A stretch of 64,000 bases of DNA, from positions 92,196,001 through 92,260,000 of the forward strand of contig NC_086108.1 of NCBI RefSeq assembly GCF_963921235.1. The letters are read 5' to 3'. Made by a program: the position numbers and the translations under genes. The DNA comes from Mobula hypostoma (Eukaryota). Below are positions 1 to 64,000 of the stretch, piece by piece (the first letter of the stretch is position 1; the number at the start of each line of letters is the position of its first letter). The notes below the pieces were generated by a model. The model worked only from the letters and a program-made list of their open reading frames with translations. It was not told the DNA's origin and did not search any database.

Positions 1-305
1 AAAAGGTCCCGTTTATTCCCACTCTTTGCTTCCTGTCTGCTAACCAATTCTCCACCCACACCAATACCTTACCCCCAATACCGTGTGCTTTAAGTTTGCA
101 CACTAATCTCCTGTGTGGGACCTTGTCAAAAGCCTTTTGAAAATCCAAATGTACCACATCCACTGGTTCTCCCCTATCCACTCTACTAGTTACATCCTCA
201 AAAAATTCTATGAGATTCGTCAGACATGATTTTCCTTTCACAAATCCATGCTGACTTTGTCCGATGATTTCACCACTTTCCAAATGTGCTGTTATCACAT
301 CTTTG
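1..305 (-). mobile_element. CR1 LINE, reverse-transcriptase fragment (continues off the left edge)
   Basis: Manual minus-strand translation gives SQHGFVKGKSCLTNLIEFFEDVTSRVDRGEPVDVVHLDFQKAFDKVPHRRL...WLADRKQRVGING, which are CR1 RT motifs. Confidence 0.92.
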
Positions 306-864
306 TTATCACTAGCTTGTTCTTAACCATGAGCACGGAGTGATCCTACTACCCAGGACTTTCAGCAGGAAAGAGCTCTCAGAGTGGGAAATTCCAAGAC
401 AGACAATAGCTCAGGGTGTGCCTTCCGTGGACATCATTCCCTACTGGGTGATCTGGAGTAACAGAGACAGTCAGTTCATGGCTACATACTCATTGTAGGG
501 AGTGGAAGTTGTGACAGGGCAAGGGTTAACAATGTCCAGACCAGGAAGGTTCTTTAAGAAAGCTCTTTGAAGAGCATAGCTTCCCTTTGCTCAGCTGGGG
601 GCAAGAGCCATTTGGCTTATTAAGCCAAGATAAGCACGTTATCAAAGATTATTGTTATCACACACCCCAACTCAGAGACAGTTGAGAAAGTTCAACACAT
701 CATCAGTTATTAGCTTGTAGTTTCTATTTATGTTTAAAACCTGCACAGAAAATGGTGATTGATCTTGCAAATAAGGATTTTGTGCTTACACAAGTTAGCT
801 AATTGGTCAATATCCATAACTGCTAGTCAATTCTGTATGGACGTGGCATTTCTTTGTTCAGAAG

Positions 865-1955
865 CAAGAGAAAATCTGCAGTTGCTGGAAATCCAAAAAC
901 ACACACAAAGTGCTGGAGGAACTCAGCAGGGCAGGCAGCATCTATGGAAAAGAGTGTAGTCAACGTTTTGGGCCGAGATCCTTCATCGGGACTGGAAAAA
1001 AAAGATGAGGAGTCAAAATTAGAGGATGGGGGGGTGGGGAAGAGGAGGAAGAAACACTAAAAAGGGGGGGGGAGTGGTGAAGTAAAGAGCTGGGAAGTTG
1101 ATTGGTGAAAGAGATACAGGTCTGGAGAAGGGGTATCTGACAGCAGAGGACAGAAGGCCATTGAAGAAAGAAAAGGGGGAAGGAACATTAGAGGGAGGCA
1201 ATGGGCAGGCAAGGAGATAAGGTGATAGAGGGGAAAGGGGGATGGGGATGGGGAATGGTGAAGTGGGGGTAGGGCATTACCAGAAGTTTGAGAAATTGAT
1301 GTTTATACCATCAGGTTAGAGGCTACCCAGATGGAATACAAGGTGCTGCTCCTCAAATCTGAGTGTGGCCTCATCATGACAGTAGAGGAGGCCATGGATA
1401 GACATATCGGAATGGGAAGTGGAATTAAAATGGGTGGCCACTGGGAGATCCCCCTTTTTCTGTGAGAAGAGCGTAAGTACTCAGCAAAGCAGTCTCCAAA
1501 TCTATGTCAGGTCTCACCAATATACAGGAGGCCACACCAGGAGCACCGGATACAGAAGATAATCCCAACAGACTCACAGGTGAAGTGTTGCCTCACCTGG
1601 AAGGACTGTTTAGGGCCCTGAATGGTAGTGAGGGAGGAGGCATCGGGGCAGGTGTAGCAGTTGTTCCTCTTACAAGGATAAGTGCCAGGAGGAAGATCAG
1701 TGAGGAGGGACAAATGGACAAGGGAATCCCCTGAGGAAAGCAGAAAGTTGGGGTCAGGGAAAGATGTGCTTGGCGGTGGGATCCCGTTGGCGATGGCAAA
1801 AGTTACGCAGAATTATATGCTGGACGCACAGGCTACTGAGGTGGTAGGTAAGGGCAAGAGAAGCCCTATTCCCGGTGGGGTGACAGGAAGATAGGGTGTC
1901 GGCAGACATGTGTGAAATGGAAGCGATGCAGCTGAGGGCAGCATTGATAGTGGTT
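865..1955 (-). mobile_element. Penelope-like retroelement, 5'-truncated (GIY-YIG endonuclease region plus terminal repeat)
   Basis: ORF 1507-1713 reads PGTYPCKRNNCYTCP...HFTCESVGIIFCIRCSWCGLLYIGET (Cys motif plus GIY-YIG). It is followed by a pyrimidine-rich 3' region and the terminal repeat with a decayed hammerhead at about 958-993. Confidence 0.9.
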
Positions 1956-3356
1956 CAGACTCCAGAACAGTGTGGTGACAGGGACCACACTGTTCTCTTT
2001 ATTCACAAGGAAATAAAGTGTGATTGAGGAACAAGTGCGTGTTTTCAGAGTCAAGTGAATCGGTGACAGCAAAAGTTTCTCAGTGATCGAAATGGGATTG
2101 AAGTTCACTTAAACTACCTGCACTTGCTCGCCACCTCATCTTAAATGACGATTTTAGCCTTCATGTTAGTGATTAACTGTACAGATCTACTGTTAAAGGT
2201 GACAGAAGTAAGGCTGCTTTCTCTACCCGCACAGTTGGGATCCTGGCCATGTAAAATGTCCAAGAGAACATGTACAGTGTTCATAAAAGGGAAATAATAT
2301 AACGATAACACAATATACAGTAAGAACACTACATTCTGGAATAGCTGCATTGTAAGCAGAGATGATTGCAAAGCCATATGAATTCACAGAAACGAGTGAG
2401 AAAAATTCCAATTCAATTTCCCGACATGTAATTCAGGTTTTCATTTGTCCACCTTCAATCAGTGGTTCAGAATGAACTGTACTGCTTCCATCTAAACCAG
2501 TCAATTGTTCTCAAACCTGCTTTTGGGGACCTTTCTGGTGAGGCATTTTGCAGTCAGGAGTGATCTAAATTGCTTTTGCCAGAGCGGACCAGAGCTAATT
2601 CAGAGAAAGGGACCTCAACCACCATGAAAAGTGTTCATCAATCATCGCACTGCTTCCCAGCTTCGAAAGCCAAAACGGTCAGGAAATCTATCAAGTGGAA
2701 AGCAAACTGGAAACGCATTTGGAAAGAGTAGTTGTGCAGAGGAAATATTAAATATGTCTTAATAGAAACTGGAAACCAAATTCAGAAGTGGAAAAGGAAG
2801 AAAAAAATTAAGTGGAATTTTGGCAAGTTTTAATACAGTATTTCCAACAATGAAGTTTTATTGTTCAGTTTCTCTGTAGGATATTTAAACTACTCTCTTT
2901 CCTGGTTTCATCAGTGACACATAAAATGAATACTGCACTGCAATACTCTGAAGGACTTACAATGTGGATTTTTTTTTTTTTAAAAAGATATCTGTCTATG
3001 GTAATTCACCCGTAATTCGTAACACTGCACGTATAAGTCAGCATCAACTCTGATACAAAGCTAGAGCTAATTCACATCCTTGATGAGTAAAGCACTGGTT
3101 AGCTATAATGTAAAAGAAATAAGAACACAGCTTTACTGTCCCAGCCTTTAGACTCTGCAGCACGGATTTATACTGTTGTCATATTTCAGAGGCATCTAGA
3201 GAACCAACACATTCAGCAGACCATGGTCATTCCTAAAAGAATGACTAATAGTGGAAGTATGCCCCTTTAATGGGAATCATCCCAAATTGTTTCCCACACC
3301 TCTTGAATTAAAATGAATGGAACCCCCAAGTAAAACAAAATGAAAAAGTTAATAGG

Positions 3357-4035
3357 CACAACACACACAAAATGCTGGAGGAACTCAGCAGGTCAGGCAG
3401 TGTCTACGGAAAAGAGCAATCAGTTGATATTTCAGGTCGAGACCCTCCTTCAGGACTGACAGGGAAGCGGGGGGGGGGGAAGATGCCTGAATTAAACGGT
3501 GGGAGGAGGGGAAAGAAACTGTCTGGAAGTGATAGGTGAAGCCAGGCGGGTTGGAGAGGTCAAGGGCTGGAGAAGAAAGTATCTGAGAGGAGAGGAGAGT
3601 GAACAATCGGAGAAATGGGAGGAGGAGAGGACCCGGGGGAAGTCGCAGGCAGGTGAGAAGCAAATGGTCAGGGTGGGGAATAAAGGAAGCTGGGGGGGGG
3701 TGGAAGTAGATTGACGAAGCAAAAGACTGAAGCGGAAGGGATCTGAGAGGCGAGTACCATGGAAGAAAGGAAAGGGGAGGAGCATCAGAGGGATGTGATG
3801 GGCAGCTGAGCAGAAGGGAAGAGGTTGAGGGTAACCAAAATAGCAAATAGAAAAAGTGAGAAGGAGGAAGGTGGGAGAATTAATGGAAATTGGAAAGCTT
3901 GATCAGGTTGGAGTTTACCCAGATGGAAATTGAGGTGTTGCTCCTCCAGCCTAAGTTTGACCTCATCATGGCAGTAGAGGTGGCCATTGGCCAACACGTT
4001 GGAATGGAAATGGGAAGTCAAATTGAAATGAATAG
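3357..4035 (-). mobile_element. Penelope-like element, 3' fragment
   Basis: ORF 3785-4039 (HLYCHDEVKLRLEEQHLNFHLGKLQPD) matches the GIY-YIG C-terminus; the same terminal repeat lies at 3357-3458. Confidence 0.85.
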
Positions 4036-4489
4036 ACATCAGGGATGCCTATTATTCTGACCTTAGCAGTGATGCCTATATCCTGAGAATTATAATAAAG
4101 TTCTCAATGTTCAGACTCCAACAACACCTCCTCGCAACTTCCCTCCAACATGCTCTCCATGCCAACACCAATCAGCTCATATCATCTTAGGGCTTCTGGT
4201 CCCAGAATTGACAGCAAGTCATAGGGAGGATTTAGCAGCAACTCAGATCTGGTCAGATTTCTGCTTGGAAGTCATACCAACAGTAATCCTTCCCCCAGAA
4301 CATCCCTGAAGGCTCCTATCAATATTGTAAATTTTTTTAATACACAGACGTTTAAATTCTTAACGTTGCTTTAAATGATTAAAAGATCAATAATATATTC
4401 TTATAAGAAAAAGGATTAAAGCTCCTTAAAGACTAAACTAAAATTGTAATTATAATGAAAAGTAAAGCTGATAGGATAGATTGAAAGAG

Positions 4490-4880
4490 CCAGGGCTTTT
4501 CCATTTGGAGCGAAAGAGGAGGGGTGACGACTTGATAGAGGTGTACAAGATGATAAGAAGCATAGATCGAGTGGATAGCCAGAGGCTTTTCCCAAGGGCA
4601 GAAATGGCTAAAACAAGGGGGCATAATTTAAAAGTGATTGGTGGAAAGTGTAGGGGGTTTTCAGAGGTACACAGAGAGTGGTGGGTGTATAGGATGCCCT
4701 GTCAGGGGGCAATGGTAAAGGCAGATACATTAGGGACATTTTGGAAACTCTTCAACAAGCATACTGTTGATAGAAAAATGGGACGTTATGTAGGAAGGAA
4801 GTAGATTAAATTTAGAGTAGGTTAGAATGTGGGTACAGCATCATGGGCCAAAGGGCCTTTATTGTTTTATGTTCAATGTT
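4490..4880 (+). mobile_element. CR1 LINE 3' end
   Basis: ORF 4481-4804 contains RRGDDLIEVYKMIRSIDRVDSQRLFPRAEMAKTRGHNLK, then a CR1-type tail. Confidence 0.85.
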
Positions 4881-5209
4881 CAAAAATAGAGCACAAGTAA
4901 TTGAGCTCACCCTCTCCGAGCATTGAAATCAGGCATTCCAGTTCACCTTAAAGAGGATTCCATTCCTACAGCCACAGCTACTCCTGAATCCCAGCAAAAC
5001 CACATGGAAAATGCAAGTCAGCTCATCCCAGGCTTACCGCAGGGCTGCTTTGATCCAGGAGCCACAAATAATTTGCTGAGGAAGTCAGCAGGTTAATCAG
5101 TGTCTGTGAGAGGAAAGGAAGTGTCGATGTTACAGATCGAAACCCTGCATCAAGACTGATCCTGGCATTGGCAGTTTCTTGTGTCTGCTTTGGTCCAGGC
5201 TGCACTTAC

Positions 5210-5272
5210 GAGGGAGCAGCTGAATGCAGGCAATTCCCTTTGTAAGTGCTGATCACAGCCAGTTCAGCCAGC
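5210..5272 (-). other. Candidate 63-nt spliced exon
   Basis: Acceptor ttttccttctgtttctcctcactattag| and donor |gtaagt; the exon itself is non-repetitive. Confidence 0.45.
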
Positions 5273-5319
5273 CTAATAGTGAGGAGAAACAGAAGGAAAA
5301 GCCATTTACAAAGACCATC

Positions 5320-5450
5320 AACACAAGAGTTTGTGCAGATGCTAGAAATCCAGAGTAACACACACAAAATGCTGAAGGAACTCAGCAGGTCAGACAGCAT
5401 CTAAGGAGAGGAATCAGCAGTCGACATTTCAAGATCCTTCATCGAATCTC
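5320..5450 (-). repeat. Solo Penelope terminal repeat (a second decayed copy lies at about 5070-5160)
   Basis: acacacaaaatgctgaaggaactcagcaggtcagacagcatct motif shared with 865-995. Confidence 0.75.
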
Positions 5451-5949
5451 AGACCCACAAATCACTTGAGCTAATCTTCAGTATTCCTTTTCCCTCAGTA
5501 TTACTTTTCCATTTGCAGATTTTACTTTCCTTTTGCAGGCATTTACTCCGAGCAAATCAAAACAAAATAATACTTAGACCATATTTTGTTGTCACCACAT
5601 AGAGCAAAGAGAAACAGACAGCAGCACAAAAATAAACCTACGAAAACAGATTTATGCTGGCATTGATTGTGGTTGTGTTCTCATGTCAAAGTGTAAAATT
5701 TATCAGTTGCTGCTTCAGTTAATTTCCCACTCAGAATCTGCAATAATCAACGTTCCCCATAAGGTGTGCATGCACAAAGGAATTTGAACTGCGCACAAAA
5801 GGTTGTCACCCTCTACCTTGTTGGCATGTTAAGTACATTTTACAATCATACACAATCAGATTCCCTTTTCTGGTTTCTGATGAGGACTGTGTTGACAACG
5901 TGGAATTTGTCTGCAGGTTTTAAAATTGGCTTATTTATACTGTTTATAT

Positions 5950-6525
5950 TGAACAACCTCTTACTCAATGTCAGCAAGACTAAGGAGCTGATTATTGGCT
6001 TCAGGGGGAATAAAGTAGAGGTCCATGTGCCAGTCCTCATTAGGGGATCAGATGTGGAGAGGATGGGCACCTTCAAATTTCTCAGTGTTATTATTTCAGA
6101 ATACCCATCCTGGGCCCAGCACCCAAGTACAAATACAAAGAGTGCACGGGACTGCCTCTACTTCCTTAGAAATCTGTGAAGATTCAGTATGACATCTGAA
6201 CTTTGACAAACTTCGATCGATGTAGGGTTGAGAGTATATCCACTGGCTGCATCACAGCCTGGTGTGGAAAGACCAATGTGCTTGAACAGAAAATCCTACA
6301 AAAGGTAATGAATATAGCCCAGTCCATCACAAGGGAAGCCCTGCCTTCTGTTGAGCACATTTACAGAGCGTTGTTGCAGGAAAGCAGCATCCATCATCAG
6401 GGACCCCCACCACCCAGGACATGGTCTCTTCTCACTGCTGTCATCAGGAAGGTACAGAAGCTTCAGGACTCACACCACCAGGTTCAGGGACAGTTATTAC
6501 CCCTCAGCCATCAGGCTCTTGAAGC
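5950..6525 (+). mobile_element. Rex1/Babar-type LINE 3' fragment
   Basis: LNVSKTKELIIGFR, LYFLRNL, and HPGHGLFSLLSSGRYRSFRTHTTRFRDSYYPSAIRLL spread over frameshifted ORFs. Confidence 0.85.
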
Positions 6526-8174
6526 AGAGGAGTTCTCCAATATCCTTTCGGTTATACTTCAGCAATGATGCAATGGTTTTATACCCACCATAACCGAGAC
6601 CAGTTTGTTTAACTCGTGAAGTTTATTTACTTAGCCAAATTTAAGTTCCCTACTGAGAAAGCATACAAAACATCCAGGCATTTAGACCCTGCTACAGCAA
6701 AAAAAATTTACTACAGCCTTGCTGTACAGTGCTCTGTCTTATTAGACACGGCAATAACTAAACAAGCTAGACTAACTAATGCTGATAGAACAGACTGATA
6801 TTTTTACACATGCAGTTTATCTTCATCTTTTAAAATCAATGCTTTTTATCCATAATGTAATTCCAGCTGCAATCCCTCCAGATGTAAGTGAGAAGTTTAC
6901 CATATGGCTTAGAATCCTGCCTAAAGCAGACAGATACATCTTTTCTCATCTCTCAGTTATATTATCCTGATCAATTTTAAAGATATGCTGAAGTCTCTGC
7001 TTCAAGGCATATTCAACACTGTGTGGGTGGATTCACCATCTTCCCTCGACATTGCATTCCCTGTCTGTGTTTAAACCGATCCTCTAACAAACTTGTGGCA
7101 TTGGATTTTCAAAGCATAAATCATCCCCACATATGGTGAAAATCAGTTTAAGCAATTAAGATGCTGTTTCAGTTGCAATTTATTTAAGTAACTTGCTTAG
7201 TAGCAATATCAGTATAAATAGTCTGAAAGCAGTAAATGGAATAATGTTCATCTGGTAACATCTATTTCTCTCAGACATCCCACATTGCAGGTGCTGTTCC
7301 TTGAGGACAGGTGAGAGAGGCAACTTGTTCTACCAATAGGCTATCTGGCCCTTTGTGCTTATCCTCCTGTAGAAGGACCTTGAGTGAGAAAAAATTAATA
7401 ACTTTCACCCTGCTTCTACTTCAACCACAGTCACAAACTGTACATAGGCTTGTCAAGAAACTGGATTCTGATATAAATGTCCATGGATTCTTTTGCCATA
7501 ACTTTAGAGTTTTCTCATATCATCTTACGACAGTGAAGGAAGCATTTGGTGCATTGATTCTCTGCAGCTCTTAAAATAACCCCATTGTTCCCATCTCCCT
7601 ACTGTGATGTTTTCTTTGACATGCTCGTCAACTCCATCCATTGCACCCCCCCCATTGAAAAAAAATCATAACCTGACTATTAATCCTTGCCAGTGTTACA
7701 AATAAGAACAGAAAATCCTTGGAAACTCTCCATAGGCCAGAAAATATCTGGGGAGAGGGTCGATACTTCAAGCTGCTGGCCTATCGACAGCACAGAGACT
7801 CTGTTACGAGTGTTACAATATTTGATCAGTTCTTTCCCCAAGTTATTGACTTAAGAGAAATAAACAAGCTACATGATTCAGCTCAATCATAACACCAACA
7901 TGAGGTTCACCGAATGCATAGGAAAAGGGGTCTTCAAAAGTAGGGATACAGACACAAGAGAGAACAGAGGCTGCAAAGCTGGATCAATACACAGAGAAAA
8001 TGCTGCAACATCTACATTATGTTCCAGTATTCATGGAAAGTTTGGAAACTTCAAGTTCGAATTGGATGTAAGCAACTGGTGCGGTGAGAGTTAGATTGCT
8101 CTATCATTTGTTACTAATCAATGTTCAATATTGTTGTTGTTCAGTTCTGGCAGCAACCTTGCTGTTTATTTAAC

Positions 8175-8640
8175 AAACAAGAAAAAAAGCTGCAGATGCT
8201 GGAAATTCGAGCAACACACACAAAATACTGGAGGAACTCCACAGGCCAAGCAAAGTCTATGGAAAGAAGTACGGTCGACGTTTCAGGCCGAGACCCTTCG
8301 GCCGGTCTAGAGAAAAATATATGGGGGAGGGGGAGAGAGAAACACAGGGTGATAGGTGAAACCGGGAGGGAGAAAGGTGAAGTAAAGAGCTGGGAAGTTG
8401 ATTGGTGAAAGAGATACAAGACTAAAGAAGGGGGGAGTCTTACAGAAGAGGATAGAAGGCCATGGAAGAAAGAAGAGGAGGGAGGAGCACCAGAGAGGAG
8501 TGATGGGCAGGGAAGGAGATAAGGTGAAAGAAGGAATAGAGGATGGGGTATGATGAAGTGGGGGATGGGGGGGGGGGGATTACCAGAAGTTCAAGAAATC
8601 GATGTTCATACCATTACAGTAATTTGGAGGCTACCGAAAC
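8175..8640 (-). mobile_element. Penelope-like element, 3' fragment
   Basis: Collinear with 865-1330; includes the terminal repeat with an intact GAAACGTC half of the hammerhead core. Confidence 0.85.
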
Positions 8641-8795
8641 GGAATGTAACATTGACTGTTTGTTTTTTTTTGAGGCCAAGTTGCTAGTTCGATGCTCAAC
8701 ACAGCACAGATGGAAAGCATGTAATAAGCCAGCTGAGAGCACTTGCCTCAGAGCCCATGTATTTCCACATAAGTAATTCCAGCAACTAAAATATA

Positions 8796-10417
8796 CAGTG
8801 CCTCCCCCCACTTGGAAGTTTTCATGCTTTATTGTTTCACAACATTGAATCACAGTGGATTAAAATTGGCTTTTCTGATACTGATCAACAGAAAAGACTC
8901 TTTCATGTCAAAGTGAAAACAAATTTCTACAAATTGGTCTAAATTTATTACAATTATTAATCACAAAATAATTGAATGCATAATTACTCACCCCTTTCAA
9001 ATCAGTATTTAGTTGATGCATCTTTGGCAGCAATTACATCCTTGAGTCTGCGTGGATAGGTCTCTATCAGATTTGCACATTTGACCTGCAATTTTTCCCC
9101 ATTCTTCTTTACAAAATTGTTCAACCTCTGTCAGATTGCAAGGGGATTGTGAATGAACAGCCCTTTTCAAGTCCAGCCACAAATTCTCAACTCTATTGAA
9201 GTCTGGACTCTAACTTGGCCACTCCTGGACAATAATTTTGTTCCTTTTAAGCCATTCCTGTGTAGATTTAGCTTTATACTTGGGGTCATGTCTTGCTGGA
9301 AGACAAACCTTCTCCAAGTCACAGTTCTCTTACAGATTGCATCAGGTTTTCCTACAGGATTTCCCTATATTTTGCTGCATTCATTTTACCCTCTACCTTC
9401 TAAGCCTTCTAGGGCCTGGTGCAGTGAAGCATCCTCACAGCATGATGCAGCCATCACCATTCGTCATGATAGGGACAGTGCGTTTTTGATGATGTACAGT
9501 GTTTGGCTTACGGCAAACATAGCATTTATTCTGATGACAAAAAAAGCTCAATTTTGGTTTCATCAGACCATAGAACCTTCTTCCAGCTGACTTCAGAATC
9601 TCCTACATGTCTTCCGGCAAACCCTAGCCAAGATTTTATGTGAGTGCTTTTCACAGTGGCTTTCTCTTTGCCACTCTCACATAAACCTGTGACTGGTGAA
9701 GCACCTGGGCAACAGTTGTTGTATGCACAGTCTCTCCTATCTCATCCGCTGAATCTTGTAACTCCTCCAGAGTTGTCATAGATCTCTTGATGGCCTCCCT
9801 CACTCATCCCCTTCTTGCATGGTCACTCAGCTTTTGAGGACAGCCTGCTTTAGACAGATTTACATCTGTGCCATATTCTTTCCATTTCTTGATAATTGAC
9901 TTAACTGTACTCCAAGGGATATTCAGTGACTTAGAAATTTTCTTGTATCCATCTCCTGACTTGTGCTTTTCAATAACCTTTCCACAGAGTTGCCCGGAGT
10001 GTTCATTTGCTTGGTGTAGGTTTTGCCAGGATACTGACTCACCTGCAGTTGGACCTTCCAGATACAGGTGTGTTTTTACTACAATCAATTGAAACACCTT
10101 GACTGCACACAGGTGTATATATAGCTAGGACACTTTAACTAATTGTATGACTTTTAAAACCAATTGGCTGCACCAGTGATGACTTGGTGTGTCATTCTAA
10201 AGCGGGTGAATACTTACACAATCAATTATTTTGTGTTTTATATTTGTAATTAATTTAGACCACTTTGCAGAGATCTGTTTTCATTTTGACAAAAAGAGTA
10301 TTTTCTGTTGATTCAGTGTCAAAAAAGCCAAATTAAATCCAATGTGATTCAATATTATAAAACAATAAAACATGAAAACTTCTGGGGGGGGGGAGTGAAT
10401 ACTTTTTATAGGCACTG
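8796..10417 (-). mobile_element. Near full-length decayed Tc1-like DNA transposon (about 1.6 kb)
   Basis: TA-CAGTGCCT...AGGCACTG-TA ends with roughly 200-bp imperfect TIRs. Transposase HTH remnant KHKSGDGYKKISKSLNIPWSTVKSIIKKWKEYG in ORF 9804-10097; downstream frames are broken. Confidence 0.92.
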
Positions 10418-10425
10418 TATGTATA

Positions 10426-10791
10426 TAATACTGTGCAAAAGTCTTAGGAATATGTAAAAAAATTATGTAAAGTGAAGATGCTTTCAAAAATAATGAAACA
10501 AAAAGTTTCTAAATATCAAAAAAAATTAAAATTAAATGCAGTAATCAAAACTGAATCAAATCTGTTAGGTACACAGTCGTGCAATTTTATAAGGAAGTCG
10601 GCTGGTAGTTTGTTCCAGGCATCTTGGAGAACTTGCTACAGTTCTTCTGCAGACTTTGGCTGTGTCGCTTGCTCTGTCTCTCCAAGTAATCGCAGACAGC
10701 CTCAATGATGTTGAGATCAGGGCTCTGTGGAGGCCGTACCATCTGAAACCATGTAAAAATCTAGGGTGCCTAAGACTTTTGCATGGTACTG
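10426..10791. mobile_element. Non-autonomous Tc1-derived element (MITE-like)
   Basis: TIRs tactgtgcaaaagtcttagg / cctaagacttttgcatggtactg; short transposase-like interior. Confidence 0.75.
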
Positions 10792-11164
10792 CATATCCAT
10801 TTCTGAAAATGTACTTAGATAAGAGAACATGTGAAGATATTGTGGAGTTGGGAGAAGTTGGAGCTCAGATAAGAAAACAGTCTAATTTGCAGAGAGTGAA
10901 AATTCAAGAGCAAGGATGGTGGAGAAGAAAACAAAATTATAAGCAGAAATTGGGAATTTCAGAGCTCATGCACAACTAAAAGCAAATGATAAGAGAAAGA
11001 TATTAGCAACAGTTTGTGTCAAAGGAAATAACTTACAAGAACTCAGGAATGATCGGGTTAAAGATCAGGGAAAGTTTGTACAACCAGAAAGAAGAAACTC
11101 AAAGCTGTCTAGTTAAACTGAGTTTTAACCGAAAATTATTAAAAAATCAAGCCAGCCAACGCTA

Positions 11165-11495
11165 AGTAAGGGTAAATGCAAGCAGGCATTTCCCACTGAG
11201 GTGGGGTGAGACTAGAACTAAAATCATGGGTTAAGGGTGAAAGGCAAAATATTTGAGAGGAACAGGAGGGAGAACCTCTTCACTCAGAGGGTGGAGCGAG
11301 TGCAAAATGACCTGCCCACGGAAGTGGTGGATGCAGGTCCAATTGCAACATTTAGGAGATGTTTGGATGGTTTGTGGACGAGAAGGGTATGGAGGGCCAT
11401 GGTCCATGTGCAAGTCAATGGAGCTAGGCATAATAACAGTCATAGTCAAGACGGGCCAGAAGGCCAGTTTCTGTGCTGTAGAGCTCTATGACTCT
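11165..11495 (+). mobile_element. CR1 LINE 3' end
   Basis: KGKIFERNRRENLFTQRVERVQNDLPTEVVDAG followed by a ctctatgactcta tail. Confidence 0.8.
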
Positions 11496-11825
11496 AAGCA
11501 GGTGGACGATCAACACAAAACTGTCTCTGCTTCTGAACTAGTTTGGAAACACAGATGCATATCCTGCTGCTTATTAATTACTGGTTGTAAAAATAATTTG
11601 CACAGCTAAACTATGAAGTAATTTAAGTCATCAACAAACCACCGTGTGGATTGATGGAATTTGAGATGCATGTCCAATCAACTGGATAGTAATATGAAAA
11701 CATATGACGTTTGCTGCGTACAAAACGAAGGAAAGAGTGATAAGATTACAAAACAGTGGAAACTATCACATGACTGTAAAGAATTGTAATAATCATTGCC
11801 ATCTAATAGTGACAGGTTAACCTTT

Positions 11826-12127
11826 GGACGTGGCCAAGTGGTTAAGGCGTTCATCTAGTGATCTGAAGGTCGCTAGTTCGAGCCTTGGCTGAGGCAGCGT
11901 GTGTGTCCTTGAGCAAGGCACTTAACCACACATTGCTCTGCAACGACACCAGTGCCAAGCTGTATGGGTCCTAATGCCCTTCCCTTGGACAACATCGGTG
12001 GCGTGGAGAGGGGAGACTTACAGTATGGGAAACTGCTGGTCTTCCATACAACCTTGCCCAGGGCTGCTCCTTGGAAACCTTCCAAGGCGCAAATCCATGG
12101 TCTCATGAGACTAATGGATGCCTATAA
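11826..12127 (+). mobile_element. tRNA-derived SINE with CORE-like middle and RTE-type body and tail
   Basis: A box TGGCCAAGTGG (11831-11841), B box GTTCGAGCC (11876-11884), then gtgtccttgagcaaggcacttaacc. The 3' half matches the reverse complement of 37771-37970. Confidence 0.85.
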
Positions 12128-12369
12128 AGAATCTTTGGAGAGATTATAACATAGTTATTAATTGGTTCTAATTAGTTCCAGTAAATAGTCTCTGGCCTGA
12201 AGTATTATCACAATTCTCTCCCCACGGATGCTGCCTTGCGTGCTGAATATTTCCAACATTTTCAGTTTCATTTCCAGCATCTGTAATATTTTTCTCTTGG
12301 ATTCTGAATATAGTTGATTGGTTATAAATGCAAGACACTAGAGCACAGAGAAATAGAGAAAAAAAGCTT

Positions 12370-12590
12370 ACAGAGCATAACACTATTACAGTGGCAGTGA
12401 ACCAGGTTCAATTTTGGCGATGTCTGTAAGGAGTTTGTACATTTTCCTCATGACTGTAGGTTTCCTCTGGGTGCTCCAGTTCCTCCCATCTTCCAAAGAC
12501 TGTAGGTTAGTAGGTTAACCGGTCACATGGGTGTAATTGGGTGGCGTGAGTTCACTGGGCCTGAAGAGCCTGTTACTGTGCTGTATCTCT
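12370..12590 (+). mobile_element. HE1/V-SINE-like tRNA SINE
   Basis: Core tgtctgtaaggagtttgtac...gggtgctccagttcctccca...ccaaagac recurs across the window. Confidence 0.75.
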
Positions 12591-13149
12591 ATATAGGATT
12601 TTTCACTACATCAGCCATCTTAAAATACTTCAGATTTACTCATCACCCATCAGGTAAAATAATGAGGAAGCCAATATGCATTTAACAACCTCAACATCAT
12701 CAGCAACGTGATCATCTATAAAACTAGTTTTATAGTGATAATTGACTGAAAGAGAGAGATTGACTGGAAATTTCATTCTCAGCAGTCCAAAAACATAAAC
12801 TGGAAGTTATGTTAAAAATATGCAGAGCAAGAAATATATCAACAAATATTTCCATAATTATAGCAAAATTAATTGTTGGCTCATGAAAGGCACAGCTTAG
12901 ATCAAGTGTTCTAGATCTATGCCCATGGCGATAGAATTTGTTGGAAAAGGTTAAAATTTTGTCCCCATTGTTCAGTTGGGCCTTAGATATAAACCAGGTG
13001 AGAAGGATTTCATTTCCATGCTTCACCAATGAAGGAAATGATTCGTCCAACATTTCCAGTTCGGAATAGATCATGCAACTTCCCGAAGTAGATCAGATTA
13101 CTAACCCCCAAAGGGAGACTGCTGACATTTCCCAAGCAATATACACACA

Positions 13150-13465
13150 AGGCACAGCGATGTAGCTTTTAGAGCTGCCTCTTTGTTGCTCCAGTGACCT
13201 CCATTCTATCTCTACAGAGTTTGCATGTTCTCCCTGTGATCAGGTGCTCTGGTTACCTCCCACATCTGGTAATCATGCAGGTTGCTAGTTAACTTACTAC
13301 TGTAAACTATTTCTGGTGTGGGTGGCTGGGTATGTTGTAGAATCTGGAGGAAAATCACTTGAATGTAGGGAGAATAGAATGGGTGAGTGCAGATGGTTTT
13401 TAATGCTCAGTATGAATTCAATGGGCTGAAGGGACTGTTTCTCTGCTGTATTATTCTGTGACTCT
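13150..13465 (+). mobile_element. HE1/V-SINE-like SINE with CR1-type tail
   Basis: gagtttgcatgttctccctgtga...gctctggttacctcccacat core, ending in gggctgaagggactgttt. Confidence 0.7.
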
Positions 13466-13740
13466 GTGAAACTGATTGGTGCACTTTTCAGATTCAAATT
13501 CAGTTACATTTTTAATTACCACATCTACATCAAAACATACAGTGAAATGCAAAATTTGCGTTAACAGTCAACACAATGTAAAGATGCGCAAGAGTCACCA
13601 CACATCTCAGGGCCAACTTGGCATGCCCACAATGCTCAGTGGAACAATACAAGAAGCAACAAAACAGCAATAGGAAAAGCCCTATTCCTCCCTTCCGCCC
13701 ACATACACAGTCCTTGAACCCCATTTGAGGCCAGCTACAG

Positions 13741-13970
13741 CCTCCAGTGGACTCATAGACCCACAGACATTGGGCTTTTGCTTCCAAGTGGACTTGTGGA
13801 TCCACAGACATTGGGCTTTGGCTCCCCCAGTGAACTCGCAGATTCACAGACGTTGGGCTTTGATTTCCCCCAGGAGTCTCGCAGATTCACAGAGTCAGGC
13901 TTCCACTTCTCCAGTGGACTCGCGGATACACGGACGTTGGGCTCTGACTTCCCCAGTGGACCGTGGACTT
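13741..13970. repeat. Minisatellite, about 42-bp unit x about 5.5, inside a dispersed repeat (about 13490-14100)
   Basis: Repeated ccagtggactcgcagattcacagacgttgggctttgact-like units; they explain the repetitive ORFs 13725-14071. Confidence 0.8.
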
Positions 13971-16123
13971 CGCTCCAGCCACCAGGCCTTTACCTCTGGA
14001 CTTCTGCCCGACCTTTAGGCATTGATCTTCAGTATCGACACCCGGACTCACTGATAATGGTGAAAGGATGAGGGCCCCAAACTCCAAACGCTCTGATGGC
14101 CAGGATCCCAAACACTAGGCCCTGAATGCTGGGCTGTCCAATGACGAGACCAATGTAAACGAAACTGGAACAAAAGGCGGTTTCTTTCTGTGCCTGGACA
14201 ATTCCAAAATTATTAATAACCAACAAAAAATATCCATCACAGAAATAAATAGTTTCTGTCTAAATTCTACACACAAGTTTCTACCCATCTTCATCTCAAC
14301 AAACATTGTAAACCTCCACTCTTTTCTACCTGAAGTTCATAGTTTCCCTTAACTACTCTACATAGCATCACATTCCAAATTCCACACATTCTCCAATTGC
14401 AAATGTAGGTATGTCTAACACTGTTACTCCTTAGTAGAAGCCTCTGTCAAGTCACTTTTTCTACCTTTTTCTTTTCTAGAGGAAAGAGCTCCAGCCTATT
14501 CAGCTTTTGTGAGAGTGCTAACCATTTAGTTCAGTCTATTTTATTTCATTATTCCTTCGTGGGCTTGACAGACAAATAGTCTCATATTTCAGAAAATCAG
14601 GATCATTTTATTTCAACGGCTTGCAAAATTCTAACTGTGAACTAGCCTCATTAAAAGTACCTGGAAAACAACAAACTGCTAACCCCTATATGAGCCCAGC
14701 GACCTTCCTCCCACTCTCTGACAGCATGCCAGGGAAAATCACCGTCAATCCTCATTATGATCAAAAGGGAAGGTCACGCTAATTAAGAACAAGCAGGGGA
14801 TTAAAGTGATCCTGTGAGGTCTAAGAAAAACAGAACAAAACAGAATAACTGTGCCTGCTGATTAAATAGGCTGCATGGGAGAAAACAGGTAAAATAGAAA
14901 TGTACATTTCCAATTGATCCTCATCATGCATTTTGATGAGAATTCCTGGTGTGCCTTCCCTAGTAATCTTGATAGACATTAATGAATAGGAACATGCTTT
15001 ACAAACACTACAATTTGATTTGCTTGTTTATTTTTTTTATTTACACAATTTTAATTTGTAAAGCGGTGTGAATTGCAAATTTATAATGAGGGTGTAAGAT
15101 TATGCTTATCCTGTACAAGTTAAGTCACTAAAGCAGAAAACACGTAACTTCTTCAACACTACTCTAGGTTAAGGTACTTAATTCAAAAATGAGCAATTTC
15201 ATTGTCTCAAATCACGATTTGTTGAATTAGTTCTAACAATGCTTCACATTGTGTCTTCTCTTTGAAAATAAAGTCCAGTCAATAGTATAGAGCTGTACAA
15301 TTCTAGCTTCAGGAAAAGCCCTGTGTAAAATTTCTATTCTTTGTTTTGGCATTAATTAGTAAATTAATTACAAAGACCGCCTATTGGTTAGCCTCAAAGG
15401 CTGCTCTTAGAAACCTACGTTCCTCCGCCCACACAAGGACCTTCCAGGCCCCAGCCCACCTCATTTCATTGAGGATTTGACTTTTGAATGGATGTGCTTG
15501 CTTTTATTACTCTAATAATCATTGCGAATATTTAGCCATGTCAATCCAGTTTTGCCTCTCATCTGGTTATAACATGTGGCTCTGAATGCACAGTTGAAAT
15601 AAGACCAGACATTCACCTTTTCTCTTTCATTATTCATGCACTCGCACTGTGAGAGCCCTTCTAAAGTAAGTAATTGGCAGTCAGGTTCTTGTGGACATCC
15701 TGTGGTCTGGAAGATGCTGTGCGAACACAGGCTGCCTTTGCTTCCTTTTGAATCATTTACTTTGGCAGCAGTGATTGGTAAGGACACTAGAAAGATTTCC
15801 CTCCTTTCCTTCAGTTAGTGCTGAGCTCAATGATACTCACCCCTAAACAGTCTGATTTCCTCGATCAGTTCCTAATTTGCAGCTGTTCCTCAGAAATGTA
15901 CCAGTGTAGCTCATCTCAATGTGAAATGTGTAAACTGAATACTAGATACCCTGAGGAGGTCTCTAGTATTCAATAAGGTCTCTATAAGGAGGAATTTTGT
16001 TAGCCAGAGGGTGGTGAACCTGTGGAATTCAATACCACAGACAACTGTGGAGGCCATGTCATTGAGTATATTTGAATTGAAGATTGATAGGTTCTTGATT
16101 AATGTCCTCCCTGTACTCCTCTC

Positions 16124-17289
16124 TGTTTCATTGGCTCCTTCTCATTGACTACAGCTCTGCCTTTAATACCATCATTCCAAATAAACTGATTCCTAAGCTC
16201 CAGAACCTGGGCCTTAGCACTCAGATCTGCAGCTGGATCTTCAACTTCCTCACAGACAGGACCCAGGCTGTAAAAATAGGGGACAAGCTCTCCTCTACAA
16301 TCACTCTGAGCACCGGAGCCCCTGCTGTACTCACTGTGCACCCATGATTGTGTAGCCAAGTTTCCATCAAACTCAATATATAAGTTTGCTGATGACACAA
16401 CAATTGTAGGCCGTATCTCGGGTAATGATGAGTTTGAGTACAGTGAGGAAATTAAGAACCTGGTGGCATGGTGCGAAGAACCTATCCCTCAAAGTCAGCA
16501 AGACGAAGGAATTGGTTGTTGACTTCAGAAAGAGTAGCAGACCGCACGACCCAATTTACATTGGTGGTGCACAAGTGGAACAGGTCAAAAGCTTTAAGTT
16601 CCTCAGGGTCAATATCACAAATGACCTGACTTGGTCCAACCAAGCACAGTCCACTGCCAAGAAGGTCTACCAGCACCTTTACTTCCTGAGAAAGCTAAAG
16701 AAATTTGGCCTGTCCCCTAAAACCCTCACTAATTTTTATAGATGCACCGTAAAAAGCATTCTTTTCGGGTGCATCACAACCTGGTATGGAAGTTGTCCTG
16801 TCCAAGACCGGAAGAAGTTGCAGAAGATCGTGAACACGGCACAGCACATCACACAAACCAATCTTCCGTCCTTGGACTCACTTTACACTGCACGCTATCG
16901 GAGCAGTGCTGCCAGGATAATCAAGGACACTACCCACTCAGCTAACACACTTTTCGTCCCTCTTCCCTCTGGGAGAAGGCTCAGGAGCTTGATGACTCGT
17001 ACGGCCAGATTTGGGAACAGCTTCTTTCCAACTGTGATAAGACTGCTGAACGGATCCTGACCCGGATCTGGGCCGTAACCTCCAAATATCCGGACCTGCA
17101 TCTCAGTTTTTTTGCACTACCTTACTTTCCATTTTTCTATTTTCTATTTATGATTTATAATTTAAATTTTTAATATTTACTATTGATTTGTAATCCAGGG
17201 AGCGAGAAGCGCAGAATCAAATATCACTGTGATGATTGTACGTTCTAGTATCAATTGTTTGGCGACAATAAAGTATAATGTATTCAAGT
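16124..17289 (+). mobile_element. Relatively young Rex1/Babar LINE, 5'-truncated, flanked by a 22-bp direct repeat
   Basis: [27 protein letters not shown] and SGRRLRSL...FGNSFFPTVIRLLN motifs; atgtcctccctgtactcctctc at 16102-16123 and 17290-17311. Confidence 0.92.
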
Positions 17290-18798
17290 ATGTCCTCCCT
17301 GTACTCCTCTCCATATGTCCTCCCTGTATGTCCTCTTCGTATGTCCTCCCCGTACTCCCACTGGGTTTTTTCCTGGTCCTCTGGTTTCCTCCCGCAGTCC
17401 GAAGATGTAGCGGGGAGGTTAACTGCTCATTGTAAATTGTCCCTTGATTAGGTTTGGGTTAAATCGGTGTTGTCAGGGCTCGCTAGGGTGGCATGGCTCG
17501 AAGGGCTGGTTGTCAAGCCAAGACAAGGTCATTGTCATTTAACTATATACATGTATATAGAAACGGAACAATGTTTCTCCAAACCAGGGTGTAAAGCACA
17601 GTGATACACATAACACACGTTACACATGATAACTTATGAAGATAAGGATAAAATTAACAGATGAATCATGCATAAATAACAAACTAAAGTGCATAAATTA
17701 AATGCTGTGAGGTATGGAACAGATTAACCAGTGATGCTTCGAACGCAGTGCAGCAGGGAGTTCAGAAGCCTTATGGCCAGAGGGAAGACTCCATTTCTCC
17801 ACTACTCTGCACTGTATCGCTAAGTAAATAAATGAGATTGAGAGGGACAGTGGATCAGACACAACGGAATGGTGGCACAGATTCAAAGGGCCGAATGGCC
17901 TAATTATGCTCCTATGTTTTATGGTTTTATGACCTTACATATTACAATGTTGGGCTCACCAAACGATAGGAGAAGATAACACAATTTTTGGCTCATCTAC
18001 TTTCTTATCACTTATATGACAAGAGTCAAAAGCAATCCCCAGATACCAATGCAAATCACTAACCACTCACCCACAGCAACAAATTCAAGTAAATGACCTG
18101 CCTGTCCCTATGTTTTTTTTAGCAAATTTATCTCAGAACTTGAACAAGCATAATTAAAAACAATTTACTAGACTTCATGGCTTGACACCTGGCTCATTTG
18201 ATATCCCTCACCTGCAACTAAAAATATCTTCTGCAACATTATAGGCAGTAATTTGCCATTTTGTTAATGTCTTTCCACATCCTTTTAATGATAATAAAGC
18301 AGCTTCTCAAACTGAGTTATGTCACAGTCAGACCTCGGCTAAATGAAGCAGAAAATAAACTGCTGGTGGAACTCAGTGGGCCAAACGGCAGCTGTTGAGG
18401 GAAAGGGATGGTCGATGTTTCAGGTCAGAACCCTGCGTCGTCCTGAAACAGTTTGTTTGTTGCTCCAGGTTACAGCACCTGAGGTCTCTTATGCCTCAGC
18501 TAAATTAATGTATTTGTTTCTTGTCAACACAAGTAACCCATGGTCACAAATATGAAGGAAACAATTAGTGAAGAACCCCTAAATATAGACCTGCTTAGCA
18601 TAAATCTCAGTCTAATATTGCATCTACCTCCTGCGCCTGAAAGACATTTTTGAAAGAACACCAACCTCCGAGACAGAGTGTGGAGCGTGTTAATTCATCT
18701 CTTCTTCCTAACTGTATTCTCCATGCTTCAGATCACTGTCAAATTGAAATGTTGATGTTATATGTAGATTGATCTCTTCTATGATTTATCTTTTTAAG

Positions 18799-18876
18799 AT
18801 GAAGTCAGAACAAGTCGAGAATCTGGAAACAAAAATAACCAAAGCTATTGCAGAAATTAATCTGACAATGAAAAAT
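18799..18876 (+). other. Weak candidate 78-nt coding exon (MKSEQVENLETKITKAIAEINLTMKN)
   Basis: Acceptor ttatctttttaag|, weak donor |gtataa, and a heptad-like peptide; no partner exon identified. Confidence 0.2.
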
Positions 18877-19867
18877 GTATAAGTTATGCAAGGTCTTGTC
18901 ACTGGCACATAAATCATTTCATATCATAGTTTGTTTTTTTATATTGCTTTGTACTGGAAAGCAGTGACATTAAGGGTGAAAGGGTTTCAATTACCTGCAA
19001 TAAAAATATTTCTCTGGAGATGCCCATTTTTAATTGAGTACTAAATACCAGCCTTTTTAACAGAATTAAAATGGTGCAAACCAACTAGGTGTGCATTTAT
19101 AGGACATCATTAACATCAGTGCAAAGCCAGTTTGACTTCACATTAATTGCCTTATAGTAATGTAGTTTCAATTAGATGTGTTATTATAAAGAAGGGATAA
19201 ATACCCTCCAATAGTAAGTCTTTTTCCAATTCACTTTGGAGGTGGATTCAACTGCACTAAACTATCATCAAGGGAAAATAAAACTGGCTTTCAGTCATGT
19301 ATAATTTAGTCTAAACAAGCTCTAATCTGTGAGGGGAGGTCAAATAGGTTTTGCTTGTTGAGGGCCTGTGTGAGTTTTAAATTCCATATTGAATTGAATG
19401 GTCCAAGTTGCCGAGGTATTAAGTGTGAACAAAATGGATTCAGAATGACTTGAGTGCCTGCCTATCATTGGTATCAACCTCTACTTTACTTGTCATCAAC
19501 CCTATTCATTTGACATTTACTGTACTTTACTGATAGCCTGAGGTCAAACAACAGTTTAGCCCTAGGATATCTGGTTTGGAATTTCTAAGATGAGCTAAAC
19601 GTTCTCTGACAGTATCAGAAAGGTGTCAATCAAATTACCTCATTCTAAATCTATAACAGCAAAATATAGCGAATCTAACTGGTGAGTGCTTACAGTCAAA
19701 ATACATAATTGCAACTGCATCATAGTAAAAAGTGTTTAAAGCAATACCCAAATAAAATTAAAATAACCTATCACCCAAATTCGGTGCTTTGATCAACACT
19801 GAGGCTTACCGATGTGAACACAATACTGTCTTATAGATTGACAAGATCCTATCTTCCTGAAACTTAC

Positions 19868-19904
19868 TGTGGCTGAATAATTGGTACAGTTGTTTCTCAT
19901 TGCC
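19868..19904 (-). other. Candidate 37-nt spliced exon
   Basis: Acceptor atttgtgttttgtcag| and donor |gtaagt. Confidence 0.45.
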
Positions 19905-19929
19905 CTGACAAAACACAAATATAGGAAAT

Positions 19930-20207
19930 CCAGTCTAGTGGTGAGCACAACGCTTTACCGTTCAGTGACCGGGGTTCAATTCCTGCTACTGCCCGTTAAG
20001 AGTTTGTAGGTTCTCCCTGTGACCATGTGGGTTTCCTCCAGGTGCTCTGGGTTCCTCCCACAGTCCAAAGACATACCGGTTGGTTGGTTAATTGGTCACT
20101 GTAAACTGTCCCGTGATTAGGCAAGGATTAAATTGGGGGTTTGTTGGGCAGCGAATCTCGAAGAGCTAGGAGGGCCTATTCCACGCAGTATCCCAATAAA
20201 TAAATAA
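19930..20207 (+). mobile_element. HE1/V-SINE-like tRNA SINE
   Basis: B box ggttcaattcc, core ggtgctctgggttcctcccacagtccaaagac, and an (aaat)n tail. Confidence 0.85.
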
Positions 20208-20689
20208 GTTTTATAAATGGCTGTGCACAGCAACATAACAAGATCAATTTAACCCTTCAGCTTTGCACTAGAAGTGAAAAGAGGCTGATATTCAGCCCCA
20301 CCCTCCACACTAATGAGTGACAATGCACAATCACAAGAGGCCTCAAGACCTTGGGTGTGAACGTTAATGCTCGTAATTTAGTATAGTCCTTATCCCAAAA
20401 TGATAGTAAAGTTAGAGCCTCCACACACTCATCAATGGCAGCCCAGAGGACGAGGGTTCTTCCATCTCGGATCACAGCAGAGCTAGTCATGGCTAATAAA
20501 ACTAGCTCTATTACTTTGCCACTACAGACACAGGTGATAACACCATATGAATTATATTCTCCTGCAAATCACACCAGTGGCTTTTAATTCCTCACCCTGA
20601 GGGGCCAATGTGACCAAAACACTTTCAGTCACAGGCAGTAAAATCAGAGGGATCTCTCACTCCTTCCAACTTATAATGAAATAGAAATA

Positions 20690-21118
20690 GAAGTTCCAGT
20701 AATTTGTCTTCTCTCCCCCTTCCCTCTTGTATTCCCTTTTATGGCTCCCCTCTGCCCCATCTCTTCTCCTCCCCTGCTTAGTGCCTCCCTCTAGTGCCCC
20801 TCCTCCTCCCGTTTCTCCTATGGTCCTGTCTCTTATCCTATCAGATTCCTTCTTTTTCAGCTCCTTACCTTTTCCAGCTATCACCTCCCAACCTCTTCTT
20901 TCATCACCCTTCCCCTACCCACCTGCCTCTGTACTCATCTTGCTTCACCTATCATCTTCTAGCTTCTACTCCTTTCCCTCCCCCTACCTTCTTCCCCCTT
21001 CCTTCCAGTCCCGATGAAAGGTCTTGGCCCAAAACATTGACTATACCTTTCTATGGACGCTGCCTCTCCTGCTGAGTGCCTCCAGCATTTTGTTGTTTCC
21101 AGCATCTGCAGAATCTCT
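20690..21118 (+). mobile_element. Penelope-like element, 3' fragment
   Basis: Pyrimidine-rich 3' region then agtcccgatgaaaggtcttggcccaaaacattgact terminal repeat. Confidence 0.8.
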
Positions 21119-21361
21119 AGTGCTAATGAAATAGAAAGCCTTCAATGGATCACAGTGGGGTGTCTGAGGTCTATATGTACTTCTATTCCCAACCTGTGTA
21201 CTTTAAACAGTAAGTTTGAAAATAGGCCACTATTTTTTTCGTTAATAAGGAAGCTAATTTCATCTGAAATATAATTAGAATCATTACACCTTATAATGCC
21301 AGTAAAATGAATTTAAAAAGATTGATATTTATGCTAATGGGAAGTACATAATATTATATCG

Positions 21362-21720
21362 CCATCATTGTGTTGTATGACATAGACGATCATGGTTATG
21401 ACCATGATTGTTCAAAGCTAATTTTTTCTACAGAAGTGGTTTGCGATTGCCTTCTGGGCAGTGTCTTTATAAGACAGGAGACCCCAGCCATTATCAATTC
21501 TCTTCAGGGATTGCCTGCCTGGCGTCAGTGGTCGTGTAGCCAGGACTTGTGATATGCACCATCTGCTCATACGGCCAGCCACCACCTGCTCCCATGGCTT
21601 CACGTGACCCTGATCAGGAGGGTGGGGGCAGGGGGCTAAACCCAAGGGTGACCTGCAGGCTAGTAGAGGGAAGGAGCTCCTCACACCTCCTTTGGTAGAG
21701 AGATATCTCCACCCCACCAT
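21362..21720 (-). mobile_element. Non-autonomous RTE-derived element
   Basis: Minus strand has gaaggcaatcgcaaaccacttctg, resembling the RTE/BovB-derived conserved box, followed by a short RTE-like tail; no coding capacity. Confidence 0.6.
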
Positions 21721-21809
21721 CCTACCACAGAACTACAGTTTGTTAAATAAGTCTACTTATAATATTTCAAACTATACCCACACCGAGATTCTGGGGTATC
21801 ATTTTTTTA

Positions 21810-22045
21810 TTTTACGGATACAGCACAGTAACAGGCCTTACTGGCCCAATGAGCCCACACTGCCCAATATCACCCCTGTGACGATCAACTTACTAGCCTG
21901 TACATCTTTGAAATGTGGGAGGAGCCTGAAGGAAACCCACGCAGTCAATGGGAGAACATACAAACTCCTTACAGACAACAGTGGGAATTGAACCTGGGTC
22001 TCTGATATAATAATGTTACGGTAACCTCTATGTTACCATGCTGCC
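21810..22045 (-). mobile_element. HE1/V-SINE-like SINE
   Basis: Reverse complement of the core (ggaaacccacgcagtca...caaactccttacagaca...gggaattgaacctggg). Confidence 0.8.
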
Positions 22046-22612
22046 CAGCTCTTTTGCCTTTGTTTCAAGGCTCCCTACCCGTCCCTCCCTCCCTCCCACC
22101 AATTCTATTTTCTTATTGTTGGTGAATTTGTTGCTCAGAATGCCAGTAACCATGGTGCCAGCCCGCTCTGGTCCCTCGGCGCCTCTGCAACCATATGTTC
22201 ACTGTGTATGTATTCAGTCCACAATTCTCTTGTGTCTTCCCCTCCACATCCCCCCCCCAAGCCATTGCTGCCATGTTTGCAATCCTCCCCATCCTCAACA
22301 ACCCCCCCCCCGGCTCCCTCTCTCTTTCTCCCTTCCCTCCAACCACATTGCCCCCACCCGCCATCCCCACCAGCCCTCCCCTGCCCATCCACTCTCCCTC
22401 CTGTCTCCTGCACTGGTGGTGCACATTCACCGTCTGCGCGCTCCTCTGCAGGCTGCCCTAACATCCAGAACGACGTCATCTTTTCCAGAATGTGGCCAAG
22501 CAAGAAGAAGATTATGAAATCATATGTCAGAGTAAAGATGGAAATTCACTGATACTGAATTTTGGCAGAACACTGCACCATATGGTTCACAGTGCTTGGC
22601 AGGGATACTTAC

Positions 22613-22709
22613 TGATAAGCACTGACATTCTCTTTTAAACTTGCCGAAGTACAGCAACAGATTAAAGTATAAAATTATATTAGTTGCTGTTATCCAAGTG
22701 ACAGCAGCA
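22613..22709 (-). other. Candidate 97-nt spliced exon
   Basis: Acceptor tttggtcctgtgtatttcag| and donor |gtaagt; one open frame, AAVTWITATNIILYFNLLLYFGKFKRECQCLS. Confidence 0.4.
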
Positions 22710-24278
22710 CTGAAATACACAGGACCAAACTGAAGTGATGGAGATTAAGGTAAACGTGTCTATTAAGAAAAATGGACCTCATCCAGATTGGCATGCAGCC
22801 ACACAAGCTCCCACTCAGCACATCCAATAAGCAGCTATCAACAATGGTTAGTGGCTCATGTATTCTACTGGAATGGAAATAGTGGTGAAATGGGTCCAAC
22901 ACAAGATTAAAATGTGTCAAATTTAACTGGTTTTTAATCGCGATGGGGAGAAATACAGACATCTAAATATAAATGTGCACTAACAGCAGATGGATACCTG
23001 AATCTCTGCTTCCTTCACCAATGACAGAGTATAATGGCAAATTGATATTAATCTCTGTCTGTTTTCTCTGCACCTGGATTAGCTAAACTGGTTCTGTGTG
23101 CATATAATTTTTCATGAGCTGTGACTAACCTAAAATAATTATGCATTTTTGTAACTACATATAATGACTTAATACTTTCCCAAGTCATCACCTTCAAGAA
23201 CCAAAACTCTGCTTTATTTCGAAGAGAAGAACAGACTTTTTAAAAACGTCCCTGTCTTCGAAGTGTGGCTTTAACCAAATATAATACCCCAAGATTTATA
23301 TTTTAAAAAGCAAACATGAGGTGGGGTTTTGGGGTTCCAACATTTTCTGTCATTCACTCTTTAGGGTTTTTCCTGTTTTGTGGATGTCTGCGAAGAGTAA
23401 GAATTTCAGGTTGTATTCTGTATACATTCTCTGATATTAAATTGAACCATTGAATCATTGAAATATAATGGCCCACGAGTAAATCAGCCGACCATCTCTT
23501 AAGGTCTTAGATATGCGCTTGATCAGTAAGCATGTCAAAGGTTACAGAGAGGAAGAGGAGAATGGGCTTGAATGGGAAAACAAATCAACCATGATTGAAT
23601 GGTGGAGTAGACCCAATGGGCTGAATGGCCTACTTCTGCTCCTATGTCTTATGGTTTTGCCTCTCAAAGTCCAATACTACGTCCCTGTTTTGAGAGGTGG
23701 AACTGGGTAAGGCCTGCAAAGAGGGGTCTGATGAACCTGTATTGACCAATCCCCTGTACAGTGGAGTCAACAGGTTGCAGAAGCATTGATGAACTCCAAC
23801 CATACCATCGACTTAAGAGAGCGATGGGAACAGCAGGTCATTGATGGCTTATCCTGCACTTAGGAGCTAAGGGCCCAAGTAAGTACGTAAGTCTTATGGT
23901 AATGGATTAAAGTCGGCAGTCATTTCTGAAGTGTGCTCATGTGCAGTTAAATAAGTTCAGAAGTGATCTTTCCTCCACTTTCTTATGCATTGTTACACTC
24001 ACTTCTCCAATATAATAATCAAATTCACTTACTTACAATGTATTCCTGCTGTTACAAACACTAAAAATGTTGCGCCTTGTTGAATGAACTGAAATTTTAA
24101 TGACATGCTGATCCGGAATTGCCACCTAACTGCTATTCTGTCAAATGAATCTCAGGGCAGTACATGGTGACATATATGGACATTAATAATAAATTTACTT
24201 TGAACTTGAACTTTGGCCCTAAAGTTCAATATGTGTGGATTGTCTTCCTCTAAAACAATTATTTCCAAAATTATGTAT

Positions 24279-24941
24279 TTAGATTAGATTAGATTATGAG
24301 GACAAGCAGCCCTCTTTTATTGTCATTTAGTAATGCATGCAATAAGAAATGATACAATGTTCCTCCAGTGTGATATCACAGAAACACAAGACAGACCAAG
24401 ACTGAAAAACTGACAAAAACCACATAATTATAACATATAGTTACAACAGTGCAAACAATACCGTAATTTGATGAAGAACAGACCATGGGCGTGGTAAAAA
24501 AAAGTTTTAAAAAAGTCTCAAAATCTCTCAATAGCCCCATCACCTCACGCAGACGGTAGAAGGAAGAAAACTCTCCCTGCCATGAGCTTCCAGCGCCGCA
24601 AACTTGCTGATGCAGCATCCCGGAAGCACCCGACCACAGTCCGACTTTGAGACTGTCCGAAAACTTCAAGCCTCCGACCAGCCCTCCGACACCGAGCACC
24701 ATCTCTGCCAAGCGCTTCGACCCCAGCCCCGGCTGCCAGCAACAGGCAAAGCCGAGGATTTGGGGCCTTCCCCTCCGGAGATTCTCAATCGCACAGTAGC
24801 AGCAGCAGCGAACTGGGCATTTCAGAAGTTTCTCCAGATGTTCCTCTGTGCTTCTCACGTCTGTCTCCATCAAATCAGGATTGTTCACAGCCCCTATTTA
24901 ACAAATACGATATCATTCACCAGAGAGGCCGCGCACGCTGC
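24279..24941 (-). mobile_element. About 650-bp non-autonomous retroelement family, copy 1
   Basis: Collinear with 42978-43662 and 56828-57454; AATAAA plus (TCTAA)n tail on the minus strand; CpG-rich 5' end. Confidence 0.85.
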
Positions 24942-25759
24942 CTCATAAATTCTTCTCATAAATTTGTAAGTTTATGACATTTCAATTCTACTTTAATCAC
25001 ACATGTACAGTACATTCGAATTTTAATCTTGCTGTCTGTAGATATTTAGAAAAGGTGTTAAGCTTTGTGTCATAGAATCTTAGCACCAGAACAACTAGCC
25101 TGCGCTGACCACAGCAACCAGCCTGCTAGCCCAGTTGCCCACGTTCAGCCCATAACCCTCTAAGACCCTCCTCTCCATGTACCTATCCAAATGCCTCTTA
25201 AATACTGTGATGTACCTGCCTCCACACACTTCTCACTGCCCTCTGTGTAAAGAAGTTACCTCTCAGTTCTCTTTTAAATCTTTCCCTTCTTATTTTGAGT
25301 CTGTGCCCTTTAATTTTAGATTTCCCAGCCCTGGGGAAAGGACAATGATCATCCACTTGCTTTTAGCTTCTGGTTTTGCTGTAAGGAAATCCCATGATAC
25401 CTCTAGTTTCTGAGCCTACTTGACGATATCACACCTGCAGGATGTCAGAAGTCCCATCTGGTTTCAGGAAAAGGAGAAGCCAGGCTGCAGAATGCGTTAG
25501 ACCTTTGTGGTCAGCTTTCTTCAAGGTCAATGACAAGCACTGGTAATTTGTCACTGACTGGAGAAACTGACCCAAAGCATTTACACTATGCAGTACCTCA
25601 AAAGGACGAGACTCTATATTAACTTGTGACCGGTAGCATCTTAATCAATCTCTGTTCTGCCACTGCTAAGCATTACAAGGCAATGTTGGAATCTGCTTGT
25701 GGTTCACAGATTTTTCAAAGGTAAAAACTTTCAGTAAATAAAGGTAAGTAGTAATGACT

Positions 25760-26185
25760 TAGTCTGGTGAGGAGGGTGTGAGGACACCCAGCACGACTGA
25801 AAAAACAACAAGACCTGACAAAGGGCGGATGAGTTCCTTGTGAGCCAACGGCCATCTTCTGTGGAAGAGATTAAAGCCTCACCACGTATCTACGAGTATT
25901 ATGCTATGCACTTAGTTAGAAGAGACATGATGAACTTGGGTGCTGCCCCGTGTGCCTGGTCCTGCCCAGCTAGGGAAGGGTAGAGCTCGAAGAGGCGGCC
26001 GCGGCTGGAGGCCGACACGGCCTCGGGCTCGAGTTCGGCGGGGGCAGCGGCGGGCGGTGCCAAGGTGGCCAGCGAGAACAAACTGGAGGAGAGGCTGCAC
26101 TCAGTGCTGTCGCAAGACAGAAGAAGATGGAGGTGCATAGCCGTCAACCCCAAATTCGGGATGGCACCCACTGACAGACTGACTG
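25760..26185 (+). mobile_element. Non-autonomous RTE-type element with a captured GC-rich insert
   Basis: 10-bp TSD agtaatgact (25750-25759 and 26186-26195), (GACT)n-like tail, and a 3' end encoding QDRRRWRCIAVNP, similar to an RTE C-terminus. Confidence 0.8.
25984..26110 (+). pseudogene. ZFTRAF1: Captured fragment resembling ZFTRAF1/CYHR1 first coding exon
   Basis: Translates SSKRRPRLEADTASGSSSAGAAAGGAKVASENKLEERLHSVL. From memory, vertebrate CYHR1 has KKRLR-(Ala-rich)-GKLEERLYSVLCC. Not database-verified. Confidence 0.65.
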
Positions 26186-27271
26186 AGTAATGACTGTTCT
26201 CTTCAGAATCTTCTGTAAATCAGAACATTATAAATGCACAGATGCACAGTTGGAAACTGTTTACTCTTTTTCTAGTATTCCATTTTAACTTGGCTCACCA
26301 GGAAAACACTATCCAGCTGTTGTGTGATGGCCCATAATGGGCTCATGAATGCACGTACGGTGTTATCAAAATTTTAAAGAAGGATATTATAGCAAGAATT
26401 ATCTTCCTGTAAGCAACTATTGACACAAGACAATTATCATAGGATAAAATGGAGTCATAGGTACAGCTTGGGTTTGGAAAAATGCACAGGTTCATGCAGT
26501 TCAAAGTTGAAGAGAGCAACGTTGGTAAGAGAATTTTGTAATGGACGGTAAGATGGGCAGGCAGTAAGGATAAGGTGGGTCTGAGTATGATGGCAATTGC
26601 AAGATTAATATTCTTTATTCTATAAAGAGAATGAATGAACTGACACAACATAAGTATTAGGGGAATAGTACTAAGCATTTTTCATGATATTATCAATAAA
26701 TCAATTACATTGGAGAAGTGGAAATTACAGGAAACATTCTGCATGGATCCAGAGGGAAGTTAATTTTTCATACATTCACTGTTTTTTTGTGGAGTGTGAC
26801 TGGTGCTCCTTCATCTAAAATAACTTTCTTTTCTCTTACATAAAAGCTGGCCTAAGTGTAAAATCTTTGTATTTACGTTGGCTTTGCAGACACAGAAACA
26901 CACACATCCCAAGTAATTGGCAGCTTGCTGGTCATTTTCACAGCAGGTTTATGAAGTGAAAATAACCAAAAAAGTAAATATATTAAACTCATTGTTGATT
27001 GATTGCACCACGAGCATTTCGAATAAACCACCATCTGATCAGCAAACCTTGTAAAGTCCCACCGTTAATAATGACTACCTTACATAGGGTAATACTGAGA
27101 TCAAGGAGCATGTCAGTCTACACATTTACAGGAGAACAATGAAATTAGAACTGGTGCAGGAGAAAGTAGAAGCAGATGCAGGCATTTTACCCTTTAACAC
27201 GGTCTAAAACCTTGATGCCTTCATGGCTTGGTTGTAATCTTCCCCATATACTGTATCACTTAATAACTTAT

Positions 27272-27740
27272 GAATCAGAATTAGAGTCAGATTTATTATC
27301 ATTATCTTAGATTAAGTGAAATTTATTGATCTGCAGCAGCAGTACACTGTAAAGACATAAAATTACTATAAAATACAGAAATAAATAACTTGCTTAAATA
27401 AATGAAAAATGAGATAGTGTTCACAGGTTTCTGGACCCTTCAAAACACTGGACAATAACTGGGGAGGGGAGTAAGATCTTTCTCAATTATTAAGTGTGGG
27501 TCTGCAGGCTCCTGTACCTCCTCCAAGATGGTAGTAACAAGAAGAGGGCATGTCCTGCCTTCTTGAGGCGTTGCCTTGTGAAGATGGTGAGATGTGGTAC
27601 GTGAGATGGAGCTTGCTGTGTCTGAGTCTATAGCCTCTGCAATCTCTTATGATCCTGTGCTTTGGAACCTCCATACCAGGCTATGATATCACCAGTCAGA
27701 ATGCTCCCCACTGTAGAAATTTGAAAGAGTTTTTGGATGA
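27272..27740 (-). mobile_element. Rex1/Babar LINE 3' fragment
   Basis: Reverse-complement tail (gaatcagaattagagtcagatttattatc) plus gaagagggcatgtcctg coding remnant. Confidence 0.7.
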
Positions 27741-27919
27741 CTAATTTTAAAGCTCATATTAAAATTTGTCACATGATTTGGCATTAAATGACATTTGAAG
27801 AAAAGAATTCCAAATCCCACCTCTGAATCCATGTTTCCTCACATCATTCCTTAAAAGGCCAGCTCTAATTTGCAGTTCTACTTGTGTATTTTCCTGCACT
27901 ACTCAACCAAAGCAAACAA

Positions 27920-28615
27920 CCTATCTTGCACTCAACAAACTTGCACTCAACAACAACGGGACCAAGGAATTGATAGTGAACTTCAGGAAGGGGAGGTCAG
28001 GAGAACACACCAGTCCTCATTGAGGGATCAACAGTGGAAAGAGTGAGCAGATTCAGGTTCCAGGGTGTCAAACATCTTGGAGGATCTATCTTGGACCCAA
28101 CACATGGATGCAATCACAAAGAAGGCAGACCAGTGCCTCTACTTCATTATGAGTTTGAGGAGATTTGTTATGTCCCCAAAGACTCTAGAAATTTCTTACA
28201 TGGAGAGCATTCTGACTGGTTGTATCATCACCTGATGTGGAGGATCCAATGACCAGATTGAAAGGAGCTGCAGAGGTTTGTAGGCTCAGCAAGTTCAATC
28301 ATGGACACAAGCCTCCCCACCATTGAAAGGTTCTTCAATAGGTGCCAAAGAAGGTGGCATCCATCATTACCCTAATCATCTGGGACATGCCCTCTTCTCT
28401 TTTCTACCATGGGAGAGAAGGTATAGGAGCCTGAAGATGCACACTCAAGGTTTTTCCCTTCTCCTCCGCCATCAGATTTCCGAGTAGTCCATGAGTCCAT
28501 GAATGCTACCTCACCATTTCCACTGTTTCGCTATTTTATGTTTTATTGTAACTTATAATATTTCTTATGTCTTGCACTGTACTGGTTCCACAAAACAGCA
28601 CTTTTCATAACACTG
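27920..28615 (+). mobile_element. Rex1/Babar LINE 3' fragment
   Basis: Collinear with 5950-6525 (gaccaaggaattgatagtgaacttcagg...gacatgccctcttctc). Confidence 0.8.
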
Positions 28616-28624
28616 TACATCAAT

Positions 28625-29640
28625 GCTTGTAATAGTCTTGCCATTTACTAGATATTTCCCTCTTCCATCTGACCTCCCAAAGTACAATGCTCTCCACTTG
28701 TTTGAATTAAATTTCATCTCCCATTTCTCTACCCATCATTCCAACTGTATTCTGCTGAATCCTTAGACAATTTTTCTCATTCAATTCTCCATCAACTTTC
28801 ATGTCATCTGCAAACTTAATAATCAGCCCTACCTACGTTGTCAATGAAATCACTAGTACATCTGATAAACAAGAGTCCTAACCTGCTGGTCACAGACTTC
28901 CAGTCAGAATAACACTCCTCCATCATTACCCTCTGTCTTCTAAGGCCAAGCCAATTGTGAATCCCACCTACAAAATCTCCATGGATCCCATGTGCCCTAA
29001 TCTTCTGGATCAGCCTACCATGAGAGACAACGTTCACTGCTCTACCCTCCCTGTCAACTCTTCAAAAATCTCAATCAAGTTTCTAAGACATGATCTCCCC
29101 CATACATTTTTTCCAGATGCAAGTGGATTCTATCCCTTAGAATATTCTCCAATAATTTCCCTACAGCTGATGTAAAAACTCACCAGACTATAATTTCTTG
29201 GTTTGCCTTTTTTCTCTTCTTAAACAGAGGAACAACATCAGTTATTCTCCAATTCCCTGGGACCTCACCAGTGGCTAAAACTATCAAAGCTATCACAGTG
29301 CTATCAAAGCCCCAGCAATCTCCTCTCTAAATAACCTAGGATAGATCCCATCAGATCCTGGGGATTTATCTACATTAATGTTCCTCACGAGCCCCAACAC
29401 CTCCTTCTTCTTGATGTCAACAATGCCTAGAATATCAGCATACTCTTCCCTGATCTTACTATTGTCCATGTCCTGTCTGGTGAATCCTGATGTGATGTAC
29501 ACATTTAAAACCTTTTCCCAGGCATAAATCTCCTCCTCTTTGCTTGAGTGGTCTTACACTCTCCCTAGTTACCCCCTCGTTAGTAATGGATACATAAAGA
29601 CCTTTGGGGTTCCCTTTAACTCTACTACCCAAGGATATTT
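28625..29640 (-). mobile_element. CR1 ORF2 fragments, decayed
   Basis: KSPGSDGIYPRLFRE and SHGRLIQKIRAHGIHG...RRQRVMMEECYSDWKSVTS. Confidence 0.85.
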
Positions 29641-30484
29641 GTGCATGCAATAGTGCGCATGTGCCGGTCGTGCATGCAGCCTGGTACAGCCATTCCGATC
29701 TATTCTTACTTTCTTCTTCTTACTTTTTAAATTTACGTTATTTTTTGTTTTTTTTTCTCACAGTAACACGTCAAAGCTGCACCCTCTCCAACATGCTAGT
29801 AGAGAGAGTTTTATTTAGGTTTTCTTTAGCGCTGGAAATGGTTACATCCCAGAATGCGGGACAGAAGCAAGGTCGCGTTGTGGATTCCACAGACCAGCAA
29901 ATACCAGCCGGCTTAGCGAACAGAGCGGTGGACACCCCTGCTGAAATCCAGAGGAAAACACACAGAGGGGGATCACAAAGCCGAGGAATGATGACAGGAT
30001 CGTGACAACAGAGACTTTTGGAGAAGAGGAGTTCGGTGGGTAATACCGTTCCGGCTGACCGGAAGTGCACCGAGAGCGGTAAGCGTAAAGGAATTGGGTG
30101 CTTACTGTTCTGGCTAACAACGGATGGTGCAATCTGACGTATATTACGATCGAGGAACGTGTTTGCAGACAGGATATTGAACTTTTTACTGCTGGACTTC
30201 AGCCACATTCCACCGTGATACAACACTTGGTGGCACGGGAGGTCGTTCCTGCCTGTGGCCATCGAACGTGCAGCTCCTCCCGTGGAGGGTCAGACACCCT
30301 GAGCCAATAGACTGGTCGTGGTCTTATTTTCCATCTGGCATAGTTTGCATTTTGGTGTTTGATTGTTGGGGTTTTTTGTATTGCTATATTTACGCTCTAT
30401 TCTTGGTTGGTGCGGCTGCAACGAAACCAAATTTCCCTCAGGATTAATGAAGTATATCTATCTATCTATCTATCTACCTATCTA
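29641..30484 (+). mobile_element. Internally deleted Rex1/Babar derivative nested in CR1
   Basis: 5' region, an APE remnant (ADRKCTESGKRKG; NNGWCN...ERVCRQDIEL), then a 3' end matching 44871-45135 with a (CTAT)n tail; atattt on both flanks. Confidence 0.8.
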
Positions 30485-31154
30485 TATTTTATAGCCCCTT
30501 TTAGCACTCCCAATTCCTTTCTGAAATAACCTCATACTATGTCAAATGAAAAGACGCAATTCTTAACCTAGTTCAGATCTTCTAAGACAAACTTGTCGGG
30601 ATCTATCCTGTGTAGGGAGACCCTGAAGAACAATATGGTTTCTGACATAAGTTCCATCACATGTGAAGCCGTAAACACCCTCATCTATGAAAATGCTGAA
30701 AATGGTATTTCACACCTAGGTAAACCCCAACTTTGGCTTAGCTGGCTGTCAAAACTGTCAAAAAAACTTTGAATGCTAATAATATTTTTCTGACACTCAG
30801 AATATTCCAAAACCAAGTTATTCAACCTAATCAGAAATTTTAAGAGCTATTACAAACAAAAATTGTGAAGAATGTCACATCAGAACCCAGAAGGAAAATC
30901 ATTGGAAAAAAGCCTCCAGTGAGTACACCTTATCACAGTCAATCTCATACAGTATGTAATCCATCATGTAAATCTTTTTTGCATTCTTTCAAGGTTAACC
31001 ACATCTTTCCTATAACAAGCTGACCAGAACAGTACAGGAAATCCAAGTGCGGCCATACCAGTGACTTGTGCCAGACTAGCTCCACTCTGGTGTGGGACAT
31101 CCTTTGAAGCTGCTGGATTCTGATGGTTTGCTTCAGAACTGCCACCCAGGTCAG

Positions 31155-31420
31155 GTGAAGGGGAGTCAGTTTAAAGGAGAACTGAAGGGTTCATTTTTCA
31201 TACAGAAAGCAGTTTGTATCTGGAATGAGCTGCCAGACGAGATGGTGGTGGAAGCAGGGACAGTCGTCATGTGTAAGAGGCATCTGGACAGGGACCTGAA
31301 TGAGCAGGACACAGAGAGATATGGAATTAATATAGGCTTGGTATAGATAGGCATTAGGGTTAGAAAAGACACAATGGACTAAAGAGCTTGTTTCTAAACT
31401 GTACAAATCTGTGACTCTGT
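31155..31420 (+). mobile_element. CR1 LINE 3' end
   Basis: FKGELKGSFFIQKAVCIWNELPDEMVVEAG. Confidence 0.75.
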
Positions 31421-31814
31421 AATGGTAGGTATGACTCGGTTAGTCTGAACCAGACTTGATGGCATTTATGAGACAAAGTATGAAGTATGAATTCTAAACT
31501 AGCATCCTTTAGCAATTTAATGTTTTAATCTACACTGATTGGCGTAATATTTTCTGTATATGGTGCTAAAGAATAATGTTTTATTAACAGGGCTGAACAT
31601 TTCATATGGTACATGTTACTCCAACAACACTTATTCTATAATGACTGCTTCCATTACTGTCATTATTGCAAAATAGTCATATCATATAACTACCACTCAC
31701 CACTTCTTCCAAGAAGTCATACCTGCTGATCATTGTCACCCTCTATTATCTAATTTTAAGGGTCCCACTTCACAACGGACTATCCTTTTCTTTCAAGTGT
31801 AATGTTAAAAAAAC

Positions 31815-32365
31815 AGGGTGCCACAGTAGGGTAGCAGCTAGCGCGACCCTATCACAGCTGGAGGAGATCCAGAGTTCAGAATTCAATTCCGGCACCGTTC
31901 TTTCAGGTCACGCTCTCTTCTCACTGCTACCATCCGGTCGAAAGTACAGGTGCCTCAGGACTCACACCACCAGGTTCAAGAACAATTACTACCCCTCAAC
32001 CATCAGGAACTTGAACAAAAGAGGATAGATACACTCACTTAAGGACTCTGTTATATTGCTGTTTCATGCTCGTTATTTACTGCTATTTATTTATATCTGC
32101 ATTTGCACCGTTTGTTTACAGTTTACAATTACTAAGTATGCCTGCAGAGAAAGAATCTCAGGGTTGTATGTGCTGATATGTATGTGCTCTGATAATAAAT
32201 TTGACTTTGAACTTTCGTACTTTGTTCTGTAAGGAGTCTGCATGTCCTCCCTGTGGAATCTGTGGGCCTTCCCCGGTCCCAAGTTAATTGATCATTGTAA
32301 ATTGTCCCATGGTTAGGTTAGGGCTAAATCGGGGTTGGGGTTTGCTGAGGTAGCATGGCTCGAAT
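31815..32365 (+). mobile_element. HE1-like SINE split by a Rex1 3' fragment (31902-32223)
   Basis: SINE head at 31815-31901 resumes at 32224; 5-bp duplication gttct at 31897-31901 and 32224-32228. Confidence 0.8.
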
Positions 32366-32643
32366 CCCCTGGATCCGAATGTACTTTTTTTCATTTTTGT
32401 ACACTTAAGCTTCTAGTTTATGTTGTCCCATACATCCTGTCTGTATGTTCACTATCTAAGCATTTGTGTTGAGGAGTAAAAGATGGTTTTGTAACTCAAG
32501 TTCCAATTTTTACTACTTCCCATTGTCTTACCGCCATTTTACATTTTACCCTTGAGTATATTATGCTACTTTTTTCTAGATTTTCAGAATCAAGTTTAAT
32601 ATCACTGACATATGTCATGAAATTTGTAGTTTTGCAGCAGCAG

Positions 32644-32668
32644 TATATATATATATATATATATATAT
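32644..32668. repeat. (TA)n microsatellite
   Basis: Direct reading; adjacent to a remnant of the gcctaagacttttg Tc1 TIR. Confidence 0.9.
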
Positions 32669-32944
32669 CACTGTGCACATATCTTGGCTATGCTGCCTAA
32701 GACTTTTGTATTTGTCAATGTGGAGAGTGGAGAGCGGGGAGCAAGTTTGTAAATCTGGCGGGAGCAAAGGATGTTGGGAATGGTGAGGGTAGAGTGTTGT
32801 GGGAGGGGTGTGGGACAGGTGGCAGAGAAGGAGTGCTAGGGGCACTGGGTGCAGACACACCCAGTCCCAAGACAGCAGGCAAGGTCATTTGATTCCAACA
32901 ATTAGTTTATTGATCATTACAGAATGTCCCTCTCCTGCATCCTG

Positions 32945-33480
32945 CTATCCCAGGGTGGAAATGTCTAATACCAGAGGGCATGCATTTAAGGTGAGAGGGG
33001 GTAGGTTCGAAGGAGAAGTAAGAGACAAGTTTTTACACAGAGTGGTGGGTGCCCGGAATGCGCTGCCCAGAGGCAGGTACATTAGGGACGTTTAAGAGAA
33101 GTTTAGATAGGCACGTGAATGTGAGGGAAATCAAAGGATATGGACATTGTGTAGGCAGAAGGGAGTCGTTTAGTTGGCCATTCTTCTCCTCTACCATCCG
33201 ACTTCCGAATGGACGTTGAACCCATGAACACTACCTCACCACTTTTTATTTCTGTTTTTGCACTACTTATTTAACTCTTTAATGTGCATATATATGGTAT
33301 AATTCACAGTTTTTTTTCAATATTATCACATATTGCATTGTACTGCTCCTACAAAGTTAGCAAATTTCATGACATATGCGGGTGATATTAAACCTGATTC
33401 TGATAGCTAATTTAATGGGGTCGGCACAACATTGCAGCTAAAGGGCTTGTCCCTGTTCTGTACCGTTCTATGCTCTATTC
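32945..33480 (+). mobile_element. CR1 3' end interrupted by a Rex1 tail (about 33181-33403)
   Basis: PRVEMSNTRGHAFKVRGGRF; the CR1 tail resumes after aaacctgattctga. Confidence 0.7.
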
Positions 33481-34799
33481 TCTAAATGAATCTAACTTCA
33501 TATTTCATTCTGTAGCTCTCCAATTTTTTTTTGCTTTGAAGCTGTGAAATCATTCATTCTAATAAGGGCAGATGTGGCTCAGAAGCACCAGTAATTTTAC
33601 AGCATGACAGACGGGAAAATTGGCAAAACAATTAAATCTTAACTAATAGTTAGCAGACAGACGGGTGATTTAGTGCCTGCCTGACAGTTGTTTATCATTA
33701 ACTTTGAGATTTGTTGCAAGTGAACTAGTTACACCTACTTATGCAGAAACACAGACGTATACAGTAGGTAGTGTAGCATAAAAGATGTGGCTGACATTCA
33801 AGTTACTGAGGCTGTGCTGCCCACAGCTATTTCTATTGATAGGTGTGAATGGCACCGAGTTCGCTTGACTTGGTTAATTGCTGAACTGAGACTAGACGAT
33901 TCTGTTCTACATACATAGATTGAGTGTGTTTGTGTAACAGTTGCAACAAACATTTTTATTGTCACCCGTGATGAACCAGATGAAAACCTTCTTGTCCTGT
34001 CATTCCTATGCTATTTGTAAATGGAAGATTAATTTTGGTCCTTTGGGATGTTCCTGTTTCTTCCAAGATTTTTTGTGACAGGCTGTCACTCCCTACAGCT
34101 ACAGCAGAGAATACTGACAGGCTTGCTACTCCAATACTACAGCTCTTTCGTTTTCTTTCTCATTACTTTTTACACATTCATAGAGTCTTAAAACTAAACA
34201 TATTGCACAGCATATCCAGTTGATTGATATTAATAAGAATCTCTGTGACTGACAAGAAAATGGAAGTTAAGCCATGCCATTTGAACTCTGAATTTACTGC
34301 CACTGAATGAGCACTTCAATCTTGTTATGCCCACAGTTTGCCAGATTTATGAACGGTTGTACTTTCTCTGATATTAAAAATTATTGTTGCTGGGTGTTAC
34401 CACATGAAGGCAATACTGAGCTGTAATCTCGCAAACAGATGGATTTAGGTTTGGTTCTTTAGAGTTCCATTTGTAAAAGCTACACATGAGAGAACCAGGG
34501 AACACTTCAATAAAATTGTAGGAACTGAAGCGAATATGAATAATGGACCTTGTGGTATGTGACCCCTCTCATTGGTGCATCACCAGTGACGGATGGAGAA
34601 GTTCAAAGCAATGTTTACACAACGATCCTGGCTGGTGGAAGACTTTTCTGGTAAGACTGAAAGATGTTCTGATTTAAAAAGATCTTTTTTACTTCAGATT
34701 TCCAGCATCTGCAGTAGTTTGAGTTTATATGTAAAGGGAGGTCAGATGGATGAGGAAGAGTCAAAAGAGTCAAAAGACTAGAAATATTATGCCATGTAA

Positions 34800-35520
34800 A
34801 CTGAAGACTGAAAGACTTAGATAGAGTGGATATACAGACATTGTTTCCAATAGTGAGAAGTCAAGGACCAGAGGGCACAGCCTCAGAATACAAGCAGGTC
34901 CCTTTAGAACAGAGATGAGGAGGAATTTCTTTAGCCAGAGGGTGGCAAATCTGTGGAATTCATTGTCACTGACACCTGTGGTGGCCAAGTCATTGGCCAT
35001 ATTTAAAGTGGAGGTTGCTGATAGGCTCTTGATTAGAAGGGGTATTAAAGGTTACAGAGGGAAGGCAGAATTGGGATTGAAGGGGCAAATAAATCAGCCA
35101 TTTTTGAATGGTGGAGCACATTCGTTAGCCCAAGTGGGCCAGTTCTGCTCCTATGTTTTATGGTCTTATGATTTTATAAAGAGATTTAGGGGTCATTGGG
35201 CATTAAATACATATTTCACTAAGTAGGGGTGTATGGAGCCTGGGTATCTAGAACAAGGGCCTGCCCGTTTCAAACAGAGATGCACAGACAATTTTTTTCT
35301 TTCAGAGGGCTGGGAATCTTTGGAGTTCTCTGCACCAAAAAGTTGCAGAGGCCAAATCATTAATATTTTCGAGGTGTTGATCGAAAGACATTTATACTAG
35401 AAGGCAGTTAAGGAATATGAGGGGAGACTGAAGTTATGACCAAAACTGGATCAGTCTTGATCTTATTCCATGGAGAAACATGCTCGTGGGACCAATTGCC
35501 TTGATCCTACTCTAGTTATT
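34800..35520 (+). mobile_element. Two tandem CR1 3' ends
   Basis: MRRNFFSQRVANLWNSL with a ttatggtcttatg tail, then a second more decayed copy. Confidence 0.75.
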
Positions 35521-35679
35521 ATGTTCTTTAATAGCAGGAGGGTCATTCTAGCAATCAGCTTACTGCTTGCAAGTATCAGCCAATGAGCTCCAGTGATCAA
35601 AGCCAAGGAAAATATAGATAGTGGGTTCACTGGTGCATGAATGGTCTGGCATGACAGTTCAAACACACAGGAATTTTGG

Positions 35680-36135
35680 AGTCTCATTAGAGTAGTGGGC
35701 TCAACCCAAGTACATCAAGGGCCCATTCCTCCACACCACTGGTGTTATCTGCTGAAGGTACTACCACAAGAAGGCAACCTCTATTATCAAAGATCCCCAC
35801 AGTCTGGGCCAGGCCATCTTCTTGCAGCTCCCATCAGACAGGACATACGGAAATCTGAAGCCCCATCCTACCAGGTTCAAGAACAGATACTTCCCTTCAA
35901 CTATTCAGTCTTGAACCAACCAGCAAAGCCCAAATCACTACAGTTTAGCAGCATTATGTCCATTTTGATCACTCTGCACCAAAATGAACATTATTTTTGT
36001 TTTAATTGTGTTCTTTCTAGTAAAAATTGTGCACGATTTATCTTTAATTTATTGTCTTCCTCCTGCAAGTGAGTTTGTTTTTGCATCTCTGCATATATGC
36101 ATTGTGCACATGGCAATGAACTTGACCTTGACTTT
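35680..36135 (+). mobile_element. Rex1/Babar 3' fragment
   Basis: ccaggccatcttcttgcagctcccatcag...accaggttcaagaacagatacttccc remnant. Confidence 0.7.
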
Positions 36136-37084
36136 GTTATACATGTCAGTAGCTACTAGAAGAACAATGTAGTTTTCATTGTTAAAAAGATGATGTTTAA
36201 GGCTAGTCTAGGGTTCATGATGGACAACAATCATAGACAAGCAATTGGTGCCTGGTTTGGGTAATGAACAAGATGGTTAGCCAGTGAGTGTAGGTGAAGG
36301 TGGCTGTCCACAAGCAAGATCACGGCCATTGAGGGTATGGTGAAGAGTAGATAAGGTGCCCTTGCAAGTAAAAGTGAGGCTTAACAACAGGAACAAAATC
36401 AGGAGCAAGATTAGAGGGAGGGAGGTGTTGAAATTAAAGGATCAGGAAAGAAATTATGAAATGAGAGGAAGCTGGGGGAAGTGTGAAGATCAAGATCTGG
36501 GGAAGATTAAAGGGGAGCCACTTTGGGAGTGAGGAAAAAAACTTGGGATCATAGGGTGAGAAGTATATTCTGATGACTGGGAGAAAATATTATGGGAAGA
36601 AAGATAATGAGGAAATCAGCTTTGGCAAATCAAGAGTAGAACACTGGATCAGAAGGAAGTTCAGTAGATTAGGAATGAGACTGGGGATTGGGAGGAAATT
36701 TGGAAACGTCAGAGTAAGAGCAGAGGTCAGGTATATGATCAAGGTTTGAGAAAGAAATCAGGGATGTGGAAGTATATGTGTGAGAATTATCAGTTTCACA
36801 CTTCACATTGGGAAAATCTATTTTAATTTAGTAATCTTTGAATGGAACAAATAATAATTGCCAAAGATATTAAAATAATATGTCCATTATGTCCAGTCCC
36901 AGTTAGTGCTTTGTTTTTAGGCGTTGTGGCTTTGGGAACCCAAATAAGGTTATCTGCTTGAAAGTATCAGGAGAACATCTGAGACAAACAGGTATCATGA
37001 TGATTGTGATATTTAGGGAGGTAGAGCTAACCAATAAGACATTCTAAAAATGGCCCTTCTGCATGACCAATATACAGTATTACC

Positions 37085-37390
37085 AGCAAAGGAAATGCTT
37101 CAAATCAGTCTGAGGAAATTCAGCATTGCATCTAAAAACTGGGAAGCCTTTGCACTCCATCAATAAACATGGAGGAAATCTGTTCAAGAGGGAGCTGTTC
37201 AATATGAAAACCACCTCCACTCTGCTGCAGAGAACAAGCGGCGTTTGCAAAAGGAGAGATTGAATAACCAGAAGGCCCAACCATTAACCACAGCCACCAC
37301 TTACCCTTACCCACACTGCACCAGGATATGTGGATCCCTGGTTGGTCTCTATAGCTACCTGAGGACCCACTATTAGGAAACCCTTCTGGA
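37085..37390 (+). mobile_element. RTE-clade LINE 3' end
   Basis: Manual translation gives TWRKSVQEGAVQYE...YPYPHCTRICGSLVGLYSYLRTH, a decayed C-terminal C2H2-like motif of RTE ORFs. Confidence 0.75.
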
Positions 37391-37764
37391 GAACATCATA
37401 CTGGACTTGGGCAAACACACTGCTATAAAAAGGTTCATGAACTGATTCCAATTATTGCACAGATGCTGCCAATTTAAAATAAGAGAAAGTATCAAGAAAC
37501 TCCAACAAGAATATCCTCTCACCATCCTCCTCAGAATCTTATCTCTCAATAAGATTATCTCTTATCCTTCTGTACTCCAATGTAACTGCAGACTGCAGAA
37601 TGTTCTTCATGTGCGAGTTTCTTCATCCCAGGAATCAACCAAGTGAACATTCTCTCTACTGCCTCAAATACAACGATATCCTTCCTTTGAAATGGACACT
37701 TAAACTGTTGTCTGTGAAGCTGTATCAAAACCCTTCTGACATTGTGTCCCATTCTCCACTATCA

Positions 37765-38210
37765 AGTGGCGGCATCCGTTAGTCTCGCGAGACCATGGAT
37801 CTGCACCTGGAAAGTCTTGCTTCAGTCTGTCTCTCCAGGGTGCAGGCCTGGGCAAGGCTCTATGGAAGACCGGCAATTGCCTATGCAGCAAGTCTCCCCT
37901 CTCCAAGACACCGATGTTGTCCAAGGGAAGGGCGAGGGCCGATACAGCTTGGCACCAGTGTCATCGCAGGAGTTGCCAGAACGAGGTTAAAAGCAACGTC
38001 GGACTTCCTTAGGGACTCCAACTCCAGATTTGTCCTCAGGGTTTACTCCCGAAGCCTTTCCCATGAGTGGATATGGCCGCAAGTCAGCAGAAGTTTGAAA
38101 TCAGAGTTTTCCCTTTCTTAGATGGACTGCGTTCCCGGGCTGACAAGCTCCATCTGCCCGAAGCACTGGTTTTCAGGTGCCAGGACCCACCTTCGCCCCT
38201 TCTCCTGACA
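37765..38210 (-). mobile_element. Bipartite RTE-derived non-autonomous element
   Basis: 3' half homologous to SINE 11935-12122 but with a different, non-tRNA head. Confidence 0.7.
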
Positions 38211-38458
38211 GGAAGGGGAAGGGAAGAGAACAGTCCAGCCTCAGGGTAATGGCAAAGACAGCCTGACTTACCCCCATAGAGGCAAGGACAGGATACTGAC
38301 AAGACAAACCTGCACCCACACACAAACCCAGAGCCACTTATATTCCCAGCCCAATTGAAACAAGGGACAGGTGCATCAGGTGCCTATGATTAAGCCCAAC
38401 TGAAACAAAGGACAGCCGGAAGACCCGGAGTCCGGAGTCCACGAACTGGACCGTGACA
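38211..38458 (-). mobile_element. Possible Gypsy-type LTR fragment
   Basis: Minus strand begins TGTCACGG and carries a TATAA box; the other terminus was not found. Confidence 0.4.
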
Positions 38459-38524
38459 ACTACCACTCCTCGGCTTGACAACCTTGGAACTATAAAGCAT
38501 AACATTCCATTAATTTTCCTAATT

Positions 38525-39832
38525 CAGGGGTGGCAAACCTATGGCACGTGTGCACAAGATGCCACACGATAAAATCTTGTTGGCATGTGGCATGCAATGC
38601 TGCCCATCAATATTTTAAACTCATTCCATGATAAAAAGATACATAACAATTATCTTTACCGGTAAATGAAGCAGCTAATTATTTTTACAACACAAGAGCA
38701 GTGAAATGTTTTCACAGGAAACATCTCACACCAGCTTGTCACCGGCTAGATGGCTGCAAGAACATATGACACTGGATGATGTGCTCTGAGATCCTTGTAG
38801 ACCTGACACATCAGCATTCAGATAGTGAATGGTTGGTCCAGTTAGCATTGGCTTCGGAATTAGAATCAGCTTTAATATCACTGGTATCTGTTGTGAAATT
38901 TGTTAACTTGCCTCGGCAGTACGTGATAATAGAGAGAAAAAGACTGTAAGCTACAGGTAGTAAATATATATGTAGATTAGTTTAATTTAATAAGTAGTCC
39001 AAAATCAGAAATAAGGAGCAGTATTCATGGGTTCAATGTCCATTCTGAAATCAGTTATCAGGGAGAAGAAACTGTTCCTGAATTGCTGAGTGTGTGCCTT
39101 CAGGCTTCTATACCTCCTTCCTGATGGTAACAATCAAAAGAGGGCATGCCCTGGGTGGTGGAAGTCCTTAATGAATGAAGCTGCCTTTTTGAGGCATTGC
39201 TCCTTGAAGATGTCTTGGATCCTACAGAGGCAGGTACCCATGATGGAGCTGACTGATTTAACAACTCTCTGCAACTTACTTCTATCCTGTGCAGTAGCAA
39301 ACCCCTCCCCCGCCCCCCACCCCACAGTAGACGGTGATGCAGCCAGTCAGAATGCCCTCCTCGGTGTACCTGTAGTAATTTTTAAGTGTATTAGGTGACA
39401 TACCAAATCTCCTCAAACTCTTAATGAGGAGTTTGTCTTGTTTTCTTTATAGTTGCATTGATATGTTGGGATCATATCTTCTTGTGAGTGAACACTGGAT
39501 ATTCAGCGTTAATAATGGTAAATACTGTATGTAGTTTAGCGTGTCCATGAATATTTATTTCTCAATTCTCTTGTAAAAAAAATTAATATTAGTAATTTTT
39601 AGAAATGTTTTTTAAACTGTTTCATTTATTTCAATCTGTCTCTGTTATATTTATATTAATAGTAAAACAATGAATACACATAAATAAGCAACAGGACTCG
39701 TCCTTTTCCCTTTAAAAAATCCTTATTTAATCAATGTTATCTCTGTTCAAAATTACTATAGCATGCGAGAGCATTTTGTAGAAGATTATCAACAATTTGG
39801 GCACATGCTCTGAAATAGGTTCACCGCCCCTG
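38525..39832. mobile_element. hAT-like non-autonomous DNA element with a nested Rex1 fragment (about 38858-39470, minus)
   Basis: TIRs CAGGGGTGGCAAACCT / AGGTTCACCGCCCCTG; nested DRSKLQRVVK...KDFHHPGHALF; no clear 8-bp TSD. Confidence 0.65.
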
Positions 39833-40549
39833 AGATAAGATGCAGGAGGAAAATACTTGTTTTCTACCTGATACCCTAAGGAATCTGAAGAATCTAGTAT
39901 GCAAACAATGGAGATGCCATTTTGGAGCTTTGCATCTCACAAGAGAGCCTGACTAATCCAAAGCAATTGAAATGGAGTGATTGAAATAGTCTGAACTAAC
40001 TTAGACAAACTCAGTCAAGAGATATTTCAGTGAAAGTTATTCCATTTTTTTCTATGTTTGACCAATTCCCATTGAACATAAGCGTGAACCAACACAAAGA
40101 GCATTGTCGTATTTCAAATATCCTGAAAAGAACGACGTAAAAAATTAAAGGTAGAGACACTTAAGGGGGTAAGTCCAAACTGACCAAGGATGACAGGTGA
40201 TAAACCAAAAGAAAATTAACTACCTGTGTAAGGTCATCCAAGTCAATCTCCTCTTCAAGCTTTCCACAAACCTATATCCATCCACTCTCTGTTGCACCAT
40301 TAATAGGTCCAAGTCCTTCATGATTATTTCCACCAAATCATCACTGACTACACCAAAGGACTGGAGAGTAGCAAAAGTTGTGACTTTGTTCAAGACAGGA
40401 AGTACGGATAATCCCTCTCTAGTATGGGAGTATGAGTGATCCCTCTTTGCATCAACGTCATGACAGTGGAAACTGCGAGCTGTTTTAAATTCCGGCAAGT
40501 GCACATCTAACACAATCTGTCATGGTTCCGGAACACATTCTATACGATA

Positions 40550-41085
40550 CTCCTACTTTCTGAGGAGGCTGAAGAGACCTAGACTTTGCACACCTATTCT
40601 CACGTCATTCTACCAATAGGCGGTAGAGAGCATCCTAACAAGCTGCTTCACTGCATTGGTATGGAAACTGCACTGCGGCAAACAGGAAAACTCTACAACA
40701 GGAGGTTGAGGCAGGTTCGATGTTGTCGTTTAAAGTTAAATTGGATCAATATATGGACAGGAAGGGAATGGAGGGTTATGGACCGAGTGCAGGTCGGTGG
40801 GACTAGGTGAGAGTAAGAGTTCGGCATGGACTAGAAGGGCCGAGATGGCCTGTTTCCATGCTGTAATTGTTATATGGTTATATGGTTATAAAATTGTCCC
40901 ATTCATCACCAGCACCAACCTACCCACCATCAAGGACATATATACAGAAGGGTGCTGGAAAAGGACCAGTAACATCATGAAGGATCCCATCCACCCTCCT
41001 GGTGGACCGTTTGCCTTACTCTCATCAGGAAGGAGGCTAAACTTCATCTGCGCCAGGACCACCAGACTCAAAAACAGTTACTTAA
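40550..41085 (+). mobile_element. Rex1 3' fragment interrupted by a CR1 tail (about 40702-40889)
   Basis: tactttctgaggaggctgaagag...LLSSGRRLNFICARTTRLKNSY, with a (tatatggt)n CR1 tail in between. Confidence 0.75.
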
Positions 41086-41367
41086 AGTGAGTTTTTTTAT
41101 TTGAAAAGAATGTAATTCCCAGCATTCAGAAATACAATTGCTCCACAACATCGAGGATGGTTCGAAATTCACTTCAATTTATAACAATCCCAAAGATGCA
41201 ATTGTATTTTCCTTAAGTAATAACACGGAAATTGAAGGAAAATGCACTTTTCCAACTTACTAAGTAAAAGGGTGAAATGTATATAATACAGTATTCTGTT
41301 GTATTTAGTTTCAAGGAAGAGCATATTTAGGAACAGTTGCATCACACAGAGAGAATTTTATACAGAG

Positions 41368-41825
41368 TGGGGGCAGCAAGGTAGCATATCAGTTAGCTTA
41401 ATGAATTACAGCACCAGTTATATGATCGGACTTCAAATCTCACCACTATCTGTAAGGAGTTTGTACGTTCTCCCCATGACCACGCGGATTTCCTCCAGGT
41501 GCTTCGATTTCCTCCGACGTCCTAAGAGATATGCAGGTTAGTAAGTTGTGGCAATGCAACGGTGACATGTTCAGGTTGATTCCAAGCACATCAAAGGTTA
41601 TGGTGAGAAGGTGGGGGAAGTGGGACTAAATGGGAGAATGGATCAGCTCATGATAAAATGGCGGAGCGGACTCGATGGGCCGAATGGCCGACTTCTGCTC
41701 CTTTGTCTTATGATCTTATGGTCTTATGGTCACATTTCGGACTGTGTTGGTGTTTGACACAAATGAGGCACTTCACTGCATGCTTCGATGTTTCAATCTA
41801 CACGTGACAAACAAAACTAATCCTT
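41368..41825 (+). mobile_element. SINE interrupted by a CR1 tail (about 41592-41730)
   Basis: HE1-like core; cacat duplicated at both ends of the CR1 insert. Confidence 0.7.
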
Positions 41826-42977
41826 CTATTCTTGTTTGGATTTCAGCACTTCAGAACAACTCTTAACAAACTGAGAATGTTAATTAGGTTATGGATTTAT
41901 TGATATAAATTAGCTGGGTCATTTGCTTCCTTAAGTCTGTCATTTTTTGCTCTAACCTCAAAGAGAATAGTCACCGGGATTTGAAAACTGGATTGAGCAA
42001 AAGATTAGATAAATTAAGATTAATATACACAAAATGCAGGTGGAATTCAGTAGGCCAGGCAGCATCTATGGAAAGGAATAAACAGTCGACGTTTTGGCCC
42101 ATGGCAGCAACAAGTGGCCTGTTAAAATATGGATCTAGTAAGGGTAGGTGGACGTAGGATGAGTAACTCATGATGGGCTGAATAGCCTCCTTCTGTATCA
42201 TATATTTGATTACCGCCTTATGTTTCTTATCACTTACATTGCTTCAAATATTCACAGGGGGCTATTAAACAAGGTACCATGCTGGAGATGATCGTCACAG
42301 AGTCATGGAGCTACTCATTTTGGATAGGTACGTAGTTGGGAACAGTATGGAGGGTATGGTCCAGGTGCAGATAGATGAGACTAGATGGAAGATCAAGTCA
42401 GCATGGACTAAAGTGGGTTGAAGGTCCTGTTTTTGTGCTGTTGAGCTCAATGACTCCAAGACTCTATATTCCTCCTAAATAGTCATGGCCATGATCTCTC
42501 TTTTGGAAAATAAGACTGGCGAAAAGACATTCTCCTCTACCATCCACCATTTCAGGACCTCCAGCATCCCTTTACCCTTTTTGTTAGTTCCTACAAACAG
42601 ATCACTGCTAATAAACTAGATGTGCTGTGTGCAACTTGGCATATCCATATAACCATATATTTTGTCAGGAATGACTGGAAGATTTTCCATGTTTCCAATT
42701 TTTTTTTGCAAGAATTCCACATTGTCTTCTGATGAAAACTACCTCGATGTATAGAGCAACTCTTCTTCTCCTATGATCTACGTAAAGCAGTTGAGACTTA
42801 GTTCTCTAATCCAGGGGTAGCGAATGAGGTAGAATAGACAATATGACCATAAGATATAGGAGCAGCATTAAGCCATTTGACCCATCAGGTCAAATGGCTT
42901 TCTCATCTTGGCTGACCCATTTCCCTCTCAGCCCCAGTCTCCTGCATTCTCCCTGTAACCCTTCATGCCCTGACTAA

Positions 42978-43662
42978 TAGACTATGAGAACACTCAGTCC
43001 TCTTTTATTGTCATTTAGAAATGCATACATGCATTAAGAAATGATACAATGTTTCTCCGGAGTGATATCACAGAAAACAGGACAAACCAAAGACTAACAC
43101 TGACAGAACCACATAATTATAGTATATAGTTACAGCAGTGCAAAGCAATACCATAATTTGATGAAGAATAGACTATGGGCACGGTAAAAAAAAGTCTCAA
43201 GGTCCCAAGTCGATCGACTCCCGAGTCCCCGATAGCAGGCGGCAAAAGGGAGAAACTCCCTGCCATAAACCTCCAGGCACCGTTGACTTGCCGATGCCTT
43301 GGAAGCAGCCGACCACAGCCGACATTGAGTCCATCCGTCCGAAAACTTCGAGCTTCCGACCAGCCCCTCCAATACAGCCTCCCGAGCACCATCCTCTGCT
43401 GAGCACCTTCGACCTCGCCCCGGCCGCTGAAACAAGCAAAGCCGAGGATTTCGGGGCCTTCTGCTCCAGAGATTCCGGTTACAACACAGTAGCAGCTGCA
43501 GCGAAGCAGGCATTTCAGAAGTTTTCCAGATATTCCTCTGTAGTCTCACGTCCGTCTCCATCAAATCAGAATTGTGCACAGTCCCCTACTTGACAGATAA
43601 CAGATATCATTCATTCACCGGAGAGGCCGCGCGCGCTGCCTTCGTGCCGCCATCTTCTCCTC
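42978..43662 (-). mobile_element. About 650-bp non-autonomous retroelement family, copy 2 (nested in a CR1 3' end)
   Basis: Collinear with copies 1 and 3; 5' end GAGGAGAAGATGGCGGC on the minus strand. Confidence 0.85.
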
Positions 43663-43964
43663 TGTCAACCTCTACCTCAAATATACCCAAAGACTTCACC
43701 TCCGCAGCTGCCTGTGGCAATGAATTCCAGATTCGCCATTCTCTGGCTAAAGAATCTCATCATGCTCTGCCTTGCTTCAGAAGACAGATGAACAAGGAAA
43801 GCAAGAATGGACAAGTGGGAAGAGAAGGATGATGTAGATTGACCAAGAATTGCAGGATGGAGTTATTGTGATGACAGATAGAGCAGTAAAGCCAAGCTTC
43901 CAGTGGCAGTTGGTATTCACTTGCAAGCGATTTATATTCTTCAATCCTTTGCAGGTGCACTCAC

Positions 43965-44062
43965 CAGACACATTTTAGAGCAAGTCCAGGCGCAGTGTAC
44001 CCAGGCACAATAACAGATCAGTGGCCATTCTTCACTAGCTTGTAGCCAGGATTAAGTGCCAT
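43965..44062 (-). other. Candidate 98-nt non-coding or 5'UTR exon
   Basis: Strong acceptor ttgcttctgttttcctctccag| and donor CTG|gtgagt; stops in all three frames. Confidence 0.5.
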
Positions 44063-44203
44063 CTGGAGAGGAAAACAGAAGCAATTTTAACCTTGTTTTT
44101 AGATCTCTAACAGTTATCATGTTCACCTCATCATTCCTGGTAACCCACACAGTTTGCTAACTGTAAGATATACTGTATGTGCAATGGAAAATGACTTCAG
44201 TTA

Positions 44204-46534
44204 GAGTGGTGGTAGAAAGTTTGTAAACCCTTCAGAATTTTCTCTATTTCTGCATAAATAGGACATAAAATGTGATCAGATCTTCACATAAGTCTTAAAA
44301 CTAGATAAAGAGGACCCAATCAAATAAATTTGTCACATTTGTCACATAGTATGAGCAGAATTATCTGCAGCTTAATGTGAAAAAGACTAAGGAGCTGGTG
44401 GTGGACCTGAGGAGGGCTAAGGTACTGGCGACCCCTGTTTCCATTCAGGGGGTCAGTGTGGACATGGTGGAGGATTATAAATACCTGGGGATACAAATTG
44501 ACAATAAACTGGACTGGTCAAAGAACACTGAGGCTGTCTACAAGAAGGGTCAGAGCCGTCTCTATTTCCTGAGGAGACTGAGGTCCTTTAACATCTGTCG
44601 GACGATGCTGAGGATGTTCTACGAGTCTGTGGTGGCCAGTGCTATCATGTTTGCTGTTGTGTGCTGGGGCAGCAGGCTGAGGGTGGCAGACACCAACAGA
44701 ATCAACAAACTCATTCGTAAGGCCAGTGATGTTGTGGGGATGGAACTGGACTCTCTGACGGTGGTGTCTGAAAAGAGGATGCCGTCTAAGTTGCATGCCA
44801 TCTTGGTCAATGTCTCCCATCCACTACATAATGTACTGGTTGGGCACAGGAGTACATTCAGCCAGAGATTCATTCCACCGAGATGCAACACTGAGCGTCA
44901 TAGGAAGTCATTCCTGCCTGTGGCCATCAAACTTTACAACTCCTCCCTTGGAGGGTCAGACACCCTGAGCCAATAGGCTGGTCCTGGACTTAATTCCATC
45001 TGGCATAATTAACATATTATTATTTAATTATTTATGGTTTTCTGTTGCTATATTTATACTCTATTCTTGGTTCATGCAACTGTAACGAAACCCAATTTCC
45101 CTCGGGATCAATAAAGTATGTCTATCTATCTATCTAAATAACACTAAAACATTATACTTGTTCATTTGTTTATTGAGAAAAATTATCCAATATTACATGT
45201 ATTTGTTGGAAAAGTGTGTGTGAACCTTTGCTCTCACAACTGGTATGACCCCCTTGTACAGCAATAACTTCAACCAAACATTTCCAGTAACTGTTGATCA
45301 GTCCTGCACATCGGCTTGGAGGAATTTTAGACCATTCCTCCACACAAAACTGTTTCAGTTCATCAATATTTCTGGGATACCTTGCACTCTGACTTGGCCC
45401 TTTCAAAACAGGAGCTTTCTTCTTTTAAACGATTCTGTTGGTGATTTACTCTTGTCTTTCAGATCATTGTCTTGTTGCACCATCCAAATTCGAATGAGCT
45501 TCAGGTGATGGACCATTACCCTGACATTCTCCTGTAAAATGCCTTGATATTATTTTGAATTCATTGTTCCCACAACGATTGCAAGTTGTCCAGGCCCTGA
45601 GGCAGAAAACAGCACCAAACCACAATGCTTCTTCCACCATGCTTCACAGTTGATAAGAGGTTATAGTGTTGGTGTGCAGTGCCATTTTTCCAACAAACAT
45701 AGCAGTGTAACTTTTGTCTCATCTGTCCACAGAATATTGTCCCAGAAGCATTGTGGAATATCCAGGTGGTCTTTGCAAACTTGAAATGTACAGCAATGTT
45801 TGTTTTGGAGAGCAGTGGTTTCCTCCATGGTGTCTTTCCATGAATACCATTCTTGTTCAGTGTTTTACTAATAGTGGACACATGAATTAGCAAGTTCTGG
45901 GAATTTCTGCAGGCCTTTTGCGGTTACTCTTGGGTTCTTTATCACCTCCTTCAGCACTGCACATTGTGCTCTTGATGTGATGTTTGCAGGAAGCCCACTC
46001 CGAGGGGGTGTAGCAACAGTACTGAATTTCCTCCGTTTGTAGACAATTTCTCTTCACTGTGGACTGAGGAACACTCAGCTCTTTAGGAATGCTTTTGTAG
46101 CCTTTTCATGCATCTCTACAATTCTTCTTCTGAAGGTTGTTTTGATTGAGGCATGGTACACAAAGAGATCTTTCTTGAGAAGTGCAGGCTCTATCAGTAA
46201 CCTGACCATCTGTGCTTTTTTATATAGGGCAGGCCACCTCTACAACCCACACCTCCAATCTCATTGATTCATTGATTGGAACACCTGACTCCAAATAGCT
46301 TTTGCAGAAGGCAATGCCCCAGAGGTTCACAGACTTGTTTAAACCTAGACTGATTGTTTAAGTGGAGTACTCAGTAATGACAAGAAGAAGTACAATTGCT
46401 TGTGTGCTGTTAGCTTAGGCAGTTTGGGTTTGTCTATTGTTGTGACTTAGATGAAGATCAGACCACATTTTATGAGTAATTAATGCAGAAAACCAGGTAA
46501 CTGCAAAGGGCTCACGAACTTTTTCTTGCAACTG
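44204..46534 (-). mobile_element. Decayed Tc1-like transposon carrying a Rex1 insertion in its terminal repeat
   Basis: TA-flanked imperfect TIRs; transposase remnants RKPLLSK, VKHGGRSIVVW and PRNIDELKQFCVEEWSKIP. Confidence 0.88.
44330..45135 (+). mobile_element. Young Rex1/Babar LINE 3' fragment
   Basis: Uninterrupted 199-aa ORF 44377-44976 (KTKELVVDLRR, SRLYFLRRLRSFNIC, RKSFLPVAIKLYN) and a (CTAT)n tail. Confidence 0.92.
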
Positions 46535-46689
46535 TATATCATGATATAAATGCAGGTATTAGAAATAATAAAAAAAAAGAGAAAGAAAATTAGAAATAAG
46601 CACATCAAGCAGTCACCATCCAGAAAAATACATTAACGTTTCCTGAATATTCAATGGTGCAGGAAGACTTGCACGACAAGTTACATCTG

Positions 46690-47245
46690 AAACCTGGGAG
46701 ATTTTGTTGCAACTTTATAAACCCTGGTTAGGCCTCATCTGGAGCAGTGTGTACAGATTTGGTTGCCCTACTATAGGAAGGATGTTGAGGCTTCAGAGAG
46801 GATGCAGAAGAGGTTTACCAGGAGGTTTACCAGGTTTGCCTGGTTTGGGGAGTATGTGCTGGATAAATTTGGATTGTTTTCTCTAGAGCATCGGAGGTTG
46901 AGAGGGGACCTGATAGAGGATTAGGAGGTTATGAGAGGCATAAATAGAGTGGGCAGAGAGTATCTGTGAGAGGGAGTAGGTTCAAGGACGATGTTAGGGG
47001 CAAGTTTTTTTTCTCAGAGAGTGGTGGAGGCCTGGAATGCACTGTCTGGTATGGTGGCAGAGGCAAATACATTAGAGGCTGTTAAGAGACATTTAGATAG
47101 GCAGAGGAATGCAAGGAAGATGAATGGATATGGACATGGAGTAGTTAGGTAGGAGGGATTTCGGTGTTTTTGATTTGCTTTTTAGCTGGTTCAGCACAAC
47201 ACTATGGGCTGAATGGCCTGTTCCTGTGCTGTACTCTTCTATCTT
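46690..47245 (+). mobile_element. CR1 LINE 3' fragment
   Basis: ttataaaccctggttaggcctcatctggag...ggggacctgatagag...gggctgaatggcctgttcctgtgctgtac. Confidence 0.85.
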
Positions 47246-48065
47246 CATTCTAATTTTTCCCCAAAGTTCTCTTCAGCAGGGTTATATCTGTCTTACATCA
47301 CCTGTAGAAAAAAAGAGTCTCAGTGAGGCACTGCATTGGTGTATTAATGATTAGAAATGGATTAATAGAAATGAACTTCCTTGGTGGTGAAGAAGAGAAA
47401 ATACCAAAAGCCATTTTGGAGCATTGAAATATTTCTAAAATTAGATTATATCAGTGTGGCACAAAGAACAACTCGCAAACTGGTGGATATACTCAGCAGG
47501 TTAGTAAGCATCCGTGCAGAGGGAAAGAGATTCCTAGAAATAGATGCCATCAAAGGAGGGTAAACAAAGGGGCTAAATAATCCCATCATGCGGTTGAAAA
47601 GCAGTTGGAATAGAATTTCTGGCGGGTAACTAATTGATGAGACTGATTTAGCAAATTGAAGCCTGAAGACACTCTCAACAATTCAAGCATAGCTTCTTCT
47701 CCTCTGCCATCCGATTTCTGAATGGACATTGAACCCATGGACACTAACTCACTACTTTTTAATTTCTATTTTTGCATTACTTATTTAATATATATATATA
47801 CTTACTGTAATTCACGTTTTTTATTATTATTATGTATTGCATTGTACTGCTACCGCAAAGACAACACATTTCATAATATATACCAGTGATATTAAACCTG
47901 ATTCTGACAAGCTGGTCAATAATAATAAACTTTCCTGAACTATTAAAACTTAATCCAACAAATTACAAATTGTGTAATTTTTATACAGTAAAAATAACTG
48001 AGATGCTTAAAATACTTAAATCAATTTAAGTGATCAAAAATATCTCAAGAAGTTAATAGTAACTT

Positions 48066-48345
48066 ACAAAATGATGGAGGTTCTCAGCAGGCTGGTAGGC
48101 ATCCATAGAAATGAACAGAGTCAAAGTTTCAGGCCAAAACCATTTATCAGGACGGTGTTTTTTTAAAATTAACACCTTTATTACTCACAAATGTTCCTCT
48201 CCAATAGACATCAATCTGGCAGATGGAGTCCGATATGGGAAAGCTAGTCCTGACAAAGAGTCTCGGCCCGAAATGTCGACTGTACTTCTTCCAATAGATG
48301 CTGCCTGGCCTGCTGTGTTTCACCAGCATTTTGTGTGTGTTGCTT
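48066..48345. repeat. Inverted pair of Penelope terminal repeats
   Basis: Minus copy 48066-48153 and plus copy 48246-48345 are separated by about 90 bp. Confidence 0.75.
48246..48281 (+). ncRNA. Minimal type-I hammerhead ribozyme motif with one core substitution
   Basis: agtc-CTGACAA-agagtctcggccc-GAAATGTC-gact against the CUGANGA...GAAA...UH core; stem I agtc/gact pairs. Confidence 0.65.
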
Positions 48346-48554
48346 GTATTACCTTTTAAGCTTGAGAGAGGCTACAGAATATTGCAGTACAAATGGATCT
48401 GGGAGCTGTGGTACTTGAGAAGCAAAAAGTTAGCACGCAGATATAACAAATAATTAGTAAACCAATGGGGCGTTTACCCCATCTCATGTGGCTGTGTTGC
48501 TCCACAAAAGGAAGGCCATTTTTATATGTCTAACCATAGATCTAACCCATAGCC

Positions 48555-49088
48555 TCCCCCACTGTCATAATGAGGCCACACTTAGGTTGGAAAACAACAC
48601 CTTACATTCTGATATTCCGTCTGGGTAGCCTCCAACCTGATGGTATGAACATCGATTTCTTGAACTTCCAGTAATGCCCACCCCTTCTCTTTCACCATTC
48701 CCCATCCCCTTTTCCCTCCCTCACCTTATCTCCTTGCTTGCCCATCGTCTCCTTCTGGTGCTCCTCCCCTTTACTTTTTTCCAGAGCCTTCTGTCCTCAT
48801 CTATCAGACTCCCCCTTCTCCAGCCCTGTATCTCTTTCACCAATCAACTTCCCAGCTCTTAACTTCCTCCCTCCCCCTCCAGGTTTCACCTATCACCTTG
48901 TGTTTCTCTCTCCCCTCCCACACCTTTGAAATCTAGTCCTCAGTTTGTTTTCTCCAGTCCTGCTGAAGGATCTTGGCCCGAAATGTTGACTGTACTCTTT
49001 TCCCGTAGACATGCCTGGGCTGCTGAGTTCCTCCAGCATTTTGTGTGTGTTGCTTGGAATTTCAGCATCTGCAGATTTTCTTTTGTTT
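48555..49088 (+). mobile_element. Penelope-like element 3' fragment with hammerhead motif at 48956-48991
   Basis: Translates CHNEATLRLE...IFRLGSLQPDGMNIDFLNFQ*; followed by agtc-CTGCTGA-...-GAAATGTT-gact. Confidence 0.88.
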
Positions 49089-50609
49089 AGGGCATTTTGT
49101 TTTATTGCACCTGCAGTAATACGAACAGTTTTAGTCTCAATATTTAAAGGAGAACATATTTTACGGGAGGTATTATAGAGAAAGTTCACAAGGTGAATTC
49201 CTGGGATGAAAATACTGACATGTGAAGATAGATTGATCAGGTCTGGACTTATTAAAGTATTGAAATGTGACAGCAATCTTATGAATCATGGAGTCATAGA
49301 ATCTTACAGCACAAAAAGAACACCTTGACCCAGCAAGTCCATGCTGACATTTCTGCCCATCGACACTATCCTTCTGTGCAATATTTATTGAAGTATCCGT
49401 CTGAGTGCCTCTTCAACATAGTGATTCCATCTGATTCCATCACATTTTCTGGTAGCTCATTCAATCATTTCCTGTGTTTTAAAAGAATTGCCCCTCAGTT
49501 CCACTTTAAAACTCCTTCCTTTCACTTTAAATATATTTCTCCTTGCCTTTGATATAAGATTCAGAGAGGGATTGACAAGGTCAAAGCTGAGGGGTTGTTT
49601 ACCTAGAAATGAGGACAAATTTCATGGTTGAAAGGTTCTTTGAACTGAAGAGTGAAGCCTTTGAATAGATTCAAAGGAGAGATTGACAGAACTTGAACTA
49701 CAAGGGAGTCACTGGTCTTGCAAGAGAAAAAGAAAGTGGTGTTAGCACCAAGAATGAACCAGTAAAGATCTTGGTGAATGGAAGAACATCCTTTTCTTAC
49801 TCCTGCTCAGTTTGTTCTTGAAAAAATAAACGCCACCTGCATCAGCTCTAACCAAACACAGGCTCTTTGACTGAATGTCCCAGTGTGAGTCCTGGCAATT
49901 GCCTCAACTTTGTGCTCCTCGAGGAATCCAGGGTCAAAGCACAGGGAGCAACATGTTGGTAAACAGCTGCCAGCAAGATCAGGACATTTGTATTCGCATC
50001 TGGTCACACAGTAATCCTGCCTGTGCCACTGAAGCAGGGAAATGTAGGGGATGCTGTGAGGAATTGCTGACATTTCCTGCAAAATCTCACCTTTGTTTCT
50101 CTCTCCACACACACAGTCGCCTTTCCTCCGGGATAATCGGAGAATTATTCGTTTAGTTTTTATTTCATATGCTTAACTATTTTCCAAAGTAAAAGGCCAG
50201 AATATCCATATGCTCCCCACACAACAGTTGCAAAGGGCAACTATTAAGTTTATTGTCAATGGGTTTTTAATTATTTTCATCAAAAAGTTAAATCAGAAGT
50301 ACAAGGCTTTGACATTTTGTTTCATATTTTCTAGCAATTCCATTTTTTCTGAGCAATCATTGACACAATTGACACACTACATACGTTAAGATTTAGCTGT
50401 CTATATTTTGAAGACCATAGCAGAAATAGCTAATTTCTTTGATGTAATTATCACACATTATTCATATCTCTTACAAAGGGGGGGAATTAGCATAGTTCTA
50501 TTTTATATACATACCACAGCTATTTAAAGTTATTTACACAGCTCTTTCTCTTCCATTAACAAGGGCATAGCAATATAAAAACACCCAAAGCATTTCAGAC
50601 ATAAGAGCA

Positions 50610-53600
50610 TAAAACTGTAAGGCATGGAGCAGAATTAGGCCATTCAGCCTATCGAGCCTGGTCCGCTATTCCATCACGGCTGATCCTGAATCCCACTCAA
50701 CCCCATACACCTGCCATATCGCCATATCCTTTAGTGCCCTGACCGATCAGGAAACTGTCAACTTACACCTTAAATATACCCATGGACTTGGCTTTTACCA
50801 TAGTCCGTGGGAGAGAATTCCACAGATTCACCATTCTCTGGCGACAAAAAAATCCTCCTTACCTCTGTTCTAAAAGGTCACCCCTCAATTCTGAGGCTGT
50901 GCCCTCAAGTTCCAGATAACCCCACTACAGAAAACATCCTCTCCACATCCGCACTATCTAGTCAATTCAATATTTGGTGGCTTTCAATGAGATCCCCCCC
51001 CCCATATTCTTCTAAATTCCAGTGAGTACAGACCCAAAACTGCCAAACATTCCTAATATGTTAATGCCTTCATTCCTAGAATCATTCTTGTGAATTTCCT
51101 CTGGACTCTCTCAAATGACAACACATCCTTTCTGAGATATGGGACCCAAAACTGTTGACAATATTCCAGTGCAGCCTGACTAGTGTCTTATAAAGCCTCA
51201 GCATTATCTCCCTGCTTTTATATTCTATTCCCCTTGAAGTAAATGTCAACATTGCCTTTGCCTTCTTTACCACAGACTCAACCTGTAAATTAACCTTCTG
51301 GGAGTCTTGCACAAGGACTCCTAAGTCCCTTGACACCTCTGATGTTTGAATTTTCTCCCCATCCGCAAACTTTGCCACAAAGCCATCAATTCCATTATCT
51401 AAGTCACTGACAAACAATGTGAAAATTAGTGGTCCCAATACTGACCCCTGAAGAACACCACTAGCCGCTGGCAGCCAACCAGAAAAGGCCCCTTTGATTC
51501 CCACTCACTGTCCCCTGCTTGTCAGCCATTCCTCTGTCCATGCCAGCATCTTTCCTGTAACACCATTTCATCTTTTCACTTCTTATAGCTTTTCAGTTGC
51601 CTTTTGTTAGATTTTAAAAGCTTCCCAATCATCCAACTTCCCACTCATGTTAGCTACCTTATATGCCCTTTCCATAAAACCATAAGACAAAGGAGCAGAA
51701 GTCAGCCATTCGGCCCATCGAGTCTGTTCCTCCATTTAATCATGAGCTGATCCATTCTCCCATTTAGTCCCACTCCCCCGCCTTTTCACCATAACCTTTG
51801 ATGCCCTGGCTACTTTCCTTGACTTTTATGCAGTCCTTAACTTCCCTTGTCAGCAACAATTGCCAACACCTGCCATTTGAGAACTTCTTCTGTGGGACAT
51901 ATTTATCCTATGAATTATTCCCAGAACCTTCAGCCATCTCTGCTCTGCCATCATCCCCACCAGTATCCTCCTCCAATCTACCTGTGCAAGTTCCTTTCTC
52001 ATGCCTCTGCAATTCCCTTTATTCCATTGCGATACTGATACATGTTACTTATGCTTCTCCCTCTCAAATTGCATATGAATTCAATTACATTATGATCACT
52101 GCCTCTTAAGGGTTCCTTTACATTAAGCTTGCTAATAAGATCTGGGATATAATCTAATATAATCTAAGATAGCCTTTCCCCAAGTAGGCTCAAGCACAAG
52201 CTTCTCTAAAAAGCCATCTCATAGGCATTCAACAAATTCCCTCTCTTGTGATTTGACACCAAACTGATTTTCCCAATCCTTTTGCATACTGAAGTTTCTC
52301 ATTAAAATTGTGACATTACCCTCATTACATGCCTTTTCCACCTCCACTTGCAATCTCAACCCCACATCCTTTTTACCCTTGCAGTTTCTTAACTCCAGCC
52401 ACAAAGATTCAGCATTCTCTGACCCTATGTCACCTCTTTCTAAAGATGTAATTCTATCTCTTACCAACAGAGCCACACCACCGCCTATGCCTTCCTCCCT
52501 GTCCTTTTGATACAAAGTATATCCTTCAATGTTACGCTCCCAACTATGGCCTTGTTTCAGCCACGACTCAGTGATGCTCACAGCGTGATACCGACCAATC
52601 TCTAATTGTGCCACAAGTTGGTCCACTTTATTCCAAATGCTATGCACATTTAAATCCTGCGTTTTTACCCTTTTGAATTTTGCCTCTGTGGTACAAACTC
52701 TTTGTTCTGTCTGCAGTTGTACCCAATCATTGGCTTGTCCTTCCTTACATTCATATTACGTATTACATTATCTACTTGTAAAGCAGCTGGTTCATCCTCA
52801 GCTCTAGTAAATCTGCCCACCAGAATATTGGTCCCCCTCGGATTCAAGTGCAACCCGTCCCTTTTGTACAAGGCCCAACTGCCCCAGAAGAGGTCCTAAT
52901 GATCCAGATACCTGAATCCCTGCCCCACTGCTCCAATTCTTCAGCCATACATTTATCTACCACCTCATTCTATTCCTATCCGCACTGGCACAGGCGCAAT
53001 CCCAAGATTACTACTCTTGAGGTCCTGCTTCTTAGCTTCCTTCCTAACTCCCTGTACTGTGTTTTCAGGACATCCTCCCTTTTTCCTACCTATATCATTG
53101 GTAGCAATATGTACCACCACTTCTGGCTGCTCACCCTCCCTTTTCAGGATATTGTGGATGCGTTCAGAAACATCACTGACCCTGGCACGTGGGAGGTAAA
53201 CTATCATCCATGCTTCCTTTTCATGTCCACAGGATCGCCTATCTGTAACCCTGACTATAGAGTCCCCTATTACTGCTGCCCTTCTCTTCAATTCCCTGCC
53301 CTTCTGAGCCACAGGCCAAACTCAGTGCGAGAGGACTTACTACCGAGGGGGACAGCCACAGGGGTGCTCCCCACTATCTGATGTTCTCCCTTCCCTCTCC
53401 AGACAGTCACCTATTTATCTTTCTCCTGTAGCTTTGGTGTGATTGCCTCCCTGTGGCTCCCGTCTATCACTGCTTCACTTTCCCTAACAAGCCAAAAGTC
53501 ATCGAACTGCACCTCCAGTTCCCTAACATGGTCTCTATTGAGCTGCATCTCGATGCAACTGGTGCAGATATAGCCAATGAAGAGGCTGGAGGTTTCCTGG

Positions 53601-53740
53601 AAATCCCGCATCTGACACATAGAACAGAACACTGGCTCTGTAGACATATCCCCTATTCTCTCAAGAGTTAAATAAGAAAAAAGGAGTGAGAAATAAGGAA
53701 TGAATTTTCCTACTTACCTTGTCTCAGCCTGTTCTTACCG
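50610..53740 (-). mobile_element. CR1 LINE spanning ORF1 to the 3' tail, internally deleted and decayed
   Basis: In order: ORF1 Cys/zipper (FCSMCQM...CTSC), SGNH esterase (VIGDSIVR, HIATND, DGLHLN), APE (NKVDQL...ITESWL), RT (SGVLQGSVLGP, AKFAD), 3' tail. A second CR1 tail is nested at about 51674-51812. Confidence 0.92.
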
Positions 53741-54371
53741 AAGCCCTGTTGAGCCAAAGCCTTACTACTCTGACTCAGACTACTCCGACAATGACCACTC
53801 TGCTAGGTGGTACTTCTCTTTTATAGAGACTGGGTTTGTAAAGCTTTCCACCTGACCAGTGCGGGAACATTCCTGTTCCATCTGCGCAGCACTCCAATCA
53901 TAATGAGTAACTGTTAGCGTTAGTAAATGTTAGTGTATGGTGAATGTATCAATCAACTTGCATGTTACAAGATCCCAAAAAAAAGGTAACATGATTATTA
54001 ACTAGTAAACTGCTTAGATAGTGCTGGATTAGGGATGTACAAGGGCTTGTCCATTCTAAGTTTTAAATAGTGCTGTTGGATATGAGATACTAATATAAAC
54101 AAGTTCTTGGTTCAATGTCTTATCCAAAATGCACTACCCTTGTGTCACAGCCTAGTTCATATCATCAAAACCTGAGGGGAGTTTAATCATCAATCTTTCT
54201 GAATAAAAGCAAAAAAGGTATGAGATATTGTTCCCTGCCTTTCAACAAGCAAAGAGTTAAGCTCGATTACAACTATGTGTGAGGCTTTCTGTCATCAATT
54301 CAAACAACTGGCCAAAATCAAAATAAAATGCTGGAAACAGGACCTTAATGCAAAGGGTAAGCTTCTACCAA

Positions 54372-54573
54372 ATACAAAATGCTGGAGGAATTCAGCAAGT
54401 CGGGCAACATCTGTAGGGAGGAATAAAGAGTTGATGTTTTGGCTGAGACTGTTCATGGGAACTCGTAATCCTTCGTAGATATTCCTCCCCATAGATGCTA
54501 CCCATCGTGCTGAACTCCTCAGCATTTTGTGTGTTACACTGGATTTCTAGTGTCTGCAGAACCTCTTGTGTTT
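54372..54573. repeat. Inverted pair of Penelope terminal repeats
   Basis: 54375-54424 is an imperfect reverse complement of 54481-54529. Confidence 0.8.
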
Positions 54574-55039
54574 GTGAAACTAATACCAAAAATATTAATC
54601 TCCTTCAAACTCTGATATTCTGAAACAGATATTGCAGATGAATGTCAGGACTTCTTGACTATTTTAAGCCACAACAAAATATTAAGTTGCTTAAAGTTCA
54701 GTTTTCATGCAGGACATAAAATGATGGAAAATCTTTGTAACAATTAACCACACCTTTTCCTTGTTCATATACTGTACATCTGATTTCTTTATTTTTGAAC
54801 AGGTTAGACAACTGATTTATTGTCACCTTTTAGCTCACTACTAGAACTGCTTGGCATTTTAAAACTTTAGCTCCTAAACTAATTGAAAATATATGGTAGC
54901 AATTTTAAGGCAGTGAATTAGATTTTTATATGGGTGCTGTGGATTCGTCACTAACAGAGTAATAGAGAAAAAAAATGTCATGAAAATTAAAAGTTACAGG
55001 GCAAAGACTACCCATGATAGGGAAAGTATATAAAATAAT

Positions 55040-55400
55040 ATTCAAAGTTCAAAGTAAATTTATTATCAAAGTACTTATATGTCACCCTGAGATTCATTTT
55101 CTTACAGGCATTCACAATGCAATAAAGAATACAATAGTATCAATGAAAAACTGCACACAAAGACTAACAAACAGCCAATGTACAAAAGAAGACTTCCTGT
55201 ACAAATAAAATATTATAATAACGTAAATACTGTACATAAACAACTAATACTGAGAACATGAGTTATGGAGTCCTTTAAAGCAGGTCTATAGGTTTTGGAG
55301 TCAGTTCACTGCGGAGGTGATGAAGTTATCCACGCAGGTTCAGGAGCCTGATGGATGAAAGTTGACAACTGTTCCTGAACCTGGTGGTGCAGGACCTAAG
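55040..55400 (-). mobile_element. Rex1/Babar 3' tail
   Basis: ttcaaagttcaaagtaaatttattatcaaagtac tail and aactgttcctgaacctggtggtg remnant. Confidence 0.7.
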
Positions 55401-56394
55401 GCTAAGCTATAAAAGATTTTTGGAAAACGCATTCTAAAACAGAAATATAATTAATAATAAAAGTAATCACACAATTAAATGCTTTGATTAATAAATTCAG
55501 TGCATCGATTTTATGCCAAACTGATTTACAGCTCATTAGTACTCAATACCAAAAGATAAAGGAATCAATTTATTAGAATTTCATCCAAAATAGTGTTCAG
55601 TAGCTCCTGCCAACTTGCAGCACTCAATCTTGCAGACAGCCTGGCTTGTGCTGTCTGAATTCAGCCAGTTGCTTAACTTTCAACATTTATCTAACATTCA
55701 CAGGAGTAAAGGAAATATCTCGACATTTTCACTCTCTTATTTAAACATTTTCATATTTAGGACTTCTCAAAATTCAATAATGATCTGACACTTGCCGGAC
55801 TTAAGGGAAAATCTCTACTCATTCACTCACAAAGTTTACTCTGTGTTTCCTAGAAATGGAATATCAAGTTGTGATTGCAAACAGATGAAGATAAATAGTC
55901 TTTGAAGTGTGAAATAGGGGACACTTGTTTACATTATAAGTTTTAAGTTTTTCCTTAAACCAATGCCTCTTTTATACAGCAGTTGGAATAGTTATTTCTA
56001 TAAGCTCTTTGAGTACCTGACATTTATGAGTGTCACTGCACTGCCCACATTTAATTGTACAATAGCATACCCAAGAGCTATGAGATTCCCTCCTGATCAA
56101 AACCAAATGTCACGTCCTCTGCACATCCCCCAATCCCAGCTTTGGAAAGGCAGACAAAGAAGATGCTTGGTAAGCCGAAGCCACATAAAAATGGAGAAAC
56201 TGGTTCATTTTATCCAGCAGAGAGTGAATACACAGAGCAACAGGAAGATAGGTCAGTTCCTATAGTCCCTTTCATTAGTTTGTTGGCTTCCACGACTTAA
56301 TGAGATAGATACAAATTTGTGCTCAGTTGCTTAAGTTATAATACAGTGGCAGCTATAAATTGTATTGCCCTTCTGAAATGCAATGAAGCCATGT

Positions 56395-56790
56395 ACATAA
56401 AACATGAGGGCAGAATTAGGCCATTCGGCTCAGCAATTTGCTTCACCATTCGATCATGGCTGATTTATTTTTTTTCCCCGTCAACCTCCTCTTCTGCTTT
56501 CTCCCTGTAATTTTTGACACCCTTACTAATCAAGAAGATATCAACCTCCACTTTAAACATACCAATTGACTTGGTCTCCACAACCATTTGTGGCAATGAA
56601 TTCTGCATTTTCAACATCCTTTGACTAAAGAAATTCCTCCTCACCCCTGTTCTAAAGAGATGTCCTTTTATTCTGAGATTGTGCCCTCTGATCCTAGACT
56701 CTCCCACTATTTGAAACATCCTCCCTATGTCCGCTCTGTCTAAGCCCTTCAATATTCAGTAGATTTCAATCAGATTCCCTCCTCACTTCT
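56395..56790 (-). mobile_element. CR1 LINE 3' end
   Basis: KGLDRADIGRMF...RGHNLRIKGHLFRTGVRRNFFSQR. Confidence 0.85.
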
Positions 56791-56827
56791 AATACACCCA
56801 TCTATGTTTTCATCCAGATTATTTTTT

Positions 56828-57454
56828 TTAGATTAGATTATGAGGACATGCAGTCCTCTTTTATTGTCATTTAGTAATGCATGCATTAAGAAATGATACA
56901 ATATTCTTCTGGTGTGTTATCACAGAAACACAGGACAGACCAAGACTGAAAAACTAACAAAAACCACATAATTATAACATATAGTTACAACAGTGCAACA
57001 ATACCGTAACTTGTTGAAAAACAGGCCATGGGCACAGTAAAAAAGTTCAAAGTCTCTCGAAAGTCCCACATCTCACGCATACGGGAGAAGGAAGAAAACT
57101 CTCCCTGCCATGCCTGACCACAGTCCAACTCTGAGTGTTCCGAAAACTTCGAGCTCCGATCAGCCCTCCGACACCGAGTACCGAGCACCAACCCTGACGA
57201 GCGCTTCGACCCCAGCCTCGGTCGCCAGCAGCAGGAAAGTCGGGGATTTTGGGGCCTTCCCTCCGGAGATTCTCGATCGCGCAGTAGCAGCAGCAGCAGC
57301 GAACCGGGCATTTCAGAAGCTTCTCCAGATGTATCTCTGCGCTTCTCACGTCTGTCTCCATCAAATCAGAATTGTGCGCGGCATTCTACTTACAAATATG
57401 ATATCATTTCACCAGAGAGCTGCGCGCGCTGCGTCGCGTCACCATCTTCTCCTC
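56828..57454 (-). mobile_element. About 650-bp non-autonomous retroelement family, copy 3
   Basis: Collinear with copies 1 and 2; (TCTAA)n tail. Confidence 0.85.
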
Positions 57455-57494
57455 CCACCTATACATAATACATTTGTACATTAATCTGGACACA

Positions 57495-57680
57495 TGAAGG
57501 GTCTCGGCACAAAACATCAAAGTCTAGATCTCTCCACAGATGCTGCCTGGCCTGTTGTGCTCCTCACGCATTTTGAGTTCATTAGTCCAGATGGGAGCTG
57601 ACACAAAACGTCGACAGTCTATTTCTCTCCATAGATGCTGCCTGACATGTAGAGATCCTCCAGCATTTCGTGTGTGCTCA
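57495..57680 (+). repeat. Two tandem decayed Penelope terminal repeats
   Basis: tccacagatgctgcctggcctg and tccatagatgctgcctgacatg units. Confidence 0.7.
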
Positions 57681-57947
57681 CTAAAATTCTACAAAACTTT
57701 CCTTATCCCACATACTCCACAGAGAGTCCAACATGGCTGTAAATGCTCTACATATTTTGATGGGAGCTGCAGCTGATCACAATTCCCTTTGCCATCTCGG
57801 AGATTAGAAATGACTCAGATCTCCCATATCCTACAGGAGGAGGATTCTGCTGCTCTCGCTTCCCTATCTTTTCTACTATGAAAGGGAGGTAAAAAACTTC
57901 ACCTGATTACTAACTTGCCCTTTTTTCCAAACCCTGATGCTCAGCAA

Positions 57948-58700
57948 AGAATCAGAACAAGGTTTATTATCACTGACATACAAGGTAGTGAAAAATCTGT
58001 GCTGCATGTCATTCATACAGATCAATTTCATTATAATAGTGTATTGAGGTAGTACAAGGTAAAACAGAACGCAGGATAATGTGTTACACCTACAGAGAAA
58101 GAAAAGTGCAGGTAGATAAAGCGCGGCGGTGTAGTGGTTAGCATAATGCTTTACAGTACAGGGTTCAATTCCTGCCACTGCCTGTAAGAAGTTTGTACTC
58201 CTTGGAGGCAGCATAGGTTTCCTCCTGGTGCTCCAGTTTCCTCCCACAGTCCAAAGACGTACCGGTTGGTAGACTAGTAGGTCATTGTAAAGTTGTCCTG
58301 TGATTAGGGTAGCACTAAATTGGGGAATTACCGGGGCAGCTCGAAGGGCTACTCCACACTGGATCTCAATAAATAAATAAGGCGCAAGGTCATAATGAGG
58401 TAAGCTATGAGAGCAAGACTCCATCTTATCATATTAGGGAACCATCTAATAGTCTTAAAACAGCAGAATTGAAGCTGTCCTTGATCCTGGCGGCGCATGC
58501 TATCAGGACTTTGAATCATCTGCTCTTTGGGAGTGGAGAGAAGAGAGAATGTCTGGGTTGGTATCTGAATATGCTGACTGCTTTACTGAGGCAGTGGGAA
58601 GTGCAGACACAGTCTATGGATGGGAGACTGGTTTCCACGATGTGCTGGGCCATGTCTATGACTCTCTGCAGTTCCTTGCAGTGTCAGGCAGAGCAGCTGC
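57948..58700 (-). mobile_element. Rex1 3' fragment with a nested plus-strand HE1-like SINE (about 58121-58380)
   Basis: agaatcagaacaaggtttattatcactgacata tail; SINE boxes tagtggttag / ggttcaattcc and an (aaat)n tail. Confidence 0.75.
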
Positions 58701-60405
58701 CAACTAAGCTTTTCATGCCAGATATTAATCTGCCTTTTCTGTTGAAAACACTGACAGACCGGTTGGAGAAGATGTTTTCATTGCATGTTTCACTTAGAAC
58801 TAACTCTTTTATACTTTCAGAATCATTTTCTCAGTAATGGCCAAGACCATGTTTTGTTTTAAATCTGCCATCTTAAACAAAATTATATTTTTCTATTCTT
58901 TTCAGTGATTAACATACTGGATGCATATTTTTGAAGAGCCTTTGTTATATTTTATGCAGCACAGAATACTCATTCAACTATAATTTAAAATTCACATCAT
59001 ACTGAACAAAATAAACAAAAACAAGGTCAGGTTGCTATTTTGTAACTGGCTTGAGGTTCAAGATTATAATGTTTTACTACATCAATATTTTAAAGAACAC
59101 AGAGTTTGCACACAGGGTATTCTTTCATTACAAATTGAAAGAGAGCGATTCCTTTAATATCTTTGCTCAGAACAATGCATAAAAGCCATTGAAAAGCTGG
59201 CAGCTGGTAGTGAGACTCATCAATGTATCTTGTATCAGAGTAATTGGCTTTCTCTGCTTGCCAAAAGGGAATACAACTGGTTTACTGTGGCCTCTAAATG
59301 CACTAATGGGAAATGATCATTTTATCTTCGTGAACACATCAGCTTCTGGTCAGAATGTACTCATTAAGAAACATGGCCAACAGCTTTTAGTTTTTTCACC
59401 TCTTGCTCTTATGGATTGAGTACAGAACTCCAGCTCTGAAGATTTCTCACATACGAGCTGACTAGTCTTGAGAAAGAAATTCTAAAAGAAACCCTATAAG
59501 ATTGAACTCCATTTACTTTGACCTAGATCCCTCTCCTTTTATTATGTTAGGTTGTCCTATAGTGTGAGGTTTCACATTGGTTCTTGTGCCATTATAAACT
59601 GGCGATGACCTGTCAAGGTCTCACAGTAATTTTTTGGAAGACTCACTATTTCTTACCTTCAGAAAGGGGAGGAATAAAGAAACAGATCAATAAATTTCTC
59701 TAGAGCTATGCTTGATCCAAATAGATTATCTTAGCCCCTCACAATCATTTATTTTTCTCCTATCAGTAATCATTTGGAGAGTTGAACTTCAAAAAATATA
59801 TATTAATTTATAGAGTATCGAGGGTGCTTTTTTACTGCTGCAGCTGTCTGTCTTCTTGTTTTCATACGACAGATAGAATTCCTTCCAGAGTTGAAAATGC
59901 TTCAATGCACAGTAGCCATTTCCCCATCACCAGGCGCCAACATCCTGCGCAAAGATACGGAGACTAGGGACGGAACGGTTCACGAGTTACACAGCAGCAC
60001 GGCATCATTCCCAGAAAAAAAAATCAAAACAGATACAAGCCAATGAATCCAAAAGGGAAACACACTGGAACATTTGATTTATGCTATGAATATGTGCTTC
60101 ATTAATTCCCAGAGCTAAACTCTGTTGCATGTTCCTTCTCAGTGATACTTGGCTAACTCATCAGCAACACCATCTGTCTATAATACATCTGCAGGTATTT
60201 TTATTTCTGTAGAAACACAAATTACGTCTTGCTGGTACACCTCAGCTGAGGCAACATAAGCAGATATTTAATACTGGATTTAAAGGAAGCTAAATACTGC
60301 AAACATGCCTGCCCAAAATTATGCAAGTATTCACAGAATCGATAGCATTATTACTTGTACAAATATTGGGCACTCTGTTTGTTTTCCAAAAAAGACCAGT
60401 TACTA

Positions 60406-60975
60406 CACTCAGTGGTCACTTCATTGGGTATGCCTATACACCTGCTCGCTAATGTGTTGGTGGCAGCTCAATGCATAAAAGCATGCAGACAAGGTCAAGA
60501 TGTTCAGTGTGCTGTTCAGACCAAACATCAGAATGGGGAGGAAAGGTGATCTAAGTGACTTTGACCATGGAACAATTGTTGGTGCCAGACCGGGGGGCGG
60601 GGGGTGCGATGGTTTGAATTTCTCAGAGAAAGCTAATCTCTAGGGATTTTCACGCACTAAGTTTCTAGGGTATACAGTACAGAGAATGGTGCAAAAAAAA
60701 TCAAAAGACATCCAGTGAGCAGAAGTTCTGTGGGCAGACACTCCTCACTTATGAGAGAAGTCAGAAGAAAATGGCAGACTGGTTCAAGCTGGCAGGAAGG
60801 CGACAGTAACTCAAATAACCACGCGTTACAACAGTGGTGTGCAGAAGAGCATCTCTGAATACACAACACGTTGAACCTGGAGGTGGATGGGCTACAGCTG
60901 CAGAAGCCCACGAACATACACTCAGTGGCCACTTTAGTAGATACAGGAGGTACCTAATAAAGTGGCCACTGCGTG
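60406..60975 (+). mobile_element. Non-autonomous Tc1-like element with 5' transposase remnant
   Basis: TA-flanked TIRs cactcagtggtcacttcattgggta / tacctaataaagtggccactgcgtg; encodes MGRKGDLSDFDHGTIVGAR. Confidence 0.85.
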
Positions 60976-61938
60976 TATGACTAACCATGTCCTGCAGATC
61001 ATGCTCTCAACTGCTTAGTAAATGTCCCATTGAACATCATCAGAATGCTCAACAGTCTAACAAGCATGTTGCTAAAAGGGTTAACACGGCAGTCTAAATT
61101 TCAGGTGCCTGTGTTTATCCAATGACTTCACACTCTGTTGCATAGCTCCCCTTTGATTTCCAGATTCAGGGATTGCATACTCTGTCATTTCAATGTGCCT
61201 CAGCCTGGGATCATCTGTATCTCTTCAATTATCCCTCTACTTATTACATCTATTAATGCTGCTCCACTGCACTGAAGGTCTCTCGCCCCCTCCCCGCCAC
61301 CAAGAGTTAGTTGCATTCAGATACATATATTACCATGGATTTACTGATTAACTGACACACACTCTGCATACTTTCCCATTTGATTTCTAACATTTAGATT
61401 TTCTGATTAATCTATTCCTGTCTGAGGTCAATCTTCGAATGCCCTTTCTCCGACAACGCTGTTGTACTTCTGCATTATTCAGTTGCCACTCTTCTGGAAA
61501 ATAAATACACTGCTACACGTTATGAATATTTGAATAAAAGAGCCCAACATAATAGGGTGCAACAGATTTGTTCTCCCATTAGCAGAGGAGAGAACAGGCT
61601 GGTTGTTCCCTTCAGAACAATACAAGGGCCCATCTTTTCTGCTCCATTAGTTTATGACACTCTTTCAGTTAACATGGGGTCTGGGAGCATCTCACTACCG
61701 CAATTCCTACCCTTGGTTTGCCTTATGTTAACAACAGCTGCAACATGGTTACAACAGGTGATACTCATTTCCAATTCCCCAATGCAAAAGCAAAAATTCT
61801 GAATATCGGAAAAAATCAAAATTTGAGATGAGAAAGATGTGAAAGCTGAAATGTTTAACGAGAAGATGATGGAGAACTTCTTCACTCAGAGAATGGCGAG
61901 AGTGTGGAACGAGCTGCCGGTGGAAGCAATGGATTTGG

Positions 61939-62432
61939 GTTCATTTTTACTTTACTTAATTGTTGCCAAACAATTGATACTAGAGCGTACAATCATCACA
62001 GCGATATTTGATTCTGCGCTTCCCGCTCCCTGGAGTACAAATTGATAGTAAATAGTAAAAATTTAAATTATAAATCATAAACAGAAAATAGCAAAGGGAA
62101 AGTAAGGTAGTGCAAAAAAAACTGAGAGGCGGGTCCGGATATTTGGAGATATATGGCCCAGATCCGGGTCAGGATCCGTTCAGCAGTCTTATCACAGTTC
62201 GAAAGAAGCTGTTCCCAAATCTGGCCGTACTAGTCTTCAAGCTCCTGAGCCTTCTCCCGGAGGGAAGAGGGAAGAAAAGTGTGTTGGCTGGGTGGGTCGT
62301 GTCCTTGATTATCCTGGCAGCACTGCTCCGACAGCGTGCAGTGTAAAGTGAGTCCACGGACGGAAGATTGGTTTGTATGATGTGCTGGGCTGTGTTCACG
62401 ATCTTCTGCAGCTTCTTCTGGTCTTGGACAGG
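61939..62432 (-). mobile_element. Young Rex1 3' fragment nested in a plus-strand CR1 tail (about 61845-62597)
   Basis: Near-identical to 16800-17280; catttt on both flanks. Confidence 0.88.
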
Positions 62433-63645
62433 ACATTTTCAACATTTAAGAGAAATCGGGGTAAGTGCCTGCTGAGAGGGGTATTGAGGGCTTGGGTTTG
62501 GGTGAAGGCCAATTGGACTAGGCAAAATAATATTTTGACATGGACTAGATGGGCCGAAGGGCTTGTTTTTGTCCAACAGTACTCTATGACTATGACTTTA
62601 AAGTGTTGTCGGGGGCATTTAACCAATAAAGGATGGAGCTTTTGCAGCATCGCATCTTCATGTTGGAAGAGAGCAGGGATTGAACAAGAATGGGAAGGAG
62701 TATTCTGAGAGGGCTAAACAGCAGAACTGGAGGAGCTTTTTCAAAGACAGAGAAAAGAAGAGGCAAAGCGAGGACGAAGAGTATTCCAGAAGTATTCTGA
62801 CCAGTGTACCACTGATCAATGTCATAGTTTCTAAGAGTTTTATACGGTGCCGACTATACATCTTATCTATTAACTTATTTAAAATAATTACTTCACCAAA
62901 TTGGAAATGGGTCAATTACTCACATAACCACTTCCAAATCTCTGTGCAAATTCATTCCATTCCTATAATATCCCCACTGTTTAATCTACTTGTATTGCTT
63001 TGTACTCATCTATATAAACCTGCATCTTCCTGTATCTACTCAGTTGCCCAATTAATTTAGTCCTACACCTACGGCACATTCTCTCCTTCCAGACTGAATC
63101 TCAGGGTAACATATGGTGACATATAAGTAAATTGATAAGAAGTCTACTTTGAACTTTGAATCTGTGTCAGTCAATTTGATCCATTTAAAACTGTATTGCA
63201 CAGGCCTGGTATATTATTCAGAAACCAGTTTAGAAATTTAAAACAAATTACACAGCATCTATATTTATATAGGGCAACCTTCACTAATCTGACTATCTGT
63301 AGTCCAGTTCCTTCGATAATCCGCACTGATTTCAAATTTTCCGTGCAACTGTAATTTCAAATTTTCCGGGCCACCGTACCAATCTGCTGCGCATTGTTTT
63401 GGTTGTGCTAGATCTGTTCACGTGTTGGTGAGCCCTTGTAAGCACAGACAGGTGATTTCTGCTTGTTTTCCTGCATTTATTGATATCATTTGCGTGAGGC
63501 GCAGCTGCCCAGCACCCGCCCATCTCACCCGCCAACAGCTGGGGTGCTGGCGCGCTCTGGGTCCATCCGCCTTCTTGCCCGCCTGCCGGCAGTCGCGCAC
63601 TAACCTCCAGCGTCGCCCAGCCGGCGCTCCGTTCTCTTCTGCCTA

Positions 63646-63731
63646 CGACCTCAGGTCAGACGTGGTGACCCGCTGAACTTAAGCATATTACTAAGCAGAG
63701 GAAAAGAAGCTAACGAGGATTCCTTCAGTAA
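63646..63731 (+). rRNA. 28S rRNA 5'-terminal fragment (pseudogenic), preceded by GC-rich ITS2-like sequence
   Basis: cgacctcaggtcagacgtggtgacccgctgaacttaagcatattactaagcagaggaaaagaagctaacgaggattccttcagtaa matches the conserved eukaryotic LSU start (ITS4/LR0R primer region); similarity stops abruptly. Confidence 0.9.
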
Positions 63732-64000
63732 TCTGTGCCTATACAATATATTACTTTATTAAAATTTCACTTGCTACTCATTTAATACTTCTGTTTCATT
63801 ATTATCTAACTTGTACTGATTTACATGAGTCACCTCTTTCTCCCTTATTAGGAGAGAGAGAGCCTACAGCATGTCGAACTATCGGGTGAACAATGTAGTC
63901 TTTGGGGTAACTGCAAGTCTGTGTCTTTGCTATTGCTTTTCTCACACTTGAGTGCTGGTAGTGAGTGTGTTTTATTTGTGGCCAGTGGGGAGGGGGGATT

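Follow-up and report, generated by a model that had tools for sequence, protein, structure and literature searches.

A circularly permuted piece of ZFTRAF1 exon 1 in the body of a multicopy, RTE-type LINE-derived family of Mobula hypostoma

Introduction

RTE LINEs belong to the four clades described as producing two-ended non-autonomous elements (PMC5786205), and the bipartite RTE LINEs named there are Bov-A, RTESINE1/2, WALLSI3 and MAR4_MD. Host sequences multiplied by retroelements have been described in several forms. The pseudogenes of mouse circRFWD2 carry exact exon-exon back-splice joins within LTR flanks and number 33-42 copies (PMC4897178). SVA_F1 and pt_SVA_D6 hold exon 1 of MAST2 and of STK40, respectively, as colinear pieces gained by splicing at the 5' end, with 84-94 copies (PMC6139936). 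Retrocopies made by double template switching of LTR elements are colinear and display microsimilarity at 25 of 29 joins (PMC5131818), and the head of snoRTEs is a non-coding RNA (PMC4233971). At the DNA level, germ-line insertions of eccDNA in which a source ordered A-B reappears as B-A are single and mostly local in the set described, from which transposon-overlapping cases were filtered (bioRxiv 10.64898/2026.09.03.749254).

Capture of genes by retroelements is thus already known and so, separately, are insertions of the AB-to-BA type. In this study, we describe a family that unites a carrier derived from a LINE with a coding exon in permuted order and has reached hundreds of copies, a combination not found in the literature searched. 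The search returned neither a permuted capture that had been amplified within a family of LINE origin nor this family itself, for which Repbase and Dfam may hold entries. The copy from which the analysis started lies in a stretch of 64,000 nt of Mobula hypostoma (NC_086108.1, positions 92,196,001 to 92,260,000, forward strand), referred to below as the window.

Results

The copy in the window is flanked by a 10-bp direct repeat and consists of two LINE-derived parts enclosing two pieces of a host exon. Its features, all on the plus strand of the window, are as follows.

25750..25759, + strand: left target-site duplication (TSD), 10-bp direct repeat, its last 4 nt shared with the element
25760..25941, + strand: RTE LINE 5' region (5'-truncated UTR, likely LINE start codon at 25906, first codons), 87-94% identity with near-full-length LINE copies in their 5' part
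25942..25972, + strand: host piece B, ZFTRAF1 exon 1 (= G000:C5:228091045-228091006, minus strand, 40 nt)
25973..26110, + strand: host piece A, ZFTRAF1 exon 1 (= G000:C5:228091183-228091046, minus strand, 138 nt)
26111..26185, + strand: RTE LINE 3' end (final codons of the ORF with its stop, then the GACT-repeat tail), family and LINE majorities agreeing at all 64 nt compared
26186..26195, + strand: right TSD, 10-bp direct repeat

The first-pass annotation had reported the 10-bp repeats, a GACT-type tail, a CpG-rich middle and a frame from ATG 25927 interrupted by a single TAG at 25981, and all of these were recovered. The repeats lie at 25750-25759 and 26186-26195, and equally spaced 10-mer repeats were met at 5 of 20,000 random window positions. 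CpG density from 25941 to 26109 is 8.9 per 100 nt vs 0.8 in each flank. Two of its measurements had to be revised. What was taken for an element of 426 bp is a 5'-truncated member of a family of about 579 bp, beginning at about position 143-147 of the family majority; where it is truncated there is a brief overlap, the final 4 nt of the left TSD matching the family sequence too. The host-derived part, placed at 25984-26110, in fact extends over 25942-26110 and is composed of two pieces in swapped order. A 10-nt deletion in the LINE 5' region (25760..25941) is common to the whole family, and a 9-nt deletion within piece B is private to this copy. The likely start codon was inferred from an intact 1010-aa relative.

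The resemblance of the middle part to ZFTRAF1/CYHR1, proposed in the first-pass annotation, was borne out both by protein search and by mapping to exon 1 of the gene in the same genome. With a 54-aa piece of a natural family copy, three protein matches were obtained among 608 candidates, all of them ZFTRAF1/CYHR1 of rays and skates; a Pfam search of this piece gave no match. When the sawfish ZFTRAF1 protein was mapped to the genome, four exons were located in order along a single contig; exon 1 is followed by a GT donor and exon 2 preceded by an AG acceptor, so that the genome possesses a single intact ZFTRAF1 gene. The family insert and the gene share 178 nt at 98% identity, with three substitutions and no indel. 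The source piece is entirely exonic, lies within a CpG island (CpG o/e 0.87-1.22) and is inserted in sense relative to the LINE. No local tandem duplication of exon 1 was found within 6 kb around the exon.

Alignment of the family to exon 1 yields two matches, A of 138 nt and B of 40 nt, which follow each other as A-B in ZFTRAF1 and as B-A in the element. In the gene, B begins one base after A ends, with neither gap nor overlap, so the insert is a cyclic shift that covers a unique source completely. The columns at the junctions are uniform across 66 copies. All three joins are blunt: at the B-A join the flanking host bases show no terminal homology when read without indels; at the LINE-B join 14 of 16 LINE copies cease to agree with the family as soon as B begins, one copy has two more bases in common and one is rearranged; and at the A-LINE join the LINE differs from A immediately upstream. 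The piece B ends 4 nt short of the exon-1 donor. The junction is therefore non-colinear, as in circRNA pseudogenes, but does not fall exactly at donor and acceptor, and the intact donor-to-acceptor back-splice join has no match in the genome vs 494 matches for the observed join. The colinear A-B joint occurs once, in ZFTRAF1 itself, which leaves no concatemer or colinear retrocopy with that exact joint. In three RNA folds of exon 1, the two ends of the piece never pair with each other.

Searching the genome with the window insert gave 1,837 first-look candidates, and 39 of the 40 that were scored are other loci at 88-91% identity. A 42-aa piece used as protein query gave 1,020 candidates, of which 150 were scored. 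An 18-mer spanning the internal B-A join has 494 exact matches (control, 0) and is matched by 27 of 42 copies chosen independently of it, leading to an estimate of ~770 copies or more, which is likely too low because well-kept copies were sampled. The suspected multicopy family is thereby established. A total of 76 loci spanning the core were reduced to 66 distinct copies by duplicate removal. Their majority sequence is 579 nt long, and their mean divergence from it is 5.7% (3.1% at non-CpG and 17% at CpG positions). The 5' starts range from position 1 to 287, TSDs of at least 8 bp are present in 34/66 copies vs 1/66 swapped controls, and the tree is star-like, with 0 of 63 nodes at support 0.95. 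The many copies, TSDs, varied 5' truncation and tail characterize a unit that was retrotransposed as a whole. Non-CpG divergence is 3.1% for the family (66 copies) and 2.7% for the LINE (24 copies), which points to a single period of activity and equal age.

An older host-like subfamily was sought and rejected: the three sites diagnostic of host and family show the host allele in 4/66, 1/66 and 2/66 copies, never jointly, and among the 66 copies those with host alleles share no non-CpG marker. Two copies on one contig (L016 and L024) have several private changes in common, from a secondary source copy or gene conversion. Four protein-search matches with equal scores and frame length were noted on G000:C116, C144 and C186, which suggests copies in a duplicated segment or assembly duplicates.

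The RTE origin claimed earlier for both flanks was confirmed, since the 5' and 3' parts align to a resident RTE-type LINE. The family is made of the two ends of this autonomous LINE, whose interior of ~2.9 kb is replaced by the 178 nt of ZFTRAF1, and thus has the composition of a bipartite non-autonomous RTE element. A LINE 3'-end pattern excluding piece A has 193 genome matches; the 30 loci examined comprise 27 LINE ends and 3 family copies, and 16 LINE copies retain the 5' region. Near-full-length copies of ~3.2-3.5 kb contain a single endonuclease-reverse transcriptase frame, which is broken. RVT_1 scored above cutoff in one piece, and the N-terminal part matches exonuclease III. The best relatives are single-ORF proteins of ~1010 aa with domains PF03372/PF14529 and PF00078 only, and three LINE copies together cover them end to end. 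The LINE accordingly encodes AP endonuclease and reverse transcriptase in one ORF, with no separate ORF1 or RNase H, and its 3' end is short, the ORF leading straight into the GACT tail. Several of its protein matches are labelled craniofacial development protein 2, which we take to be a label given to RTE-type ORFs. The LINE likely belongs to the RTE clade, a name given from its anatomy rather than from a tree.

The last 75 nt of the family are the LINE end, and its 5' part is the LINE UTR with the first codons, minus 10 nt. The head, which occupies the first ~135 nt of full-length copies such as L027, consists of a shortened LINE 5' UTR preceded by the same UTR in inverted form. The family is accordingly not a classical SINE with a tRNA-, 7SL- or 5S-derived head and Pol III promoter, its head aligning to the LINE 5' UTR and the inverted copy thereof. 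The head is predicted to fold as a long hairpin (-86.4 kcal/mol for 151 nt, a value given without shuffle control) and is a possible source of double-stranded RNA. Rfam searches of two family and two LINE loci returned no relevant match and one irrelevant match below threshold.

Short parents without the insert, with LINE ends 5-35 nt apart, gave no match to an exact pattern that diverged parents could escape. Six matches without the start of B were considered as such parents, and every one is a family copy; a further match with LINE-like continuation proved to be a family copy that carries a single substitution. An exact-match pattern, which may miss diverged sequences, likewise revealed no autonomous copy having the family-type head.

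Two LINE copies, L060 (G000:C2:23.087 Mb) and L063 (G000:C2:25.188 Mb), have a common foreign insert of ~345 bp near the LINE 3' end that resembles the end of another LINE in antisense. Their flanks and tails differ, indicating that a source copy already interrupted by the insert moved again and took it along. Of the 16 LINE copies with a 5' part, 5 (L116, L119/L071, L120, L122 and L130) are internally inverted or rearranged, as would be expected from twin priming.

The frame of the family majority is open for 93 codons, from the likely start of the LINE to its stop. The TAG at 25981 is therefore private to the window copy, and the family majority has a sense codon there, a possibility raised in the first-pass annotation. 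Piece A is read in the host frame and is also in frame with the LINE C-terminus, two coincidences with a joint chance of 1 in 9, and piece B is read out of the ZFTRAF1 frame. The mini-ORF is frameshifted in 17 of the 66 copies, carries stops in 16 and is intact in 30. The synonymous share is 0.393, compared with 0.368 predicted by the rates found outside the ORF (p=0.12), and 8/33 indels are multiples of 3. Stops are fewer than expected by share (16 vs ~26, p=0.046) in a set where 5/66 copies were chosen by protein search. We read the mini-ORF as decaying about neutrally, with no sign of protein function in these substitution patterns, and the role proposed earlier for a dispersed peptide is left unsupported by the frameshifts, stops and neutral-like synonymous share. 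The host piece is likely a passenger.

The ZFTRAF1 gene (L078, G000:C5:228091183-228091006) differs from the family majority at 0/40 CpG positions, 18 of which are synonymous (P about 0.05), and CpG decay in the family copies amounts to ~15% per site. Judged from these sequence counts, the comparison suggests that the CpG island of ZFTRAF1 stayed unmethylated despite hundreds of decaying copies.

Discussion

On balance we slightly favour the view that a covalently closed 178-nt circle of exon 1, either microDNA or RNA, was captured exactly once round by a LINE and gave rise to a family of about a thousand copies, of which it forms the body. The genome would thereby have been seeded with near-identical copies of a CpG-island exon, from which silencing RNAs could be directed against the essential ZFTRAF1. 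In a moth case, as far as described, retrocopies yield small RNAs against their own source gene. The exact abutment of A and B indicates one molecule traversed once round, because two independent jumps would hit adjacent bases about once in several hundred.

For the nature of this molecule, we give about an even chance to a single capture in which the LINE reverse transcriptase copied one piece of exon-1 RNA exactly once around. The enzyme would start on LINE RNA, leave it after ~75 nt and enter a 178-nt exon-1 RNA with closed ends, the closure being either a non-splicing ligation into a circle or an end-to-end template jump. It would copy A, pass to the end of B, halt at its entry point and complete the cDNA on the LINE 5' region. 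The product would retain the LINE 5' region, with a likely promoter, together with the 3' recognition end, and so could be spread in trans by the LINE protein. According to the part of their account that bears on this, Dong et al. allow non-colinear junctions to arise by reverse transcription through open RNA with close ends (PMC4897178).

An all-exonic piece in sense to the LINE that ends 4 nt before a donor suits RNA over random DNA. The LINE interior was lost simultaneously with the capture as far as visible, no insert-free short parent having been found, and the TSDs, 5' truncation, star-like tree and LINE-equal age also conform to capture of RNA. Against it, no intermediate is visible, and routes through RNA and DNA give identical sequence. 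The joins lack the microsimilarity of LTR-type template switching (median 6 bp in the cases described in PMC5131818), folding pairs no ends of the piece, and the 178-nt length and CpG-island source suit microDNA well, going by its description in PMC6511871.

Those last two properties are explained by a DNA microcircle, which we regard as possible though less probable: a nucleosome-sized microDNA from the ZFTRAF1 CpG island, opened at A|B, would have been ligated into a broken or nascent germ-line RTE copy whose interior it replaced, and this founder would then have been retrotransposed. The change from AB to BA is the signature of eccDNA insertion, found in 82/327 source-resolved human insertions in the preprint as described (bioRxiv 10.64898/2026.09.03.749254); blunt joins are compatible with end-joining; and the two LINE copies that took a nested foreign insert to different sites demonstrate that passengers are carried. 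However, this route requires that a single LINE copy out of a few hundred underwent both the insertion and a 2.9-kb deletion together, and the sense orientation, exonic source and 4-nt donor distance all become coincidence. Moreover, of the 82 human cases 80 lie on the same chromosome as their source and 78 no more than 10 Mb from it, as given in that preprint, whereas a non-exhaustive search identified no founder near ZFTRAF1.

A spliceosomal circRNA, formed from the exon-1 donor to a cryptic acceptor within exon 1, copied once round and later shortened by 2 nt, appears rather improbable. Since A opens with AG and B stops 4 nt ahead of the donor, a donor-to-AG join minus 2 nt reproduces the observed one; the founder carries other small deletions relative to the LINE; and circRNA-derived pseudogenes are known, with 33 high-confidence circRFWD2 copies in LTR-rich flanks in the set described (PMC4897178). 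But the absence of the intact back-splice join beside 494 observed joins, the location of the supposed acceptor in purine-rich sequence lacking a pyrimidine tract, and the fact that the observed join read as blunt requires no indel all speak against it. The original proposal of a plain double template switch on colinear ZFTRAF1 mRNA, dispersing an in-frame peptide with a basic motif, draws on the two matching frames, the 93 open codons and the shortage of stops, but is very improbable, being refuted by the second, swapped host piece upstream, which requires at least three joins, and by the decay of the frame.

If a closed exon-1 molecule was captured as we favour, the family preserves an unusually clean trace of a host molecule that was circular or was copied once round, and this trace became fixed in the germ line. 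Its three readable joins allow tests of template jumping by the RTE reverse transcriptase. The family also provides a natural test of off-target silencing, in which the copies lose CpG and ZFTRAF1 keeps all 40. Family transcripts would resemble ZFTRAF1 back-splice reads and so blur the mapping of exon 1 in this lineage.

Host-exon capture is hereby extended to LINE-derived two-ended elements, and amplification is far above that of circRNA pseudogenes (33-42 copies) and SVA first-exon subfamilies (84-94). The family resembles the bipartite RTE LINEs in its two RTE ends without coding interior, microsatellite tail, TSDs and probable spread in trans; it differs from them in that the ends are bridged by a permuted 178-nt coding host exon, a host-gene insert being absent from the descriptions in PMC5786205. 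With the mouse circRFWD2 pseudogenes as portrayed in PMC4897178 it has in common a multiplied, non-colinear host exon sequence associated with retroelements, whereas its join lies off the splice sites, its carrier derives from a LINE and its copies number several hundred or more. The exact cyclic permutation of a unique source is shared with the AB-to-BA germ-line insertions of eccDNA or microDNA (bioRxiv 10.64898/2026.09.03.749254; PMC6511871). In size and CpG-island source the captured piece resembles microDNA as described in PMC6511871, the insertion sizes of the preprint being placed in its supplements; here the piece resides inside a mobile element and was amplified. The family and the SVA_F1 and pt_SVA_D6 subfamilies described in PMC6139936 all include a GC-rich host first exon in a non-autonomous non-LTR element, but in our case the exon is internal and permuted, and the copies are about tenfold more. 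Finally, as in the LTR retrocopies (PMC5131818) and snoRTEs (PMC4233971) described, host RNA would have replaced part of a retroelement and the chimera was mobilised again, here with a coding exon unlike the non-coding head of snoRTEs.

Follow-up and report, generated by a model that had tools for sequence, protein, structure and literature searches.

A minimal type-I hammerhead motif in the terminal repeats of an abundant, putatively Neptune-type Penelope-like element of Mobula hypostoma

Results

Hammerhead relics in the window

In this work we describe a stretch of 64,000 nucleotides of Mobula hypostoma DNA (contig NC_086108.1, positions 92,196,001 to 92,260,000), the whole of which is called the window. 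Its focal feature, the relic of a minimal type-I hammerhead motif, stands at the head of a solitary pseudo-LTR (pLTR) of a Penelope-like element (PLE), and further copies of the repeat are dispersed on both strands:

862..1954 (-): longest copy in the window, with ORF residues 777-1010 of the full protein (1954-1283), 3' UTR, relic 958-993 (U4C, G12A) and tail
3358..4039 (-): older copy, ORF end and relic 3422-3457 (A9G)
5054..5159 (-): further old pLTR relic
5321..5449 (-): pLTR relic, motif 5419-5449 internally deleted
8175..8645 (-): 5'-truncated copy with relic 8274-8308 (U4G, A6C)
12219..12293 (+): tail-only relic without hammerhead
18355..18437 (-): further old pLTR relic
20811..21122 (+): copy with relic 21007-21042 (U4C, G12A)
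42022..42100 (-): pLTR relic whose start lies within helix II
47466..47519 (-): weak tail-only relic (E 0.008)
48062..48153 (-): further pLTR relic (G8A), absent from the initial annotation
48246..48281 (+): focal minimal type-I hammerhead relic, with helix I, a core changed by G8A, the bulged A, a helix II in which one pair is mismatched, GAAA, a vestigial helix III and GUC
48246..48353 (+): solo pLTR head of about 108 nt, from the helix-I base to near the first 3' end zone
48547..49088 (+): 5'-truncated element, with the end of the GIY-YIG ORF (48548-48668), pyrimidine-rich 3' UTR, relic 48956-48991 (A6C) and tail
54368..54571 (strand not assigned): head-to-head inverted pair of pLTR relics, absent from the initial annotation
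57494..57691 (+): two adjoining pLTR relics, 57494-57578 and 57584-57691, both broken, the second absent from the initial annotation

A profile built from 13 natural copies was run over 664 kb, consisting of the window, the adjoining 100 kb and 500 kb from 50 other places. It gave 143 matches, 17 of them in the window, and none in the reversed control. The initial annotation had listed eight window copies, all with coordinates and strands that match the sequence, and had missed nine further relics. Two of the eight are incomplete: the copy at 5419-5449 (-) has lost an internal part of helix II, and that at 57495-57520 (+) is devoid of the 5' strand of helix I and of the CUG. Every copy had been described as changed in its core, and core lesions were indeed found in all window copies that span the motif (10/10). 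The core CUGANGA, GAAA and NUH in type-I order is present in the family and in 0/10 of these copies, and a sequence-independent hammerhead descriptor gave no match in the window.

The focal copy differs by G8A, a broken 10.2 pair and C15.2T, the first and last of which fit CpG decay. Its solo pLTR head (48246..48353) is 84% identical to a young copy and no longer has a convincing target-site duplication. The window copies as a group are 67-84% identical to a young copy and, as judged from their sequences, are likely old, mutated, and dead or inert. The closest pair on one strand, at 48246 and 48956, carries the lesions G8A and A6C. No head-to-tail repeats of the retrozyme type occur in the window; the copies are dispersed monomers without an intact pair, whereas the available text on animal non-LTR retrozymes describes arrays (bioRxiv 10.64898/2026.07.22.740005).

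Consensus and predicted fold of the motif

Column counts over 79 motif-spanning copies back the consensus given in the initial annotation. Its core, CUGAUGA, holds for these copies taken together (42 have T and 27 have C at position 7) but not for the young lineages, which read CUGACGA. Its 5-bp stem II would leave a loop of 2 nt; the fold consists instead of a bulged A, 4 bp and a CUCG tetraloop. The CpG sites of the motif show symmetric C-to-T and G-to-A decay in the same 79 copies, and both the extra nucleotide between A9 and 10.1 and a palindromic vestigial helix III are present in the family. Among 85 spanning copies in the 664 kb the whole core is intact in 28, and core plus all stems in 15; the descriptor gave 15 matches over this sequence and none in five shuffles. 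Rfam hammerhead models matched neither the window nor the intact copy L147:3700-4100.

Of 80 young copies, 68 have U in place of C11.1 and just 3 have A in place of G12; the G·U pair at 10.1-11.1 was therefore fixed in master lineages and is not a product of decay. Position 7 is C in 74 of the 80. Older copies, like 20/20 motifs from related elements, have G-C at 10.1-11.1, and G·U is fixed in two young lineages. These youngest two lineages (L143:6460-6500 (-) and L147:3889-3924) combine the fixed G·U with C at position 7, by which an inhibitory pairing of the core with the cleavage triplet becomes fully Watson-Crick. In the predicted minimum-energy fold of the monomer the 5' half of the core would be paired with this triplet. 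Folding z-scores for the motif (41-43 nt) are low in magnitude, at -0.7 to -1.5, and thus weak. For the young motif the energy model places the active dimer at -9.5 and the dimer minimum at -28.3 kcal/mol, a weak test because tertiary contacts are ignored.

Two other readings of CUGAUGA were considered and rejected. It is not a CpG-decay product of CCGAUGA, as U4 is T in 69 of 79 copies, nor does it act in the young lineage as an ORF start of the kind known from the Anolis element PAc, since CUGACGA is found there and the first in-frame ATG lies downstream.

Related motifs and covariation

In 80 related loci (279 kb, from metagenomes) the descriptor gave 20 matches in 16 loci, 18 of the 20 on the ORF strand, and none in 10 shuffles. 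All 20 motifs have the bulged A and G10.1-C11.1, neither of which the descriptor requires; both are described as hallmarks of minimal hammerheads in the available text of PMC4209133. These related (invertebrate) elements share the same cores, and their helices I and II are unrelated in sequence yet complementary. In an alignment of 15 motifs, three rows of which are misaligned with a longer helix III, 87.5% of cells are paired, covariation is 0.88 against 0.23 after shuffling, and 7/8 pairs vary on both sides, the test being partly circular as the set was selected by a descriptor that demands pairing. Retention of the core across distant relatives while the helices change points to selection on the ribozyme fold.

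Core, pLTR position and the covariation of relatives agree with a minimal type-I hammerhead in Penelope-like terminal repeats, as first suggested. One metagenome contig (L280) holds a complete pLTR-ORF-pLTR relative with one minimal hammerhead per repeat, 3,152 nt apart.

The carrier element

The element unit is composed of a pLTR, an ORF (RT, zinc-finger linker, GIY-YIG), a 3' UTR and a second pLTR, about 3.5 kb in all. Loci L147 and L385 each have two motifs 3,516 nt apart, one per pLTR, and in L143, L147 and L385 the hammerheads lie within the pLTRs on the sense strand of the RT-EN ORF. In the window the relics at 958, 3422 and 48956 sit just 3' of the ORF end, with protein identities of 58-95%. 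First in-frame ATGs occur 92 and 170 nt past the first base of the motif. The reading frame of L145 has YIDD at 657, the linker at 878-886, GVIY at 914 and YIGET at 928. The GIY-YIG Pfam match (E 2e-4) is just under the cutoff, and the RVT_1 match is likewise below its curated cutoff; a search of solved structures with the full ORF gave no match. The best protein match, at 70-71%, is from the bamboo shark Chiloscyllium punctatum.

The RT with a C-terminal GIY-YIG and a CX2-5CxxC linker suggests a Neptune-type PLE, a placement made by the linker motif, which Neptune and Nematis share (PMC8557442, available text). The same source describes for the Neptune clade of endonuclease-positive PLEs the C-terminal GIY-YIG, the linker and 5' truncation, together with partial tandems, an inverted 5' partner and a tail; pLTR tandems, the inverted 5' partner and a tail of 30-40 nt are all present in the family described here.

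Copy number in the genome

The exact intact-core pattern has 48,120 matches in the genome, and the 36-mer of the initial annotation, extended by one base at each end, has 76, with no control match for either. Rough extrapolation from the 664-kb profile count gives about 750,000 repeats in the 3.48-Gb genome, in line with the very large number of relics that had been anticipated. That the repeats "collectively" encode a ribozyme does not describe them well, as they are decayed copies of one master motif. About 48,000 copies look intact, and their cutting activity is putative. A 102-residue piece of the RT yielded 43,790 first-look candidates in the genome. Twelve long copies taken from among them share 94-98% identity across stretches longer than 2 kb (77 pairs), so that in other parts of the genome the family is young. 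The available text of PMC4209133 gives copy numbers of about 4,000 for coelacanth and 9,000 for Xenopus, compared with the 48,120 exact intact matches here.

Natural tandem arrays

Two intact motifs 293-441 nt apart were found in 4 of 29 distinct loci with an ORF start, the pairs being in L354, L359, L362/L363 and L365. In these loci and in L384 the tandem units of 262-441 nt consist of the pLTR and the first 135-215 nt past the ORF-start anchor, hinting that such ORF-start pieces mark a possible third 3' end zone. Locus L383 (G000:C2:157815500-157819000), fetched for its periodic matches, has head-to-tail ORF-deleted units of 310 nt with four intact hammerheads; neighbouring units meet at the helix-I base. 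Position 17 reads C in one unit and T in the next, which suggests a higher period of 620 nt. By its sequence organisation, short head-to-tail repeats with one hammerhead per unit as in non-LTR retrozymes, L383 is a retrozyme-like array and the best candidate for a natural dimer substrate.

End points of insertions

In the numbering used here helix I begins at 199, the CUGANGA core spans 203-209, the motif occupies 199-234 and the predicted cut falls between 230 and 231. End points were collected from 88 young copies, chosen by sequence downstream of the cut in the first 3 Mb of one contig, with both arms of inverted insertions counted. Their 3' ends gather in two zones, 30 at 294-299 and 27 at 330-335, about 95-100 and 131-136 nt past the first base of the motif. 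The 5' starts occur at about 0.45 per base overall; 11/88 fall at 197-200 against 1.8 expected (P about 3e-6), and 2/88 in the cut region (228-231), where 1.8 were likewise expected.

Over the whole genome, the base before position 199 is non-native in 2,926 of 57,418 matches (5.1%), that before 200 in 5,242 of 62,660 (8.4%), that before 201 in 2,911 of 65,571 (4.4%) and that before the cut site in 1,029 of 86,983 (1.2%); corrected for base composition, the rates come to roughly 10%, 8%, 4% and 1% for 199, 200, 201 and the cut, respectively. For position 199 all of the first 30 listed loci are true junctions (16 solos, 11 with target duplication). For 200 and 201, inspection of the first 10 loci each confirmed 7/10, where the script had called 8 and 9. 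The first 30 loci at the cut site comprise 17 plain substitutions, 12 short arms of two-armed insertions and 1 solo without duplication. The frequency of solos at position 199 is about 45 times that at the cut.

The two-armed short arms at the cut (12/30) exceed the expectation from an even spread. Five of the 12 junctions fit fold-back from helix I or annealing of cDNA ended at the cut, and four others have a common 3-nt microhomology. Because cut solos are so much rarer than those at 199, we prefer fold-back from helix I for the two-armed junctions, perhaps alongside some cutting. Copies are mostly 5'-truncated and often have flanking target-site duplications or are paired head to head; the focal copy is one of the solos that start at helix I.

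Discussion

Our main reading, to which we give a probability of roughly 0.8, identifies the motif as a minimal type-I hammerhead carried by the pLTR of a hugely amplified Neptune-type PLE, and the window copies as old, mutated, likely inert by-products of insertion. Motifs of this kind have been known since 2014 and the window finding itself is ordinary. Tens of thousands of young insertions in this genome record RT end points, which point to the helix-I base and away from the cut site.

Since insertions start preferentially at the helix-I base and rarely at the cut, uncut RNA is the likely template. By analogy with Anolis Poseidon, RT would begin copying such RNA at internal sites just 3' of the hammerhead. 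In about 1 of 5 events it may then release or fold back right after the 36-nt hairpin has been copied, the stop at this place being itself presumed, and this would give 100-135-nt solos such as the focal copy. The monomer is predicted to fold as an inactive rod, which would cut only weakly, as a dimer or with help of the element protein, and cutting would likely be dispensable for insertion.

We tentatively go further and propose, at odds well below even, that the hammerhead serves as an RT stop and fold-back signal and not as a knife. About a fifth of copying would then end at the helix-I base and yield the solo and head-to-head forms; the youngest lineages would have weakened their ribozyme, by G·U at 10.1-11.1 and a perfect inhibitory pairing of core and triplet, without loss of success, and the ORF-deleted tandem arrays with intact motifs would be nascent young retrozymes.

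At somewhat short of an even chance, a dimeric ribozyme, formed by the 5' and 3' pLTRs or within arrays, cuts the tandem transcript in vivo and the units circularise to serve as templates, a model of Cervera and De la Pena (PMC4209133, available text). RT would read across the sealed site and insertions would bear no trace of the cut, so that this can coexist with our main reading. Dimer cleavage of minimal hammerheads was reported by Lunse, Weinberg and Breaker, as summarised in the available text of PMC6765202. The core kept among distant relatives with changing helices speaks for such cutting, as do the intact head-to-tail arrays (four motifs at 310 nt in L383, pairs 293-441 nt apart), which make the model directly testable here. 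Against it stand the near absence of solo starts at the cut, an active dimer far above the dimer minimum in a model that ignores tertiary contacts, the U in place of C11.1 in the youngest lineages, and cleavage of only 1/9 Xenopus dimers (bioRxiv 10.64898/2026.07.22.740005, available text).

Rather unlikely, in our view, is that the hotspot at the helix-I base marks a transcription start set by an internal promoter, with solos being the complete first 100-135 nt of the RNA, which might spread in a SINE-like manner. The starts are sharp (197-201), several abut the target duplication without added bases, and the site fits the vertebrate initiator consensus. The Penelope element of D. virilis has an internal promoter in its pLTR (PMC2377424, available text). 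A main start site, however, should pile up long copies, and their count fits the general stop rate (P 0.16): at 30 loci where the pLTR runs into the ORF, 20 copies reach past 197 on the upstream side, a single copy has its start at 197, and no start falls at 199-201. The extra G expected from cap copying is not seen either, with no clear excess of G over A before 199 in 100 listed loci judged by eye. A sole promoter at 199 is thus disfavoured, as 1/21 motif-reaching ORF-joined copies starts there and 20 extend upstream.

A 3' splice site at the hotspot, with solos derived from spliced or mis-spliced RNA, is very improbable: a pyrimidine tract and a YAG do lie upstream of the motif, with the AG at the helix-I base, and the D. 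virilis Penelope intron ends at the 5' end of helix I (PMC4209133, available text), but solos have no common upstream exon, the estimated peak is at 199-200 and not 201, and 17 motifs of related loci show no conservation of an AG beside helix I. Contigs of runs presumed to be RNA, compared with L147:3400-4600 and window positions 41000-60900, gave no well-supported GT..AG joint among the matches listed, which we do not take as evidence.

The suggestion in the initial annotation that some copies are active inside host introns is, for the window, scarcely credible: nothing there favours it (genome-wide, some of the 48,120 intact matches would lie in introns by chance), 0/10 spanning copies have an intact core, the descriptor found none, and 46 of the 53 long window frames, seven that lie in PLE copies or overlap other frames being set aside, gave in Pfam transposon-type domains only and no host-gene domain, which would still allow for a large intron, but none of the window copies is expected to be cleavage-competent.

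Comparison with known systems

Minimal hammerheads are known in the fish elements Neptune, Poseidon and Xena, and the metazoan PLE motifs described in the available text of PMC4209133 share with ours the type-I topology, the CUGANGA and GAAA core, the extra base between 9 and 10.1, a short helix I, a palindromic vestigial helix III, presence in both pLTRs and mostly solitary truncated copies. Ours differ from them in a helix II of only 4 bp and in G·U at 10.1-11.1 in the youngest lineages. That text names no cartilaginous fish as hosts, although its supplements may list some, and in a literature search on Penelope, hammerhead ribozyme and shark the last word was found only as a name for the shape of the motif.

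A close parallel is Poseidon PAc of Anolis carolinensis (PMC11167929, available text), in which the hammerhead lies where pLTR and ORF meet, ends are absent from the cut site, and 3' ends fall in two internal zones separated by 30-40 nt (the tail), explained there by two internal RT start sites. Ribozyme mutants of PAc still insert in vitro, its cleavage requires protein, and no RNA-seq ends mapped to the cut. In PAc the ORF begins inside the ribozyme, whereas the first ATGs here are 92 and 170 nt past the first base of the motif; the zinc-finger linker of our element is absent from Poseidon.

The available text on the Neptune clade (PMC8557442) says nothing of a start hotspot at the helix-I base, nor was any mention of it found in the accessible literature on Penelope-like hammerheads, whose supplements might bear on it. 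Compared with animal non-LTR retrozymes (bioRxiv 10.64898/2026.07.22.740005, available text; see also PMC7229834), the motif-bearing arrays of 262-441 nt in this genome look retrozyme-like and PLE-derived.

Other features of the window

A fragment of the 28S rRNA 5' end (Rfam LSU, E 3e-9) at 63646-63730 (+) is likely a dispersed pseudogene piece. A near-perfect palindrome of 67 nt at 60914-60980, which matches mir-9256 weakly and under the gathering score, is probably formed by the inverted termini of a small DNA transposon. One repeat is present as two young copies (92-94%) in opposite orientations, at 16789-17275 and 61953-62440; the first overlaps a frame with an ALKBH8_N match and is probably a LINE end. 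A degenerate tandem array of about 42-nt units occupies 13731-13954.
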